Source: Candidatus Aenigmatarchaeota archaeon
GTDB lineage: Archaea > Aenigmatarchaeota > Aenigmatarchaeia > CG10238-14 > SCSR01
Length of the DNA: 64,000 bases
Assembly: GCA_016213525.1 (NCBI GenBank)
Contig: JACRAE010000005.1
Span: 145,405-209,404, forward strand
Direction: 5' to 3'
Made by a program: the position numbers and the translations under genes. Each line of letters starts with the position of its first letter. The first letter of the stretch is position 1. This document shows, piece by piece, positions 1 to 64,000 of this stretch. Under the pieces are notes generated by a model that saw only the letters and a program-made list of their open reading frames with translations, ran no database searches and was not told where the DNA came from.

Positions 1-14
1 TATAGTACCGATAT

Positions 15-26
15 GCTTATATATTG
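15..26 (+). promoter_or_regulatory. TATA-like box
   Basis: gcttatatattg, about 30 nt upstream of ATG 57. The same 12-mer occurs in reverse complement at 17261..17272. Confidence 0.45.
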
Positions 27-56
27 CCACTGCAGAGTAGTGAATTAGTGAACAAC

Positions 57-377
57 ATGGCAAAAGATTACGATCCTGCAGGCTCCATGAGGGACGAGCC
101 CTACGGCTTCGGGGCCAGAAGGCGCGACTCGCCAAGGTTCGACAAGTATTCATATGGCGACAATTATAGGCCCCCCGGTTTCTCCGGCGGGTCCGCGGAC
201 TACGCGAGCAAGGCGGATATCTGGGCGAAGAGGAGGATGGGCGAGGCGGGGTACGGCCTGACGTCCGCGTCGCTGAGCAGGGCGGAGCACAGCAGGGTCC
301 TGGACGAGGCCGCCGAGGACTCGAGGGTGATGGCGGACCACGAAAAGAGGAAGGGCCTAAGGTACGGGGGCGTGTGA
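57..377 (+). CDS. hypothetical protein
   Basis: Track ORF 24..377 opens on TTG. The first ATG (57) lies about 30 nt after TATA-like gcttatatattg (15-26). Natural-looking composition, no motif recognised. C-terminus ...RYGGV. Confidence 0.5.
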   Translation: MAKDYDPAGSMRDEPYGFGARRRDSPRFDKYSYGDNYRPPGFSGGSADYASKADIWAKRRMGEAGYGLTSASLSRAEHSRVLDEAAEDSRVMADHEKRKGLRYGGV

Positions 378-380
378 GAA

Positions 381-1031
381 ATGAGCATGCTAGAGCCCGT
401 CTACGAGAAGAATTTCTGGAAGGACATAAAGGCCGACATCATTAGATACGACGCGGCGAGGGGAATCGACCCCGAGAAGGAAGATTTCATGAGGGGAGGC
501 GACGAAATCAACAAACTGATATCGGGCAAGATTTCCAATGGAATCAGGATAGACTCCTCCGCGTGGGATTACGAGGCCAAAGGAGAGGACATCCTGCACG
601 ACATAAACTTCCTCAACCTCAAGGGCAGACTCGGCGACAGATACAAGTTCAGGATAGACTATGCGACTTATGACAGGCTGTCTCCCAGGGTGTCCGTGGA
701 ATACCAGTCTGCCATGGATAGGGACGGAAAAACAAGCCTATTCTGGGCCCTTTCCGGCGAGTACGGCAAAAGTTTCGGGGCATATCCCCGGATGGAAAAT
801 TTCGACATAGACAGAGTCCGCGGCTTCAACGTCAGCAACCTCGACAGCCTCGGTGCCATTTTTGGGTCCTATTATGATTTCACCCTGCATCCGAACGAAG
901 TAATGTTCGACTCAGACTCAGAAGAGGGCGGGAACACCACGCTCGTAAAGTTCACAGGGCGCAACAGGAAGGCCTACGGGAATCTGATGAGGAAGGTCGA
1001 GGAGTTCCTTCCAAGCCATGGGGGCGTCTGA
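381..1031 (+). CDS. hypothetical protein
   Basis: 216-aa ORF with ATG 3 nt after the previous stop (tight operon). No motif recognised. C-terminus ...SHGGV mirrors the upstream ORF. Confidence 0.55.
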   Translation: MSMLEPVYEKNFWKDIKADIIRYDAARGIDPEKEDFMRGGDEINKLISGKISNGIRIDSSAWDYEAKGEDILHDINFLNLKGRLGDRYKFRIDYATYDRLSPRVSVEYQSAMDRDGKTSLFWALSGEYGKSFGAYPRMENFDIDRVRGFNVSNLDSLGAIFGSYYDFTLHPNEVMFDSDSEEGGNTTLVKFTGRNRKAYGNLMRKVEEFLPSHGGV

Positions 1032-1034
1032 GAA

Positions 1035-1298
1035 ATGTCTTTCAAAATGGCGGAGGCGTACATCGAGAAGTTCGGGATGGCCGACGACAAGATGCTGTTC
1101 TACAAGATCGTGGACTACGTGGCGCTGTCCGTGTCGAAGAAGCACATAGACAGGAGCATGAGGCTGCCGGACATAACATACGGGAGGGAGATTGAGATTT
1201 TGGGACTGGTCGACCCCATGGGACTGGCGACGGAGAAAGGCGAGGCGCTGGTAAGGGAGGTCAACCCCGATTTGTACGAGATGTCGAAAGGACTGTGA
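1035..1298 (+). CDS. hypothetical protein
   Basis: 87-aa ORF with ATG 3 nt after the previous stop. No motif recognised. Confidence 0.5.
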   Translation: MSFKMAEAYIEKFGMADDKMLFYKIVDYVALSVSKKHIDRSMRLPDITYGREIEILGLVDPMGLATEKGEALVREVNPDLYEMSKGL

Positions 1299-1340
1299 GA
1301 GACAGGCCGTCGATGAAAAAGAATGTTATTTTATCCTATG

Positions 1341-1817
1341 CTATTTCGTCTCGTCGAGCAGCGCCCTCAGCAGGTCCGTGCGCGAGATTATGCCGAGCAG
1401 CTTCTCCTTCGCGTCCACTACCGGGAGCCTGTCTATCCTGTGCTTGTCGAGCAGCTCCGCCACTTCTATGAGCGTGGCGTCCGGTCCGACCGTGACCACC
1501 TCGTCGGTCATGAAGTCCTTCACCATGTTCTTAGAGACCTTCTTCACCTCGGCCAGGTAGCTCAGCTCGTCCTTGATCATCAGCGTCGTCATCAGCGTCA
1601 GGGACTGCTTCTCCATTCCGCCGAAGCCGGAGATGGACATCTTCAGGCACATGAACCTCACTATGTCGGATACGGTTATCATGCCGACGACCTTTCTTCC
1701 ATCTACGACCGGCGCGCCGGATATGCCCCTCTTCGAGAGGACCTCCGCGGCGTCGAATATGGAGTCGTGCGGGCCGAACGTCACCGGCTCCTTCCTCATG
1801 TAGTCCCTCGCGTGCAT
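1341..1817 (-). CDS. CBS-domain pair protein
   Basis: Two tandem CBS repeats: EPVTFGPHDSIFDAAEVLSKRGISGAPVVDGRKVVGMITVSDIV and EVVTVGPDATLIEVAELLDKHRIDRLPVVDAKEKLLGIISRTDLL. Confidence 0.85.
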   Translation of the reverse strand: MHARDYMRKEPVTFGPHDSIFDAAEVLSKRGISGAPVVDGRKVVGMITVSDIVRFMCLKMSISGFGGMEKQSLTLMTTLMIKDELSYLAEVKKVSKNMVKDFMTDEVVTVGPDATLIEVAELLDKHRIDRLPVVDAKEKLLGIISRTDLLRALLDETK

Positions 1818-1827
1818 GCTTGTCCCT

Positions 1828-2193
1828 CTAGCAGACTTTGCTCCCGGGGGTTATGTCCTTTTCGGGCTGCAAAAGAACTATCCCGTTCTCGTCCTCGGCG
1901 GCCATTATCATCGCCTGCGACTCGAGCCCCATTATCTTCCTCCTCTGCAGGTTCGTGACGAAGACGAACTTCTTCCCGACGACGTCCTCGGGCGAGTAGA
2001 ACTTCCTTATCCCGGAAAGCACCTGCCTCTCCTCCGTTCCGAAGTCCACAGTGAGCCTGAGCAGCTTCTCAGACTTCTCCAAAATTTCGGCGCTCTTCAC
2101 GAGCCCGACCTTCAGCTCGAGCTTGGCGAAGTCCGAGTACGTGGCCTCCGTTGGAATCTCTTCTTTCTTCTCTTCGACGGGCGCCTCTTCCAT
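1828..2193 (-). CDS. stand-alone tRNA-binding OB-fold protein (Trbp111/CsaA/MetRS C-terminal-domain type)
   Basis: FAKLELKVGLVKSAEILEKSEKLLRLTVDFGTEERQVLSGIRKFYSPEDVVGKKFVFVTNLQRRKIMGLESQAMIMAA matches the tRNA-binding domain pattern found at the C-terminus of long MetRS. Confidence 0.8.
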   Translation of the reverse strand: MEEAPVEEKKEEIPTEATYSDFAKLELKVGLVKSAEILEKSEKLLRLTVDFGTEERQVLSGIRKFYSPEDVVGKKFVFVTNLQRRKIMGLESQAMIMAAEDENGIVLLQPEKDITPGSKVC

Positions 2194-2233
2194 GCTTGGA
2201 TATTCTCCGCCCGCGCTTTAATGTTTTGCCGCG

Positions 2234-2923
2234 CTAGGCGAAGAGCATGATCAGGGCGAGGGCCGCCATGCCGAAGTCCTCGATGATTGTAATCTTCGTG
2301 AGCGGCACCTTCAGGAACGTCCCGAGGCACGCGCAGTAGAACTTCTCCTTCTTCAGCAGCTTTATCGCGACTCCTATCCCGCTGAAGCCCATGACCAGAA
2401 TCTCTGCCAAGAGAAGCGGAGCCGAAGTCGGATACAGAATCATCGCCAGCCCGAAGAAGAGCTCGATGAAGGGGTAGACATACCCGTACGCGAAGACCCT
2501 GCCCGCGAGCAGGTCGTAGGTGGAGTATCCTTCCGCGAAGCCCTTTAGGTCGATGAGCTTGAACCCCGCGAACACGACGAAGAACTCTATCATGAAGTAG
2601 GAGATCGTCGTCTGGGCCGCGAACCCACCGGAGACATGGTCCCTGACGGAGGCGACGACCGTGACCAAGAGTATCAGGCCGATGACCACGGCGAGGGGCG
2701 CGTACGCCTTCAGACCGGGTTTGGTTGGCGCGCCGCCCTCGAAGTGTGAAACGGAATTGTTTTTTGATTTCATGGCTGCAAACTTCCCGGGGCTCTTGCG
2801 GAAGGCCTCGCGGCAGTGGGAGCTGCAGAAGTAGTATGTTCTGCCTCTGTAGGACTCTCTAAGCTTGCTCCTGCCGACTTCCATCCCGCATACCGGGTCC
2901 TTTCCCATAATAGATACGCTCAT
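2234..2923 (-). CDS. YHS/TRASH metal-binding domain fused to MauE-like membrane domain
   Basis: Start taken at MSVSIMGKD (ATG 2923), which overlaps the upstream stop as ATGA. N-terminus DPVCGMEV...YYFCSSHCREAF (YHS/TRASH), then about 5 TM helices with a FYCACLGTFLKVPL motif (MauE-like). The track's longer ORF to 3064 overlaps the oxidase gene. Confidence 0.75.
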   Translation of the reverse strand: MSVSIMGKDPVCGMEVGRSKLRESYRGRTYYFCSSHCREAFRKSPGKFAAMKSKNNSVSHFEGGAPTKPGLKAYAPLAVVIGLILLVTVVASVRDHVSGGFAAQTTISYFMIEFFVVFAGFKLIDLKGFAEGYSTYDLLAGRVFAYGYVYPFIELFFGLAMILYPTSAPLLLAEILVMGFSGIGVAIKLLKKEKFYCACLGTFLKVPLTKITIIEDFGMAALALIMLFA

Positions 2924-4518
2924 GCGGACACCTTGAACGTCGCCATCATCCCCGACTCCATGTGCTCCGGTATGTGGCAGTGCACCAGCCAGTCGCCGGG
3001 GTTCTTGAAGTCCACGAGGAGGTCCACGTAGGAGCCCCTCTCCACCAGGACCGTGTCCTTCCACGCCAGATTGTTGTTCGGCGTCCCGTCCTTGTCCAGC
3101 ACGAGGAACCTCTGGCCGTGCAGGTGTATCGGGTGCTGCATGGGATGCGCCGAGTCCGGATTGTTGAAGATTCTTATCTTTCTCAAGTCGCCAACTTTGG
3201 CGTCATAGACTAGGTTGTCGTTCTCCTTCCCCGTTTTCGCGTCTCTTATAATCCACTTCGTGTTTTCGGTGTTCGACATAGAGTTCATCATAGCCATCTC
3301 ATCTTCCCATTCTATCGGTCCCGATTCTTCCTCCTCCATACTTCCGCCCATCATAGAGCCGTCCGGCATAATATGTCCCGCCGAGCCGCCGGACATTCTA
3401 CCCATCATACCTGACAGCCTCGACTCAAGGCTCATCTCGATGTCGGGCGCCCCATTCAAATAATCGCCGATGCTCGCAACCTCGCCCCTGATGTCCGGGG
3501 ACGGCGACAGCTCATGGACTGCCCTGCCCGCCTTTGTTTTGTCGGACACCACCACGCTCCCCATCACGTACTCCGACTCCGGCGTCCTGTGGAATATCCT
3601 GTACGTCCCCGGTCTGTCGAATAGGACCTCGACTATCCTCCTCTCGCTCGGCGCGATGACGAAGCTGTCTGCCACGGCGTCCCTCTCGTACCTACCCGAG
3701 TCGTCGCCGACCAGCGCCATCTCCTGGCCCTCTATCGAGACGTTGAAAACTCTGGTGTTCGCGGCGTTCGTGACGTAGAGCCTGACCTTCTCGCCCCTGC
3801 CCACGGAAAGCCCGTAGTCCTCCCTTCCGTTCGCAAGCATCACGTTTCCGAACCTTCCCATCAGCGCATAGCTGACATACTCGTCGGAGAAGAAGTCCAG
3901 GTCACCGTTCCTGATCCTGACGTCGTCTAGAATCATGGCCTCCTCAGAGTCCGCGCCGTTATAATAGTTCGGGTCCCGGGGCTCGACTATAATGTTCCCG
4001 TACAGCCCCATCTCCTGCTGGAAGTCCTCCCTGACGTGCGGGTGGTACCAGTAGACGCCGGCGTCCGGGAAGTCCAATACGTATGTGAATTTTTCACCGG
4101 GCCCCACCGCATCCTGCGTCACGCCCGGCACGCCGTCGAACTCGTTCCTCAGCCTGAGGCCGTGCCAGTGCACGGTCGTGTCGACGTCGAGCCCGTTCTT
4201 GAAGTTGACCGTGAGGGAGCTGCCCTGCCTCACCCTCAGCGTCGGCCCGGGGATCTGACCGTTGTAGCCGTACATCGAGATTTCATTTCCGGCTATGATT
4301 TTCTTCACCGGCAGCGCCTCCATCTCGAACGTCCCGCCGTCCGACAGCGCGTGCTCTTTCGTTTCCAGAGCGGCCGGCGCGTCGAGCGACCTCCCGAACG
4401 AGACCCCCCTCACCTCGTCGGGCGCCGGGTTTATGTCAGCCAGCAGAAAATAGGCCGAGACCGAGGCGGCCGCCAACAAACCCAGTAAAATGAAAATCCT
4501 AACGTCTCTTTTCTTCAC
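2920..4518 (-). CDS. multicopper oxidase (CueO/PcoA-like) with Met-rich insert
   Basis: Four Cu motifs: VHWHGLRL, YWYHPHV, HPIHLHG, HCHIPEHMESGMM. Met-rich segment MMGRMSGGSAGHIMPDGSMMGGSMEEEE..MAMMNSMSN. N-terminal hydrophobic signal/anchor. GTG start. Confidence 0.9.
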   Translation of the reverse strand: MKKRDVRIFILLGLLAAASVSAYFLLADINPAPDEVRGVSFGRSLDAPAALETKEHALSDGGTFEMEALPVKKIIAGNEISMYGYNGQIPGPTLRVRQGSSLTVNFKNGLDVDTTVHWHGLRLRNEFDGVPGVTQDAVGPGEKFTYVLDFPDAGVYWYHPHVREDFQQEMGLYGNIIVEPRDPNYYNGADSEEAMILDDVRIRNGDLDFFSDEYVSYALMGRFGNVMLANGREDYGLSVGRGEKVRLYVTNAANTRVFNVSIEGQEMALVGDDSGRYERDAVADSFVIAPSERRIVEVLFDRPGTYRIFHRTPESEYVMGSVVVSDKTKAGRAVHELSPSPDIRGEVASIGDYLNGAPDIEMSLESRLSGMMGRMSGGSAGHIMPDGSMMGGSMEEEESGPIEWEDEMAMMNSMSNTENTKWIIRDAKTGKENDNLVYDAKVGDLRKIRIFNNPDSAHPMQHPIHLHGQRFLVLDKDGTPNNNLAWKDTVLVERGSYVDLLVDFKNPGDWLVHCHIPEHMESGMMATFKVSA

Positions 4519-4568
4519 AACGAGATATTATTCCAACGTTAGTTATAGTTTGCGGTCCCGGACCCCCG

Positions 4569-4580
4569 TTTTAATATTTT
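4569..4580 (+). promoter_or_regulatory. TATA-like box
   Basis: ttttaatatttt, about 25 nt upstream of ATG 4599, in the divergent region shared with the copper operon. Confidence 0.45.
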
Positions 4581-4598
4581 GCCGCCCATAGTCTTGTG

Positions 4599-4895
4599 AT
4601 GTCGAACAGCGGCCAGAGGGCGAGCAGGAGGGAGGCGTGGGACTACCTGTGCCTTTACTTCAAGAATAATGCGAAGGGCAAGACGTACGCCCTGAGAGAG
4701 ACGCTCGCCTCCTACATAGCCAGGGAGTCGGGCATCCCGGCGCAGTCCGTAGGGACGTATCTGAGGTTCTTCAACGAGAGCAAGATGGTCGAGGTGTCCG
4801 GGGACAGGGTGTACCTGCCGAGGGACGTCGCGTTCGCCTTCAGCGTGACAGGCCACCTGCCGGGCTACAGCCGGGCCAAGAAGAGAAAGAGCTGA
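4599..4895 (+). CDS. small putative winged-helix DNA-binding protein
   Basis: 98-aa ORF divergent from the copper operon. ATG 4599 lies about 25 nt after TATA-like ttttaatatttt. The segment TYALRETLASYIARESGIPAQSVGTYLRFFNESKMVEVSGDRVYL resembles an HTH plus wing. Function is inferred only. Confidence 0.45.
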   Translation: MSNSGQRASRREAWDYLCLYFKNNAKGKTYALRETLASYIARESGIPAQSVGTYLRFFNESKMVEVSGDRVYLPRDVAFAFSVTGHLPGYSRAKKRKS

Positions 4896-4896
4896 C

Positions 4897-6366
4897 TCAT
4901 TTCACTTCTACCTTAACGAAGAGGTACCCGTTCTTCTTTATCCTAGATTTGAACGGCCTGTATTTCGCGTCCTTCAGCCTCTGCGGCTTGACGCCTAGCT
5001 GATCGAAGATGCGCCTCGACGTGGAGGGCATGAAGGGCTCTATCAGGATTGCGATGATGCGGATCCTCTCCATCAGGTTGTAGATGATGTTCCCGAGGTT
5101 CTTGCCCTCTGACTTCCACGGCTCTGTCCGGCTGATGTATTTGTTCGTGTCGCGGATGATCTGCCAGACCTCGTCCATCGCCTGGTTCAGCCTGTTACCG
5201 TCCATGTTCCTCTCTATCGATTTTATCTTCGGCGCGAGGTTCTCGAACGGCCTGCCCGCCACCTTGCCCTTGTACTTCTCCGCGAGGGTCAGCGCGCGGT
5301 ACACCAGGTTACCCAGGTCTGCGACGAGCTCGCCGTTTATCCTCTCGACGAGCTTCTTCTCGGAGAAGTCGCCGTCCTCGCCGAACGCCGCGTCCCTCAC
5401 GAGATAGTATCTGAACGAGTCCACCGAGTACTTGCCGACGACCTGGAGCGGGTCGACGACGTTTCCCACGGTCTTGGACATCTTCTGACCCTCGACGAGC
5501 CACCAGCCGTGCACGAGGACCTTGTTGGGCGGCTTGACGCCGACTGAAAATAGCATGGCGGGCCAGATGACGGAGTGGAACCAGTTGATCTCCTTCCCCA
5601 CGAGGTGCACGTCCGCCGGCCAGAACCTTTTGAACTTCGCGCTCTTCCTGCCGCCCAGCGCGGAGATGTAGTTCGTGAGCGCGTCGAACCAGACGTACGT
5701 CGTGTGTTCTTTGTCGAGAGGGAACGTTATGCCCCATCTCAGATTCTCCCGGCTGATGCTGAGGTCCTTCAGCCCGCCCTTCACGCGGTTCTTGATCTCG
5801 TCCGCCCTGTACGCGGGGGAGATGAAGCCCGGGTTCTGCTTGTAGAACTTCAGCAGCCTGTCCTGGTACTTCGAAAGGCGGAAGAAGTAGCTCTCCTCCA
5901 TCCTCATCTCGAGCCTCCTCTTGTGGTCCGGGCACTCGCCGTTCACCATCTCGCTCTCGGTCTTGAAGCTCTCGCAGCCGACGCAGTAGAATCCCTTGTA
6001 GTTCCCCTTGTAGACGTCGCCCTTCCTGTCCGCCGCCAAAATGAAGTCCTTCACCGTCCTCTTGTGCCTCGCCTCTGTCGTTCGGATGAAGTCGTCGTAG
6101 GATATGTCGAGCGTGTCCCACGCGTTCTTGAAAATCGCCGAAAGCTCGTCCACGAACTGCCTCGCGCCCTTGTCCATCACCTGTGCAGCTTCAAGGACCT
6201 TTTCACCGTGCTCGTCCGTGCCCGTCAAAAACAATACCTTCTCGCCCTTGAGCCTGTGCCAGCGCGCGATGACGTCGGCGATGACCGTGGTGTAGGCGTG
6301 GCCGAGGTGCGGGGGGCCGTTGAGGTAGTAGAGGGGGGTCGTTATGTAGAACCCTTTCTTCGCCAT
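4897..6366 (-). CDS. metG: methionyl-tRNA synthetase (short form, no C-terminal tRNA-binding domain)
   Basis: Class I motifs PPHLGHAYT (HIGH) and KMSKTVGN (KMSKS). Zn knuckle CVGCESF...CPDHK. 489 aa. Confidence 0.95.
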   Translation of the reverse strand: MAKKGFYITTPLYYLNGPPHLGHAYTTVIADVIARWHRLKGEKVLFLTGTDEHGEKVLEAAQVMDKGARQFVDELSAIFKNAWDTLDISYDDFIRTTEARHKRTVKDFILAADRKGDVYKGNYKGFYCVGCESFKTESEMVNGECPDHKRRLEMRMEESYFFRLSKYQDRLLKFYKQNPGFISPAYRADEIKNRVKGGLKDLSISRENLRWGITFPLDKEHTTYVWFDALTNYISALGGRKSAKFKRFWPADVHLVGKEINWFHSVIWPAMLFSVGVKPPNKVLVHGWWLVEGQKMSKTVGNVVDPLQVVGKYSVDSFRYYLVRDAAFGEDGDFSEKKLVERINGELVADLGNLVYRALTLAEKYKGKVAGRPFENLAPKIKSIERNMDGNRLNQAMDEVWQIIRDTNKYISRTEPWKSEGKNLGNIIYNLMERIRIIAILIEPFMPSTSRRIFDQLGVKPQRLKDAKYRPFKSRIKKNGYLFVKVEVK

Positions 6367-6447
6367 GCAATAGGATTGGGATGCCCCGATTTTAAGCGTT
6401 CCCCTGGCCCGACAAAGTCTTAAGCCGACCCGCGAGAATCAGATTTC

Positions 6448-7125
6448 ATGGAAGTGAAAGGTTTCCTCTTCGACTTCGACGAGACCGTCGTCTACTCCAA
6501 CATGGATCACGTCAGGTCCTACATAGACGCGGGCAAGAGGTTCGGGCTCAGGATAACGAAGAGGCAGATACTGGAGAGGTTCGGAAAGTCGGCGATAAAC
6601 ATACTCACGGAGATGTTCCCGGAGATGACCGACGAGGAGATCATAAAGATGAGGGACCTGAAGGAGAAGATCTACAGGCAGATCATATCGAAGAAGGACA
6701 TACAGACGATAGCCGGGACGGAGGAGCTGTTGAAGTTTTTGAGGAGGAACAACGTGAAGTGCGCCATCGTGTCCTCGGCGTCGATAAAGAACATAAAGAT
6801 CGGCCTGAGGGAGAACAAGCTGACGAGGTACTTCCAGGCGATAGTCGGCGTGGAGAACTCGAAGAGGCACAAGCCAAACCCGGACCCGGTCCTGAAGGCG
6901 GCGAAGATGCTCGGCCTCAAGCCGAAGGACTGCGTGATGATCGGCGACTCGAAGTACGACGTCATCGCCGGCAAGCGCGCCAAGGCCATCCCGCTGGGCC
7001 TCACCACAGGATACTACTCGGAGATGCAGCTGAAGTTCAACGGGGCGAAGGCGTGCTTCAGGGACAACGCCGAGGTCCTGTCGAGGCTGAGCCCGTCCAG
7101 GCATTCCGTTAAGCTGGACATCTGA
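6448..7125 (+). CDS. HAD-superfamily phosphatase (PGP/beta-PGM-like)
   Basis: Motif I FLFDFDETVV, motif II VSSAS, motif III/IV K....GDSKYDV. Confidence 0.8.
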   Translation: MEVKGFLFDFDETVVYSNMDHVRSYIDAGKRFGLRITKRQILERFGKSAINILTEMFPEMTDEEIIKMRDLKEKIYRQIISKKDIQTIAGTEELLKFLRRNNVKCAIVSSASIKNIKIGLRENKLTRYFQAIVGVENSKRHKPNPDPVLKAAKMLGLKPKDCVMIGDSKYDVIAGKRAKAIPLGLTTGYYSEMQLKFNGAKACFRDNAEVLSRLSPSRHSVKLDI

Positions 7126-7154
7126 CTCCTAACCAGGCGGGGAAGACGAGAAAT

Positions 7155-7481
7155 CTAGTTCCTTGAGATCGCGGCAAACTTAGGCGTGACCACGAGGTAG
7201 CCCTCCTCCGTGCCCGCTATGTCGAAGCCGAAGCTCGTGCATGACCTCTTCAGCTTCTGCACGGACGTCTGGAACTGGCCGAGGTCCTTCCTCTGCAGCT
7301 CCTTGGTCTTCAAAAACAGTATGTTGCCCTCGCGCACGAACTTTATGATGCGGTCTATGTCCGCCATTCCGCCGAGGTTCTCTATCCTGACCGTGACTCT
7401 CTCTGTCGGCTCGTCCGCGACCGGGAGCTCGACGTCCTGTTCGTCCTCTGCGATGAGCTTTCTGAGGAATTTCTTGATCAT
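7155..7481 (-). CDS. sepF: SepF-like (DUF552) cell-division protein, paralog 1
   Basis: VTVRIENLGGMADIDRIIKFVREGNILFLKTKELQRKDLGQFQTSVQKLKRSCTSFGFDIAGTEEGYLVVTP fits the SepF core pattern. Paralog of 39174..39545. Confidence 0.7.
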   Translation of the reverse strand: MIKKFLRKLIAEDEQDVELPVADEPTERVTVRIENLGGMADIDRIIKFVREGNILFLKTKELQRKDLGQFQTSVQKLKRSCTSFGFDIAGTEEGYLVVTPKFAAISRN

Positions 7482-7525
7482 GTGTTAAACCTAACCATTA
7501 TATGAAAATGCAGGAATTTAAACCA

Positions 7526-7999
7526 TTATATCGAGGGCCATCGCTCTTCAAAGGCGCCGTACTTGGGCACGTATCCCCTCATCCCGGCCACCGCCCTCTT
7601 CAGCATGCGCCCCATGTAGGCCGCCCCCTCGGACGAGTCCCTGTTGAGGTTGCGGTTTATGATGAAGTCGCTCATCTTGGACTCGATCATTCCCAGGTAG
7701 GTCCCCCTGGCCTCCCTCGGGAAGCTCAGCATCCTTATGGTCGCCTTGTTCCTCCAGTCCTCGCATATGCAGTCCACGACCCCCGCTATCGCCACCCTCC
7801 TGCTGTCGTACATCTCCTCGGACGGGTCCAGGTCGTCGTAGAGGTCGTCGAACGACAGCATGCTCTTCGGCTCGCCCTCGCGCACGTATCCCAGGTTCTG
7901 CTGCGATATCCTGTTAAAAAGACACTGGAGTATGTTCATGGAGTCTTCTGCCGCGCACTCGGCCTTCATCTCGGGCGTCTTGTAAACCTCGACCGACAT
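7526..7999 (-). CDS. hypothetical protein
   Basis: Start moved to ATG 7999 (MSVEVYKTPE). 157 aa, no motif recognised. The antisense ORF 7502..8068 is low-complexity. Confidence 0.5.
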   Translation of the reverse strand: MSVEVYKTPEMKAECAAEDSMNILQCLFNRISQQNLGYVREGEPKSMLSFDDLYDDLDPSEEMYDSRRVAIAGVVDCICEDWRNKATIRMLSFPREARGTYLGMIESKMSDFIINRNLNRDSSEGAAYMGRMLKRAVAGMRGYVPKYGAFEERWPSI

Positions 8000-8060
8000 A
8001 ATAAGTACGATGCATGCAAAAGGATTAAAGCGCCTTCGGGAGGCGCCGCCCACCCGGAAG

Positions 8061-8537
8061 TCACATGACTTCGCAGATGTCGGCGGCGTTCCTCAGGCTG
8101 GCGGAGAAGCCGGGCTCGGCTCCCACCAATATGACCTTCTTGCCGTACTCCTTCGCCTTCTGTATGACAGGCAGGAAGTCGGCGTCCCTGGTCGCGAGGG
8201 CAATGTAGTCGACGTCGTGCATCAGCGCGGCCTCTGTGGCTGCCACTGCTACGGAGACGTCTACGTCGTTCGCGTCGTCGCTCTCGACTGCCAAGATCAT
8301 CTCGACCTTGTAGCCTTCGTTGATTATGGCCTCGATGAGCTTCTCCGGGGCGAACTGGTTTATGAAGACCTTCGCCACAACGATTCTACCGTGCTGCTCG
8401 ACCCTCTTCTTAAGCTCGCGCAGGTCGATCATGAACTCCTTGCGGAGCATGTTCGGACCGTCGACGAAAAGGGAAACGGCACTGTCCTCTGGGGACCTGT
8501 TGCTAGGCCTCTTGGCCTTAGTCGCATATGTTTCCAT
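8061..8537 (-). CDS. NYN/LabA-like (PIN-related) domain protein
   Basis: SLFVDGPNM...VVAKVFIN...DDANDVDVSVAVAATEAALMHDVDYIALATRDADFLPVIQKAKEYGKKVILVG matches the NYN-domain acidic-residue layout. Confidence 0.7.
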   Translation of the reverse strand: METYATKAKRPSNRSPEDSAVSLFVDGPNMLRKEFMIDLRELKKRVEQHGRIVVAKVFINQFAPEKLIEAIINEGYKVEMILAVESDDANDVDVSVAVAATEAALMHDVDYIALATRDADFLPVIQKAKEYGKKVILVGAEPGFSASLRNAADICEVM

Positions 8538-8640
8538 TCAAATCACTCCTTCAATCTTGTTCGTATGCCTGCTTTTAAAGCCTTTCGCCACATCCTGGGA
8601 AAAGCCTTTATTAGAGAGAATCGAACTAAGATTGATTATC

Positions 8641-9414
8641 ATGACCCGCGTTATCGGAGTCATAGGCGGAAAGGGTGGAATAGGCAAGACCACGCTGGTC
8701 TCCAACCTGTCGTGCGCGCTCGCGGCCCTCGGGCAGAACGTCGTCGCGATAGACACGAACATGACCACCCCGAACCTTGGACTCCATCTGGGACTCCATT
8801 TGTCACCGCAATCCCTGCACGACGTGCTGAAGGGGAGGGCGAAGATGCACGAGGCGATGTACCCGCATCCGGGTGGGTTCAAGGTTGTGCCCGCGAGCAT
8901 GGCCGTCGACGACCTGCAGGGAGTGGACATAGGCAAGCTCCCGGCGGCGGTGATGACCCTCTACGGGAAGACAGACTTCGTCATTTTGGACTGCGGCGCG
9001 GGTCTGGGCAGGGAGGCGCTGTCGTCGATTAAGACTGCAGACGAGATACTCCTCATCACCAACCCGGACCTACCTTCAGTTGCAGATGCTCTGAAGACGG
9101 TGAAGATAGTCGAGGACAGCGAGAAGAAGATACTCGGCGTGGTCCTGAACAGGGTTCGCGGGAGCTCGCACGAGCTGACGGTAGAGCAGGTCGAGAAGAT
9201 GCTCGGCTACCGCGTCGTCTCGCAGGTGCCGGACGACAGGGTGGTGCCGAAGGCGATATCGATGAAGGTGCCCATCTTCCTGCACGACCCGCACTCGCCA
9301 GCGGCGGTTGAGTTCAACAGGCTCGCGCACATGCTCGTCGGCAAGCACTTCGCCCACAAGCCGAGGTCGAAGTTCGGCGTGATGGGCATGCTGATAAACT
9401 GGGTGTCGAGATAG
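8641..9414 (+). CDS. minD: MinD/ParA-family ATPase
   Basis: Deviant Walker A GGKGGIGKTT at the N-terminus (MTRVIGVIGGKGGIGKTTLVSNL), Walker B DFVILDCGAG. Start at ATG 8641. The track's extension to 8320 is antisense to the NYN gene. Confidence 0.9.
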   Translation: MTRVIGVIGGKGGIGKTTLVSNLSCALAALGQNVVAIDTNMTTPNLGLHLGLHLSPQSLHDVLKGRAKMHEAMYPHPGGFKVVPASMAVDDLQGVDIGKLPAAVMTLYGKTDFVILDCGAGLGREALSSIKTADEILLITNPDLPSVADALKTVKIVEDSEKKILGVVLNRVRGSSHELTVEQVEKMLGYRVVSQVPDDRVVPKAISMKVPIFLHDPHSPAAVEFNRLAHMLVGKHFAHKPRSKFGVMGMLINWVSR

Positions 9415-9423
9415 TTCTGAAAA

Positions 9424-11052
9424 TTAGATTCCCTCTAGGTCGAGCTCGAAAACCGTGGTCGGCATCCCTATCTCCCAGTTCTGCACGACCTTCGGGTGCA
9501 GCTCGCCGAACGTGCCGATGTACCTGTCCCCCATGTAGACGTCCACGCCCCTCCCGGGTATGTACATGGGACTGTCGCATTCCCTGAAAGAGCAGCCGCG
9601 ACCCATGCTCTTCATCATGCCGTCGAAGACGAAGTTCATCTCGCCGAATCCCGACTTGCTGTGGCACACCGCGCCCGCGACCCTCCTCTCGTTCCTCGCC
9701 CCGGTCTCCTCCGCCTTGTCCGGCAGGACCACGTCCCCGACCTCGAAGACGTTCTGCGGGTACTCGTTGTGCCTGTTCGCCGCGAGGAACTTCAGCATTC
9801 CCGGGACCAGAGAGGCGCGCGCGCAGCTGTAATCCGCGGACGACGGGTTCTCGAGCTCGACGACCTCCCTCCCGGAGAGCTCCATCTTTTCTATCTGGTC
9901 CGACGGGTTCGAAAGTGCGCTGCCGATTATCTCCTGGAAGCCGAACCCCACGAGGGAGATGCTCGCCTTCCTCGACATCCTCTCCACGTCCGTCTGCCTT
10001 CCCGTCGTGTGCACCGCCGGTATCTCTGGCTTGAAGTTGTTGTAGCCGTACGCTATCGCCACGTCCTCCACTATGTCGACCGGGTGCAGCACGTCGGCCC
10101 TGTAAGCGGGGACTATGACCTCCATCTTCTCGCCGCTGCCGAGCGTGTCGTATCCCATCCTGCTCAGAAGGGAAATTATTTCCTTGGACGAGAGCGACGT
10201 GCCGAGGGTCCTGTTCACCATCCCGGTCCCAATCTCCATCACTCCCTCCGACAGGTCCGGCGTGACCTCGCTCCTCCTCTCGTGCCTCATCTTCACGCCC
10301 TCGACCGGGAACCTCTCGCCGAAGTTGGAGATTAAAATCGCCATCACGTCCCTCACCGCCTGCTTGTCCGTCCCTGTGACTTCCACGAAGAGGTTCTTCG
10401 TCTTGTCCGTGACCGCCGTCCTCTGCGAGTTGAGGATCGGGGGGAAGCTGATTATCCCCGACTGATCGGTGAAAACGGGCCACATCTTCGAGCCTTTGAT
10501 TATGGGCCCGTACTCCTTTCCTTTCTCCGTATTTTCCAAAACTTCCGAGAGCTTCATTTCTTCCTTTTCTCCGAGCGCGGTCATCTTCTCGTTCCTCGAG
10601 ACGGACTGGTAGGTTATCTTTCCCTTGATCTTGTCGAGGTCGTGCACGCCGACCGCGACCTTCGCCCTCCTCCTTCCGATTGAAGACGAGAGGGACTCCT
10701 GTATCTGGATCATGCTCTCGAAGAAGTCCTTCATCTCGACCTTCCTCACCACGGCAGTGGAGACGTAGGGCCTCGATGAGACCGCGGTCATCCTCATCTC
10801 GACCTTTGGCTTCCCTATTTTATATTTCGTCAGGCCCTTCCTCGTGCCCATGTACGTCGACACGGAGCGCGCCAGGCCCTCGATGCCGAACAGGTCCGGC
10901 CTGTCCGCGGTGTGCTCTACAATTATTTCATTTCCTTCGAAGCCCTCCACGTTCGGCTTGACGAGCTGTATCGCCTCTGAAAGCTGCTCGTCGCTGAGCC
11001 TCTTCCCTATCAATTTCCTCAGCTGGACCTTGTCGTACCTTATCACCGGCAT
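9424..11052 (-). CDS. pheT: phenylalanyl-tRNA synthetase beta subunit (archaeal type)
   Basis: 542 aa. B3/4 and B5 region patterns (VGVHDLDKIKG, ISFPPILNS) and class II-like C-terminal fold. Sits directly downstream of pheS. Confidence 0.9.
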   Translation of the reverse strand: MPVIRYDKVQLRKLIGKRLSDEQLSEAIQLVKPNVEGFEGNEIIVEHTADRPDLFGIEGLARSVSTYMGTRKGLTKYKIGKPKVEMRMTAVSSRPYVSTAVVRKVEMKDFFESMIQIQESLSSSIGRRRAKVAVGVHDLDKIKGKITYQSVSRNEKMTALGEKEEMKLSEVLENTEKGKEYGPIIKGSKMWPVFTDQSGIISFPPILNSQRTAVTDKTKNLFVEVTGTDKQAVRDVMAILISNFGERFPVEGVKMRHERRSEVTPDLSEGVMEIGTGMVNRTLGTSLSSKEIISLLSRMGYDTLGSGEKMEVIVPAYRADVLHPVDIVEDVAIAYGYNNFKPEIPAVHTTGRQTDVERMSRKASISLVGFGFQEIIGSALSNPSDQIEKMELSGREVVELENPSSADYSCARASLVPGMLKFLAANRHNEYPQNVFEVGDVVLPDKAEETGARNERRVAGAVCHSKSGFGEMNFVFDGMMKSMGRGCSFRECDSPMYIPGRGVDVYMGDRYIGTFGELHPKVVQNWEIGMPTTVFELDLEGI

Positions 11053-11053
11053 G

Positions 11054-12316
11054 TCATTCCACCATCGACTTGTCGCGCAGCCACTGCACGTTCTCCGAAT
11101 ATATGTCGCGTATGTCGGAGGAGCCCATCCTGATCATCGCGAGCCTCCCGACGCCCATCCCGAACGCAAGCACGGGCAGCTCCACTCCGAGAGGAGCCGT
11201 TACCTCGGGCCTCATTATCCCCGCCCCGCCGCTCTCCACCCAGCCGAGGCCTGGTATGTTAGCGTAGATCTCGAGTGAGGGCTCGGTGAACGGGAAGTAC
11301 GAAGGCTTGAACCTCACGTCCTCCGCGCCGAACATCTTCCCGATCTCCCTCAGGTAGCCGAGGAGGTGGCGGAAGTTCAGGTTCTCACCGACAATTATCC
11401 CCTCGCACTGGTCGAAGTCCGTGAGGTGCTTGGCGTCGACGACGTCGTGCCTGAACACCCTGTCTATCGCGAAGACCTTGTAGGGGGCGCCCTCGGACCT
11501 CCTACTGGCCATCTCCCTGGCCGAAACGGCGGTGTTCTGCGACTTCATCACCAGCTTCCTGGCGACCTCTGCCCTCCACTTGCCCCATCCCCTGCTCCCT
11601 GTCGTCCAGCCGAACTCGTGGGTCGCCTTGACCCTGTCCCAGAGTCCCTGGTCCAAAATTTTAGAATCCGAATCGGACTTCACCGAGAGCGCGTCGTGCG
11701 TCCCCCTGCCAGGGTGGTCCTGCGGCATGAACAGCGCGTCGAAGTTCCAGAACTCGCTCTCGACGTACGGGCCCCTCGCCTCCTCGAAGCCCATGCCGAC
11801 CATCTTGTCCCGCAGGCTGTTGATGAGCTGCCTGTAGGGGTGCAGCTTGCCTTGGAACATCGCGCGGGGCTGCTGCCTGATCGACTTGTCGTACGGCGCG
11901 AAGCCCTTTGCCTGCTTCCACACCCCGGTCTTGATCATCTCCGGAGTGATTTGCACTATGTAGCCGCCCCTCACCCGCTTCTCCAGCGCCTCGACCTCGT
12001 GGCTCACCTTCTCCGCGAGCTTCCTCTCGACCAGGACCCTCGCCTCGTCGTCCGAGAGCGGCCTGCCGTCGGCGACCTTCCTCAAAATCTCCATCTCTGG
12101 GAACTTCCCCGCGCCCGCCGGGAATATCTTCCCCTCCCTGACCTCGACCATCCCCTTCGCTTTGGCCCATTGGATGGCGATGCCGAAGCCCTCCACGTTC
12201 TTCTGGGCGTCCTGGAAGGACACCGGGCCTTCGGAGAAGATCTTGGCGAGTCTCATCTCGGGCAGGCCTATCGCCAGGTACTTCCTCCCCTCCTCGGTGA
12301 GCCTGTAGTCGGACAT
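11054..12316 (-). CDS. pheS: phenylalanyl-tRNA synthetase alpha subunit
   Basis: Class II motifs: HPYRQLINSLRDKMVGMGFEE (motif 1 region), FMPQDHPGR, VFRHD...HLTDFDQCEG (motif 2), GAGIMRPEV..GMGVGRLAM (motif 3). Confidence 0.95.
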   Translation of the reverse strand: MSDYRLTEEGRKYLAIGLPEMRLAKIFSEGPVSFQDAQKNVEGFGIAIQWAKAKGMVEVREGKIFPAGAGKFPEMEILRKVADGRPLSDDEARVLVERKLAEKVSHEVEALEKRVRGGYIVQITPEMIKTGVWKQAKGFAPYDKSIRQQPRAMFQGKLHPYRQLINSLRDKMVGMGFEEARGPYVESEFWNFDALFMPQDHPGRGTHDALSVKSDSDSKILDQGLWDRVKATHEFGWTTGSRGWGKWRAEVARKLVMKSQNTAVSAREMASRRSEGAPYKVFAIDRVFRHDVVDAKHLTDFDQCEGIIVGENLNFRHLLGYLREIGKMFGAEDVRFKPSYFPFTEPSLEIYANIPGLGWVESGGAGIMRPEVTAPLGVELPVLAFGMGVGRLAMIRMGSSDIRDIYSENVQWLRDKSMVE

Positions 12317-12319
12317 ATG

Positions 12320-13039
12320 TCATCTCGCCATGTGCTTGTCGTACCACTTCAGGCTGAAGCTCCTGCCGGTCAGCATGAGCCTGAGCCAGGCCAGGAGGTA
12401 CCTGTCGGGCACCCTCATGCCCATCTTCTCCAGCCTTCTGTGCGACGTGAGGGCGATTGTGTTTGTGAGGAACTTCACCCTGCCCAGCTTGCCGATGCGC
12501 ATCGAGAGGTGGAAGTCCTCCAGGATGCCGACGTCGTCGCTGAAGCCGCCGACCTTCTCAAAGGCGTCCCTCCTGTAGGTGCAGAACATTCCCGCTATCT
12601 GGGGCTTCCTCAATATCGTCGAGACACGGGCCATGGAGTTGTAGAACATGTAGACGGAGACGTACCTTATGTCCGCGGATATAGGGAGCACCGGGCACGA
12701 CGCCCCCACAACGCCCCTCCTCTTGTACGCCTTCAGAATCTCCTCCAGGGTCTCGGGAAGGAGCATGGAGTCCGCGTCCAGGAAGACGAGCACGTCGGCC
12801 CTCGCAATCTTGGCGCCGACGTTCCTACCCTCGGCGACGCCGCACTTCCTCACGACCAGATGGTTGATGTACTTCCTCGCGACCTTGACGGTCCTGTCGG
12901 CCGAGCACGCGTCGACCAGGATGACCTCGATGTTCTTCACGGTCTGGTTCCTGACGGACCTGAGGCAGTGCTCTATGTTCTTCTCCTCGTTCCTGGTCGT
13001 GACTATGACGCTCGCTGCCGGCTTGCCCCACAAATTCAA
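12320..13039 (-). CDS. family-2 glycosyltransferase
   Basis: SVIVTTRNEEKNIEHCLRSVRNQT...EVILVDACSADRT...VFLDADS (GT-A DxD). TTG start overlaps the trpS stop (TTGA). Confidence 0.8.
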   Translation of the reverse strand: MNLWGKPAASVIVTTRNEEKNIEHCLRSVRNQTVKNIEVILVDACSADRTVKVARKYINHLVVRKCGVAEGRNVGAKIARADVLVFLDADSMLLPETLEEILKAYKRRGVVGASCPVLPISADIRYVSVYMFYNSMARVSTILRKPQIAGMFCTYRRDAFEKVGGFSDDVGILEDFHLSMRIGKLGRVKFLTNTIALTSHRRLEKMGMRVPDRYLLAWLRLMLTGRSFSLKWYDKHMAR

Positions 13040-14151
13040 TCCCTCAACATGAACTTCTCGGTCCTGCCCTTAGCCTTTCCCCTTGCCTTTTGGTGGGACT
13101 TCAGGAACGCGTTGAGCCTGTCCGCGAGGATTGTTTTTATCTCGCCGGTCAGCATCTTTCCCGAGGAGTAGTCGTCCCCGATCCTCTTCAGCTTCCTGTC
13201 GTCCTCCTCGAAGAACCTCATCCACTGGTAAGAGATGTCCTTCTCCAGATCGGCTCCAAGTTTCCTCTGCTCCTCCACCGTGTCCCTCCCGCCGGAGAAC
13301 GCGTACCTCATCACCTTCTTCTTCACCTCTTCCGGCGTGTCCGTCAAAAATATCGACGACCTCGGGTCGCTGGAGCTCATCTTCGCGTCCATGCCGAGCA
13401 GGCTGGGGAAGAACTTGCTGTGTATCTGCGCGGGCTTCGGGCAACCCATCTTCGCCGCCACGTCTCGGGCGGGCCTCCAGTAGTCGTCCTGGTCTATCGC
13501 GGCCGGCACCAGGCACTGCATGTCGCCCTTTCCGAGCTCCTTCGGCAGGAAGCACGGCGCCATCTGCATCGCCGGGAAGAAGGAGATGCCCATGTTGGAG
13601 CTGTCAGTGAAGCCGAAGACCGCCTTGTTCGTCGAGGTCGTGATGTTGCGCGCCACCTTTATCGCAATCTTGTACAGAGTCTTCGCGTACTCGGTGTTCA
13701 CGAAGATGTGCGTCCTCTTAGGGTCGAATCCCAGCGCTATGATGTCGGCGATGTTGTCGTACGCGAGCCTGTGCGTCTCCTCCAGGGAGAGGTCGCGCAT
13801 GAGGAACTTCTCGTCGTCCGTTATCTGGATGTAGAGGTCGACCTTGAACTTCTCCTGCAGCCACTTCGTGAACATCAGCGGCACCAGGTGGCCCATGTGC
13901 ATCCCCCCGGACGGCCCCCTGCCCGTGTATAAGAAAAACTTCTCCCCGTCCTCATATTTCTTCAGCACCACGTCCAGGTCCCTGTGCGAGAAGAACACCT
14001 GCCTTGTCAGGTACGGGTGCAGGTCCTTCGTGAGCCTCCTCATCCTCTCCAGCAGGGCCTGGTCGATCTTCTTCGTCCCGAACCTCTCGATGAGCTTGTT
14101 GTAGTCGACCTTTCCCGAGACCTCCCAGGGCGTGACCTTGAACTCGTCCAT
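13036..14151 (-). CDS. trpS: tryptophanyl-tRNA synthetase (archaeal/eukaryotic type)
   Basis: VTPWEVSGKVDYNKLIERFG, TGRGPSGGMHMGHLVP (HIGH-like), KMSSS (KMSKS-like). Confidence 0.95.
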   Translation of the reverse strand: MDEFKVTPWEVSGKVDYNKLIERFGTKKIDQALLERMRRLTKDLHPYLTRQVFFSHRDLDVVLKKYEDGEKFFLYTGRGPSGGMHMGHLVPLMFTKWLQEKFKVDLYIQITDDEKFLMRDLSLEETHRLAYDNIADIIALGFDPKRTHIFVNTEYAKTLYKIAIKVARNITTSTNKAVFGFTDSSNMGISFFPAMQMAPCFLPKELGKGDMQCLVPAAIDQDDYWRPARDVAAKMGCPKPAQIHSKFFPSLLGMDAKMSSSDPRSSIFLTDTPEEVKKKVMRYAFSGGRDTVEEQRKLGADLEKDISYQWMRFFEEDDRKLKRIGDDYSSGKMLTGEIKTILADRLNAFLKSHQKARGKAKGRTEKFMLRD

Positions 14152-14152
14152 A

Positions 14153-14164
14153 CCTTTAATTTCT
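14153..14164 (+). promoter_or_regulatory. TATA-like box (pilin promoter 12-mer)
   Basis: cctttaatttct, 22 nt before GTG 14187. Identical 12-mer at 21852..21863, 21 nt before ATG 21885. Confidence 0.5.
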
Positions 14165-14186
14165 GTTCCTACGTAATAATCTTTGA

Positions 14187-14588
14187 GTGTCCGCCTTGCA
14201 GAAGGGAATTTCCTACATCATAGCGAGCCTGATGGTCATTTTGATAGCGGTTGGGCTGTCGCTGGCGGTCTACTTCTACACGGACAAGTACGTCGGCAGG
14301 ACCATAGGCAAATCCGTGGAATTCCTGGACGCGGCCTGCAGCACGGCATCCGGATCGTACCTCGTCACGATAAGGAACACCGCGCTCTTCGAGCCCCTGC
14401 CCACGGGGGACATATCCCTGAACGTGGACGGCGTGCCCCAGATAGGTAACATGCAGTGGGACGTCCCCCGGATAGCCGAGAAGGGAGGGATAGGCGTGGG
14501 CACGATATCCGGCTCCGCCCCGGGGAACCACAGGATAAAGATAGTCAGCCCCGTCACGCAGCCTCAGGAGCTGGCAGTGGCGTGCTGA
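14187..14588 (+). CDS. type IV pilin-like protein (class III signal)
   Basis: N-terminus (GTG)SALQKG|ISYIIASLMVILIAVGLSLAVYFY: basic residue, Gly, then a roughly 22-residue hydrophobic helix. Last residue is Cys (..ELAVAC). The 12-mer cctttaatttct lies 22-23 nt upstream, as for pilin 21885. Confidence 0.75.
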   Translation: MSALQKGISYIIASLMVILIAVGLSLAVYFYTDKYVGRTIGKSVEFLDAACSTASGSYLVTIRNTALFEPLPTGDISLNVDGVPQIGNMQWDVPRIAEKGGIGVGTISGSAPGNHRIKIVSPVTQPQELAVAC

Positions 14589-14627
14589 CCCAATCACCGT
14601 AAATACTTCCGCCGCGACTTCTGATTC

Positions 14628-15023
14628 ATGGAAATGGAGTACACGCTCGAGCTCCCGAAGAAGTTCGCCGGGGACGAGATAGCGGAGATAATCGGCGAGG
14701 CAGCGTCCAGCATAAAGTGGAGGTACGAGGAGATACCGTGCTTCTCCGTCACCAGGGCCTCGCAGGGTCCGAAGATTGAGAGCTACGGCATAAGGGTCCA
14801 TAAGGGGGGAGTTTTGTCCAGGATCAGGGACAGGCACATAGTTTTCCAGGTCTCGTCGAACGACGAGGGGTACCACGACTACCCGGAGGACAGGATAAGG
14901 GGCGACGGGGTGTACTCCGCCCTCGTGATGTACGGGTACAGGATCAGCATGGACGACCTCGCGAGGTTCGTGGGCAGCTTCGACTCCATAGTCGAGGAGA
15001 AGATGGAGAACTCCCTGAAATGA
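14628..15023 (+). CDS. hypothetical protein
   Basis: 131-aa ORF with balanced composition. The longer antisense ORF 14169..15074 is R/P/G/H-rich junk. No motif recognised. Confidence 0.5.
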   Translation: MEMEYTLELPKKFAGDEIAEIIGEAASSIKWRYEEIPCFSVTRASQGPKIESYGIRVHKGGVLSRIRDRHIVFQVSSNDEGYHDYPEDRIRGDGVYSALVMYGYRISMDDLARFVGSFDSIVEEKMENSLK

Positions 15024-15035
15024 GGCTTCTGGAAA

Positions 15036-15045
15036 ACTTATAAAC
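15036..15045 (+). promoter_or_regulatory. TATA-like box
   Basis: acttataaac, about 28 nt upstream of the rps6e ATG 15068. Confidence 0.45.
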
Positions 15046-15067
15046 CTCCCATCCGTAAAGATATTCC

Positions 15068-15469
15068 ATGGCAAACTTCAAGTTCGTCGTCAGCGAGCCC
15101 CAGACCAGGAAGTCCTACCAGATAGAGGTGGACCAGGGAAGGGGCGCCGGAGTGATAGGCAAGAAGCTCGGCGAGGAGTTCGACGGCGACATCATAGGCC
15201 TGACGGGGTACAAGCTCCAGATTACGGGCGGGTCCGACAAGGACGGGTTCCCGATGATAAAGGGGGAATCGGGGCCAGGGAAGAGGAGGGTACTGCTTAT
15301 AGCCGCGCCGGGGTTCCACCCGACGATACAGGGCCAGAGGAAGAGGAAGTCCGTGCGCGGGGACACCATCTCCGAGGACACGATGCAGATCAACACGAAG
15401 GTCGTGAAGGCCGGCACCCAGACTCTTGAGGAGCTCGCGCCAAAGAAAGCCGAAGGCGAGAAGAAGTAG
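15068..15469 (+). CDS. rps6e: 30S ribosomal protein S6e
   Basis: MANFKFVVSEPQTRKSYQIEVD...GYKLQITGGSDKDGFPM...RKRKSVRG. Confidence 0.92.
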   Translation: MANFKFVVSEPQTRKSYQIEVDQGRGAGVIGKKLGEEFDGDIIGLTGYKLQITGGSDKDGFPMIKGESGPGKRRVLLIAAPGFHPTIQGQRKRKSVRGDTISEDTMQINTKVVKAGTQTLEELAPKKAEGEKK

Positions 15470-15486
15470 ATTCCGCCCCCAAAACG

Positions 15487-15498
15487 TTTTATTTAAAA
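15487..15498 (+). promoter_or_regulatory. TATA-like box
   Basis: ttttatttaaaa, about 28 nt upstream of the aIF2-gamma ATG 15520. Confidence 0.5.
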
Positions 15499-15519
15499 CT
15501 CCCGCGACAATAGACTTAC

Positions 15520-16743
15520 ATGGCATCGCAGGCGACGAAGACGAAGGAGCTCGACCCCAGGCTCATACCCGAGGCGAACATAGGACTCGTCGGTCACGTC
15601 GCGCACGGGAAGACCACTCTGACGAGGGCTTTGACAGGCAAGCTGACGCTCACCCACTCGGAGGAATTGAAGAGGGGAATCACGATAAGGCTCGGATACG
15701 CCGACGCGACGATTTTCAAGAAGAAGGGCGGCGGCCTCACGACGGACCCGAAGGAGGGAGCAGAGCCGCTGAGGACGATAAGCTTCGTCGACGCCCCGGG
15801 GCACGAGACCCTGATGGCGACGGTCCTGAGCGGCGCGAGCCTCATGGACGGGGCTATATTAATGGTGTCGGCGGTGGAGAAGTGCCCGCAGCCGCAGACG
15901 AGGGAGCACCTCGCGGCATTGGAGGTCGTCGGGATAAAGAGCGTCGTCGTCGTGCAGAACAAGGTCGACCTGGTCACGCCCGAGAGGGCCATGGAGAGCT
16001 ACAACGAGATCAAGTCGTTTTTGAAGGGCAGCATAATCGAGGACGCCCCTGTCATACCCGTCTCGGCTCAGCACGGCGTCAACGTGGACGTGGTGCTGGA
16101 GGCGCTGGAGAAGTTCGTGCCCACGCCGAAGAGGTCGGAGGTGAAGGAGCCCAGGATGCTCGTCGCGAGGAGCTTCGACATCAACAAGCCGGGCGCGGAG
16201 ATAAGGAAGCTGGCGGGCGGCGTTCTGGGCGGCTCGATAATCCAGGGCGAGTTCAAGGTCGGGGACGAGATTGAGATCAGGCCGGGCGTGAAGATGGGCG
16301 AGAAGTACAGGAGCCTGAAGTCCACAATCACGGGGCTGCACAAGGCGGGCTTCAAGCTCGAGTCGACGGGGCCGGGCGGTCTGATGGGCCTGATGACGGA
16401 CCTCGACCCGTACCTCACGAAGTCCGACTCCCTTGTGGGGAACATGATAGGCTACCCGGGAAAGCTACCTGACGCCAGGGACGTGCTGTCGCTGAAGGTC
16501 ACGATGATCAAGAGGGTTGTCGGGGCGGAGGACTTCGCCGGGACGAAGCCGATGAAGGTCGGGGACAACCTGCTCCTGAACGTCGGCACCGCTAGGTCCG
16601 TCGGGGAGATATCGAACATCAAGAAGGACAACGTCGACATGAGGCTCAAGATACCGCTCGTCGCGGACAAGGGCTCCAGGGTCGTGATATCCAGGATGCT
16701 CGGCGGCCGATGGAGGCTAGTCGGGTACGGCACGATAGCCTGA
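15520..16743 (+). CDS. eif2g: translation initiation factor aIF2 gamma subunit
   Basis: GTPase motifs GHVAHGKTTL, DAPGHE, NKVD, SAQ, followed by domain II/III. Confidence 0.95.
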   Translation: MASQATKTKELDPRLIPEANIGLVGHVAHGKTTLTRALTGKLTLTHSEELKRGITIRLGYADATIFKKKGGGLTTDPKEGAEPLRTISFVDAPGHETLMATVLSGASLMDGAILMVSAVEKCPQPQTREHLAALEVVGIKSVVVVQNKVDLVTPERAMESYNEIKSFLKGSIIEDAPVIPVSAQHGVNVDVVLEALEKFVPTPKRSEVKEPRMLVARSFDINKPGAEIRKLAGGVLGGSIIQGEFKVGDEIEIRPGVKMGEKYRSLKSTITGLHKAGFKLESTGPGGLMGLMTDLDPYLTKSDSLVGNMIGYPGKLPDARDVLSLKVTMIKRVVGAEDFAGTKPMKVGDNLLLNVGTARSVGEISNIKKDNVDMRLKIPLVADKGSRVVISRMLGGRWRLVGYGTIA

Positions 16744-16797
16744 TTAGAAAATTCTGACTTTTAGGGAATGGTGCCGCCTAAATCTTAACCCGAGGAA

Positions 16798-17232
16798 TCA
16801 GCAGGAGACCGGAATCTGGTTCGCCTTGCCCGTCGGGCCTATGACCTTCATCCTGTGGGTCGTGCCCGGGACGCAGTTGACCTGGCCCGCGACCCCCGTG
16901 TTGGAGCACGCGATGCTGGCGAGCGACGTGTTGTCAAAAGTGACTATCCCCTTCCCGAGGAACTCGGAGTACTGGAGCCACGTCGGGGCGACCGGTATCT
17001 CGTCGACCCTGAAGGCTATCTCGCTGAGGCTGATGTTCTCGAACGAGTCGAGGTTCCTGACCGTTATGTAGTAGTTGCTGACCCCGGCGGCGCAGCTGGC
17101 GTCCGAGACCTCTATCTGCTTCGCAGTCTGCGTGGTGAAGAGGTTCTGTATGTAGCCGTACGCGGTTATCGCGAGGCCCACGGTTATCACGAGCATGAGC
17201 AGAGTCGCTATTACGGCAGATATTCCCTTCAT
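16798..17232 (-). CDS. type IV pilin-like protein (class III signal)
   Basis: MKG|ISAVIATLLMLVITVGLAITAYGY. Four Cys. Last residue is Cys (..QIPVSC). Confidence 0.8.
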   Translation of the reverse strand: MKGISAVIATLLMLVITVGLAITAYGYIQNLFTTQTAKQIEVSDASCAAGVSNYYITVRNLDSFENISLSEIAFRVDEIPVAPTWLQYSEFLGKGIVTFDNTSLASIACSNTGVAGQVNCVPGTTHRMKVIGPTGKANQIPVSC

Positions 17233-17260
17233 CTTAATCCTTACAGTAAATTGTCGGGGA

Positions 17261-17272
17261 CAATATATAAGC
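17261..17272. promoter_or_regulatory. bidirectional TATA-like element
   Basis: caatatataagc is centred 29 nt from PIN ATG 17295 and 34 nt from pilin ATG 17232 on the opposite strand. Confidence 0.45.
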
Positions 17273-17294
17273 GCTTCGAACCCAAATCAGAAGC

Positions 17295-17657
17295 ATGAGG
17301 GTTCTCATGGACACGAACTTCATAATGGACTGCTTCCGCTACAGGGTTGACATGGCCGCGGTCTTCGACTTCTTCCCGGGGGCGAGGCTGGCGACGATAC
17401 CGCAGGTCGTCTCGGAGCTCAGGATGCTGGCCTCGAGGAAGTCCACGCACGGCAGGTACGCCAAGGTGGCGATGAGCCTGATAGACGGGATAGAGATACT
17501 AGAGGCTGCCCAGGGAAAGGCGGACGACGTCCTCGTGGACATGGCTAGCAAGGCCAACGTGGTGGCGACGAACGACGAGGTCCTGAGGAAGAGGATAACG
17601 AAAAGGGGCCTGAAAACTATTTATCTCCGCGCGAAGAAGCAATTAGCTGTCAGCTGA
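17295..17657 (+). CDS. PIN-domain protein (Fcf1/Utp24-like, conserved neighbour of aIF2-gamma)
   Basis: MRVLMDTNFIM...TIPQVVSEL...VVATNDEVLRKR gives the PIN acidic residues D6/E/D/N-D. 120 aa. Confidence 0.75.
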   Translation: MRVLMDTNFIMDCFRYRVDMAAVFDFFPGARLATIPQVVSELRMLASRKSTHGRYAKVAMSLIDGIEILEAAQGKADDVLVDMASKANVVATNDEVLRKRITKRGLKTIYLRAKKQLAVS

Positions 17658-17675
17658 CATCGGTGAAAATTCATT

Positions 17676-18197
17676 ATGGACCTCTGGAAAGACCTCAAGC
17701 CCGGCAAGAACCCCCCCGAGGAGGTGGACGTGGTGGTCGAGATTCCGAAGGGCTCTAGGAACAAGTTCGAGATAGACAAGGAGACCGGCCTGATCAAGCT
17801 GGACAGGGTGCTCCACAGGCCGTTCAGGTACGAGTGGGACTACGGCTTCATACCCCAGACGCTGGCCGACGACGGGGACCCGCTGGACGGGGTCATAATC
17901 GTGGACCAGCCGAGCTTCCCGGGGGCCGTGATTCCGTGCAGGCCGATAGGCGTGATGCACATGATAGACCAGGGGGAGGGCGACGACAAGATAGTATGCG
18001 TGCCCGCGGACGACCCGGACTCGAAGGCGGTCAAGTCCCTGTCCAAGGCGCAGGAGTCGAGGATGAGGAAGTGGTTCGAGGGGTACAAGAGGAAGGAGAA
18101 GAAGAAGGTCGAGATTACGGGCTTCGAGGACGCCGCCGCCGCGAGAAGGTATATAAAGAATGCGATTGAACTCTACAAGAAGAAGGTAAAGGGATAG
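17676..18197 (+). CDS. ppa: inorganic pyrophosphatase (family I)
   Basis: VVVEIPKGSRNKFEIDKETGLIKLDRVL..YGFIPQTLADDGDPLDGVII..DDKIVCVP. Confidence 0.93.
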   Translation: MDLWKDLKPGKNPPEEVDVVVEIPKGSRNKFEIDKETGLIKLDRVLHRPFRYEWDYGFIPQTLADDGDPLDGVIIVDQPSFPGAVIPCRPIGVMHMIDQGEGDDKIVCVPADDPDSKAVKSLSKAQESRMRKWFEGYKRKEKKKVEITGFEDAAAARRYIKNAIELYKKKVKG

Positions 18198-18202
18198 CCG
18201 TT

Positions 18203-18760
18203 ATGTACAAAATTGTAACCATCGAGGACAAGATCCGCGTCGGGCCGGAGAAGCTCACGCTGCCGAAGAAGGCCGCGGTCATGGAGTCGATAGCGGACAA
18301 GTACGAGAGCGTGCTCGAGCCGAAGATAGGCGTCGTCCTGGCCGTCGTCGGGGTCGACAAGGTCGGCGAGGGCAAGATATTCGCCGGCGACGCCGGCGTG
18401 CACTACATGACGACCTTCAAGATTTTGGCCTACAAGCCCGAGCTGCAGGAGACGGTCTACGGCGAGGTCATAGATAACACGGAGTTCGGCGCGTTCGTGA
18501 GGATGGGCCCCATGGACGGGCTCGTGCACATATCGCAGTTGATGGACGACTACGTCAGCTATGACAACAAGAGCTCGATGTTCCTCGGGAAGGAGTCCAA
18601 GCGCACGTTGAAGAAGGGCGACAAGGTGCGCGCGAGGATAATCTCGATCTCGTTCACGGACCAGCAGAAGATCGGCCTCACGATGAGGCAGGCCGGCCTG
18701 GGATGCGTGAACTGGATCAACGAGGACAGGAACAAGAGGGCGAAGGAGTCGAAGAAGTGA
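18203..18760 (+). CDS. rpoE: RNA polymerase subunit Rpo7 (RpoE')
   Basis: N-terminal Rpb7 fold followed by an S1 domain (GEVIDNTEFGAFVRMGPMDGLVHISQLMDD). Confidence 0.9.
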   Translation: MYKIVTIEDKIRVGPEKLTLPKKAAVMESIADKYESVLEPKIGVVLAVVGVDKVGEGKIFAGDAGVHYMTTFKILAYKPELQETVYGEVIDNTEFGAFVRMGPMDGLVHISQLMDDYVSYDNKSSMFLGKESKRTLKKGDKVRARIISISFTDQQKIGLTMRQAGLGCVNWINEDRNKRAKESKK

Positions 18761-18948
18761 TGTCGAAGAAGATGCAGGTCTGCAGGAACTGCAAGCGCTT
18801 CACGATGGAGAACGTCTGCCCGGTGTGCAAGTCGAGCAACATGTCCTCGAGCTGGAAGGGGGTCGTAGTTATAATGGACACGCAGAGCGAGACCGCCCTG
18901 AAGCTCAACATAACCGAGCCGGGAAGGTACGCCCTCTACGTCGGGTAG
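18760..18948 (+). CDS. spt4: transcription elongation factor Spt4 (RpoE'')
   Basis: MSKKMQVCRNCKRFTMENVCPVCKSSNMSSSWKGVVVIMD...GRYALYV is a Zn ribbon plus Spt4 core. The ATG overlaps the rpoE stop (TGATG). Confidence 0.88.
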   Translation: MSKKMQVCRNCKRFTMENVCPVCKSSNMSSSWKGVVVIMDTQSETALKLNITEPGRYALYVG

Positions 18949-18999
18949 GCTCCTAGGCAGGCTTAATAATGCTTTGGTACAATGTAATTTAGTGGTTTT

Positions 19000-19275
19000 A
19001 TGCAGGCAACAATAATCGAAGAGAAGGTCAATCCCTTCTTCAAGAGGAAGGAGCTCACGGTCCTCCTCAAGCACGAGGCTGTAGCCACCCCGTCGAAGGC
19101 CGAGCTGACGAAGATGCTCGCGGCGACGCAGGGCGTGCAGGAGTCGCAGGTCATCATAGAGTACATATTCACGAAGAAGGGGATATGCGAGTCCCTCGCG
19201 AAGGTGATGATTTTGAACGAGGCGCCGGCGCAGCCGGTAGAGGCCAGCAAGGAGGCTGTCGCAAGTGAAGCATAA
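19000..19275 (+). CDS. rps24e: 30S ribosomal protein S24e
   Basis: IIEEKVNPFFKRKELTVLLKHEAVATPSKAELTKMLAA... Confidence 0.88.
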   Translation: MQATIIEEKVNPFFKRKELTVLLKHEAVATPSKAELTKMLAATQGVQESQVIIEYIFTKKGICESLAKVMILNEAPAQPVEASKEAVASEA

Positions 19276-19411
19276 GCCCGTCAAGGCTAGCGCCAAGGTC
19301 GGCGCGAAGACCTGCCAGAGGTGCGGCGACGGCACGTACATGGCCCACCACAAGAAGGGCGGCAAGCCGAGGCACTACTGCGGCAAGTGCCACATGACCG
19401 TCTTCGAGTGA
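19265..19411 (+). CDS. rps27ae: 30S ribosomal protein S27ae (eS31)
   Basis: Not in the ORF track (48 aa). GTG start overlaps the S24e end by 11 nt. Translation (M)KHKPVKASAKVGAKTCQRCGDGTYMAHHKKGGKPRHYCGKCHMTVFE contains a C-x2-C...C-x2-C ribbon. The S24e-S27ae order is conserved in archaea. Confidence 0.75.
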   Translation: MKHKPVKASAKVGAKTCQRCGDGTYMAHHKKGGKPRHYCGKCHMTVFE

Positions 19412-19414
19412 TCC

Positions 19415-19912
19415 TCAGTCCCTGGCGTCCTTCCAGTGCGTGTGGTACATCCTGTCGAGCAGGGAGTATGTCTTCATCTTGTCGGCGGACTCCACCTTGA
19501 GCTGGGCGTTCCCGTACCAGGACCTCGGGTTCGGGACCTGCAGTATCTTTCCCCTTATTTTTTTCGGGGCGCCGTCGACCAGCTGCTTGTAGCCGTACTC
19601 GATCGCGGACCTGAGGTACGCCGCCGGGTCTATCACGGTAGCAGACTCCGTCTCGATGAACGACGCCTCTTCGACGTACCGTTTTCCGTCCCCGATGGGA
19701 GACGGGTCCACGGAGACCAGCTCGAACTGCTTTCCCGCCTTCATCGTCCCGGTGTCGCGGTATGTTATGAGAGGCTCCTCGAGTATCCGGCCGTCCCTTT
19801 CTTTGACGCGCCTCTGCACGATCTCCAGCTCAATGTCCCGGCCGAGGAACTTCCTCTCGAGCCTCTCGTGCCTGATCCTGTCGTAGACGCTGGCCAATCC
19901 CGGATCTTCCAT
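19415..19912 (-). CDS. hypothetical protein
   Basis: 165-aa ORF with balanced composition. The antisense 353-aa ORF is low-complexity. No motif recognised. Confidence 0.5.
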   Translation of the reverse strand: MEDPGLASVYDRIRHERLERKFLGRDIELEIVQRRVKERDGRILEEPLITYRDTGTMKAGKQFELVSVDPSPIGDGKRYVEEASFIETESATVIDPAAYLRSAIEYGYKQLVDGAPKKIRGKILQVPNPRSWYGNAQLKVESADKMKTYSLLDRMYHTHWKDARD

Positions 19913-19924
19913 AAAGAATATTTC

Positions 19925-20602
19925 TCAAATCAGCTTCAGGGCTTCCATCATCCTGGAGACCTCGAAGCCCGTCGTCGTTATCCCCGCGACGACGCCGTTC
20001 CCGTTCGCGATCGCGCAGCTGCCTATGAAGGGCGAGCCGAAGTTCGCGGTCCCTATGTCCGTCTCCACCTTGAGTATGTCCTGCACCGTGTCGAGCTCCT
20101 CCTCGCTGGCGTCCCTGTGCAGCACGCATCCCCTGTTAGTCGCTATGCCGCACGAGCCGACGCTCTCCAGCCCGGCCACAGTCTGGTAGTCGCACTCGAC
20201 GCCCAGGCAGTCCTTGACGACCGCGAGGTCCTCCCTGCTCAGGACCCTGCTCAGCACCGCCCCCCGGTCGTTGCACAAAATGACGTTCCCTATCGCCGTG
20301 AAGTCCGAGTCGACCACCCCCACGTTCATCCCCGTGGATTTGACGGCCCTCCTTATCGCCGCGACCTCCGAGTCGAGGGCTATGTTGGGCAAAAGTATGC
20401 CGTTGGAGTTCATCGCGCAGAATATGCCGACCAGTTCGGAGTTGGCCACGCCCGCCCTCACCGCCTTCACGCCCAGAGCCTCTGCGGCCAGTGCTAGGCT
20501 CTTGTCCTCCATCTGCTGGCCCGCAAGCAGGAGCTTGTCGGACGCCTTCATGAATAGCCCTATGTTCGGGTCGCCTAGAAAATCGGTCTGAACTGCCTTC
20601 AC
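19925..20602 (-). CDS. eif6: translation initiation factor aIF6
   Basis: Pentein repeats (GDPNIGLF, NSELVGIF, NSNGILLP, TAIGNVILCND, GSCGIATNRG, GSPFIGSCAIANGNG). Start set at GTG 20602, 5 nt after the L31e stop. The track's longer ORF overlaps L31e. Confidence 0.88.
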   Translation of the reverse strand: MKAVQTDFLGDPNIGLFMKASDKLLLAGQQMEDKSLALAAEALGVKAVRAGVANSELVGIFCAMNSNGILLPNIALDSEVAAIRRAVKSTGMNVGVVDSDFTAIGNVILCNDRGAVLSRVLSREDLAVVKDCLGVECDYQTVAGLESVGSCGIATNRGCVLHRDASEEELDTVQDILKVETDIGTANFGSPFIGSCAIANGNGVVAGITTTGFEVSRMMEALKLI

Positions 20603-20607
20603 GGGAC

Positions 20608-20862
20608 TCAGCCCACGTACTCTGTCTGGACCGAGCCGTCGTCCATCTTCTTGATCTTGAGCCTGTACCTCAGCTGCGGCCACTTCCCGCCCCTCTTCCA
20701 CATGAGGGCGTTCGTGACCTGGTCTATCTTGACCTTCCCGTTGTCGGAGTGCTTGGCGACGTCCCTTCTCAGTATGGACATGGCGTCCTTGCTCCTCCTC
20801 CACTTCGGAGTCTTGATCGCGTCCTTCCTTATGTTGAACACGAGTATTTTGTCTTCTGCCAT
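20608..20862 (-). CDS. rpl31e: 50S ribosomal protein L31e
   Basis: ILVFNIRKDAIKTPKWRRSKDAMSILRRDVAKH...ALMWKRGGKWP..RYRLKI. Confidence 0.9.
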   Translation of the reverse strand: MAEDKILVFNIRKDAIKTPKWRRSKDAMSILRRDVAKHSDNGKVKIDQVTNALMWKRGGKWPQLRYRLKIKKMDDGSVQTEYVG

Positions 20863-20882
20863 GCCGATAACTTGTCCGCGAA

Positions 20883-20893
20883 ACTATATAAAT
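20883..20893 (+). promoter_or_regulatory. TATA-like box
   Basis: actatataaat, about 35 nt upstream of pilin ATG 20923. Confidence 0.45.
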
Positions 20894-20922
20894 CGTCTTT
20901 CCCCATCTTAGTAACGAGAGAA

Positions 20923-21336
20923 ATGAAAGGACTCAGCCCGATTGTAGCAACGATAGTTCTTATCGCGTTCGCCGTCGCCGTCGGCGGCCTGGTGGCGCTC
21001 TGGCTGACCAATTTTGCGACCAGCACGACCGAGTACACGAGCGAGCAGGGCGACAAGCTCACCGCCTGCGCCGGCACGAGGCTCAAGTTCGACAACGTCG
21101 GCTCGTCCAGCATAATCTACTCCAACCCGACGGTCAAGCTGATAACCAACATAACCGTCTATGACATGAACGGGAGGAATCTCACGTTCAACGCCACCAG
21201 CATGGCGTCCGGCCAGGTGGCGAACATAACCTGGGCGAGGGGCAGCAACACGTCCGTCTTCATGCGCGGCGTGTGCGAGGACTCGATAGTCGTCGAGGGC
21301 AACTGCAAGACCGGCCAGGTCTGCTGGGGCGAGTGA
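20923..21336 (+). CDS. type IV pilin-like protein (class III signal)
   Basis: MKG|LSPIVATIVLIAFAVAVGGLVALWLTNF. ATG about 35 nt after actatataaat. C-terminal Cys cluster NCKTGQVCWGE. Confidence 0.85.
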   Translation: MKGLSPIVATIVLIAFAVAVGGLVALWLTNFATSTTEYTSEQGDKLTACAGTRLKFDNVGSSSIIYSNPTVKLITNITVYDMNGRNLTFNATSMASGQVANITWARGSNTSVFMRGVCEDSIVVEGNCKTGQVCWGE

Positions 21337-21343
21337 TTTTGAG

Positions 21344-21820
21344 ATGAAGGGAATAAGCCCGTTCGTCGCAGCCATCCTCCTTATAGCCCTCACAGTCGCG
21401 GTCGGCGGCCTCCTCGCGGTGTGGTTCTCCACGCTCACGAGCAGCCAGACTCAGACCGTCTCTGCCACGTCCGAGCAGCTAGCCAAGTGCGCCTCCAGTT
21501 CCCTTACGATAAACGAGGTCAGGTACTCCTCAACGGGGGCTTCAAGGCTGGTCAACGTCACGACGTCCTCGAGCGGGTCGCAGTACCTGAAGAACATAAC
21601 GATATCAATATCCGGCGGCGGCGCGACGTCGAACAGCATAAAATATTATAACGCAAGCGGCGACGACCTTGCCCCAGGAGGCGTGTTCGCGGCTTCGATT
21701 AACACCACAGGCGGCGCCCTCGTCCCGCCTGAGATAGTCTCCGCCAGCGGAATCTGCCAGGGACAGTACGCGGTCTCCGTCAGCTGCAAGGCCGGCGAGG
21801 CCTGCATGAAGCCCTCCTAG
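21344..21820 (+). CDS. type IV pilin-like protein (class III signal)
   Basis: MKG|ISPFVAAILLIALTVAVGGLLAVWFSTL, 7 nt after the previous stop. C-terminal Cys cluster VSCKAGEACMKPS. Confidence 0.85.
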   Translation: MKGISPFVAAILLIALTVAVGGLLAVWFSTLTSSQTQTVSATSEQLAKCASSSLTINEVRYSSTGASRLVNVTTSSSGSQYLKNITISISGGGATSNSIKYYNASGDDLAPGGVFAASINTTGGALVPPEIVSASGICQGQYAVSVSCKAGEACMKPS

Positions 21821-21851
21821 TCTCGGCTCTGCCCCGGTCTTTCGTCCGTCG

Positions 21852-21863
21852 CCTTTAATTTCT
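21852..21863 (+). promoter_or_regulatory. TATA-like box (pilin promoter 12-mer)
   Basis: cctttaatttct, 21 nt before ATG 21885. Identical to 14153..14164. Confidence 0.5.
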
Positions 21864-21884
21864 CCAGAAGCGAATTATTCTTCG

Positions 21885-22298
21885 ATGAAAGGAGTAAGCC
21901 CGATTATAGCCACGGTCATCGTGGTAGGTTTCGCGGTCGCCATAGGCGCGTCGGTCAGCATCTGGGGGACCGGATTCATATCCGGCCAGACGCAGACTAT
22001 CGAGGAGAGCTTCGAGGAGCAGGTCGACTGCAGCTCCGCCACGATGGTCCTCAACAAGGTGACGTGCAACGAGGACGGGTCTTTGCTGGGAATGTGGCAC
22101 TTCGAGGAGAACGGGGGCAGCGTCGCCAGGGACTCCAGCCAGAACGGGAGGCAGATCAACCTCACCTCTCCTTCGTGGGTCTCTGGCAAGAGCGGCCGCG
22201 CCCTCGACTTCACCGGGTCGAACTACGGCGCCGTCAACGGCTCCGAGTCGCTGAACCCGGCGAAGTTCACCATAGAGGCGTGGGTGTACAAGCCGTGA
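21885..22298 (+). CDS. type IV pilin-like protein ending in an orphan N-terminal LamG fragment
   Basis: MKG|VSPIIATVIVVGFAVAIGASVSIW. The C-terminal 75 aa LLGMWHFEENGGSVARDSSQNGRQ..GRALDFTGSNY...AKFTIEAWVYKP are colinear with the first third of the LamG modules of the giants and stop abruptly. The stop overlaps the next start (TGATG). Confidence 0.75.
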   Translation: MKGVSPIIATVIVVGFAVAIGASVSIWGTGFISGQTQTIEESFEEQVDCSSATMVLNKVTCNEDGSLLGMWHFEENGGSVARDSSQNGRQINLTSPSWVSGKSGRALDFTGSNYGAVNGSESLNPAKFTIEAWVYKP

Positions 22299-24550
22299 TG
22301 AAGGCAATCTTGTTTTTGTCCTTCATAGTGGCGTTCGTGTTCTCAATCGGAGAGGCAAGTGCTCTGATAACGGTTTGCGCCTCGGGCTGCGATGCGACCT
22401 CGGTTGCAGTCGGGCTCAGCATTGCCGCCGCAAACGAGGAGGTTAGGATTATAGACTCGGGCTACTACAACGAGGGACCAACCGTCTCGAGCAACAAGTT
22501 CCTCACGTCGAACTCCTCCGTCAGACCCACGATATGGTCCAACTCTGCCACATGTTGCAACATAGCGACCGCGAGCGGTATGATTGTATCGGGGAGCAAC
22601 GTGGTGATTAGGAACATAAGGATAGTAAAGAACAACAGCAACCCATTCTCGTCTGGAATGTCTATAGGCAGCGGGACCAATATCACAATAGAGAACACCG
22701 TCATAGAGGACCCAAGCTGGTGGGGGGTCTATGTGGGGTCCCCTAATCGTCTCAATTTCATAAACAACACCGTCTTGAGCGGGCTTAGCTCCTACGGAGC
22801 CGAGTTCAATGGAGTCTCTGACGGCTGGATACAGAACAACAGCAACATATCCAACAACGTATTTTCAGGTAGCGGCCAGAACGGATACAAGAATAACTTG
22901 ATTATGGGAAGTAACAACACCGTGAGCGGGAATATTTTTAACTGTGATGTAGAATGTTTGCATGTAAATGGGACGTCTAGCAATAACAACAGCATAAACA
23001 ACAACACCTTCCTTATGAGCCCAACAGGATATTCCAACATAGCCCTTAATATTCACGGCGCCGGCGTAAACAACGTCGTGGCATACAACAACTTTAGCGT
23101 GGTCGGTTCCGGGTCGAGTTCGACCTACGGAAACGCCATAAAACTGTCCTGGACGAACCACACACAAGTCTACGGCAACACGATATATGTCGCCGCGCAC
23201 TACGTCTATAACATAAATTGGTTGAAGGGAATATACCTATATCGGACGTTCTACAGCAACCTATCGTCAAACAACATATATATCACAGGCGACGCCTTTA
23301 CAACCCCAACCTACCTTAACTCCAACGGTTGGGGAATATATGACCAAGAATCATCGAACAACATCTATTCCAACAACATCGTAGCCGTCAACGGCACTGG
23401 AGACGACTATGGTATATACCTATATTCATCCAACAACTCGGTTCACATAAATGACTCCATGTTCACCAACAGCAGCCGCAGCCACGCACTCATAATACGC
23501 TATTCGACTAACAACACGTTCTACGACTCTGTTATAAATTCGACCACGGATCCAGATGTGAACGTCGGATACGGGAACGGTACAACGTATTTGGTCAACG
23601 TCACCATGAACAAGTCAGACATAAATTTCTCGTCCCAATATGAGGGGGACAGGGTCTATGTACAGTACTACGTGAACGCAAGGGCTACCGACAACTCAGC
23701 CGCGCCGATGAGTGGAATCGTGATATACGGGAACGACTCCTCATCTGTCCAAGATTACGACAACCCAACGAGCAACTTCTCCGCCACCACGAACTCCACC
23801 GGCTACATGCCACAGCAGATCCTTACCCAGTTTATGGCGAACGGAACTTACAGACTCGGAAGCTACCTGCAGTTCAGCAACTATACCATAGTCGCACGGG
23901 GCGAGACATTCTCTGCATCATCCCAATTGAACCTAACCCAGAACTCGTTCGTCGGTCTGGCAATAGCCAGACTCGTGTCAATTTTCTCGAAGGGATCCGA
24001 TTCGTACGGGATTATGGCGGGGGACACCGGTGACGCGGTCTATGGATTCGTGAACTCTCAGAACGCGTCGTCTACTTTATCAAGCGGCTGGAGCCATGTG
24101 GTCATGACTTTCGATTCGGGCACAATCAGGCTGTACGTCAACGGTCAGCTAGCCGGAACTGGCAGCACCTCCGCCACGCCCGCGGCTAGCAGCAGGAGCA
24201 TCATAATCGGCAACGGCACGGACCTCGTAATCGACGAGGTGACGTTCCGCTCGGGCGTCCTATCGCAGGGCGCCATCGAGCAGCACTACCAGGTCGGACC
24301 GGGCCTCAAGGCGATAGTGTCCGCGGTCGGCGGGGGCAGCTTCGGCAGGAACTTCAACATATCTGCCTCGACGGGCGACGGCTCGTTCTCTAACAGGCAT
24401 GTAACGGCGGCGGACCTCCTCGCAGGCACGACGCAGTCCGTCAACCTGCCGAACGCGACGGGGGTCCCCACCGCCGTGGTCGTGACCAGCAACTCCTGCA
24501 ACCAGGTGCTGACCGCGACGAAGGCGCAGCTGAGCGGGGTCTACTGCTAG
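22298..24550 (+). CDS. secreted parallel beta-helix (PbH1/NosD-like) protein with C-terminal LamG-like module and Cys-terminated cap
   Basis: Start at ATG 22298 (Sec signal MKAILFLSFIVAFVFSIGEASA). Repeats of the type N.I....G.DYGIYLYSSNNS. C-terminus WSHVVMTFDSGTIRLYVNGQLAG...IDEVTFRSGVLSQGAIEQHY. Ends ..QLSGVYC. Confidence 0.85.
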   Translation: MKAILFLSFIVAFVFSIGEASALITVCASGCDATSVAVGLSIAAANEEVRIIDSGYYNEGPTVSSNKFLTSNSSVRPTIWSNSATCCNIATASGMIVSGSNVVIRNIRIVKNNSNPFSSGMSIGSGTNITIENTVIEDPSWWGVYVGSPNRLNFINNTVLSGLSSYGAEFNGVSDGWIQNNSNISNNVFSGSGQNGYKNNLIMGSNNTVSGNIFNCDVECLHVNGTSSNNNSINNNTFLMSPTGYSNIALNIHGAGVNNVVAYNNFSVVGSGSSSTYGNAIKLSWTNHTQVYGNTIYVAAHYVYNINWLKGIYLYRTFYSNLSSNNIYITGDAFTTPTYLNSNGWGIYDQESSNNIYSNNIVAVNGTGDDYGIYLYSSNNSVHINDSMFTNSSRSHALIIRYSTNNTFYDSVINSTTDPDVNVGYGNGTTYLVNVTMNKSDINFSSQYEGDRVYVQYYVNARATDNSAAPMSGIVIYGNDSSSVQDYDNPTSNFSATTNSTGYMPQQILTQFMANGTYRLGSYLQFSNYTIVARGETFSASSQLNLTQNSFVGLAIARLVSIFSKGSDSYGIMAGDTGDAVYGFVNSQNASSTLSSGWSHVVMTFDSGTIRLYVNGQLAGTGSTSATPAASSRSIIIGNGTDLVIDEVTFRSGVLSQGAIEQHYQVGPGLKAIVSAVGGGSFGRNFNISASTGDGSFSNRHVTAADLLAGTTQSVNLPNATGVPTAVVVTSNSCNQVLTATKAQLSGVYC
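24086..24550. repeat. inverted-repeat arm A (3' end of beta-helix gene 22298..24550)
   Basis: The reverse complement of 33328..33792 aligns without gaps. The terminal 281 nt (24270..24550) differ at only about 8 positions by eye. Identity is lower upstream. Confidence 0.85.
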
Positions 24551-24585
24551 TCAAATTTATTTCAAAAAACTTCAGACTGTCGGGA

Positions 24586-24753
24586 CTATACCCTCAGCCT
24601 GGACCTTCTCCAGCGCTTCATCTGGCCTATGCTAATCCTGCGGGAGCGGGCGCGCTTCAGGCCGAACTTCTTGATGTCCGCCCACCTCGGCGCGTTCCTC
24701 ACCTTTCCGATCTTTACGAGCTTGACCTTCTTCGATATGTGGTTTATCGCCAT
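24586..24753 (-). CDS. rpl39e: 50S ribosomal protein L39e
   Basis: Not in the ORF track (55 aa). Translation MAINHISKKVKLVKIGKVRNAPRWADIKKFGLKRARSRRISIGQMKRWRRSRLRV fits the L39e pattern K.K.L.K....N...P.W....K........R.WRR..L. Confidence 0.7.
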   Translation of the reverse strand: MAINHISKKVKLVKIGKVRNAPRWADIKKFGLKRARSRRISIGQMKRWRRSRLRV

Positions 24754-24759
24754 GTCAAA

Positions 24760-25524
24760 TCACTCCAGCAGCTTCCTGAGCTCCCTCGACTTCTCCATCG
24801 CGAGCTCCATCATGCCCGGTATCTCGCCGATCATGATTCCCTTGCTGCCCTGCTTCTGAAGGGCGCATATCTTGTCGTCCTCCCTCACCGATATGGAGAT
24901 CCTCGAGTCTATCGAGCCCTCCTCCAGCTTGGTCGGGTCCAGCACGACGTTCGAGCCGACCTTGCAGACCGAGACGTTTATCGGCGTGTGCACGACGGGC
25001 AGGTCGGCGACGTAGTCGTTCCTTACAATCTCCATCTTCTCCAAATCCACGCGCGGAATCTTCGTGGTCTTCAACGCGGCTATCGCCCCGAGCGCGGAGG
25101 CGTCCATCAAGTTCCCGTCGTGGTTGATTATGTGTATGTCGACGTTGACCACCCAGACGTTCTTCTCGTCTATCACGAGCTTCCCAACGTCTATGCAGTG
25201 CGACTCCCTGATTCCCCTGTCGACCACCCTCGCCAGCTCTATCGACTCCGGGCTCGGCGGGCCGGACTCGAAGTCAGGCGAGGACATCGGGGTGAACTCG
25301 GCGCCGCACATCAGGACTCCCTCGCCCATGGAGTCCGCATATGGCGTTCCCATGTTCATCTTGACGCCCACAATTACCTGAGTCTCTCCCATCTTCACGT
25401 ACGCCGAGCCCTCCGCCTTGTTTATCACGTTCGTCTTCAGTTCTATCTCCCTGAACTCGAGCAGCTTCCTGCCGTCGACCCTCATCCCCTTGTTGATCAG
25501 TTCAAGCGCGTATTTTTCCTGCAT
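24760..25524 (-). CDS. rrp42: exosome complex subunit Rrp42
   Basis: RNase PH-like fold (RVDGRKLLEFREIELKTNVINKAEGSAYVKMGETQVIVGVK). Directly downstream of rrp41. Confidence 0.9.
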   Translation of the reverse strand: MQEKYALELINKGMRVDGRKLLEFREIELKTNVINKAEGSAYVKMGETQVIVGVKMNMGTPYADSMGEGVLMCGAEFTPMSSPDFESGPPSPESIELARVVDRGIRESHCIDVGKLVIDEKNVWVVNVDIHIINHDGNLMDASALGAIAALKTTKIPRVDLEKMEIVRNDYVADLPVVHTPINVSVCKVGSNVVLDPTKLEEGSIDSRISISVREDDKICALQKQGSKGIMIGEIPGMMELAMEKSRELRKLLE

Positions 25525-25525
25525 C

Positions 25526-26251
25526 TTACTCTCCCCTCTTCACATAGAAGTCTCTTAGAGCCTTTTTCTGCTTTTCGAGTATCTGCCCGCAGGCGGTCTG
25601 GGCCATGTCGAGCAGCTTCTTGATCTCGTCCAGAGTGAGCTCTCCGTCCATTTGCAGCAGCGTCACTTCTCCGGTGTCGTGGACCATGGCGAATCCCATG
25701 TCTGCCTCGCCGAAGTTGTCCTCCTTCCCGTTGAGGTCCGTCACCAGCTCGCCGTCGGCCTTTCCGACCGAGACTGCGGTGACCATGTGGCTCATCGGTA
25801 TACCGGCCGCCACTAGGGCGAGCGAAACGGCATTTATCCCCGTGACCCTCGTGGAGCCGTCCGCCTGGATGACCTCCGCGAAGGCGTCGACCGTGACCTT
25901 CGGAAATTCCTGTAAAAACAAAACGGGCTCCAGCGCGTGCTTCATGACTTTGGATATCTCCTGGCTCCTCCTGTCCTGTCCCGGCTTCTTCCTGTCGTCG
26001 ACCGAGAACGGGGCCATGTTGTACCTCGTCCTCAGGATGCCCGTGTCGGACTCCTGCATGAACCTCGGGAAGAGCTCCCTCGGTCCATAGACGGACGCCA
26101 AAGCCACAGTGCTTCCGAATCCGACCTTGGCGGAGCCGTCGGCTGCGGGAATCACGTTGACTTCCATCGTAACCTCCCTGCACTGGTCGACGGTCCTTCC
26201 GTCGGTCCTCTTTCCGTCTACAATGAGCTTGATGTCACTCTTGTGTCCCAT
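25526..26251 (-). CDS. rrp41: exosome complex exonuclease Rrp41 (RNase PH)
   Basis: RTDGRTVDQCREVTMEVNVIPAADGSAKVGFGSTVALASVYGPRE...QADGSTRVTGINA. Confidence 0.92.
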   Translation of the reverse strand: MGHKSDIKLIVDGKRTDGRTVDQCREVTMEVNVIPAADGSAKVGFGSTVALASVYGPRELFPRFMQESDTGILRTRYNMAPFSVDDRKKPGQDRRSQEISKVMKHALEPVLFLQEFPKVTVDAFAEVIQADGSTRVTGINAVSLALVAAGIPMSHMVTAVSVGKADGELVTDLNGKEDNFGEADMGFAMVHDTGEVTLLQMDGELTLDEIKKLLDMAQTACGQILEKQKKALRDFYVKRGE

Positions 26252-26942
26252 TTATTTTACCTCCCACCATCTTCTCTATCTTCTCAGTGAGGCCCGGCAT
26301 GTGAGACTCCTTGTCTATCGTCAAGATTGCCTCCATCGCCAGAGCCTGGTTCTCGCCCTTTATCCAGACGTACCCGTTCTGGCCGGTCGAGATCTCCGTC
26401 CCTGTGCCCTCCTTGATAAGGTTGATCATGCTGCCGTTCTTCCCTATGATGCGCGGTATCTTGCTCGGGGTCACCTTGATTACGGTGCCGCCGTTGAGCT
26501 TGCGGGCCATCATGTCCCTCATCGAGCACTGGACTGACTTCGTCTTAGTGACGCGAGAAATTCTGCACGCGATTATGTCGCCGCGGTTGAAGAACTTCGT
26601 CAGGTCCGCCCTCGCGTCCACATATTCCTCCACTCCCTCTGAGAGCGGGAGGAATCCCATATAAGGAGAGTTGATGTCTATGAGCCAGCCCGAGATCTCC
26701 ACTTCCTTCACGACTCCTATGACCTTGTCGCTGAAGGCCGGTATGTACTTCCCGGAGAGCGGAACAACTGAAACCTCGTATATGCCGACCCTAGGCACCC
26801 CGACGACCTGCGAGTACGCCTTGTCGTCCTGTATGTAGACGCCCGCGTTAGTCTTCCTGCCTTTCAGGTCGTCTATGAACTCTCCCGGCAAAACTATCCT
26901 GGGAGCCTTCTTTTCCTGGACTTGATTTTCCATATCACTCAT
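26235..26942 (-). CDS. rrp4: exosome complex RNA-binding subunit Rrp4 (S1+KH)
   Basis: N-terminal domain, S1 (VIGVVKEVEISGWLIDINSPYMGFL) and KH (IPRIIGKNGSMINLIKEGTGTEI). Confidence 0.9.
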   Translation of the reverse strand: MSDMENQVQEKKAPRIVLPGEFIDDLKGRKTNAGVYIQDDKAYSQVVGVPRVGIYEVSVVPLSGKYIPAFSDKVIGVVKEVEISGWLIDINSPYMGFLPLSEGVEEYVDARADLTKFFNRGDIIACRISRVTKTKSVQCSMRDMMARKLNGGTVIKVTPSKIPRIIGKNGSMINLIKEGTGTEISTGQNGYVWIKGENQALAMEAILTIDKESHMPGLTEKIEKMVGGKINGTQE

Positions 26943-33792: not shown

Positions 33793-36474
33793 TGAATTCA
33801 GGGAACGGGACGCGTTGACCGAGTTCACCATCGCGTAGACGCTGCCGAGCTCCGTGTCCGTGGCGAGCTGGAAGGACTCCGAGCTCCTGCCGAAAATAGT
33901 GGTGGCGTATATCATGGCGCGCAGTAGGATGTCGACTGAGAGGTCGTCCGTCATGTACACAGCCGTCGAGTTGTCGACGTGTCCCGCCTTGGAGGCCGTT
34001 ACCGTGTAGTTGTTGAAGTAGAGGTAGCCCGAGGTGGAGTTGTGGGTGCCGTTGGCCATGAACTCCGAGAGGAGCTGCGTCGGTATCTGGCCCGTCGAGT
34101 TCGTGGCCGCGGAGAAGTTGGACGCCGGGTTCTCGACGTTGTCAACGGAATTGGTGTCGTTTCCGAACACGATTGCACCGTTCAGAGGGCCCGATGAATT
34201 CCTCGCGGTGACGTCAAGCCTGTGCTGGACGAAGAGCTTCGTCGCTACGGTGGCTCCGTTAGTTCCTATGTCGGATTCGTTGAAGCTCACGTTGACGAAG
34301 TAGTTGTTGTTTCCGGCTGTAGTTCCGACGAGGAACACGTCGTAGGCGGCGGGCGCGCTGATGTTCGAGTCGTAGAAAGTGTTGTTGTTCGACGTTTCTA
34401 TCTGGACGCCATAGCTCGACGTGCTGTTGGTGGTCACGTTGTTGGACCTCAACATGTTGGAGCTGGAACTTGAGCCAATCTCGATTCCGCTGCTGGCGGA
34501 TGTGGCGTTGACCGTGTAGACGACGTTGGATGAAACCGTGTTGGAGGAGCTCGCGGAAAGATATATGCCGGTCGAGCTGGTGGTGCCGCCAGTTGATATC
34601 GAATTCTGCGCCACGCCGTTCAGGGAACTGGATATTAGGTACACGCCGAAGTTTCCGGATGTCCCACTCGTCGATATTTTGTTGCCGGTAAGGTTGTTGC
34701 CGTTGGATCCGGATGGGAGATATATTCCAATGTTCGAGCTGCCCACGCCCCCGCTCGATATGTTGTTCCTGTTAGCGGTGCTGTAGGTGACAACGTTGAA
34801 AAATATACCCATATTGCCGCTTCCGGACGTGGAGTATGTGGATATCGTGTTCTCGCTCATGTTGTGACCGTTTCCTGAAATCAAAATTCCGTACTGGCTA
34901 CCGGCCCCGTTGCCATACGTAGATATCCTGTTGTTTGTCATTGTGGCGTTCGTCGTCGAGCTGCTTAGACTCATTCCGATATTTTGAGTGGATGTGCCCC
35001 CGGACCAAACGACGTTGCCGTCAATCGTGAGGTTGCCGCCCGCGCTTGTGTAAATTCCGTAGTTATCGCTGGTGCCGTCGGTCCATATGCTATTGTTTGA
35101 GATTGTGGTGTATGTCGGGCTTATCAGAACTATTCCGGGACCATATGCGCTGGTTGACGTTCCTATTATGTTCTGACTTATGGCGCTTTGGTACCCGGAG
35201 TACCAGAAAACGACCCCGCCGGCATAGGTGCCGTTACTGGTGTTGTTGAGCGTGTTGTTGGATACCGTCAGGTTGTAGGCGGAGACGTCCTTCGAATGTA
35301 TCGCCCCAATCTGACTGCCCGTGCCATTGTAGACGGCGTGGATGTTCCTCACGGTAGCGTTGCCGGCCGTCACGTTTATCGGAGCCTGGCTGGAGTTCGA
35401 CCATATGACAGGCCTCGTGCTGGTGTTCGACGTCAGGGTCAGCCCCGTGACGTTCACCACGACGTTCTCGTTGTACTGAGCCAAATCGTTAACAATTACC
35501 ACGGTTTGTCCGGAAGTCGCGTTGTTTATCGCATCCTGTATTATCGGATAGCAGATTCCGGTCTCGTTCACGCACACATTAGTTTCCATGACATATCTGA
35601 TAATAACAATTCCTGCAGCGCCGGCGCCGCCATTAAGTCTTGTTCCACCTGACACGCCCGCGCCTCCTCCGCCAGCACCAGGTGCAGTTCCCGCGCTGCC
35701 GCCAACACCTTGATTACCACCAGCACCGCCACCGCCACTGCCTCCGGCGCCGCCAGAACCGTCGGAACGGCCACCTCCTCCGCCTCCGCCAGCATATGTG
35801 ACTGAAATTCCTGAAATCGATGATGCTGTACCACTGCCTCCGGCGCCGCCATTTGGAACAGAACATGCAAATCCAGTAGATGAAGAGCCGCCGCCGGCGC
35901 CGCCAACACCTGAATTACCATTACATCCGCTGCTACCAGCATTTCCTTGCCCGCTTGTTCCTGCACCGCCGCTACCAGAACCGCTAAATGCACCGGCTCC
36001 GCCACCACCAGAACCACCGTCAGAACCTGATCCGCCAATATCCCCTCCTCCGCCTCCGCCACCACTGGATGTGATTGTATCAAATGTTGATGCAGAACCA
36101 TTTTCACCCTGTGAAGGGCTTACAAATCCATTGCCGCCGGCGCCGCCGGCGCCTACAGTTATTGGGTATGTTTGTGATGTGACAAAGAATCCGCTACCAG
36201 TCCTATAACCGCCTGCGCCACCACCTCCAGCACCATCCGCATTGAGTCCATTTCCGCCACCTCCACCACCACCACCAATGACAAGATATTCGACATCACC
36301 TCCTCCGGAAATCACATTGAAGGTCCCGTTCGAGGTGAAGGTGTGAATCGTCTTTCCACCAAAGTACGTGATCGTGCCGCCCATCGCCTTGATTGCATAT
36401 GCCTCTGAAATTAGGAAAGAAAACGCCACAGAAAACGACAGAACGATGGACAGAAAAATAAGCCCGTTTTTCAC
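33328..36474 (-). CDS. secreted 1,048-aa protein: Gly-rich module + parallel beta-helix + LamG-like module + Cys-terminated cap
   Basis: GTG start with Sec signal MKNGLIFLSIVLSFSVAFSFLISEAYA. TIHTFTSNGTFNVISGGGDVEYLVIGGGGGGGG...GIVIIRY. PbH1-type repeats (SDNYGIYTSAGGN...). C-terminal 155 aa nearly identical to 22298..24550. Ends ..QLSGVYC. Confidence 0.88.
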   Translation of the reverse strand: MKNGLIFLSIVLSFSVAFSFLISEAYAIKAMGGTITYFGGKTIHTFTSNGTFNVISGGGDVEYLVIGGGGGGGGNGLNADGAGGGGAGGYRTGSGFFVTSQTYPITVGAGGAGGNGFVSPSQGENGSASTFDTITSSGGGGGGGDIGGSGSDGGSGGGGAGAFSGSGSGGAGTSGQGNAGSSGCNGNSGVGGAGGGSSSTGFACSVPNGGAGGSGTASSISGISVTYAGGGGGGGRSDGSGGAGGSGGGGAGGNQGVGGSAGTAPGAGGGGAGVSGGTRLNGGAGAAGIVIIRYVMETNVCVNETGICYPIIQDAINNATSGQTVVIVNDLAQYNENVVVNVTGLTLTSNTSTRPVIWSNSSQAPINVTAGNATVRNIHAVYNGTGSQIGAIHSKDVSAYNLTVSNNTLNNTSNGTYAGGVVFWYSGYQSAISQNIIGTSTSAYGPGIVLISPTYTTISNNSIWTDGTSDNYGIYTSAGGNLTIDGNVVWSGGTSTQNIGMSLSSSTTNATMTNNRISTYGNGAGSQYGILISGNGHNMSENTISTYSTSGSGNMGIFFNVVTYSTANRNNISSGGVGSSNIGIYLPSGSNGNNLTGNKISTSGTSGNFGVYLISSSLNGVAQNSISTGGTTSSTGIYLSASSSNTVSSNVVYTVNATSASSGIEIGSSSSSNMLRSNNVTTNSTSSYGVQIETSNNNTFYDSNISAPAAYDVFLVGTTAGNNNYFVNVSFNESDIGTNGATVATKLFVQHRLDVTARNSSGPLNGAIVFGNDTNSVDNVENPASNFSAATNSTGQIPTQLLSEFMANGTHNSTSGYLYFNNYTVTASKAGHVDNSTAVYMTDDLSVDILLRAMIYATTIFGRSSESFQLATDTELGSVYAMVNSVNASRSLNSGWSHVAMTFDSGTIKLYVNGQLAGTASTSVTPAAGNRSLMLGNGTDLVIDEVAFRSGVLSQSAIEQHYQVGPGLKAIVSAVGGGSFGRNFNISASTSDGSFSNRHITAADLLAGTTQSVNLPNATGVPTAVVVTSNSCNQVLTATKAQLSGVYC

Positions 36475-36509
36475 ATTCTTATTTGGTGTTTGTCGGGTAA
36501 AAATCCGAG

Positions 36510-36519
36510 TTTTATATAT
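36510..36519 (+). promoter_or_regulatory. TATA-like box
   Basis: ttttatatat, about 26 nt upstream of FEN1 ATG 36540. Confidence 0.5.
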
Positions 36520-36539
36520 CGTGCGGCGGAAGAAGGATT

Positions 36540-37565
36540 ATGGGAGTCCAGATTTCAGGCATGGTCCAGGGGAAGGAGTTCGAGATGGCCGACCTGGCGG
36601 GCAAGAAGGTCGCCATAGACGCGTTCAACACCTGCTTCCAGTTCATATCGATTATCAGGGACCGCTTCACCGGCGAGCCGCTGAGGGACAGCCACGGCAA
36701 CGTGACCTCGCACCTCTCGGGGATAATGTACCGATTTTCAAGGATGCTCGAGGCGGGCGTGAGGCCTGTGATGGTGTTCGACGGCAAGCCGCCGGCGTTC
36801 AAGAGGGGCACGCAGATGGCGAGGGAGGAGAGGAAGCAGGCCGCCGAGAAGAAGTGGAAGGAGGCGGTGGAGAAGGGCGAGAACGGGTACAAGCACGCAC
36901 AGGCGACGTCCCGCTTCACCCCGCAGATGGTCGCGGACGCGAAGGAGATCCTCGGATACATGGGCGTCCCCGTGCTCCAGGCGCCGAGCGAGGGCGAGGC
37001 CACGTGCGCGGCGATGTGCAGGTCCGGGGTCGTCGACTTCGCCTCGAGCCAGGACTACGACTCCCTTCTGTTCGGCGCACCGAGGCTCCTGAGGAACGTC
37101 TCGGTCTCCGGCAAGAGGAAGCTGCCGAACCAGGAGGTGTGGGTGGAGGTGAGGCCGGAGATGCTCGAGCTCGAGTCCGTGCTGTCGGAGCTGGGGATTA
37201 CGAGGGAGCAGCTGGTCGTGATGGGGATGCTCATAGGGACGGACTACAACGACGGCGTCAAGGGAGTCGGGCCTAAGACGGCGCTGAAGCTCGTGAAGGA
37301 GCACGTGACGTTCGACGCGGTTGTCGAGAAGACGGAATGGAAGGAGGAGGCGGACCTGCAGCAGGTGTTCGACTTCTTCATGGACCCCGTAGTGCTGGAC
37401 AGGCCCGAGATAGAGTGGGGGAAGCCGCAGCCTGACAGGATAATGAGGTTCCTCGCGGACGAGCACGACTTCTCGAGGGAGAGGGTCGAGAAGGTCGTCG
37501 AGAAGATAATGCAGAACCGCTCGAAGGGGGCGCAGTCGAGCCTCGGCGGATGGCTGAAGAAGTAG
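36540..37565 (+). CDS. fen: flap endonuclease 1
   Basis: MGVQISG...GKKVAIDAFN (N domain), I domain SEGEATCAAM, H3TH GTDYN.GVKGVGPKTALKL. Confidence 0.95.
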   Translation: MGVQISGMVQGKEFEMADLAGKKVAIDAFNTCFQFISIIRDRFTGEPLRDSHGNVTSHLSGIMYRFSRMLEAGVRPVMVFDGKPPAFKRGTQMAREERKQAAEKKWKEAVEKGENGYKHAQATSRFTPQMVADAKEILGYMGVPVLQAPSEGEATCAAMCRSGVVDFASSQDYDSLLFGAPRLLRNVSVSGKRKLPNQEVWVEVRPEMLELESVLSELGITREQLVVMGMLIGTDYNDGVKGVGPKTALKLVKEHVTFDAVVEKTEWKEEADLQQVFDFFMDPVVLDRPEIEWGKPQPDRIMRFLADEHDFSRERVEKVVEKIMQNRSKGAQSSLGGWLKK

Positions 37566-37574
37566 CAGACCAAA

Positions 37575-37584
37575 GCAATAAATC
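37575..37584 (+). promoter_or_regulatory. TATA-like box
   Basis: gcaataaatc, about 27 nt upstream of GlyRS ATG 37606. Confidence 0.4.
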
Positions 37585-37605
37585 ATCCCGACCCGAATGT
37601 TTTTC

Positions 37606-39114
37606 ATGGACATAGCGAAGATGGACGAGTTCGCGAAGAAGAAGGGGTTCTTCTGGCCAAGCTCGGAGATGTACGGCGGGCTCGCGGGTTTCTACGATTA
37701 TGGCAGCAACGGGACGCTGCTGAAGAGGAAGTTCGAGAACGCGTGGAGGAGGTACTTCCTCGGCCTCAACGAGAACTTCTTCGAGATAGAGCCGAGCGAC
37801 ATAATGCACGAGAAGGTCTTCAAGGCGAGCGGGCACGTCGACGGTTTTGTGGACCCCGTTGCCAGGTGCTCGAAGTGCGGGACGCAGCACAGGGCGGACC
37901 ACATACTCGAGGACTTCCTGCACGAGAGCTTCGAGGGCATGACGCCGGAGCAGCTCAAGAAGGTCATAGACGAGAAGGGCGTGAAGTGCCCGAGCTGCAA
38001 GGGGGAGCTCAAAGAGGTCTACGTGCTGAACATGATGTTCCCCGTCGACGTCGGGAGCGGGAAGAGGGGGTATCTGAGGCCTGAAACGGCACAGGGTCCG
38101 TACGTCAACTTCCTGAGGCACTTCAACCTGCTGAGGAACAGGCTGCCGATAGGTTTGTCAGTGATAGGAAAGGCGTACAGGAACGAGATATCGCCGAGGA
38201 ACCTCACGACGAGGATGAGGGAGTTCACGCAGGCCGAGCTGCAGATATTCTTCGACCCGTCGCAGGTCGAGGAGCATCCGGGGTGGGGCGGGGTGAAGAA
38301 CTACAAGCTGAGGTTGTTCCCGGACAAGGAGAAGAAGATTGTGGAGGTGAAATGCGAGGACGCGCTGAGGATGGGGATTCCGAAGTTCTACGTCTGGCAC
38401 ATGGCGAAGGTGCAGCAATTTTATTTCGACGTCATGAAGGTCCCGAAGGACAGGTTCAGGTTCCGCGAGCTCTCGGCGGAGGAGAGGGCGTTCTACAACA
38501 AGGTCCACTGGGACATCGAGCTCGACCTGCCGAGCCTGGGCGGCTTCAGGGAGGTCGGTGGTGTGCACTACAGGACGGACCATGACCTGACGGGCCACCA
38601 GAGGTTGGCGAACCAGAAGCAGGAGGTCTTCTTCAACGAAAGGAGGTTCATGCCCCACATACTCGAGCTGTCCTTCGGGGTCGACAGGAACGTGTACGCG
38701 ATGATAGAGCTGAACTACGAGGAGGAGGGCGACAGGGCGGTGCTCCACCTGCCGGCGTCCGTGGCGCCGTTCCAGGTGGCGGTGTTCCCGCTGGTGAACA
38801 AGGACGGGCTCGACAAGGAGGCCAGGAAGGTCTTCGAGACTCTGAGGAGGGACTTCGACGCGGTCTTCGACCAGAGCGGCAGCATAGGGAAGATGTACTA
38901 CCGCGAAGATGAGAGGGGGACCTTCTACTGCGTGACGGTGGACTACGACGTGAAAAAGAGGAAGGACGTCACGGTGAGGGACAGGGACAGCAAGAGGCAG
39001 GTGCGCGTAAAGCTGAAGGACCTACCGAAGATTCTGAGGAAATTGATAGACGGGGAGATCAGGTTTGAGAAGGCCGGGAAGGCGATAAAGCCCGCCAAGC
39101 CCAAGAAGAAGTAG
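37606..39114 (+). CDS. glyS: glycyl-tRNA synthetase (archaeal/eukaryotic type)
   Basis: KKGFFWPSSEMYGGLAGFYDYG, RPETAQG, FRNEISPR, QAELQIF, GVDR. ATG 37606 was chosen because it has TATA spacing of about 27 nt. An in-frame ATG at 37597 is also possible. Confidence 0.93.
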   Translation: MDIAKMDEFAKKKGFFWPSSEMYGGLAGFYDYGSNGTLLKRKFENAWRRYFLGLNENFFEIEPSDIMHEKVFKASGHVDGFVDPVARCSKCGTQHRADHILEDFLHESFEGMTPEQLKKVIDEKGVKCPSCKGELKEVYVLNMMFPVDVGSGKRGYLRPETAQGPYVNFLRHFNLLRNRLPIGLSVIGKAYRNEISPRNLTTRMREFTQAELQIFFDPSQVEEHPGWGGVKNYKLRLFPDKEKKIVEVKCEDALRMGIPKFYVWHMAKVQQFYFDVMKVPKDRFRFRELSAEERAFYNKVHWDIELDLPSLGGFREVGGVHYRTDHDLTGHQRLANQKQEVFFNERRFMPHILELSFGVDRNVYAMIELNYEEEGDRAVLHLPASVAPFQVAVFPLVNKDGLDKEARKVFETLRRDFDAVFDQSGSIGKMYYREDERGTFYCVTVDYDVKKRKDVTVRDRDSKRQVRVKLKDLPKILRKLIDGEIRFEKAGKAIKPAKPKKK

Positions 39115-39173
39115 ATTTTTACCGCAACAATCGCTTCAATTTCCAGCTGGAAAAGCCCAATTTTCCGAGAAAC

Positions 39174-39545
39174 TTACATCGTCCTGCCGCGGTAAATCTG
39201 CGCGTACTGCGGGGTCACGACCAGGAAGTCCTCGTCGACTCCGACCATGTCGCCGTTCATCGCGGTGCACGTCTTCCTGAGCTTCTCGACGGACCTCTTG
39301 AGCTCGGCCATGTCCTTCGACCTCAGCTCCCTCACCCTCAGGAACACCACGTTGCCCTCCCTTAGCAGCTGCTGTATCCTGTCCGTGTCGTTGTAGTCTA
39401 TAAGAGTCTCTATCCTCACGCCGACCTTGCCGTCGCCGCCGACCATGTTCTCGCCCAGCTCGACGTACTCGTCAGCCGGGGCCTGCGGCTTCTGCTGGCC
39501 GTCCTTCTTTCCTGACATCATGTCCCTGAGCTTTCCGAAAACCAT
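39174..39545 (-). CDS. sepF: SepF-like (DUF552) cell-division protein, paralog 2
   Basis: VGVRIETLIDYNDTDRIQQLLREGNVVFLRVRELRSKDMAELKRSVEKLRKTCTAMNGDMVGVDEDFLVVTP is colinear with 7155..7481. Confidence 0.7.
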   Translation of the reverse strand: MVFGKLRDMMSGKKDGQQKPQAPADEYVELGENMVGGDGKVGVRIETLIDYNDTDRIQQLLREGNVVFLRVRELRSKDMAELKRSVEKLRKTCTAMNGDMVGVDEDFLVVTPQYAQIYRGRTM

Positions 39546-39618
39546 GTTGAATCAACTAAGGATAATGTTCGTGTCCTAAATTTAAATACCTGCTCAAAGC
39601 GGGCGTCCGGATGGAAGG

Positions 39619-39888
39619 TCAGTTCGTCATCTCTCTTCTGAGCTGCTCGAGCATGCTGACCACGTTCCAGATCTGGGTGCGCGTGTAGAGCGGCATGTTC
39701 GGGTCGTTCGTTATCTCGTCGAGGAGGTGTATGGCCGTCGATATCTTCAGCTCCGACGACTTCTCCGCGCTCGTGAGGGCGGACTTGGAGTCCTCGGCCG
39801 CCTTCCTTATGTTCTTCGGGACGGTCCTGTCGCCCACTATCGTCTCCAAAATAACGACTACCTGCCCTATGTTGGCGGCGCCCATCAT
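39619..39888 (-). CDS. UPF0147-family protein (conserved archaeal)
   Basis: TVPKNIRKAAEDSKSAL.......ISTAIHLLDEITNDPNMPLYTRTQIWNVVSMLE matches the UPF0147 signature. Its usual neighbour is prefoldin beta. Confidence 0.75.
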   Translation of the reverse strand: MMGAANIGQVVVILETIVGDRTVPKNIRKAAEDSKSALTSAEKSSELKISTAIHLLDEITNDPNMPLYTRTQIWNVVSMLEQLRREMTN

Positions 39889-39889
39889 A

Positions 39890-40237
39890 CTACTTCATCT
39901 CCTCCTTGAGCTTCTCCTGTATCTCCTTCAGCCTCTCGGTGATCTTCGCCTCGGTCTTCTCGTAGCTCCTCATCCTGATCGATATGGCCTCCTTCGTCTC
40001 CTTCAGGTCCGTCACTATGTCCTCGACGGGCTTGCTGACCATGACGGATCCGGTTATCTTGAACGCGGTCTTCTGCCCGCTCTTCTCGAGCTCCTCGACG
40101 GCCTTGTCTATCTCCAAGTCCTGCAGCTTCATGCTCTCCCTCTGCATCGCGACAGACTGCAGCTGCTGCTGGTACGCCTGGAACTCCAAAATCATCTGCT
40201 TCGTTTCGTCTGACATTTCTTTCATATCGTCCACCAA
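39890..40237 (-). CDS. pfdB: prefoldin beta subunit
   Basis: Coiled coil - beta hairpin - coiled coil: QMILEFQAYQQQLQSV...AFKITGSVMVSKP...ISIRMRSYEKTEAKITERLKEIQ. Confidence 0.88.
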   Translation of the reverse strand: MVDDMKEMSDETKQMILEFQAYQQQLQSVAMQRESMKLQDLEIDKAVEELEKSGQKTAFKITGSVMVSKPVEDIVTDLKETKEAISIRMRSYEKTEAKITERLKEIQEKLKEEMK

Positions 40238-40282
40238 ACTTTCGGCAATAAGAGTATTGGAGAAGCGAGTTATATATACCCT

Positions 40283-40510
40283 TCAGCCGACCTTCTTCTC
40301 TATTTCCTCGAGCGTCTGGACGAGCGAGATGTACGTGTTGACTATCGCTTTCATGTGGCCGACCTTCTCGCTCCTCACTCTCAGGGTAACGTAGCCCTTA
40401 CCGGGCCTCAGGCTGATGACGGAGTACTTGTCGCGCTTGATGTCCGGCTCGAGGCTCTTCACAACGAGGGCGGGCCTCCTGCACGGTATCTTCATCGTGA
40501 ATTCGAACAT
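40283..40510 (-). CDS. pcc1: KEOPS subunit Pcc1
   Basis: 75 aa. ALVVKSLEPDI.....VISLRPGKGYVTLRVRSEKVGHMKAIVNTYISLVQTLEEI fits the Pcc1/CTAG family pattern. Confidence 0.7.
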   Translation of the reverse strand: MFEFTMKIPCRRPALVVKSLEPDIKRDKYSVISLRPGKGYVTLRVRSEKVGHMKAIVNTYISLVQTLEEIEKKVG

Positions 40511-40561
40511 GAACTGATTTTCTCGAGGCGAAATATAACCTTTGTTTTGATAGTGGCGTCC

Positions 40562-40966
40562 TCACACGTCGGGATACATTTTAGAAAAAAACTCCGACAT
40601 TCCCGCTTCCCTCATATATTTCGTTTTTATCCATTCGACCTTCGATACGCCTTCTCCGCATTTCAAGTCCCCTGATTTCTTATGGCATACATAGAGATGG
40701 ACGAAGTAGTCGTTTTTCTCCGTCGGGCGGACCGCGCCCATATAATCGTTCACGGAGACCTCTATTCCAGTCTGTTTTTTTATTTTTTCGATAAGGCCAT
40801 TACTCATCGTTTCGGAAGTGTCTCTTTCCTCCTCCGTCAGGTCTCCGCCAGGAATCGACATTTGGCCTTTGTAAATCCCATCCTTTCTTACAATGCCCAA
40901 TATCATATCGGCATGGTCTATGTCGAGGACGTATCCAAAAACACCGGATTTTGCCTCAGATTCCAT
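40562..40966 (-). CDS. Nudix-fold protein with degenerate Nudix box
   Basis: GGDLTEEERDTSETMSNGLIEKIKKQTGI: the G-x5-E is kept but REUxEE is replaced by IEKIKK. The gene is visibly more AT-rich than its surroundings. Confidence 0.45.
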   Translation of the reverse strand: MESEAKSGVFGYVLDIDHADMILGIVRKDGIYKGQMSIPGGDLTEEERDTSETMSNGLIEKIKKQTGIEVSVNDYMGAVRPTEKNDYFVHLYVCHKKSGDLKCGEGVSKVEWIKTKYMREAGMSEFFSKMYPDV

Positions 40967-41005
40967 GTTCTAGGATTATTGTTGAAATATTAGTATGAGC
41001 GGAAA

Positions 41006-41134
41006 TTACCTTGCGACGACGCGCCTCGGCGTCTCGGGCCTCATCTTCGAGTATATCCTGAAGCCGCAGAACGGGCAGCGCACCTTGTCGTCGAGCGAGT
41101 CGATGACCTTCTTGCAGCTTATGCACTTGTACAT
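41006..41134 (-). CDS. rpoP: RNA polymerase subunit Rpo12 (RpoP)
   Basis: Not in the ORF track (42 aa). MYKCISCKKVIDSLDDKVRCPFCGFRIYSKMRPETPRRVVAR has a C-x2-C...C-x2-C ribbon. The ATG directly abuts the L37Ae stop. Confidence 0.8.
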   Translation of the reverse strand: MYKCISCKKVIDSLDDKVRCPFCGFRIYSKMRPETPRRVVAR

Positions 41135-41362
41135 TTACAGACCCCTCGTGACCGTCGTCCAAGCGCCGCCTGCGAACTTGGCGCCGCACTTCTTGCACTT
41201 CCAAATTCCGGCGACCACGCGGTCGACATAAGGCATATCGCACTTAGGGCATATATGCCTTTGCTTCTGCGTCCTCTCTATGTCGGAGACAAGCTGGCGC
41301 ACCTTCTTCCCGTACCTGGACCCGTAGCGGCCGGCCGACCCGATTTTCTTTTTGCTGCTCAT
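41135..41362 (-). CDS. rpl37ae: 50S ribosomal protein L37Ae (eL43)
   Basis: GSAGRYGSRYGKKVRQ...CPKC......VAGIWKCKKCGAKFAGGAW. Confidence 0.92.
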   Translation of the reverse strand: MSSKKKIGSAGRYGSRYGKKVRQLVSDIERTQKQRHICPKCDMPYVDRVVAGIWKCKKCGAKFAGGAWTTVTRGL

Positions 41363-41382
41363 AACGACTAACCTATCTTGTT

Positions 41383-41658
41383 TTACTTCCTAATTACCTT
41401 TATGCTTCCGGGCCTGCCGCCCCCGGATATGGTCTCGAGTATCATCTTCATCTGCTCCTCGGAGACCTCCGACTTTATCTTGCCCGACTTGTACAGGTCC
41501 ATCAGGTACAGCTCCAATTGGGCCGCTATGTCGGGCTTGACCATCCTGACCCTCGACAGCCTGTCGATGGCGCCCCGCGAGAGGATCTTCCTCATCATGG
41601 TCTTCTTCATCAGCTCGACCTGCTGAATCTCCTCGGGGGTCGGTTGGTGCTGCATCAC
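41383..41658 (-). CDS. PDCD5/TFAR19-like dsDNA-binding protein
   Basis: KKTMMRKILSRGAIDRLSRVRMVKPDIAAQLELYLMDLYKSGKI...VSEEQMKMILE. Confidence 0.8.
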   Translation of the reverse strand: MMQHQPTPEEIQQVELMKKTMMRKILSRGAIDRLSRVRMVKPDIAAQLELYLMDLYKSGKIKSEVSEEQMKMILETISGGGRPGSIKVIRK

Positions 41659-42083
41659 TGCTTGCTCACCGACTTAGCGGCGCCGTCGAAAAACTTCCTA
41701 CCCTTGGACGTTATCTTCCTGCCGCCCTTCGCGTCCTTCTCGACGAAGCCCGCGGCCTCCAGCTGCTGGAGTATCTTCCTTATCTGGTTGCCGCCGGCGA
41801 GCATGAAGTGCTTCGGCTTGTACCCCCACTTTATCGTCTTCCCATAATAAGTCCTCAGCCTCTGCACGCCCACGGGCCCCTCGAGGTATATCCTCCTCAT
41901 CACGGAAGCCGCCCTGGTGTGCCAGAAGTCCGGCTGCTGCGGCGGCCTCTCCCTGTGGGCGCCCGTCTTGACGAACTTCGCCCAAGCCACAGGCTGGATG
42001 AGCTCCTCCTTCTTCAGCTCCTGTGCGAGCTTCGGGATCAGCTTTGCCGGGCTTGCGAATTTGCCTGAAACCATGAAAATCAT
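41655..42083 (-). CDS. rps19e: 30S ribosomal protein S19e
   Basis: Start at MIFMVSGKF (ATG 42083, TAATG overlap with the upstream stop). WAKFVKTGAHRERPPQQPDFWHTRAASVMRRIYLEGPVGVQRLRTYYG. Confidence 0.9.
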   Translation of the reverse strand: MIFMVSGKFASPAKLIPKLAQELKKEELIQPVAWAKFVKTGAHRERPPQQPDFWHTRAASVMRRIYLEGPVGVQRLRTYYGKTIKWGYKPKHFMLAGGNQIRKILQQLEAAGFVEKDAKGGRKITSKGRKFFDGAAKSVSKQ

Positions 42084-42316
42084 TATGCCGTGACCAATAT
42101 ATAGACGACTGTGCTGGCTATGAGGACCAGGCCGGCTATGATGAGGACTATTATCAGCAGCGGGAAGCTGGGGCCGTTCAGGGTGTCGCACACGTCCGAC
42201 TGCTCTGTCTTGCACTTCTCCGCGTAGTCCGTTATCGTCCACAGGATGAACGCCAGGGCGCCCACGGCGATGAGCACGGTCACCGTCCCGATTGCCAATG
42301 CAGCCCCTCCCTTCAT
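42083..42316 (-). CDS. small two-TM membrane protein
   Basis: MKGGAALAIGTVTVLIAVGALAFILW...CKTEQSDVCD...LLIIVLIIAGLVLIASTVVYILV. The N-terminus resembles the MKG class-III leaders, but a second TM is present. Confidence 0.5.
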   Translation of the reverse strand: MKGGAALAIGTVTVLIAVGALAFILWTITDYAEKCKTEQSDVCDTLNGPSFPLLIIVLIIAGLVLIASTVVYILVTA

Positions 42317-42324
42317 CAATTTGA

Positions 42325-42636
42325 TCACTTGTAGCGTTTCCTGTAAGAATAGTTGCAGTTGGTGCATTTTATAGATACGGTCTTGGCCTCCTCGTCGAGG
42401 CGCGTCCGCTTAGTCTTGCCCGGTACGAGTACGGCGTTGCACTTCCTGCAGAAAAGGCCCTTCTCCTCGGCCGTGAGGCGCACGTTGTACCTGGTCCCTA
42501 TCTTCCTGGCGAGCTCGACGTACCTACTGCTCCTCTTCAGGTCTTCCCTCTGCTCCCTCGCGAGACCCAGCAAAATCTCTATCCTCTCCCTCGCGAGCCT
42601 CACCTGCCACTCCGGCCTCGCGCCCCTGGTCTGCAT
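42325..42636 (-). CDS. rnp4: RNase P protein component Rpp21 (Rnp4)
   Basis: Start at MQTRGARPEW (ATG 42636). ARERIEILLGLAREQ...SSRYVELARKIGTRYNVRL..EEKGLFCRKCNAVLVPG...IKCTNCNY (Zn ribbon). The first 37 codons overlap the tail of 42524..44497 in another frame. Confidence 0.8.
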   Translation of the reverse strand: MQTRGARPEWQVRLARERIEILLGLAREQREDLKRSSRYVELARKIGTRYNVRLTAEEKGLFCRKCNAVLVPGKTKRTRLDEEAKTVSIKCTNCNYSYRKRYK

Positions 42637-44497
42637 ATTCCTTAGTCTCCCTTTTTCTGAAGATAACCTTTCTCTTGATGTAGACAACAGACCCGGCAAT
42701 GGCGACCGAGACCAGGCCGAGGAATGTCGCCGGGTTCGGCGAGCCGTCCGCGGCCACGAGCATGCCTGTAACACCGCCCAGCGACTTGCCGTCGATGCCG
42801 AGGGCGAACAGTCCCGTTATGGGGTTGGACTGGGGCCGGGATGCCGGGGGAGAGAACGAGGCCGCGTCGGACGTCCTCCTGACCGGCTGCTCCACCTCCA
42901 CCGGCCCCTCTACCGGGGCGGCCTCTTCAATCGGCTGCTCGATCGCCACCTCCTCCTGAACGGGCTGCGCCTGCTGCGGGGCCGGGGACGCGGGACTCCT
43001 GGAAGACCTGCCGCCACCGCCGGAGGACGCGGCGGCCGGCGGAGGGGAGAGGGTCGCGGTCACAATGGAGACGTTCGACGCGGGGCTGAACGATACGGAG
43101 CCGGACAGGGCGCCGCTGGCCGAAGAGAAAAGGTAGGGGCCGAAGACGAGCCTGCCGGTGCTATTCGCCACATATTCGGTTATCGTCACGACGTCCGAGT
43201 CACCCCCTGAGCCTGAAGTCCCGCCGATGGACTGCGTCGGGTTGTCCGTCTGGGTCGTCTGGTTGCCGTCGGTCACGTTCAGGCTCGCCCCGGTGATGGG
43301 TTGGGAAGTCTGGTCGACCGATCTGAACGACATCTTCCTCTGGACGAATATCTTTCCGTCCGACCCGGCGGAGAAGGCTATGTCGCCCTCGTCGAGGCTC
43401 GAGTTCACAAAATAATTTCTGGTGGAGAAGCCGATGTTGTCGTCCTTGACGTCCGTCGACGAGGCCGCGCTTATCGCGGAGTCCCGGAAAGTGTTGTTCC
43501 CGCTGCTCGCCGTCAGGAATACGCCGTAGCCCGACGGCTGGAGGACGTTTATCGTTATCCGGGACAGCACGTTGTGGTTTGAGCCGTCGAAGAACATCCC
43601 GGATTCGGGACCGCCGTCCGCGTCTATTGTGTTGGACTGGATGCGGTTGCCGTCGCTCGTCCTAATCCTGATTCCGTGGTTCTCGCCGGACCCGGTCGAG
43701 TCGCCCGTGCGTATCGAGTTGCCGTCGACCGAGCTGGACGTGACGTCCACCATCGATATCCCGTAGTTGCCGTCGGTCCCGTTCGTGGTAACATTGTTCG
43801 AGGACACAGAGGCGCCTGAGAGGAGGTTCATGCCTATTCCGAAGTTCTCCGCCCCGCCGGACGTGCTGACGGCGTTGCCCTTGACTATGTTGTCGTTGCT
43901 GCCGTCGATGTATATCCCGTAGTTTGACTCGTCGCCGTCCGTGAATATGGCGTTGTTCTCCAGCGTATTGTTCGTCGACGAGAACTCGATGAACATCCCG
44001 TAGTTGGAGCTACCGGGCCCTCCCGTACGCACAGCGTTTGACGAGGCCGTGCAGGACGTCGAGGAGTAGAGGTGCAGCCCCCACCCGTTGTTGGTCGACA
44101 TCGTGTTCGTGAGCGTGTTGTTCCTGAGAGTGAAGTTAGTCACGGACGTCGCCTCCACGGCGGACGTGGAAGAGCCCGTGCCGTTGTAAATTACCGTGAA
44201 ACCCTCCAGGACGGAGTCGCCGGATACGACGCTGACCGTCGGGGATGCGGAGTCGGACCATATCGTGGCGTTGCCGGTTGACCTGAGGGCGACGCTCTTG
44301 TTCAGCAGGATCTGCCCCCCGTACTCGGCGGAGTCCGTCACGACGACCTCTCCCCCGGATGCGGCGTTGTTTATCGCCTCCTGTATCGAGGCGAAGTCGC
44401 AGCCGGACAGGCACACCGTGCTGGCCTGCGAGCCCGAGGAGAAGGCTATAAATGACAGTGAGAAGGCCAGACATGCCAAAAGCTCGTTTTTCCTCAT
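42524..44497 (-). CDS. secreted parallel beta-helix (PbH1/NosD-like) protein with P/A/S-rich stalk and C-terminal TM anchor
   Basis: Sec signal MRKNELLACLAFSLSFIAFSSGSQAS. STVCLSGCDFASIQEAINNA. Repeats ESNYGIYIDGSNDN, DGNYGISMVDV, GENHGIRIRTSDGN. Stalk PPPAAASSGGGGRSSRSPASPAPQQAQP. Anchor FLGLVSVAIAGSVVYIKRK. Confidence 0.85.
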   Translation of the reverse strand: MRKNELLACLAFSLSFIAFSSGSQASTVCLSGCDFASIQEAINNAASGGEVVVTDSAEYGGQILLNKSVALRSTGNATIWSDSASPTVSVVSGDSVLEGFTVIYNGTGSSTSAVEATSVTNFTLRNNTLTNTMSTNNGWGLHLYSSTSCTASSNAVRTGGPGSSNYGMFIEFSSTNNTLENNAIFTDGDESNYGIYIDGSNDNIVKGNAVSTSGGAENFGIGMNLLSGASVSSNNVTTNGTDGNYGISMVDVTSSSVDGNSIRTGDSTGSGENHGIRIRTSDGNRIQSNTIDADGGPESGMFFDGSNHNVLSRITINVLQPSGYGVFLTASSGNNTFRDSAISAASSTDVKDDNIGFSTRNYFVNSSLDEGDIAFSAGSDGKIFVQRKMSFRSVDQTSQPITGASLNVTDGNQTTQTDNPTQSIGGTSGSGGDSDVVTITEYVANSTGRLVFGPYLFSSASGALSGSVSFSPASNVSIVTATLSPPPAAASSGGGGRSSRSPASPAPQQAQPVQEEVAIEQPIEEAAPVEGPVEVEQPVRRTSDAASFSPPASRPQSNPITGLFALGIDGKSLGGVTGMLVAADGSPNPATFLGLVSVAIAGSVVYIKRKVIFRKRETKEYADQGREAGVAGEAREGEDRDFAGSREGAEGRPEEEQ

Positions 44498-44605
44498 ATT
44501 CCAGTCCCTAGCGCCCCGCGCGCATAGTACTGTTAGGGCAGGTCGGTTTTTTAAGCGTTTGCGGTCCTGTTATATAGGCGTCTTCCGTCCCAGAATAAAA
44601 TGCAG

Positions 44606-44679
44606 TGGGGTCGCCGTGATTTGAACACGGGTTTCGTGGCCCCAAACCACGAGGCCTAACCAAGCTAGCCGACGACCCC
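44606..44679 (-). tRNA. tRNA-Pro (anticodon UGG)
   Basis: Reverse complement GGGGTCG-TC-GGCTAGCTTGGTTAGGCC-T-CGTGG-TTTGGGG-CCACG-AAAC-CCGTG-TTCAAAT-CACGG-CGACCCC-A. Perfect 7-bp acceptor stem, anticodon loop TT-TGG-GG, T-loop TTCAAAT. No intron, CCA not encoded. Confidence 0.9.
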
Positions 44680-44754
44680 TCAGAAAAATATTGTCTTCGC
44701 CTGTTTAAGAAAACGTCCCCGCCGCGCGCCCGGGATACCGCACGCGCCGAAAAT

Positions 44755-45135
44755 TCACTTGAGAGGCTCCATGTAGAAGTGCTCGGTCCTGATGCCGCGC
44801 CCCCTGTAGGACATGACCTTCTCCGCATGCCTGAACTCGACCTCATGGAGCAGCTTAAGGTATCCCAGCTGGTACGCCTGTCCGGGCCTCATGCCCGTCG
44901 TGAACAGGTAGCCGGGGGCTCTCTCCATATCGCGGCACAGATCGTTCAGCGAGCAGTCCTTGCAGTCCTCCTCGGACGGCAGTATCCTAACCACGGTCGA
45001 GTCTGGCAGCCTGGCGTCCCTCATCCAGTTAGGACCGGCCTCCATATTCCCGGCGAGCTCCGAATAAAGGTCCATTGTCTGGTGGGACACGAGCCACTTT
45101 ACCTCGTTCAACGGCACCGCTATCTCCTCTGGCAT
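44755..45135 (-). CDS. hypothetical protein
   Basis: Start moved to ATG 45135 (MPEEIAVPLNE), because the track's longer ORF runs through the tRNA gene. 126 aa, C-x2-C-x6-C patch (CKDCSLNDLC). No family recognised. Confidence 0.5.
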   Translation of the reverse strand: MPEEIAVPLNEVKWLVSHQTMDLYSELAGNMEAGPNWMRDARLPDSTVVRILPSEEDCKDCSLNDLCRDMERAPGYLFTTGMRPGQAYQLGYLKLLHEVEFRHAEKVMSYRGRGIRTEHFYMEPLK

Positions 45136-45200
45136 GGTTAGGAATCCCCATTTCCAGTATTTATCCTGTTCGGACGGGATGCGTCCTAGAAGATGTGAAG

Positions 45201-45274
45201 TGGGCGAGGCGGGATTTGAACCCGCGTCTTGTCCACCCCAAGGACAAAGCCTAACCAAGCTAGCCGACTCTCCC
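45201..45274 (-). tRNA. tRNA-Pro (anticodon GGG)
   Basis: Reverse complement GGGAGAG-TC-GGCTAGCTTGGTTAGGC..TGTCC-TTGGGGT-GGACA-AGAC-GCGGG-TTCAAAT-CCCGC-CTCGCCC-A. Anticodon loop TT-GGG-GT. One A4:G69 mismatch in the acceptor stem. No intron, CCA not encoded. Confidence 0.85.
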
Positions 45275-45313
45275 AATTCAATATTAATTGTTGGCTTCAC
45301 AATCTTAATTAAC

Positions 45314-46585
45314 ATGTCCTATGAGACCATAGTCGGCAGGAGCAAGGACGACTTCGAGAAGTACCAGGCGCAGGGCACGGGATACGTCGGAAAGCACATC
45401 GTCGGCACGGGCGAGGACGCCCACATGACGACGAAGGTGATGTTCGACCTGCTGAGGCCCCATATGATACTTATCACCGGCAAGAGAGGCACGGGCAAAT
45501 CGTACCTCGGAGGCATCCTAGTCGAAGAGTTCTGCCAGCTCCCCGAGGAGACGAGGAAGAACATGGCGGTAGTTTTGATAGACACGATGGGCATATTCTG
45601 GAGCATGAAGTTCCCAAACGAGCAGCAGTTCCAGGACCTGGAGGGCTGGAAGCTGCAGCCTAAGGCGATGGACAACGTCAAGGTCTACGCGCCGCAGGCC
45701 CAGATGGCGGAGTTCGAGGCGTCCGGGATACCGGTCGACCACGGGTTCTCGATAGCGCCCTACGAGTTCAGCGCCGAGGACTGGCTCCTCGCGTTCAACC
45801 TCTCGAGGACGGACCCGGTCGGGATAGCCCTTGAGAAGAACATAAACCAGATGTTCGAGAAGGGCGACAAGTTCTCCATATCGGACATGATAACGAAAAT
45901 CAGGGACGACTCGGACACCTCGACGGACGTGAAGAACGCAGCCGAGAACCTCCTAACGGTGGCGAACCAGTGGGGGGTGTTCAGCGAGGAGGGCGCGAAC
46001 GTGGACTTCATGGTCCAGCCGGGCCAGGTCAGCGTGGTCGACGTCTCGAGGCTCAGGTCCTCGCAGGCGTGGAGCGTGAGGAACCTCCTTGTCGCGATCA
46101 TAGCGAGGAGGATATACCAGATGCGCCTCGTGGCGAGGAAGGAGGAGGAGATAGCGAAGATCACCGGCGAGCCCGTCAAGGACAAGAAGCCGCTCGTCTG
46201 GATGGTCATCGACGAGGCGCACAACTTCATACCCTCGGAGTACGACACCGTGTCCTCCGAGCCGCTGAAGGTGATATCGAAGCAGGGGAGGGAGCCGGGA
46301 GTCAGCCTGACCGTAATTACGCAGATGCCCAACAAGATACACCAGGACATACTCTCACAGACGGACGTCGTGTTCTCCTATCGCCTGACGTCGAGGGACG
46401 ACCTGGCCGCCCTGCATTCGGTGATGCAGACCTACCACTCCGACGACCTCTGGAAGTACATCAGCACGCTGCCGAGGTGGCCCGGGGCCGCGATAGTCCT
46501 GGACGACAACCTGGAGAAGATATTCACGGTCGCGATAAGGCCGAGGCTCTCGTGGCACGCGGGCGGCACCGCGGTCGTGATGTGA
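45314..46585 (+). CDS. HerA/FtsK-superfamily (DUF87-like) P-loop ATPase
   Basis: Start at ATG 45314 (MSYETIVG). Walker A ILITGKRGTGKSY, Walker B VWMVIDEAHNFIP, then LTVITQMPNKIHQDILSQTDVVFSYRLTS, typical of HerA-clade ATPases. No TM segment, no HAS barrel recognised. Confidence 0.8.
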   Translation: MSYETIVGRSKDDFEKYQAQGTGYVGKHIVGTGEDAHMTTKVMFDLLRPHMILITGKRGTGKSYLGGILVEEFCQLPEETRKNMAVVLIDTMGIFWSMKFPNEQQFQDLEGWKLQPKAMDNVKVYAPQAQMAEFEASGIPVDHGFSIAPYEFSAEDWLLAFNLSRTDPVGIALEKNINQMFEKGDKFSISDMITKIRDDSDTSTDVKNAAENLLTVANQWGVFSEEGANVDFMVQPGQVSVVDVSRLRSSQAWSVRNLLVAIIARRIYQMRLVARKEEEIAKITGEPVKDKKPLVWMVIDEAHNFIPSEYDTVSSEPLKVISKQGREPGVSLTVITQMPNKIHQDILSQTDVVFSYRLTSRDDLAALHSVMQTYHSDDLWKYISTLPRWPGAAIVLDDNLEKIFTVAIRPRLSWHAGGTAVVM

Positions 46586-47437
46586 TCAGCGGGCGTACGC
46601 CTTCAGCCTGTCTATGATCTCGTGCATCTTCATGTCGGTTATGTCGCCCTTGACGAAGCGGTAGTCCCTCCCGGCGAAGTGCACGTCCTCCCTCAGCCTC
46701 TTCACGGCCTTCTTGAGGTCGTCGTCCGCGCCGGACTCCATGAAGCCGCTGTAGTGGCTGTGGAACACCTCGATTATGTCGGACCCCATGAAGTAGTCCC
46801 TCTCCGACCCGAGGTCCATGAGGTCTATCATGAAGTCCTTGACGTGGTCCCTGTAGGCGGTCTTCGGCTCGATTATCGCCGCGGAGGCCGTCAATACAGG
46901 GTCCTTCTTTTCAGCCTTCGTTTTTTTGGCCCTCTCCATCTGTTCTTTCCAGTCGTTCATTTCGTCGCTGAGCCTGTAGCGCTTCGATATTTCGTCGACG
47001 AAAAAAATAGTCTTGCTCGGCAGGCTGGTCATTGCGACGTCGTTTTTCTTCTTCCTTATCCCGTATCTCGAGCGCAGGCTCTTCAGCTGCTGCCTCACTC
47101 CGGTGTCCTTGGTCAGGAAGTTCAGGTCGTTCATTATCGGAGTCAGCTTCTCGTTCAGGTACGACGGGTCCTCCTTCAGGTCGAACAGGTATTCCAGGAG
47201 GCTCCTGACCTCGGTCCTCATCCTGAGGGAGTAGTCCAGGCCGACGTCGTTCAGGATGAATTCGTAGTTCCCAAGCAGGAAGTCCGTCCCAGGAAAGTAG
47301 CGGGTGTTGTTCGCCAGGTGGGCGCCGTTGTCGTTTATCTTCTTCGGGTACTCCGATATTTTCTTCAGGCTGGAGAGCACGAAATTCCTGCCCTCGTCGT
47401 CCAAAGAAACCTTTGTCGGGGCGTATTCCTTCTCCAA
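46586..47437 (-). CDS. hypothetical protein
   Basis: 283-aa ORF, Lys/Asp/Glu-rich. Last gene of the minus-strand string that starts with the pilin-like ORF at 54999. Its stop codon abuts the HerA-like stop (tgatca). No motif recognised. Confidence 0.55.
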   Translation of the reverse strand: MEKEYAPTKVSLDDEGRNFVLSSLKKISEYPKKINDNGAHLANNTRYFPGTDFLLGNYEFILNDVGLDYSLRMRTEVRSLLEYLFDLKEDPSYLNEKLTPIMNDLNFLTKDTGVRQQLKSLRSRYGIRKKKNDVAMTSLPSKTIFFVDEISKRYRLSDEMNDWKEQMERAKKTKAEKKDPVLTASAAIIEPKTAYRDHVKDFMIDLMDLGSERDYFMGSDIIEVFHSHYSGFMESGADDDLKKAVKRLREDVHFAGRDYRFVKGDITDMKMHEIIDRLKAYAR

Positions 47438-47480
47438 TAGACCGCCTTAGGATACTATGGTGCGGAACGGATAAATATTT

Positions 47481-47699
47481 TCAGCCTTTGATCTTCGCCG
47501 CGGCTATGTGGGAGCACTCCCTGTTGGTCAATGCCGAGTATCGGCAGTCGCACGTCCACTCCGCCTTCCTCTTGTCGTATATCACGGAGTGCGTGTCCGT
47601 GTCGCCCTCGACGGAGAAGTGCGTCCTGTTCTGGGTGTCCATGACCTTCCTCACCTTCCCGCCGTCGACCAGGCGCTGCGCCTTGTTCGGGTCCCTCAT
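47481..47699 (-). CDS. SWIM-type zinc-finger mini-protein
   Basis: 72 aa. WTCDCRYSALTNRECSHIAA matches C-x-C-x(n)-C-x-H (SWIM). The ATG directly follows the stop codon of the giant ORF (0-nt spacer). Confidence 0.7.
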   Translation of the reverse strand: MRDPNKAQRLVDGGKVRKVMDTQNRTHFSVEGDTDTHSVIYDKRKAEWTCDCRYSALTNRECSHIAAAKIKG

Positions 47700-50600
47700 C
47701 TAGCAGCCCCTCACGCTCACCAGCGCCACCGTCCCCTGCCTCCCCGTCTTCTCTATGCATATCCTGTGGCTCCCCTTGCCGAACTTGTCGGTCCCGTTCA
47801 GCGCTATCCTGCCGTACTGCAGTTCCATGTGCAGCATGCCGTCGCCAGATATCAAATACGATCCAAAGGGCCTCGTCGGGAGCCCCAGGCGCGTCACCGC
47901 CTCGCTCTGGTTCGCCACCACCGCGCAGGACGCCGCCGAGAACGGCACCACTGACCTGAGGGCGCCGAGTGATGTGATGTTGAATCTGTACTCGGACGCC
48001 GCCGCGTCGTTGCACAGCGAGACGAAGCTGCCCTCGTCGCCGGAGTAGACTATACCGGAGGACCTTGTCGAGGAGAGCTCGGACTGGTCGTACGAGCAGG
48101 CGTAAAGGTAGGAAGTGTTCTGCCTGGTGTAGCAGGCCGATGCGGGAGACGTCGAAGTCGATACCGTTCCTTCGCTGGTGCCGTTGATGAATATCATGCG
48201 CATGTCATAGTCCGCGCCCTCGAAGGTGTTGTTGTGGTCCGTGAGGTTGAACGCTGCCGACTGCACGCCTTCTGCCGAGGCGACCCTGTGCCACTTTCCC
48301 CCGACTGTCCTGTTCGCGCCGCCGAGGTAGAGCTGGTAGACTTCGTCTGGAGAGAGGGTTCTGTTTGTTATAATTACTTCGTCTATGGAACCGTTGAAAT
48401 AGCGGCTTTGGCCGAAGGTGTCAGACCCTATTCTGACACCCTGGGAATTTAGTTGCGTGTTCGCTCCCGAAAGCGCTGGACTAGCCACTAAAGTACCATT
48501 CACATAGAAGAATGATGTTGTTGTGTTATATGACCAAGTAACATGGGTCCATACATTATTTGGAATTATGTAATTTGCTGATACGTCATTGCTGTAAAAT
48601 CCCGCAGAAAGTCCACTTACGCCATTATAGTTGGCATAGAGCCATCTTGACTGATTTGTGTTAGTAGACCCATAGACTACAATCGGTCCGTCTCCACTTC
48701 CCCTATAATAAATCCATGCTGCTATTGTGTGGGGAGAATTACCGAGAGGTAGAGAGCTTGGATTTAAGTTGTTTACATAGTCATTTGTACCGTCGAAGAA
48801 CATACATCTCCCAAAATTATTTTTACAAGACGAGTTGGTCATCCATATTGCACCATTGATTACGCCGCCACCGTTCCCAAGTCCACTTGAGTCCGTTACG
48901 TTCAACGTCGAGTTGTCGTTGAACCTATAGTGCAGCACGGTACCAGCAGGAGTGACCGGCTGCAGCGTGGTGTTCGAGTCCTCCACGCCAAAGTACCTGT
49001 ACGTCTTTCCAGATGCGGCGGTGCCGAAGTCGTCGTAGTACCTCGTGACTTCGCGCTGGTAGTGCTCGCGGATCTCGGTGTCTGTGAGGGCGCGAGGATA
49101 CAATCTTACTTCATCAATCGTGCCGTTCCAACTTCTCTCGTTGAACGGGGTCTGTGCCCCTATCTTTGTCGAATAGGAACCGCCGGTACATATCGTTCCT
49201 ATGGTACCGCCACCACCGGATTGTATCCCATTGATGTATATCTGGGCTTTGTTTCCCTTATGAGTCACGGCCACGTGATACCATGTATTGAGTGACAATG
49301 CGTCCACACCATCGACATTAGTCCAACCACTACCCACAACATAAAACCACGCCCTCAGCACGCCTGTACTAGTCGTTGTATACAGACCGTACCCGCAATT
49401 GTCAGCTACAGTGTTCTTTGTAAAAATTGCCTTTAAGCCTTGGCCAGCAGTCGGTATCTGATTAGGATTTACCCAGGCTTCTATGGTCAGATCACCGGAT
49501 ATGTCAAAAATCGAGCTACTCGAAAGATTGACGTTATTGAATCCACCGTCGAAGCTCATGCAGCTGCCGAACTTGCATGATGAGTTTGAAATCCAGGTCG
49601 CGTTCACGGTACCCGTGTTCCCGTTCCCGCTCGAGTCAGTCGCGTTCAGGCCGGAGCCCTCGTCGAGGCGCCAGATTCCAGAAGCGCCGCCGTCATAGTT
49701 GAAGAGCAGCGAGGAATCGTGCTGCGTGACTCCGGACAGCGGGTTCGTCGAGTTCCAGGAGGCAGGATACCTAATGATTACGATTCCAGAGCCTCCTGTA
49801 CCACCAACGCCTCCGGCACCGCTTGCGAATGAAGCACCGCCGCCTCCACCGCCCGTGTTGGCGGTGCCGTCTGCTCCATTGTTGTTTCCGCCACCCGCGC
49901 CGGCATTACCGCCTCCTCCCGACCCGCCCGAACCGGACGTGCCACCCGTCCAAGTTCCACCGCCGCCTCCACCAGCCCTGTACACCAAGGTGCCGTTTAT
50001 GCTGCTCGCCAGTCCAGACCCTCCATTACCGCCTACCGTATTGCTTGGCGCCGTCTGGCCTACTGCACCAGCCCCGCCACCACCGCCATGGGGATAATTG
50101 CCGCCACATGCCGAGTATCCCGTGCCACCACTGTTTCCCTGGCCAGGCGTCCCCGCCACTGGAGACAGGGCACACGCGCTCCCTCCTCCCGAACCTCCAT
50201 GGGACCCGATGCCGGGCCCTCCCGAAGTGTCTCCTCCCCCTCCTCCCTTAGATTCAATGGTGTCGAAACTTGAGTTGGTCCCGTTCAAACCTTCGTTGAC
50301 ACTATCCACGCCTCCTCCCCCACCAGCCCCGATTACTATCGGATATGACCTGGAGGTTACTCTGTGGCCCGTTCCTGCCAAATAACCCCCGGCACCACCA
50401 CCGCCCCCGTATTTTCCACCACCACCTCCCCCTCCCGCTATCACAAGATATTCAACATTACCCGAGCCGCTAGTCACGTTGAACGTCCCGTTCGATGTGA
50501 ACGTGTGTATCTTGTAGCCGTCCGCGTACGTGACGTTGCCGCCCGTTGCTATTATTCCAGGAAGGTCGTACCACGTCAGCGTGCTGTTCGCCACGGACTC

Positions 50601-53600
50601 GATCAGCTCGCTCGAAAACTGCGTGGCGTTGTTCTGAGGGTTGAAGTTCGTCGTGTTCATCCTGCCCATCGTGCCTAGCGAGAACATGAAGTTCTGGTTC
50701 ATTGTGGAGTTGAACGTGTAGTTGAAGCCGAAGAAGTCGGTATGGTTGGAGAAAATGTTGAAGCCGGATTGTGTCGTGTTGGACAGAGTTCTGAAAACAT
50801 TTCTGACATTCGTCGTGGCGAACAACACCTCCTCGTTGTCCGTCGCGTTGTTCTTGGTGAAGTATATCCCGGGCTTCTGCTGGTTTATGCCTGTGTGATA
50901 CAGCTGAAGAATCTCCGAATGATTAAGGGCACGCCTATAGATTCGGGCCTCGTCAATATACCCATTGAATACTGTGTCACCAATGACTGCGTCTTTGGAC
51001 GACGAGACATCATAAACACTTCCAGACGCCGTCTTGTCAAGTGTGCCGTTGATATAGAGCCTCATATTGCCCCCTTCCCTTACCCCCACAACATGACTCC
51101 AGGATCTGACCGGTATCTTAGAATTAGATTGAATCTCAAGGTAACCGACGTTTTCAGTGACGAAATCGATAGTCCCGTCGGTGCCCAGAAGTCTCATGTA
51201 CCATTGCGCATTCCCCCCGCCCGGGTTTCTCTCTCCAACAAAAAATGATCCGGAAACCATGGCGCGGGGATTTACCCACACTTCGGCTGTGAAGTCGCTT
51301 GTTCCGAGATTCAAATTATTGTTGTCTGGCAAAAATACGATATCATCGCTCCCGTCGAAGCTCAGGCAGGAGCTGAACTTACAAGAAGAATTGCTGACAC
51401 GGGTAACTCCACCACTAAGATATCCAGGATTCCTCAGACCCGAAGAATCAGTGACATTCGTTCCAAATCCCTCGTTGAAGTTCCAGTACCCGACCAGTCC
51501 TGGCTCGGCTGTGGTGACGGACGTGCGGTTCTCGGGGAGGGAGAATGGGATGGATATGTTGCCGGGGCCGCCTGGGATCGTGGTGCCGTCCCAGAACTGC
51601 ACGTCGTCTATCCTAACCATATTGTCGTTCGACACAGCCTGATAGAAGAACTTGCCGAACAGGTATCTAAGGTCCGAGAAATACGACTTCGACGAAAGGG
51701 ACGTTGTGGCGGTCTCTTCTAGGTTGGAGTACTCGTCCGTGTAGATTTTCACGTCGACCTTCGGGTCTGACGCCGTGTAGACTAATTCCACCCACCTCGT
51801 CGCCGTGAGGGGCTCCGCTCTGCTAATTCCCGTCGCGTACTCGTTGGTGTTCGTCCAGGTGAAAGCATACATGTTAGAGGTCGATCCCGCGGCGTGCGCC
51901 GCCACCGCGAAGTGTATGGAATCGGCGGTCGCGGACGGATTCTCGCCGGAAAGCGAAGTGGAGTCTGTAAGGCCGAACCTCGCCATGACCGCTTGGCCGC
52001 TGGCGTCGTTTATGTAGTTGTTCAACACGACTTTGAACCTCATCACCCATCCGATGTTGTTGTCGGCGTAGTTTCCGGATCCCAAGACCCGTTGAAGATC
52101 ATAGGTCACCCAGTTATCGTCACCACTCTGGTTGTTGTTCATGTTCAGCGTTCCGTTCGTTATCGTCATCTTTCCAGAAGTCCCCGACCAGCTCGAGTTC
52201 GCCGAAAAGTCGTCCTTGAACTTAGTCCCGCCCTTCGAGTCGACGAATACCCTGACGAATGGGTCGTGAGCGGTCATAAGGAAACTTACGTTGACGCCGG
52301 GTTTGGTCATGTTCATGTTGGGATTGAACGCGTACCTCCACTTGAACTCCTGCTTGTTCCTAGGGTCGAGCCAGTCGGGCACCCCAGCCGCTTTATATCT
52401 TATAATAACGATACCCGAACCTCCCGCTCCGCCCGCATTTGCCGGGCTGCCAGCAGATGCCCTGGCTCCTCCACCGCCCGAACCGGTGTTCGCTGTTCCA
52501 GCCGTTGCAACTGCATTTCCTATAGATCCCGCCCCGCCCCCTCCCGAGCCCCCGGTGCCGGCAGCGACCGTAGCGCCTCCCCCACCTCCGCCAGCCCTAG
52601 TGACTGTAGAGCCGTTTATTCTGGACGATAGTCCAGCCCCTCCAGCACCGCCGGTGGTCCCCGAGTTGTTGCCGCCCGCACCTCCAGCTCCACCACCACC
52701 GCCTCCGACGTCTGCAGCAGAGCTCGACCCACCAATATTTCCCTGTCCAGAAGTTCCAGCCGCCCCGCCAAGTAGCTCCGCCCCACCGCCGCCCGAGCCT
52801 CCAGTTGACGCATTTGTAGTTAAAGCTCCACCGGCACCGCCTCCAGTTGCCATAACTGTTGAAAAAATAGAATTTGTACCATTACCTCCAACGTCGAGAT
52901 TTCCTCCAGCACCGCCGCTTCCGACCGTTATGTTATAGAGCTGTGCCGATACCGAGAGTTCTCCCTCCCTGTAGCCACCGGCACCGCCTCCTCCACCGAC
53001 CCATCCACCGCCGCCTCCACCTCCTGCTATAACAAGGTACTCCACTGTGCCGTTTCCAGACGTGACGTTAAACGTCCCATTTGAGGTGAAAGTGTGTATC
53101 GTATAGCCTTCCGCGTAAGTTATGTTGCCGCCAGTCGCCACTATTTTTTCAGATCCCTTTTTCCACAGAATCCAGCCCTGTTGATTCCAGTCGTAGAAAT
53201 AGACCGTCTTGTTCTGGGTGCCGGAGCCGTACAATGAAATCAAATTCTGGCCGTCGACTTTAATCGCGTCGTCGAAGCTCGCGTTGAAGATTATTTTATT
53301 AGACGAGTTGTACACGGTCATGTTCCTCTCCGTCATGCCGACGCGGATGAAGTCGTTCGATATGTTGACCACGCCGTAGAGCGAGCCGTTCTCGTCCATC
53401 CAGTAGCTGCCTCCAGGGCGGGAGTCGCGCAGCCCGAACTCGAACCCGTCCGAGCCGGCGAGGGTGTAGTTGACTGTGGTGTGGGTGGAGTTAGAGGTGT
53501 AGTTCCACGAGCCCTGCCCTATGCCAAGGAGCTCCCTCACGTCCCTCAGGCTGCCGTCGGACGCGTTGTAGAGGACCGAGGACGCGCCTCCTATTTGGAA

Positions 53601-54497
53601 GACGGACGTGCTGGAGTTGCGGGTGTAGTTTGTGTTGTCGATGATTGAAGTGTAGTTCACAGACCCGCCTGGAATAGAACCGCCCGAATATGTGAAGCTG
53701 GTCTCATTGCCTGCAATCCTTATCACGTCGCCAGTGCTGTTGGGGCCTATCCTGTAGCCGTACGTCAGGGTCGTCTGGTTGCGGGTCGTGTTCCTGACGT
53801 CGACGAGAAGGAAGTCCGACGAGGCCCGGAGCGTGTAGAGGACCTCGTACTCCGCTCCTTGAGAGGAGCGGACGTGGGCAAGCACGCCGGTGCTGGTCAG
53901 GCCGCCGCCCTCGAACGCGAGTTTGGTGTAGCCGGTGCCCCACGACGTGTCCGAGGTGCCGTTCAGGGTGATTCCGAAGTTCGTCGGGACTATCGTTGTT
54001 TGGGGCTCGGTCTTCGACCTCACCGTCTTGACGAGGGTGCTGGTGTTTATCGACGCGAAGCTGCCCTCAGTCCCCACTTTCAAAAAGACGACTTCCATCA
54101 GCTCGTTCTCTAATTTTAGATGGGTCGAGTTCTGGCTCGCGGAAGCGATGCCGGTTATGGTGGTGATGAGGTTGCCTTCCCTGTTGAACGTCCCCTTCGC
54201 CAGCGCCCCGGTCTTTATCGGGAGCTCGAAGCTGAAGGAGTTCGAGTCGGAGTCGACCCTGTAGACGCCGTCGTTCACGTTGATCTGGGCCACCCTCAGC
54301 GTGCCTGTGCCCTCCGCGGCCACCTGGCGCACGAGGTTGTCTATAATCTCCATGTTCTGGCCGGCCTCGCCTATTATGCCGGTCTCCCTCGCCTCGTCAA
54401 GAACGGGCAGGCCGATTCCGAGGACGACCCCTATGCCCACGAAGACGATGAGGGTCACGAGGACGAAGCTTATGAGTTCTGACGCTCCTTTGGGCAC
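47700..54497 (-). CDS. giant (2,265 aa) class-III-signal surface protein: pilin-like N-terminus + 2 Gly-rich modules + 3 LamG-like modules + Cys-terminated cap
   Basis: GTG start. (M)PKG|ASELISFVLVTLIVFVGIGVVLGIGLP. LamG signatures (W.F.EG.G...DSSG..N.G...W.SNSSCKF.SC.SFDG; W.HV...; LYINGT/IYING; IDE[AV]R[IL]Y.RAL...EI..[LH]Y) three times. TIHTFTSNGTFNVTSG.G.VEYLVIAGGGGGGG...GSGIVIIRY twice. Ends ..VSVRGC. Confidence 0.9.
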   Translation of the reverse strand: MPKGASELISFVLVTLIVFVGIGVVLGIGLPVLDEARETGIIGEAGQNMEIIDNLVRQVAAEGTGTLRVAQINVNDGVYRVDSDSNSFSFELPIKTGALAKGTFNREGNLITTITGIASASQNSTHLKLENELMEVVFLKVGTEGSFASINTSTLVKTVRSKTEPQTTIVPTNFGITLNGTSDTSWGTGYTKLAFEGGGLTSTGVLAHVRSSQGAEYEVLYTLRASSDFLLVDVRNTTRNQTTLTYGYRIGPNSTGDVIRIAGNETSFTYSGGSIPGGSVNYTSIIDNTNYTRNSSTSVFQIGGASSVLYNASDGSLRDVRELLGIGQGSWNYTSNSTHTTVNYTLAGSDGFEFGLRDSRPGGSYWMDENGSLYGVVNISNDFIRVGMTERNMTVYNSSNKIIFNASFDDAIKVDGQNLISLYGSGTQNKTVYFYDWNQQGWILWKKGSEKIVATGGNITYAEGYTIHTFTSNGTFNVTSGNGTVEYLVIAGGGGGGGWVGGGGGAGGYREGELSVSAQLYNITVGSGGAGGNLDVGGNGTNSIFSTVMATGGGAGGALTTNASTGGSGGGGAELLGGAAGTSGQGNIGGSSSAADVGGGGGGAGGAGGNNSGTTGGAGGAGLSSRINGSTVTRAGGGGGGATVAAGTGGSGGGGAGSIGNAVATAGTANTGSGGGGARASAGSPANAGGAGGSGIVIIRYKAAGVPDWLDPRNKQEFKWRYAFNPNMNMTKPGVNVSFLMTAHDPFVRVFVDSKGGTKFKDDFSANSSWSGTSGKMTITNGTLNMNNNQSGDDNWVTYDLQRVLGSGNYADNNIGWVMRFKVVLNNYINDASGQAVMARFGLTDSTSLSGENPSATADSIHFAVAAHAAGSTSNMYAFTWTNTNEYATGISRAEPLTATRWVELVYTASDPKVDVKIYTDEYSNLEETATTSLSSKSYFSDLRYLFGKFFYQAVSNDNMVRIDDVQFWDGTTIPGGPGNISIPFSLPENRTSVTTAEPGLVGYWNFNEGFGTNVTDSSGLRNPGYLSGGVTRVSNSSCKFSSCLSFDGSDDIVFLPDNNNLNLGTSDFTAEVWVNPRAMVSGSFFVGERNPGGGNAQWYMRLLGTDGTIDFVTENVGYLEIQSNSKIPVRSWSHVVGVREGGNMRLYINGTLDKTASGSVYDVSSSKDAVIGDTVFNGYIDEARIYRRALNHSEILQLYHTGINQQKPGIYFTKNNATDNEEVLFATTNVRNVFRTLSNTTQSGFNIFSNHTDFFGFNYTFNSTMNQNFMFSLGTMGRMNTTNFNPQNNATQFSSELIESVANSTLTWYDLPGIIATGGNVTYADGYKIHTFTSNGTFNVTSGSGNVEYLVIAGGGGGGGKYGGGGGAGGYLAGTGHRVTSRSYPIVIGAGGGGGVDSVNEGLNGTNSSFDTIESKGGGGGDTSGGPGIGSHGGSGGGSACALSPVAGTPGQGNSGGTGYSACGGNYPHGGGGGAGAVGQTAPSNTVGGNGGSGLASSINGTLVYRAGGGGGGTWTGGTSGSGGSGGGGNAGAGGGNNNGADGTANTGGGGGGASFASGAGGVGGTGGSGIVIIRYPASWNSTNPLSGVTQHDSSLLFNYDGGASGIWRLDEGSGLNATDSSGNGNTGTVNATWISNSSCKFGSCMSFDGGFNNVNLSSSSIFDISGDLTIEAWVNPNQIPTAGQGLKAIFTKNTVADNCGYGLYTTTSTGVLRAWFYVVGSGWTNVDGVDALSLNTWYHVAVTHKGNKAQIYINGIQSGGGGTIGTICTGGSYSTKIGAQTPFNERSWNGTIDEVRLYPRALTDTEIREHYQREVTRYYDDFGTAASGKTYRYFGVEDSNTTLQPVTPAGTVLHYRFNDNSTLNVTDSSGLGNGGGVINGAIWMTNSSCKNNFGRCMFFDGTNDYVNNLNPSSLPLGNSPHTIAAWIYYRGSGDGPIVVYGSTNTNQSRWLYANYNGVSGLSAGFYSNDVSANYIIPNNVWTHVTWSYNTTTSFFYVNGTLVASPALSGANTQLNSQGVRIGSDTFGQSRYFNGSIDEVIITNRTLSPDEVYQLYLGGANRTVGGKWHRVASAEGVQSAAFNLTDHNNTFEGADYDMRMIFINGTSEGTVSTSTSPASACYTRQNTSYLYACSYDQSELSSTRSSGIVYSGDEGSFVSLCNDAAASEYRFNITSLGALRSVVPFSAASCAVVANQSEAVTRLGLPTRPFGSYLISGDGMLHMELQYGRIALNGTDKFGKGSHRICIEKTGRQGTVALVSVRGC
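48900..49100. repeat. direct-repeat block shared by the two giant genes (copy 1)
   Basis: Aligns with 59537..59737 (offset 10,637). Includes an identical run of about 50 nt, gtgacttcgcgctggtagtgctcgcggatctcggtgtctgtgagggcgcg. Confidence 0.8.
53266..53580. repeat. direct-repeat block shared by the two giant genes (copy 1)
   Basis: Aligns with 63687..64000 at a constant offset of 10,421 nt. I estimate roughly 90% identity by eye. Confidence 0.8.
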
Positions 54498-54521
54498 ATT
54501 CTAATCTCGTGGCGGGGTGGC

Positions 54522-54535
54522 TTATTGCTTTCCCA
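54522..54535 (-). promoter_or_regulatory. BRE/TATA-like 14-mer upstream of giant-1
   Basis: Minus-strand gggaaagcaataag, 24 nt before GTG 54497. Identical 14-mer at 55023..55036. Confidence 0.5.
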
Positions 54536-54543
54536 TCGCCGGG

Positions 54544-54999
54544 TCAGCACGCGGTGGCGTTGACCGAGACGTGGGTGCCGTTCCAGCCGGCCTTTTCGAG
54601 GCAGACCCTCTGGAGCCCCTGTCCGAGCCGAAGGTCCCCAGAGACCGATATGTTGGAATAGGTCAGGTTGAGCCTGATTTTCCCGTTGACAATCAAGCTG
54701 CTGCCCTCGAGGAAGCCCTCCGGAGCCTCTGACCTGTATTCCACCCTCCCGTCGGCGATTCTGTAGCTCCCCCCGCTCACCTGCAAGGCGACCTCCCTCA
54801 CGCTTCCCTCTCCCCCCGATGCGGTGTCGCGGATTGCATTGTCCAAAATCAGCATGCTTCTTTGAGCATCGCCCAGCTCGGCTGACGCCCTTGAGTGATC
54901 GAGTGCAGGCAGACCGAACATCAAGACGGCGGAGACGCCGGCGACGCTGATCAAAACGACTATGACGGACGATATCATCGAGGACGTTCCCTTTCCCAT
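54544..54999 (-). CDS. type IV pilin-like protein; minimal scaffold homologous to the termini of the giant ORFs
   Basis: MGKG|TSSMISSVIVVLISVAGVSAVLMFGLPALD... aligns with the giant-1 N-terminus (GLPVLDEAR..MEIIDNLVRQVAAEGTGTLR). C-terminus RVCLEKAGWNGTHVSVNATAC aligns with both giant C-termini. Confidence 0.8.
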   Translation of the reverse strand: MGKGTSSMISSVIVVLISVAGVSAVLMFGLPALDHSRASAELGDAQRSMLILDNAIRDTASGGEGSVREVALQVSGGSYRIADGRVEYRSEAPEGFLEGSSLIVNGKIRLNLTYSNISVSGDLRLGQGLQRVCLEKAGWNGTHVSVNATAC

Positions 55000-55022
55000 G
55001 CTACTAGTTCCGCGGCTCCCGC

Positions 55023-55036
55023 CTTATTGCTTTCCC
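55023..55036 (-). promoter_or_regulatory. BRE/TATA-like 14-mer upstream of the 151-aa pilin-like gene
   Basis: Minus-strand gggaaagcaataag, 23 nt before ATG 54999. Confidence 0.5.
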
Positions 55037-55049
55037 TCCCGTCAGGCAA

Positions 55050-55060
55050 CAATTTAAATC
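55050..55060 (+). promoter_or_regulatory. TATA-like box
   Basis: caatttaaatc, about 28 nt upstream of dph2 ATG 55082. Confidence 0.45.
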
Positions 55061-55081
55061 CCCTTCTGTCATTCTATTGGT

Positions 55082-56038
55082 ATGCAGCTGTCGGAAGTCG
55101 TGAAGGACATGAAGAAGAGGGGCTACAGGCGCGCCTTCGTCCAGTACCCGGAGGGGATAAAGAGGAGGATGCCCGCCTTCGCGGAGGAGCTCGAGAAGGC
55201 CGGGATAGAGGCCGTCCTCTGCCTGGAATACACTTATGGGGCGTGCGACCTGCGCGAGTACGAGGCCGGCCTGATGAAATGCGATGCGCTTTTGCACGTC
55301 GGTCACGAGGACTTCGGGGTGAAGGCAAAGATGCCCGTTTATTATGTGGACTGGTTCATAGAGGCCGACCCCACGATCTGCCTGGAGAAGAACTTCGCCC
55401 AGCTCAAGCCGTACAAGACGATAGGTCTGGTGACGAGCGTCCAGTTCGTCCACATGATGAAGCCCGTCCGCGAGTGGCTAGAGGCGCACGGGAAGAGGGT
55501 GATGAGCAGCAGGCACCAGCAGTACGAGGGCCAGATGCTCGGGTGCAGGGTGCAGGCCGGGAAGAAGATAGAGGACGACGTCGACTGCTTCCTGTGCGTG
55601 GGCGCGGGCAAGTTCTACGGCCTCGGCCTGGCGCTGGAGACGGACAAGCCGATGCTGAACCTCGACATAGAGATGAACAAGATACACGACATGGAGGACG
55701 TCAAGAGGAGGATAATGAAGGTGACCGCGTGGAACCTCTCCGCCGTGAAGGACGCGAAGAAGGTCGGCCTTCTCGTCACTTGGAAGAGGGGCCAGATGTT
55801 CGGCTCGCCCTACGTCATAAAGAAGCTGCTGGAGAAGAAGGGCAAGCAGGTCTTCGTGTTCGCGTTCGACGAGCTCTCCATACCGAAGCTGGAGGGCCTG
55901 AAGGTCGACGCCATGATATCGTTCGGCTGCCCCAGGATATCGACGGACGACCTGGACAAGTACAAGGTCCCGTTCATCAACTTCACGGAGCTGATCAAGG
56001 ACGGCTACCTGAAAATCCCGGCCCTGAAAAACATTTAA
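55082..56038 (+). CDS. dph2: diphthamide synthesis enzyme Dph2 (2-(3-amino-3-carboxypropyl)histidine synthase)
   Basis: RAFVQYPEGIKRRMPAFAEELEKAGIEAVL...YGACD...DALLHVGH...FLCVGAGKFY...ISFGCPRIS. Confidence 0.88.
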   Translation: MQLSEVVKDMKKRGYRRAFVQYPEGIKRRMPAFAEELEKAGIEAVLCLEYTYGACDLREYEAGLMKCDALLHVGHEDFGVKAKMPVYYVDWFIEADPTICLEKNFAQLKPYKTIGLVTSVQFVHMMKPVREWLEAHGKRVMSSRHQQYEGQMLGCRVQAGKKIEDDVDCFLCVGAGKFYGLGLALETDKPMLNLDIEMNKIHDMEDVKRRIMKVTAWNLSAVKDAKKVGLLVTWKRGQMFGSPYVIKKLLEKKGKQVFVFAFDELSIPKLEGLKVDAMISFGCPRISTDDLDKYKVPFINFTELIKDGYLKIPALKNI

Positions 56039-56071
56039 ACACAACACGACCAATTATTCTAGTTGATTTTG

Positions 56072-56350
56072 ATGGATTTGAAAAAGGTCAAAGAGGACAA
56101 GGACACGCTCCTGTTGGAGATAGCCGGCGAGACCTTCACCGTGACGAACGCCCTGAAGGAGGAGCTGTGGAACGACAAGACGGTCTCCGAGGCCGCCCAG
56201 GTCCGCGAGCACCCCTACCTGTCCGAGCCGAAGGTCTTCGTGAAGACCGAGAAGGGCTCCCCCGTCGCGGCGCTCGAGAAGGCCGCCGAGAGGATATCCG
56301 CCAACGCGAAGGAGTTTCAGGCGGAGTTCAAGAAGGCCGCGAAGAAGTAG
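56072..56350 (+). CDS. rpoL: RNA polymerase subunit Rpo11 (RpoL)
   Basis: MDLKKVKEDKDTLLLEIAGETFTVTNALKEELWNDKTVSEAAQVREHPYLSEPKVFVKTEKGSP fits the Rpo11 pattern. The track ORF opens on TTG 56063. Start is ambiguous. Confidence 0.82.
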   Translation: MDLKKVKEDKDTLLLEIAGETFTVTNALKEELWNDKTVSEAAQVREHPYLSEPKVFVKTEKGSPVAALEKAAERISANAKEFQAEFKKAAKK

Positions 56351-56374
56351 CTCATTTTTCTAATACGCAATAAC

Positions 56375-56929
56375 TCAGCAGACTTTCTGACCCTTCTCCT
56401 TCAGGAGGGTCTCGTTGAAGTATATCGGCGCGCCCATCCTGAGGGCCAGAGCGGCCCCGTCGCTCGGCCTGGAGTCGAGGTTCAGGAGGACGTCCCCCTT
56501 CTTGAGGAGAGTCTGGCCGTAGAAGTTCTCGTCCCTGAGCTGCGTCACCTTCACCATCACCAGCTCCACACCGAGCTGCCCGAACGCGTCCCTCATCAGC
56601 TCGTGCGTGTTGGGCCTCGGCCCGGTGACGGAGTCGAGGGCGTTCTTTATCGACTCGGCCTGACCGACGTCCGTGCCCGCGACCAGCCTGTAGCACCCGC
56701 CGGTCATGGCGAGCACCCCCTTGCCGCCGATGACCTCCGCCTGCGGCCTAACCGTGACGAAGCCCTCCGTCGAGAGGTCGGAGATGCCGGCGTTCTCGAT
56801 CGTGTCCGGGCTCTCTATCTTCTCCATCTGCTCCAACAGGGCGGAGGCCGCCAGCGCAATCGATACCAGAGTCAAAATTATGAGCGCTTTCTCCCTCTTG
56901 TTTATGCGCGCGTCCTTCCCAGGCCTCAT
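56375..56929 (-). CDS. membrane-anchored bifunctional-nuclease-domain (DUF151/BFN) protein
   Basis: N-terminal TM ALIILTLVSIALAASALL, then GPRPNTHELMRDAF and LDSRPSDGAALALRMGAPIY (DUF151 hallmarks RP.THDL / D.RPSDA.ALA). Last residue is Cys (..GQKVC). Confidence 0.7.
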   Translation of the reverse strand: MRPGKDARINKREKALIILTLVSIALAASALLEQMEKIESPDTIENAGISDLSTEGFVTVRPQAEVIGGKGVLAMTGGCYRLVAGTDVGQAESIKNALDSVTGPRPNTHELMRDAFGQLGVELVMVKVTQLRDENFYGQTLLKKGDVLLNLDSRPSDGAALALRMGAPIYFNETLLKEKGQKVC

Positions 56930-56974
56930 GGTATTCAGTTTCCCCCTCCTCGGCTTAAAACTTTCCGTGGACGG

Positions 56975-59900
56975 TCAGCAGTTGGTGGCGTTGATCAGTA
57001 TCCTCGGCCCGTCCTGCCCTATCTTCTTGAAGCACGCCCTCTCCAGGCCCGGTCCCATCCTGAGGTCTCCCAATATCTTAATCCTGTCGTACTGCAGCAC
57101 CATCTGTAGGTTGGACGGCCCGCCCGCCAGATAGGAGCCGAACGATATCGCAGGGACGCCCTGGCTGAAGACGGTTCCCGTGCCATTGCCTATCGTGCCG
57201 CAGTCCCCGGTCGAGAACGGTATTATGGTCTTCAGCGGCCCGGCGGCGGTGAGGTTGAACTTGTACACCGCCCCCGTCTGGTTCCCGCCGACGCCCTCGA
57301 AGCATATCGAGGAGAAGTCCTGCGCCCTGCCGGCCCCGATTATGCCCGAAGCCTTGGCCTGGGAGAACTCGGAGTCGTCGTACGAGCAGGCGTACGGCCT
57401 GGTGACGTTCGTGATGTTGAAGCATCCCGGGCTCGGGGCGGCCGCCGAGATGGACGAATTCGAAGTCGAGCCGTTCACCGTCAGCGCGCGCATGTCGTAG
57501 TCCGCGCCCTCGAAGGTGCTGTTGTGGTCCGTCAGGTTGAACGAGACTGACTGTATCCCGTCGGCGGAGGCGACCCTATGGATGCGGCCGTATATCGACT
57601 CCGAGTCCTGCGTCTGGACGTACTCGTGCATCACCTCATCTGACGTGAGGGCGCGCTTCCAAACCTTGACGTTGTCCACCGTGCCGTTCAGGTATCCGTG
57701 GGTCGCGTCGTTGGGGCTGGACGACCTCGCCCCTATCGTGAATATGCCTGTGTCATCTTGTATCGTCCCGGAAAATGATGCAGATGAAACCCTGGTCCCG
57801 TTTACGTAGAGGGTGACGTTCTTGACGACGTCATCGACGACCAAAGTCGCATGTACCCATGTATCGAGAGGAAATATTGTTCCCGGACCGGAAGACACGG
57901 TTGTCTGGGTTGTGCTCCCATTATATATTATCCCTCTGATTGATGGAGTCGTCCCATCCCAGAAGAGCATGTACCCCTCGTAGTCCCCTGTCACGTCCTC
58001 CTTCCCGGCTATCCCTTGGTTGGCGTTGCCGGATATGTTCCCGAGCCTCTTCGTCCAGGCGGACACGGTCAGGCTCTTGTGGTTCAGGCTCGGGGAGTTC
58101 TCGACCTTCACGTAGTCGTCCATACCGTCGAACCTCAGCGCATTCCCCAGCTTGTCATCCGACCCATGGACTCCTCCCGTCAGGTTGCCGGTGTTACCGT
58201 TCCCGCTGGAATCCAGGGTGTAGTTGGAATAGATGAAAGTGGCGTTCGAGCTCCCCGCGTTGCTTCCGTCGTATATCCTCATGTTGTCTATGGTGGCGGT
58301 CAGCGTCCTCGATCCCGATCCTTCCTTTCCGTTTGCGTGCTGCAGGTACCTCAAGTTCTGTATCGTGGCAGGAACCGACCTGGTGACGGACCCGACCAGG
58401 GTGCTCCTCTGGGGATCGGAGAAGACGGACATTGCCATGGCGGTCGCGTTCAGCCTCTCCACGCGCATGTAGTATGTCGTACTGGAGCTCAGAGTGGTCC
58501 CAGTCACGATGGACGCGTCCGTCCCGTTGTCTATGTATTCCGGATGCATCCTGTTGCCGTCGGCCCCGTCGTATCCAAAGTTGACGCCGATTCCATCACC
58601 GCTCGCCGTGTCGTAGACATCCTGACTGTCGTTGGTAAGCCAGAACACCCTGTGGGACGGTATGTTGGACGCCGTCCACCTGAACTCGAAATTCGCCACC
58701 CATCTAGTGTTGCTGAGGTTCCGCCCCAGATCGTACCACACTCTGCTTTCGACGGCGTCCGCGCCGAAACCCGTCACCTGTCCGTTCGAGACCGCGACGC
58801 CGGACCCGACCTGCGTCCATCCCCCGGAAGAGGAGTAGTTGAAGCTGATGTCCGGGAGGTCCGCGTCGTTGAACTTCCACCATCCAACCAGGTCGCCGCC
58901 GTGCCTCTGGGCGCCGCCGAGGTAGAGCTGATAGACCTCGTCGGGGGACAGGCTCCTGTTCACTATGATTAAATCGTCAATCATCCCTCCTAGGAAGCCG
59001 GTGGACCGGGCCCTGCCCAGATCGAGGTTGTATGTCGGGCCCAAGGAGCTCGGATTGAAGCTGAGCTTGTCGTATGTCTCCATGTTGCCGCCGTCGAAGA
59101 ACACCCTGGCGTTGCCACGGGTCAGGTTGTTGTCGTATGTGACGGTGAGCATGTGCCATTTCTCATCGTCGGTTATCTTTCCGATTGACGTCACGTCGAG
59201 GAGTCCCTGCGCGCCGTTGCCGTTGGCTATTTCATAGTCTATCGTGCCGTCGGTGTTTGATTCCAGTCCTATTCCAACGTTCGCCCACGTGTCGTCTTTG
59301 TTGTCAAGTATGTAGTCCTTCGTCGCCCCTCTCTTCTTGAACCACGTGTTTATGGTGAACTTAGAGTTGCTCTTGTGCATCCATGCCCAGTTGCTGATGT
59401 TTCCCAGCTGGACATAGTCGTTAGAGTCGTCGAAGCTCATGCAGCCGCCGAAGCTGGCCATGCATGACGTATTTGAAATCCATGCCGCTCCATTTACAAC
59501 AGAGCCTGTAATATTGTTACCGGAAGCGTCCGTCGCGTTCAACGTCGAGTTGTCGTTGAACCTGTAGTGCAGCACCGTTCCCGCGGGCGTCACCGGCTGC
59601 AGCGTCGTGTTCGAGTCCTCCACGCCGAAGTAGCGGTAAGTCTTCCCGTAGGTGGCGGTGCCGAAATCGTCGTAGTATTTAGTGACTTCGCGCTGGTAGT
59701 GCTCGCGGATCTCGGTGTCTGTGAGGGCGCGGGGATAGATACGAACTTCGTCGAGATAGCCGTTGAAGAAGTTAGCAACTCCGCCTCTGGCGCCCATTAT
59801 CAAATTTGTCGGGTTCGGGTTTAAGGTGACAGACAATGCATACTGAGACTCCATAATACCATCGACATAAATTCGGCTAACGCTGCCGTCATATGTTCCT

Positions 59901-62900
59901 ACAACATGATGCCATATGTTGTCGTTGAACACCGTCCTAGTCTTCGGGGCGGCGTTTCCCTGCAGGGCAAAATATATCATATGGTCGTCTGACCCGGCGG
60001 TTCCGGCATGAGTAAGAGCGTAGCCGTTAGTGTTGTATCCTCCTTTGTCTATTATGCCGGCGTCAATTGACGGCGCTCCCGGACTCTTTATCCAGGCTTC
60101 CAAGGAGATCTTGTTATTGATGTTCAGGGACGTGCCGTTGCCGGCATTTATATAATCATTTGATCCATCGAAATAAATACAGCCGCCATATTTACAGGAA
60201 GAATTGCTAATCCAAGCAGGTCCGCTTAGAAGAGTTCCCGTGTTCCCGTTCCCGCTCGCGTCGGTCGCGTTCAGCCCGGAGCCCTCGTCGAAGCGCCAGA
60301 TTCCGGCAGCGCCGCCGTCGTACATGAAGAACGGTGTGGTAAAGGAAGTCGCTCCGTTAGTTTGGTTGACCGTGCCAAAGTTCGGATAGTTGTCTATAGT
60401 TGCGAGGTAGTCGGCGCGGATTTCGTCCTGTGATAACGCACGGGAATATGCCTTAAGGTTGTCTATCATGCCGTTGAAGAATACCGAGCCCCCAGATGTG
60501 GATCCTACTCTGAACTTACATGTCTGGTTGCAATTGATGTTGTTTATCGTGCCTACTATCGTGTCTGTGCTGGTGCTTTCTACCCCGTCTACGTACAGGC
60601 TCATGCTGTCTTTACCGTATCCGGTCGGAGTTCTCCTCGCCACACCAACCGCATGGTGCCAGTTTCCATCAGCGTAATTCGCAGACGTGTCTCTCTGGTG
60701 ATAATTAGAGTTGTCTCCGCCTTGGACAAGCCAGCTGACATGACCCCCAGAAGTAATTAGAAGCTGGTAGCCAGCGTTGTTGTCTATGTTCTTGCTGACT
60801 AGGGTTCCGGCCGAGGTCACGGTCGTCCTGAACCACACTTCCATGGTGAAGTCCTGTGTCATGTTGAGTGCGAGCGTGTTGTTGACCTCAATGTAGTCGT
60901 TCGAGCCGTCAAAGCTTATGCAGCTGCCGAAGTTGTTCTTACACGACGAGTTCGTTATCCATGTAGGACTGCTTGTGAGTGTGGCGGTGTTGTTGTTCCC
61001 GGTAGAGTCATAGGCCGTCGTACCCCCACCCTCATTGAACCTCCACCACCCGACGAGCGAGCCGTCGAACAAATCGTAGTAGGTCATCGTCGAGTTCGCG
61101 ATGGACTCGATTAGCTCGTTGGAGAAAACAGAATAATTATTTTGAGGGTTGAAGACAGTTGTGTTCATCCTGCCCATAGTGCCGAGGGCGAACATGAAGT
61201 TCTGATTCATGGTGGAGTTGAACGTGTAGTTGAAGCCAAAGAAGTTGGTGTGGTTGGAGAATATCTGGAAGTTGGAGGCGGTCCCGACGTTGCTGTTGGC
61301 GGATGTCCTGTTCACGTTCTTGAAATTCGTCGTCGCGAACAGGACCTCCTCGTTGTCCGTAGCGTTGTTCTTCGTGAAGTAGACGCCGGGCTTCTGCTGG
61401 TTGAGACCCGTTAGATATAATTGTCGAATCTCCGATGGACTCAATGCACGGTTGTATACTCGGGCCTCGTCCAGTTCTCCCCGTAAAGAGGCTGCTGCGT
61501 CGTGACGGACCGCGAAAAGTATGTAATTTCCGTTGCTAGTGAAGCTTCCAGTCCTTGAAGTGGCCGCTTCCTCTATTCCGTCCACATAGACCCTCATCGT
61601 GGTCCCATCGTACGTGCCTACAACATGATGCCACGCGTTATCGTTGAAAAGGGTGTTGGTTGTCACGCTCGATCCCAGCGCCCCAAAGTATATTTTGTGG
61701 TCCGATGCGCCCGCGGTTCCGGCGTGAGAAAACCCTATTTCGCTGTTTCCACTGTACATTATAACAGTATCTAGACTATTTGCTCCCGGAGACTTGACCC
61801 AAATAGAGTAAGACGCGCTGTTCCTTCCAGACAATTCAAAGTTAATCCCCGTACCGTTGATGTAGTCTCCGGAGCCGTCGAAGCTCACGCAGCCTCCAAA
61901 TTTACAAGATGAATTTGAAACCCAGCTAGTTCCGCCATAGAGCCTCTCTGTGTTACCATTGCCGCTGGAGTCTGTTATGTTCGTTCCCCTGCCCTCGTTG
62001 AAGTTCCAGTATCCGACCAGCCCGGGCTCGGCCGTAGTGACGGAGGTGCGGTTCTCGGGGAGGGAGAACGAGATGGTCGTATTGGAATAGGAGCTTACGT
62101 TGCTCGTGTCCTCGTAGAACTCAAGATCGTCCACGTTGCCGCTCATCCAACCAGCCTGGCTCTGGACCACGTTCAAGATTTTGATGTACCTGAGGTCCCT
62201 TACGGTGGAAGGGACCGCGACGGTCGACCTTCCGAGAACCGTTCTGTACTTGTCAGAGAATAGGGTGAAAGTGAATGCGGTCGAGTTCTCTCTCTTCAGT
62301 TCCCACCAGTATTCCGTGTTGTCGACGAACGTGTAGAATATCTCGCCCAGCTGGCTGCCTGGAAGTGTCGAGTCGTCCACGATGAACGACCTGTAGCTGC
62401 GGCCGCCATTCCTGTCTATATAGAGGAACAAGCCGTCCTGGGTGGAGCTGGCGGACGTGTTGGTGCTGGAAATGCCTATGACTATGCCGGCTCCGACGCC
62501 CGCGGAGCTGGTCAGGAGGCCCGTCCTGAACCTCATCGTCCAGATGTTCCCGACGTTCCTCCCATAGTCGAAGTACATGTTGTCGTTTGTGCCGTCGTTC
62601 AGGCCCATGAAGTAGGCGGACTCTGTGCTCTTGTTGACTCGTATCTTGTTAGAATCGGCCGGTATCCATATGGAGTCTGCCTGAGATTGGCTGGAGTAGG
62701 ACGAAAAATCTTCTCTCAGGTTGGCTAGACTGTCGCCCGAGTCCACAAATATCCTCACGAATGGGTCGTGTGCCGTCATCAGGTAGGTGTAGTTGACGAC
62801 CGGGCTCCCTGCCCTCGAGAAGGAATATCTCCACTTGAACGCCTGTTTGTTCCTCGAATCGAGCCAGTCAGGTACGTTGCTGTCTCGATACTCTGCCAAT

Positions 62901-64000
62901 ATCTCATCGGGTGTGAGCGCCTTGTGCCAGACCTTCACGCCGTCCATCAGACCGTTGAAATTGTAGTATCCAGACCCTTCATTGCCCAAAATAAACGCGC
63001 CTAGAGACCCGCTACCCTGCGGCAGCTTGCTCCATTGGGCAGTTGGGTTGTTACCAGAGGTGCTCTTCGCGGTCTGGACAAGGTTGCCGTCTATGTACAG
63101 CTGCCTGGTCGCGTTGTCCTTGTAGACGACTGCGAGGTGCGTCCAGCTGTTGATGGTGGGTGTGTAGACGAAGGACTCATCGTTCTGGTACGAGCCATAG
63201 TATATCGTCGTCACGCCGGAGCTGCTGAACATACGAAGGTGGTACCCACTGTTGTACGCGCCCCATTCCTTCTGCATGATGTACGACCAATCGTTGCTCG
63301 GGAGCGCCCTCGGTTTTATCCACACGCCGATTGTCAACGGGTTGCTGGTCGAGTCCAGACTAGCGGAGTCCGGGGCCTTCACGCTGTTGCCGACGCCATC
63401 GAAGCTCAGGCAATACCCATAATTCTCCCTACAGGAGGAGTTCGTTATCCGCGTCACGTTGGTTACCGTGGCGGTGTTCGCGTTCCCGCTCGAATCCGTC
63501 GCGTTCCCACTGATTTCGTTGAACTTCCACCACAAACCTAGGTTCTCTCCGGCCACGGTCTTTGAATCGCCGTATCCCTTCTGCCAGGGGACCCATTTTT
63601 GCCCACTCCAGTCGTAGAAATATACGGTCTTGTTCTGCGTTCCCGCCCCATAAGTCGATATCATGTCTTGCCTGTCGACCTTCACAGCGTCGTCGAAGCT
63701 CGCGTTGAAGATTATTTTATTAGACGAGTTGTACACGGTCATGTTCCTCTCCGTCATCCCGACGCGGATGAAGTCGTTCGATATGTTCACGATGCCGTAT
63801 AGGGAGCCGTTCTCGTCCAGCCAATAGCTGCCGCCGGGTCTGCTGTCCCGTACGCCGAACTCATACCCGTCCGAGCCGGCGAGGGTGTAGTTGACGGTCG
63901 TGTGGGTGGAGTTCGAGGTGTAGTTCCACGAGCCCTGGCCTATGCCGAGGAGCTCCCTCACGTCCCTCAGGCTGCCGTCGGACGCGTTGTAAAGGACCGA
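56975..64000 (-). CDS. giant surface protein, paralog 2 (partial: 5' end beyond the window; at least 2,341 aa here) with at least 6 LamG-like modules and Cys-terminated cap
   Basis: The frame stays open to nt 64000 (SVLYNASDGSLRDVRELLGIG...). The track's M at 63961 is an internal GTG. Colinear with giant-1 residues from about 306 onward. Six W.F.E..G...D.SGN.NT modules. Ends ..ILINATNC. Confidence 0.9.
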   Translation of the reverse strand, partial: SVLYNASDGSLRDVRELLGIGQGSWNYTSNSTHTTVNYTLAGSDGYEFGVRDSRPGGSYWLDENGSLYGIVNISNDFIRVGMTERNMTVYNSSNKIIFNASFDDAVKVDRQDMISTYGAGTQNKTVYFYDWSGQKWVPWQKGYGDSKTVAGENLGLWWKFNEISGNATDSSGNANTATVTNVTRITNSSCRENYGYCLSFDGVGNSVKAPDSASLDSTSNPLTIGVWIKPRALPSNDWSYIMQKEWGAYNSGYHLRMFSSSGVTTIYYGSYQNDESFVYTPTINSWTHLAVVYKDNATRQLYIDGNLVQTAKSTSGNNPTAQWSKLPQGSGSLGAFILGNEGSGYYNFNGLMDGVKVWHKALTPDEILAEYRDSNVPDWLDSRNKQAFKWRYSFSRAGSPVVNYTYLMTAHDPFVRIFVDSGDSLANLREDFSSYSSQSQADSIWIPADSNKIRVNKSTESAYFMGLNDGTNDNMYFDYGRNVGNIWTMRFRTGLLTSSAGVGAGIVIGISSTNTSASSTQDGLFLYIDRNGGRSYRSFIVDDSTLPGSQLGEIFYTFVDNTEYWWELKRENSTAFTFTLFSDKYRTVLGRSTVAVPSTVRDLRYIKILNVVQSQAGWMSGNVDDLEFYEDTSNVSSYSNTTISFSLPENRTSVTTAEPGLVGYWNFNEGRGTNITDSSGNGNTERLYGGTSWVSNSSCKFGGCVSFDGSGDYINGTGINFELSGRNSASYSIWVKSPGANSLDTVIMYSGNSEIGFSHAGTAGASDHKIYFGALGSSVTTNTLFNDNAWHHVVGTYDGTTMRVYVDGIEEAATSRTGSFTSNGNYILFAVRHDAAASLRGELDEARVYNRALSPSEIRQLYLTGLNQQKPGVYFTKNNATDNEEVLFATTNFKNVNRTSANSNVGTASNFQIFSNHTNFFGFNYTFNSTMNQNFMFALGTMGRMNTTVFNPQNNYSVFSNELIESIANSTMTYYDLFDGSLVGWWRFNEGGGTTAYDSTGNNNTATLTSSPTWITNSSCKNNFGSCISFDGSNDYIEVNNTLALNMTQDFTMEVWFRTTVTSAGTLVSKNIDNNAGYQLLITSGGHVSWLVQGGDNSNYHQRDTSANYADGNWHHAVGVARRTPTGYGKDSMSLYVDGVESTSTDTIVGTINNINCNQTCKFRVGSTSGGSVFFNGMIDNLKAYSRALSQDEIRADYLATIDNYPNFGTVNQTNGATSFTTPFFMYDGGAAGIWRFDEGSGLNATDASGNGNTGTLLSGPAWISNSSCKYGGCIYFDGSNDYINAGNGTSLNINNKISLEAWIKSPGAPSIDAGIIDKGGYNTNGYALTHAGTAGSDDHMIYFALQGNAAPKTRTVFNDNIWHHVVGTYDGSVSRIYVDGIMESQYALSVTLNPNPTNLIMGARGGVANFFNGYLDEVRIYPRALTDTEIREHYQREVTKYYDDFGTATYGKTYRYFGVEDSNTTLQPVTPAGTVLHYRFNDNSTLNATDASGNNITGSVVNGAAWISNTSCMASFGGCMSFDDSNDYVQLGNISNWAWMHKSNSKFTINTWFKKRGATKDYILDNKDDTWANVGIGLESNTDGTIDYEIANGNGAQGLLDVTSIGKITDDEKWHMLTVTYDNNLTRGNARVFFDGGNMETYDKLSFNPSSLGPTYNLDLGRARSTGFLGGMIDDLIIVNRSLSPDEVYQLYLGGAQRHGGDLVGWWKFNDADLPDISFNYSSSGGWTQVGSGVAVSNGQVTGFGADAVESRVWYDLGRNLSNTRWVANFEFRWTASNIPSHRVFWLTNDSQDVYDTASGDGIGVNFGYDGADGNRMHPEYIDNGTDASIVTGTTLSSSTTYYMRVERLNATAMAMSVFSDPQRSTLVGSVTRSVPATIQNLRYLQHANGKEGSGSRTLTATIDNMRIYDGSNAGSSNATFIYSNYTLDSSGNGNTGNLTGGVHGSDDKLGNALRFDGMDDYVKVENSPSLNHKSLTVSAWTKRLGNISGNANQGIAGKEDVTGDYEGYMLFWDGTTPSIRGIIYNGSTTQTTVSSGPGTIFPLDTWVHATLVVDDVVKNVTLYVNGTRVSSASFSGTIQDDTGIFTIGARSSSPNDATHGYLNGTVDNVKVWKRALTSDEVMHEYVQTQDSESIYGRIHRVASADGIQSVSFNLTDHNSTFEGADYDMRALTVNGSTSNSSISAAAPSPGCFNITNVTRPYACSYDDSEFSQAKASGIIGAGRAQDFSSICFEGVGGNQTGAVYKFNLTAAGPLKTIIPFSTGDCGTIGNGTGTVFSQGVPAISFGSYLAGGPSNLQMVLQYDRIKILGDLRMGPGLERACFKKIGQDGPRILINATNC
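59537..59737. repeat. direct-repeat block shared by the two giant genes (copy 2)
   Basis: Partner of 48900..49100. Confidence 0.8.
63687..64000. repeat. direct-repeat block shared by the two giant genes (copy 2)
   Basis: Partner of 53266..53580. The similarity runs to the window edge. Confidence 0.8.

What the first reader, a model, noticed from the sequence alone, without database searches (positions are those of the whole stretch)
54544..54999. A 151-aa pilin-like ORF is the 'empty scaffold' of the giants, containing only the N- and C-terminal modules
Seen:
- The small ORF immediately upstream of giant-1 aligns with giant-1 at both ends.
- N-terminal alignment: ..FGLPALDHSRASAELGDAQRSMLILDNAIRDTASGGEGSVREVALQVSGGSYRI against ..IGLPVLDEARETGIIGEAGQNMEIIDNLVRQVAAEGTGTLRVAQINVNDGVYRV.
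- C-terminal alignment: LNLTYSNISVSGDLRLGQGLQRVCLEKAGWNGTHVSVNATAC against giant-1 LHMELQYGRIALNGTDKFGKGSHRICIEKTGRQGTVALVSVRGC and giant-2 LQMVLQYDRIKILGDLRMGPGLERACFKKIGQDGPRILINATNC.

Inference: the giants look like this small pilin fold with an insertion of more than 2,000 aa between its N-terminal helix/first strands and its last strands. That is a pilin-display architecture. The small protein could be the major subunit and the giants minor or tip subunits of the same filament.
Basis: partly seen in the sequence, partly recalled or inferred. Interest (0 to 1): 0.75.

Follow-up and report, generated by a model that had tools for sequence, protein, structure and literature searches.

The report
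Pilin-like scaffold split by giant inserts
A 151-residue pilin-like protein of a tiny symbiotic archaeon is the bare version of a surface-protein base, and its two giant neighbours carry the same base split open by about 2,000 residues of sugar-binding-type domains, probably for attaching to other cells.

Summary
ORF 54544-54999(-) matches giant-1 at the N-terminus (BLASTP E=3e-19) and at the extreme C-terminus (3e-7). It matches giant-2's C-terminus at 2e-10. All are far above shuffles (z=12-27).

The window is a Candidatus Aenigmarchaeota (DPANN) contig. The ORF belongs to Pfam DUF7289, an uncharacterised family with an archaeal type IV pilin-like N-terminus.

A profile search found 354 relatives of 98-3085 aa, in three architectures:
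- The bare ~150-170 aa domain.
- The whole domain plus a C-terminal extension.
- 48 of the best 150 have the domain split, with the C-module exactly at the protein's end.

The direct empty scaffold of the giants is a ~420-aa class, not the 151-aa protein. P0018 (421 aa) equals giant-1 residues 3-277 plus 2106-2265 (59% and 56% identity). It sits at giant-1's orthologous position in a collinear relative.

All seven ~420-aa-class scaffold relatives of 1572-3085 aa, giant-1 and giant-2 among them, and three of 627-656 aa carry their LamG or glycine-rich arrays in one low-confidence loop of that scaffold.

Packing of the N- and C-modules is inferred, not shown. The "major subunit" idea is unsupported. 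This is a new archaeal, giant, insertion-type variant of modular pilins.

The parts
54544..54999 (-). Small ORF, 151 aa. It is a DUF7289-family archaeal pilin-like protein and the minimal, uninterrupted form of the domain.
   Evidence: Searches give the ORF. Pfam DUF7289 scores 32.4 bits against a cut-off of 27. It is 100% identical to a hypothetical protein of a Candidatus Aenigmarchaeota MAG. dN/dS is 0.21.
54910..54999 (-). Class III (prepilin-type) signal peptide and hydrophobic N-terminal helix of the small ORF: MGKG|TSSMISSVIVVLISVAGVSAVLMFGL.
   Evidence: Read directly from the sequence. hhalign of the family profile against the window's canonical pilins gives 94.4% probability, E=9.3e-8. 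The best PDB sequence hit is the N-terminal helix of an archaeal pilus subunit, 8fk7, at E=0.025.
54715..54999 (-). N-module of the small ORF, residues 1 to about 95: the helix plus the first three predicted strands.
   Evidence: BLASTP against giant-1 gives E=3e-19. The N-module HMM scores 92 bits.
54544..54684 (-). C-module of the small ORF, residues about 106-151 plus the stop codon. It holds four predicted strands, Cys133 and the terminal Cys151, and four N-X-S/T sequons.
   Evidence: BLASTP gives 3e-7 and 2e-10. The C-module HMM scores 42 bits. The two Cys co-occur in 54 sequences and are both absent in 60, with 2 exceptions.
55023..55036 (-). Promoter-like motif GGGAAAGCAATAAG, ending 23 nt before the small ORF's ATG.
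   Evidence: It occurs exactly twice in the window. Variants of the form GAAA-N-AATAAG lie at the same distance before P0018, the L005 giant, and the L002 small ORF and giant. Its function is inferred.
54521..54534 (-). The same 14-nt motif, ending 23 nt before giant-1's GTG start.
47700..54497 (-). Giant-1, 2265 aa. It is the split DUF7289-type scaffold carrying LamG and glycine-rich arrays.
   Evidence: Pfam finds 3 Laminin_G_3, 2 Gly_rich_2 and an N-terminal DUF7289 match of 21.8 bits. It has 77 N-glycosylation sequons.
54198..54497 (-). Giant-1 N-module, residues 1 to about 100, starting MPKG|ASELISFVLVTLIVFVGIGVVL.
   Evidence: The 117 bits are circular, because giant-1 is in that HMM. 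With the independent A1 profile the score is 76 bits.
53667..54197 (-). Giant-1 domain X, N-terminal half, residues about 100-277.
   Evidence: 59% identical to P0018 residues 3-277. The P0018 AF2 model has pLDDT 93.6 and beta-supersandwich-like Foldseek hits.
48183..53666 (-). Giant-1 insert, residues about 278-2105 (~1,830 aa), made of LamG and Gly_rich_2 arrays. It is absent from the 421-aa orthologue.
47853..48182 (-). Giant-1 domain X, C-terminal half, residues about 2106-2215.
   Evidence: 56% identical to P0018 residues 262-421.
47700..47852 (-). Giant-1 C-module, residues about 2216-2265 plus the stop codon, ending ...RICIEKTGRQGTVALVSVRGC.
   Evidence: A C-module HMM built from the mini forms scores 42.9 bits at residues 2222-2265.
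56975..64000 (-). Giant-2. It is cut by the window end. The full length is 2661 aa (P0005), so 333 N-terminal residues lie outside the window. It has 6 Laminin_G_3 domains.
   Evidence: The six-frame ORF stays open to position 64000.
56975..57112 (-). Giant-2 C-module: the last 45 residues plus the stop codon, ending ...RACFKKIGQDGPRILINATNC.

Best explanation
The small ORF and the two giants are paralogues of one archaeal type IV pilin-like family (Pfam DUF7289) in a DPANN archaeon (Candidatus Aenigmarchaeota).

The common unit has three parts:
- A prepilin-type leader and a long hydrophobic N-terminal helix.
- Three beta strands (the N-module).
- A four-strand C-terminal module, closed in this clade by a Cys-Cys pair whose second Cys is the last residue.

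The 151-aa protein is this unit with nothing in it. In the giants the unit is opened between the N- and C-modules by a ~280-residue beta-rich domain X. One loop of domain X is in turn opened by about 1,830-2,220 aa of LamG (concanavalin-A-like lectin) and glycine-rich domains.

Inferred mechanism:
- After Sec export and cleavage by a prepilin peptidase, the helix holds the protein in the membrane or in a type IV filament.
- The two ends of the chain re-form the base domain.
- The inserted, heavily N-glycosylated lectin arrays project outward as an adhesin, plausibly for host or substrate attachment.
- A subunit this bulky can sit only at a filament tip or stay membrane-anchored.
- The small paralogue is more likely a partner or minor subunit of the same base type than the major pilin.

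Shown: homology of both ends, the family-wide split architecture, the orthologous 421-aa scaffold, the single insertion hot-spot, and the pilin-like N-terminus.

Inferred: physical N/C packing, the disulfide, processing, filament association and the adhesive role.
For: - Both-end homology with shuffle controls.
- The C-module occurs in only three proteins of the window.
- The profile search found 354 relatives. Forty are minis. Forty-eight are long forms with the C-module ending exactly at the C-terminus.
- The same C-module is contiguous with the N-module in the minis. It is also contiguous, at residues ~116-162, in proteins that then continue for up to ~920 aa. So N plus C form one autonomous domain, and the C-module is not a terminal signal.
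- The ~380-aa class is N-module, one LamG, then C-module.
- P0018 (421 aa) equals giant-1 residues 3-277 plus 2106-2265. It lies at giant-1's place in a collinear locus whose Dph2 and HerA are 85% identical to the window's.
- All ten ~420-aa-class scaffold relatives of 627-3085 aa that were aligned carry their extra sequence between P0018 residues ~264 and ~272. That is the lowest-confidence stretch of the beta-rich part of an otherwise very confident AF2 model, with pLDDT 93.6 and pTM 0.90.
- The inserts are LamG and Gly_rich_2 domains.
- The pilin-like N-terminus is supported by hhalign at 94%.
- The two Cys co-occur in 54 sequences, are both absent in 60, with 2 exceptions.
- Sequon density is 3.0-3.4 per 100 aa.
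- Precedents exist. Modular pilins, including a ConA-like lectin pilin, form a tip complex with a small pilin (PMC8179133, PMC9934059). Archaeal T4P system 1 occurs in DPANN, with at least five minor pilins and large adhesin-like proteins (PMC4858521; 10.64898/2026.04.22.720090).
Against: - No pilus ATPase, platform protein or prepilin peptidase lies in the 64-kb window or next to any family member examined.
- The small ORF does not match the curated archaeal pilin N-terminal models PF07790 or TIGR02537.
- Foldseek of the P0018 model returns beta-supersandwich carbohydrate-enzyme and YidC P1 domains. No pilin appears in the top 50.
A DCA on 117 spliced sequences showed no enrichment of N-C pairs.
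- AF2 of the small ORF with a 3-sequence alignment failed, at pLDDT 37.
- The collinear relative lacks the small ORF, so it is not an obligatory partner at this locus.
Confidence: 0.7

Rival explanations
1. These proteins are never filament subunits. The class III signal peptide is used only for export and for a cleaved, helix-anchored display on the cell membrane, as proposed for archaeal solute-binding proteins with such signals (bindosome). The giants would be membrane-anchored adhesins, and the small protein a membrane-anchored stub.
For: - No assembly genes lie nearby.
- The genes sit singly among housekeeping genes.
- A 2026 survey reports many archaeal class III signal peptide proteins that are binding proteins rather than pilins.
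- The beta part of the scaffold looks like a carbohydrate-module supersandwich, not a pilin head.
Against: - Related minis occur as the last gene of four-gene operons in which every product has a pilin-like N-terminus. This resembles minor-pilin sets.
- The helix is about 58 residues long in the model, as in pilins, and much longer than a simple membrane anchor needs.
Confidence: 0.3
2. The small protein is the major, polymerising subunit of a filament, and the giants are minor or tip subunits of that same filament.
For: - It has a small size, a pilin-like N-terminus and the same base modules as the giants.
- It lies immediately upstream of giant-1, and that pairing is conserved in L002 and L003.
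Against: - Canonical pilin genes that pass TIGR02537 are elsewhere in the window, including three in tandem.
- Family relatives are single-copy members of multi-pilin operons.
- The collinear relative with a 1572-aa giant and the 421-aa scaffold has no small ORF at this locus.
- The small ORF and giant-1 have identical promoter-like motifs, so the sequence gives no hint of much higher expression.
Confidence: 0.1
3. The C-terminal module is a self-standing C-terminal sorting, anchoring or processing tag, for example one that uses the terminal Cys. It would be shared by unrelated surface proteins rather than being half of a split fold.
For: - It ends exactly at the C-terminus in 48 long proteins, 32 of which end in Cys.
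- N/C packing is not directly shown.
Against: - The same module is internal (residues ~116-162) in at least 14 proteins that continue for hundreds of residues.
- About half of the family lacks both Cys.
- In the window it never occurs without the N-module.
- It is predicted as four ordinary beta strands with pLDDT about 95.
Confidence: 0.05

Closest known systems
Modular type IV pilins of bacteria (Streptococcus sanguinis PilB with a vWA module and PilC with a concanavalin-A-like lectin module, forming a tip complex with the small pilin PilA; PMC8179133, PMC9934059)
   Same: - A pilin-type N-terminus carries a functional adhesion module.
- A ConA/LamG-superfamily lectin module is involved.
- A small non-modular pilin-like protein is encoded together with two bulky modular ones.
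- Bulk implies a tip location.
   Different: - In the bacterial cases the module is grafted after the pilin moiety through a short linker. Here the chain returns, and the last ~45 residues are the missing end of the base domain.
- This case is archaeal (DUF7289), not the bacterial IPR012902 type.
- The sizes here are 2,265-3,085 aa, against a largest surveyed bacterial case of 860 aa.
- No experimental data exist for this family.
Minor pilins with a domain inserted into the pilin beta-sheet: GspK (alpha-domain) of type II secretion and ComZ (beta-solenoid) of Thermus, as summarised in PMC8179133
   Same: The extra module lies inside the pilin domain rather than after it, and these are thought to be tip subunits.
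   Different: - Those inserts are single domains of roughly 100-400 residues (my recollection).
- Here the insertion is nested, with domain X inside the base and lectin arrays inside one loop of domain X.
- The insert length here ranges from 0 to about 2,650 aa at one site across relatives.
- There is no sequence similarity, and the insertion here is shown only at sequence level.
Archaeal type IV pilus 'system 1' (Epd-like) minor pilins and large DUF2341 adhesin-like proteins (PMC4858521; 10.64898/2026.04.22.720090)
   Same: - Found in methanogens, Thermococcales and DPANN.
- Several class III signal peptide proteins besides the major pilin.
- Large ConA-clan adhesin-like proteins are proposed at the tip.
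   Different: - Those proteins are encoded in loci with the ATPase and platform genes. The genes here are stand-alone.
- DUF2341 was not detected.
- The split-scaffold architecture was not found in the sections of those two papers that were read or term-searched.
- Equivalence of DUF7289 with any Epd minor pilin was not tested.
Pfam DUF7289 (PF23960), family of unknown function
   Same: The small ORF passes the gathering score, and 28 of 41 mini relatives match.
   Different: - Only profile positions 2-91 of 238 are matched.
- The C-module and the insertion architecture are not captured by the model.
- No paper in the library mentions the family.

Membership tests
Archaeal type IV pilin-like proteins (class III signal peptide) | A short charged leader ending in K/R-G or A, followed by about 20 or more hydrophobic residues at the extreme N-terminus | tested here: met
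   The sequences read MGKG|TSSMISSVIVVLISVAGVSAVLMFGL (small ORF), MPKG|ASELISFVLVTLIVFVGIGVVL (giant-1) and MKG|ASALVSAVLVMLISVVAV (giant-2, P0005). hhalign against the window's canonical pilins gives 94.4%, E=9.3e-8.
Archaeal type IV pilin-like proteins (class III signal peptide) | A match to the curated N-terminal models (Pfam PF07790 Pilin_N, NCBIfam TIGR02537) | tested here: not met
   The small ORF has no hit to either model (at E<=0.01; at E<=1). The window's other small pilin genes do pass TIGR02537, at 25.7 and 26.8 bits against a cut-off of 20.
Archaeal type IV pilin-like proteins (class III signal peptide) | Cleavage by a prepilin peptidase (PibD, EppA or FlaK) | not testable with these tools
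   No peptidase_A24 gene was found among the window ORFs scanned.
Archaeal type IV pilin-like proteins (class III signal peptide) | Assembly into a filament by a PilB/TadA-type ATPase and a TadC-type platform | not testable with these tools
   No such genes lie in the window or within 8-10 kb of the relatives examined.
Pfam DUF7289 (PF23960) | A whole-protein score at or above the gathering score of 27 bits | tested here: met
   The small ORF scores 32.4 bits. Giant-1 alone scores 21.8 bits, below the cut-off. It is tied to the family by the A1 profile at 76 bits for the N-module and 21 bits for the C-module.
Modular pilins (pilin module plus functional module) | A pilin-type N-terminus plus an additional recognisable functional domain | tested here: met
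   Giant-1 has 3 Laminin_G_3 and 2 Gly_rich_2 domains. Giant-2 has 6 Laminin_G_3 domains.
Modular pilins (pilin module plus functional module) | The module is grafted C-terminally to a complete pilin moiety through a linker | tested here: not met
   In the giants the C-module of the base domain lies only at the extreme C-terminus. The graft type does exist in other family members, such as P0066 and P0098.
Insertion-type minor pilins (GspK or ComZ type) | The extra domain is inserted between strands of the pilin beta domain, with both flanks packing into one fold | tested here: inconclusive
   The sequence-level split is clear. Packing was not verifiable.
Major pilin | The most abundant subunit, forming the filament shaft | not testable with these tools
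   Indirect evidence argues against it: canonical pilins lie elsewhere, relatives sit in a minor-pilin-like operon context, and the small ORF is absent from the collinear relative.
PilY1 / DUF2341 tip adhesins | A DUF2341 or PilY1 domain | tested here: not met
   Pfam scans of both giants list Laminin_G_3 and other Laminin_G, Sialidase and Pentaxin families, but no DUF2341 and no PilY1.

The most novel reading that the evidence does not exclude
The DUF7289 base would be a general loop-display scaffold of DPANN archaea. The proposal is that a pilin-like helix plus a small beta domain tolerates insertions at two fixed sites, and that lineages grow or shrink lectin arrays there from 0 to about 2,650 aa, helped by gene conversion between paralogues. 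This would retarget adhesins that sit at the tips of type IV filaments and mediate attachment to host cells. The small paralogue would be the insert-free partner that nucleates or stabilises the tip complex, like PilA with PilB and PilC in S. sanguinis.
Probability: 0.3. Interest if true: 0.75.

Novelty: new variant of a known kind. Interest (0 to 1): 0.6.

Why it matters
DPANN archaea live attached to other cells, and how they recognise and hold their hosts is largely unknown.

This family offers concrete candidates:
- They are surface proteins with a pilin-type anchor.
- Their binding part is a variable array of lectin-like domains displayed from one fixed loop.
- Natural "empty", one-domain and giant versions exist that can be compared directly.

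It also extends the idea of modular pilins, so far surveyed only in bacteria, in three ways. It reaches archaea. It includes an insertion rather than a C-terminal fusion design. And it reaches sizes three to four times larger than the largest bacterial example.

The scaffold with its permissive loop could also be of practical interest for surface display.

Tried and rejected
- **AF2 of the small ORF.** With only its three close orthologues the model was useless, at pLDDT 37.
- **Model coordinates.** They are not exposed, so the key question of whether the C-module strands contact the N-module could not be read from the good P0018 model.
- **Covariation.** Mean-field DCA on 117 spliced N+C sequences (Meff about 99) recovered a few within-module hairpin pairs. 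N-C pairs were not enriched in the top 100 (9 seen, 15 expected), so the result is inconclusive.
- **A cryptic second C-module.** I asked whether the giants hold a complete small domain at residues 1-153 plus a second C-module copy, because BLAST and HMM alignments ran on to residue ~153. This was rejected. C-module HMMs hit only the true C-terminus. A weak residual similarity remains unexplained (z=4.1; 8 of 2000 shuffles).
- **Pseudogene or remnant.** Rejected by conserved length, 75% and 67% orthologues and dN/dS of 0.21.
- **DNA-level homology arms.** blastn found no similarity between the small ORF and the giants, so cassette recombination through such arms is not supported.
- **Word-indexed protein searches.** They returned only 3, 10 and 12 hits. 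GTDB genome scans gave 0 and 3 loci, all from unnamed archaeal MAGs. Cluster look-up gave no organism names. Taxonomic spread beyond Aenigmarchaeota and Nanohaloarchaeota is therefore unknown.
- **Other libraries.** NCBIfam had no family for the small ORF or P0018. A PDB sequence search found only the N-terminal helix, at E=0.025. No paper mentions DUF7289.
Full report
**What is at the coordinates.** ORF 54544..54999 on the minus strand encodes 151 aa from an ATG. It ends 46 nt before the GTG start of giant-1 (47700..54497, 2265 aa). Giant-2 (56975 to the window end) lies further upstream on the same strand. A bifunctional-nuclease-domain gene and two plus-strand genes, RpoL and Dph2, separate it from the small ORF. 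The small protein is 100% identical to a hypothetical protein of a Candidatus Aenigmarchaeota MAG, so the window comes from a DPANN archaeon.

**Checking the observation.**
- BLASTP of the small ORF against giant-1 gives two separate HSPs. The N-terminal one has 33% identity and E=3e-19. The other pairs residues 99-151 with giant-1 residues 2212-2265 at E=3e-7.
- Against giant-2, residues 107-151 align with the last 45 residues at 42% identity and E=2e-10.
- Shuffle controls put the real scores 12-27 standard deviations above the mean. None of 2000 shuffles (300 for the whole giants) reached them.
- A C-module HMM built without the small ORF hits only three places in all six frames of the window: the C-termini of the small ORF, giant-1 and giant-2.
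- Giant-2's missing N-terminus was recovered as P0005 (2661 aa, 99.96% identical). It also has the N-module.
- The small ORF is under purifying selection, with dN/dS of 0.21. Its orthologues have exactly the same length.

**What family it is.**
- Pfam places the small ORF in DUF7289, at 32.4 bits against a cut-off of 27, matching only profile positions 2-91 of 238.
- Its N-terminus (MGKG|TSSMISSVIVVLISV...) has the form of an archaeal class III (prepilin) signal peptide.
- A profile of 41 small relatives aligns with the five canonical pilin-like genes of the same window over the first 32 columns, at 94% probability and E=9e-8.
- The curated pilin N-terminal models are not matched by the small ORF, but the other small pilin genes of the window do match them.
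- The only PDB sequence similarity is to the N-terminal helix of an archaeal pilus subunit, at E=0.025.
- No paper in the library mentions DUF7289.

**The family-wide picture.** An exhaustive profile search found 354 relatives at E<=1e-3, from 98 to 3085 aa. Local domain mapping of the best 150 shows three architectures.
1. Forty "minis" of 150-172 aa match end to end.
2. At least 14 proteins have the whole mini domain, with the C-module at residues ~116-162, followed by a C-terminal extension of up to ~920 aa.
3. Forty-eight proteins of 332-3085 aa have the N-module at the start and the C-module ending exactly at the last residue.

Architectures (1) and (2) show that N plus C form one contiguous autonomous domain. 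They also show that the C-module is not a terminal sorting tag. Architecture (3) is that same domain split open.
- In the ~380-aa class the insert is a single LamG domain.
- In a sub-clade that includes the window's three proteins, the C-module carries a Cys and the protein ends in a second Cys.
- The two Cys are present together in 54 sequences and absent together in 60, with two exceptions. This points to a disulfide across the last hairpin. That is an inference, and the counts are not phylogenetically independent.

**The true empty scaffold of the giants.**
- P0018 (421 aa) aligns with giant-1 residues 3-277 at 59% identity. Its residues 262-421 align with giant-1 residues 2106-2265 at 56%.
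- It lies on a 169-kb contig whose gene order is collinear with the window: a 1572-aa giant, the BFN nuclease, RpoL, Dph2 (85% identical), P0018, a small SWIM protein, a 280-aa protein, and HerA/DUF87 (85% identical).
- P0018 thus sits exactly where giant-1 sits in the window, and that locus has no small ORF.
- Giant-1 is therefore this 420-aa scaffold plus about 1,830 aa.
- In an alignment anchored on P0018, all ten ~420-aa-class scaffold relatives of 627-3085 aa that were aligned carry their extra residues between P0018 residues ~264 and ~272. These include both giants of the window.
- AF2 folds P0018 with high confidence, at pLDDT 93.6 and pTM 0.90. The model has a 58-residue N-terminal helix, three strands (67-94), a large beta-rich middle, and four C-terminal strands (376-420). 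Apart from the N-terminal leader, its least confident stretch is residues 261-280, exactly the insertion site.
- Foldseek relates the beta part to beta-supersandwich modules of glycoside hydrolases, galactose mutarotase and the YidC P1 domain (TM up to 0.56 on the target). No pilin head domain appears in the top 50.
- The giants are therefore nested constructs: N-module, then domain X with its lectin and glycine-rich arrays, then C-module.
- The small ORF lacks domain X, and it also lacks a short hairpin that other minis have.
- Its closest non-orthologous relative is giant-2's own N+C modules, at 44% identity. It is probably a stripped-down paralogue that arose within this lineage.

**What could not be shown.**
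- The tools gave no model coordinates.
- A DCA on 117 spliced sequences was uninformative.

The packing is inferred from three facts:
- The two modules are the only non-helical parts of a conserved 151-aa protein.
- They are contiguous in two of the three architectures.
- They are conserved whatever the insert is (LamG, domain X or giant arrays).

I put this inference at about 0.8.

**Function and the "major subunit" idea.** The inserts are LamG/ConA-like lectin domains and glycine-rich domains, with 3.0-3.4 N-glycosylation sequons per 100 aa. This fits extracellular adhesins. I found no evidence that the small protein is a major pilin.
- Canonical pilin genes lie elsewhere in the window, at 16798-17232 and as three in tandem at 20923-22298.
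- In four other DPANN contigs the mini relatives are the last gene of a four-gene operon. For the two whose sequences I read (L006, L007), every product has a pilin-like N-terminus, one of them with a bacterial-like G|F..TLEA motif. This is the pattern of minor-pilin sets.
- The collinear relative lacks the small ORF at this locus.
- The small ORF and giant-1 are each preceded, at the same distance, by the exact 14-mer GGGAAAGCAATAAG. That motif occurs nowhere else in the window. Variants precede the homologous genes in two other genomes. This suggests separate but alike, possibly leaderless, promoters.
- No pilus ATPase, platform protein or prepilin peptidase is in the window.

Filament association thus remains an inference. 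Simple membrane anchoring through the cleaved helix is a serious rival.

**Comparison with what is known.**
- Bacterial "modular pilins" carry adhesion modules on a pilin moiety. S. sanguinis PilC carries a ConA-like lectin module, and the small pilin PilA stabilises it in a tip complex with PilB.
- GspK and ComZ are cited there as pilins with a domain inserted into the pilin sheet.
- The bacterial survey's largest example had 860 residues and did not cover archaea.
- For archaea, large adhesin-like proteins and five or more minor pilins are described for T4P system 1, which also occurs in DPANN. The sections of those two papers that I read or term-searched do not mention a split scaffold.

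I therefore rate this as a new variant of a known kind. It is archaeal, of the insertion type, nested, very large, and backed by a natural series from empty to giant at one site.

**Verdict.**
- Observation: confirmed.
- Interpretation: partly supported. The architecture holds. The "empty scaffold" is better represented by the ~420-aa class. The "major subunit" idea is not supported.
- Interest: 0.6.

Noticed in passing
window 53186-53579 vs 63607-64000; 48891-49100 vs 59528-59737; 49609-49705 vs 60234-60330; 50566-50954 vs 61074-61471: Giant-1 and giant-2 share patches of 76-90% nucleotide identity, up to 394 nt long. Their proteins are otherwise only about 41% identical. This looks like mosaic gene conversion between the two giant genes.
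   Followed up: partly
window 55023-55036 and 54521-54534 (minus strand); L005 and L002 upstream regions: The exact 14-mer GGGAAAGCAATAAG ends 23 nt before the start codons of the small ORF and giant-1, and occurs nowhere else in the window. GAAA-N-AATAAG variants sit at the same distance before the homologous genes in two other genomes. Other window genes show ordinary TATA-like boxes. It may be a family-specific promoter with leaderless transcripts.
   Followed up: partly
window 20923-21336, 21344-21820, 21885-22298 (+), then 22298-24550 (+); also 16798-17232 (-) and 14196-14588 (+): Five small genes have canonical archaeal pilin N-termini (MKG[ILV]SP...), and two of them pass TIGR02537. Three are in tandem and are followed directly by a 750-aa beta-helix plus LamG protein.
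   Followed up: partly
window 33328-36474 (-) and 42524-44497 (-): There are further large putative surface proteins. One is 1048 aa with Gly_rich_2, a NosD beta-helix and LamG. Another is 657 aa with a NosD beta-helix. The genome invests heavily in LamG, beta-helix and glycine-rich surface proteins.
   Followed up: no
L006 8089-11076; L007 3477-6226; L012 1-2595; L013; one ENA contig without DNA: Non-Cys DUF7289 minis are always the last gene of a tight operon of about 350-430 aa, about 139-214 aa, about 187-211 aa and about 160-170 aa. In L006 and L007, whose sequences were read, all four have pilin-like N-termini. One is a DUF7287 member and one has a bacterial-style G|F..TLEA motif. This may be an archaeal counterpart of the four-minor-pilin tip set.
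   Followed up: partly
giant-1 residues ~96-165 (window ~54003-54212, minus strand): There is weak similarity between the small ORF's C-module and the start of domain X in giant-1 (Smith-Waterman z=4.1; 8 of 2000 shuffles reach it). The C-module HMMs do not detect it. Domain X may have grown from duplicated strands of the base domain, or it may be chance.
   Followed up: partly
window 45134-46585 (+), 45200-45274 (-), 44605-44679 (-): The N-terminal ~56 codons of the longest HerA/DUF87 ORF overlap a tRNA-Pro(GGG) gene on the other strand. Alignment with the 85%-identical orthologue starts at 45302, so the real start is probably there. A second tRNA-Pro(UGG) lies 520 nt away.
   Followed up: partly
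window 47487-47684 (-) and 56375-56929 (-): A 66-aa SWIM zinc-finger ORF directly follows giant-1. A 184-aa bifunctional-nuclease-domain protein with an N-terminal hydrophobic segment directly follows giant-2. Both neighbours are conserved in the collinear relative L005.
   Followed up: no
small ORF residues 111, 116, 140, 147 (window 54556-54669, minus strand): All four N-X-S/T sequons of the small protein lie in the C-module and none in the N-module. The giants have 71-77 sequons each.
   Followed up: no
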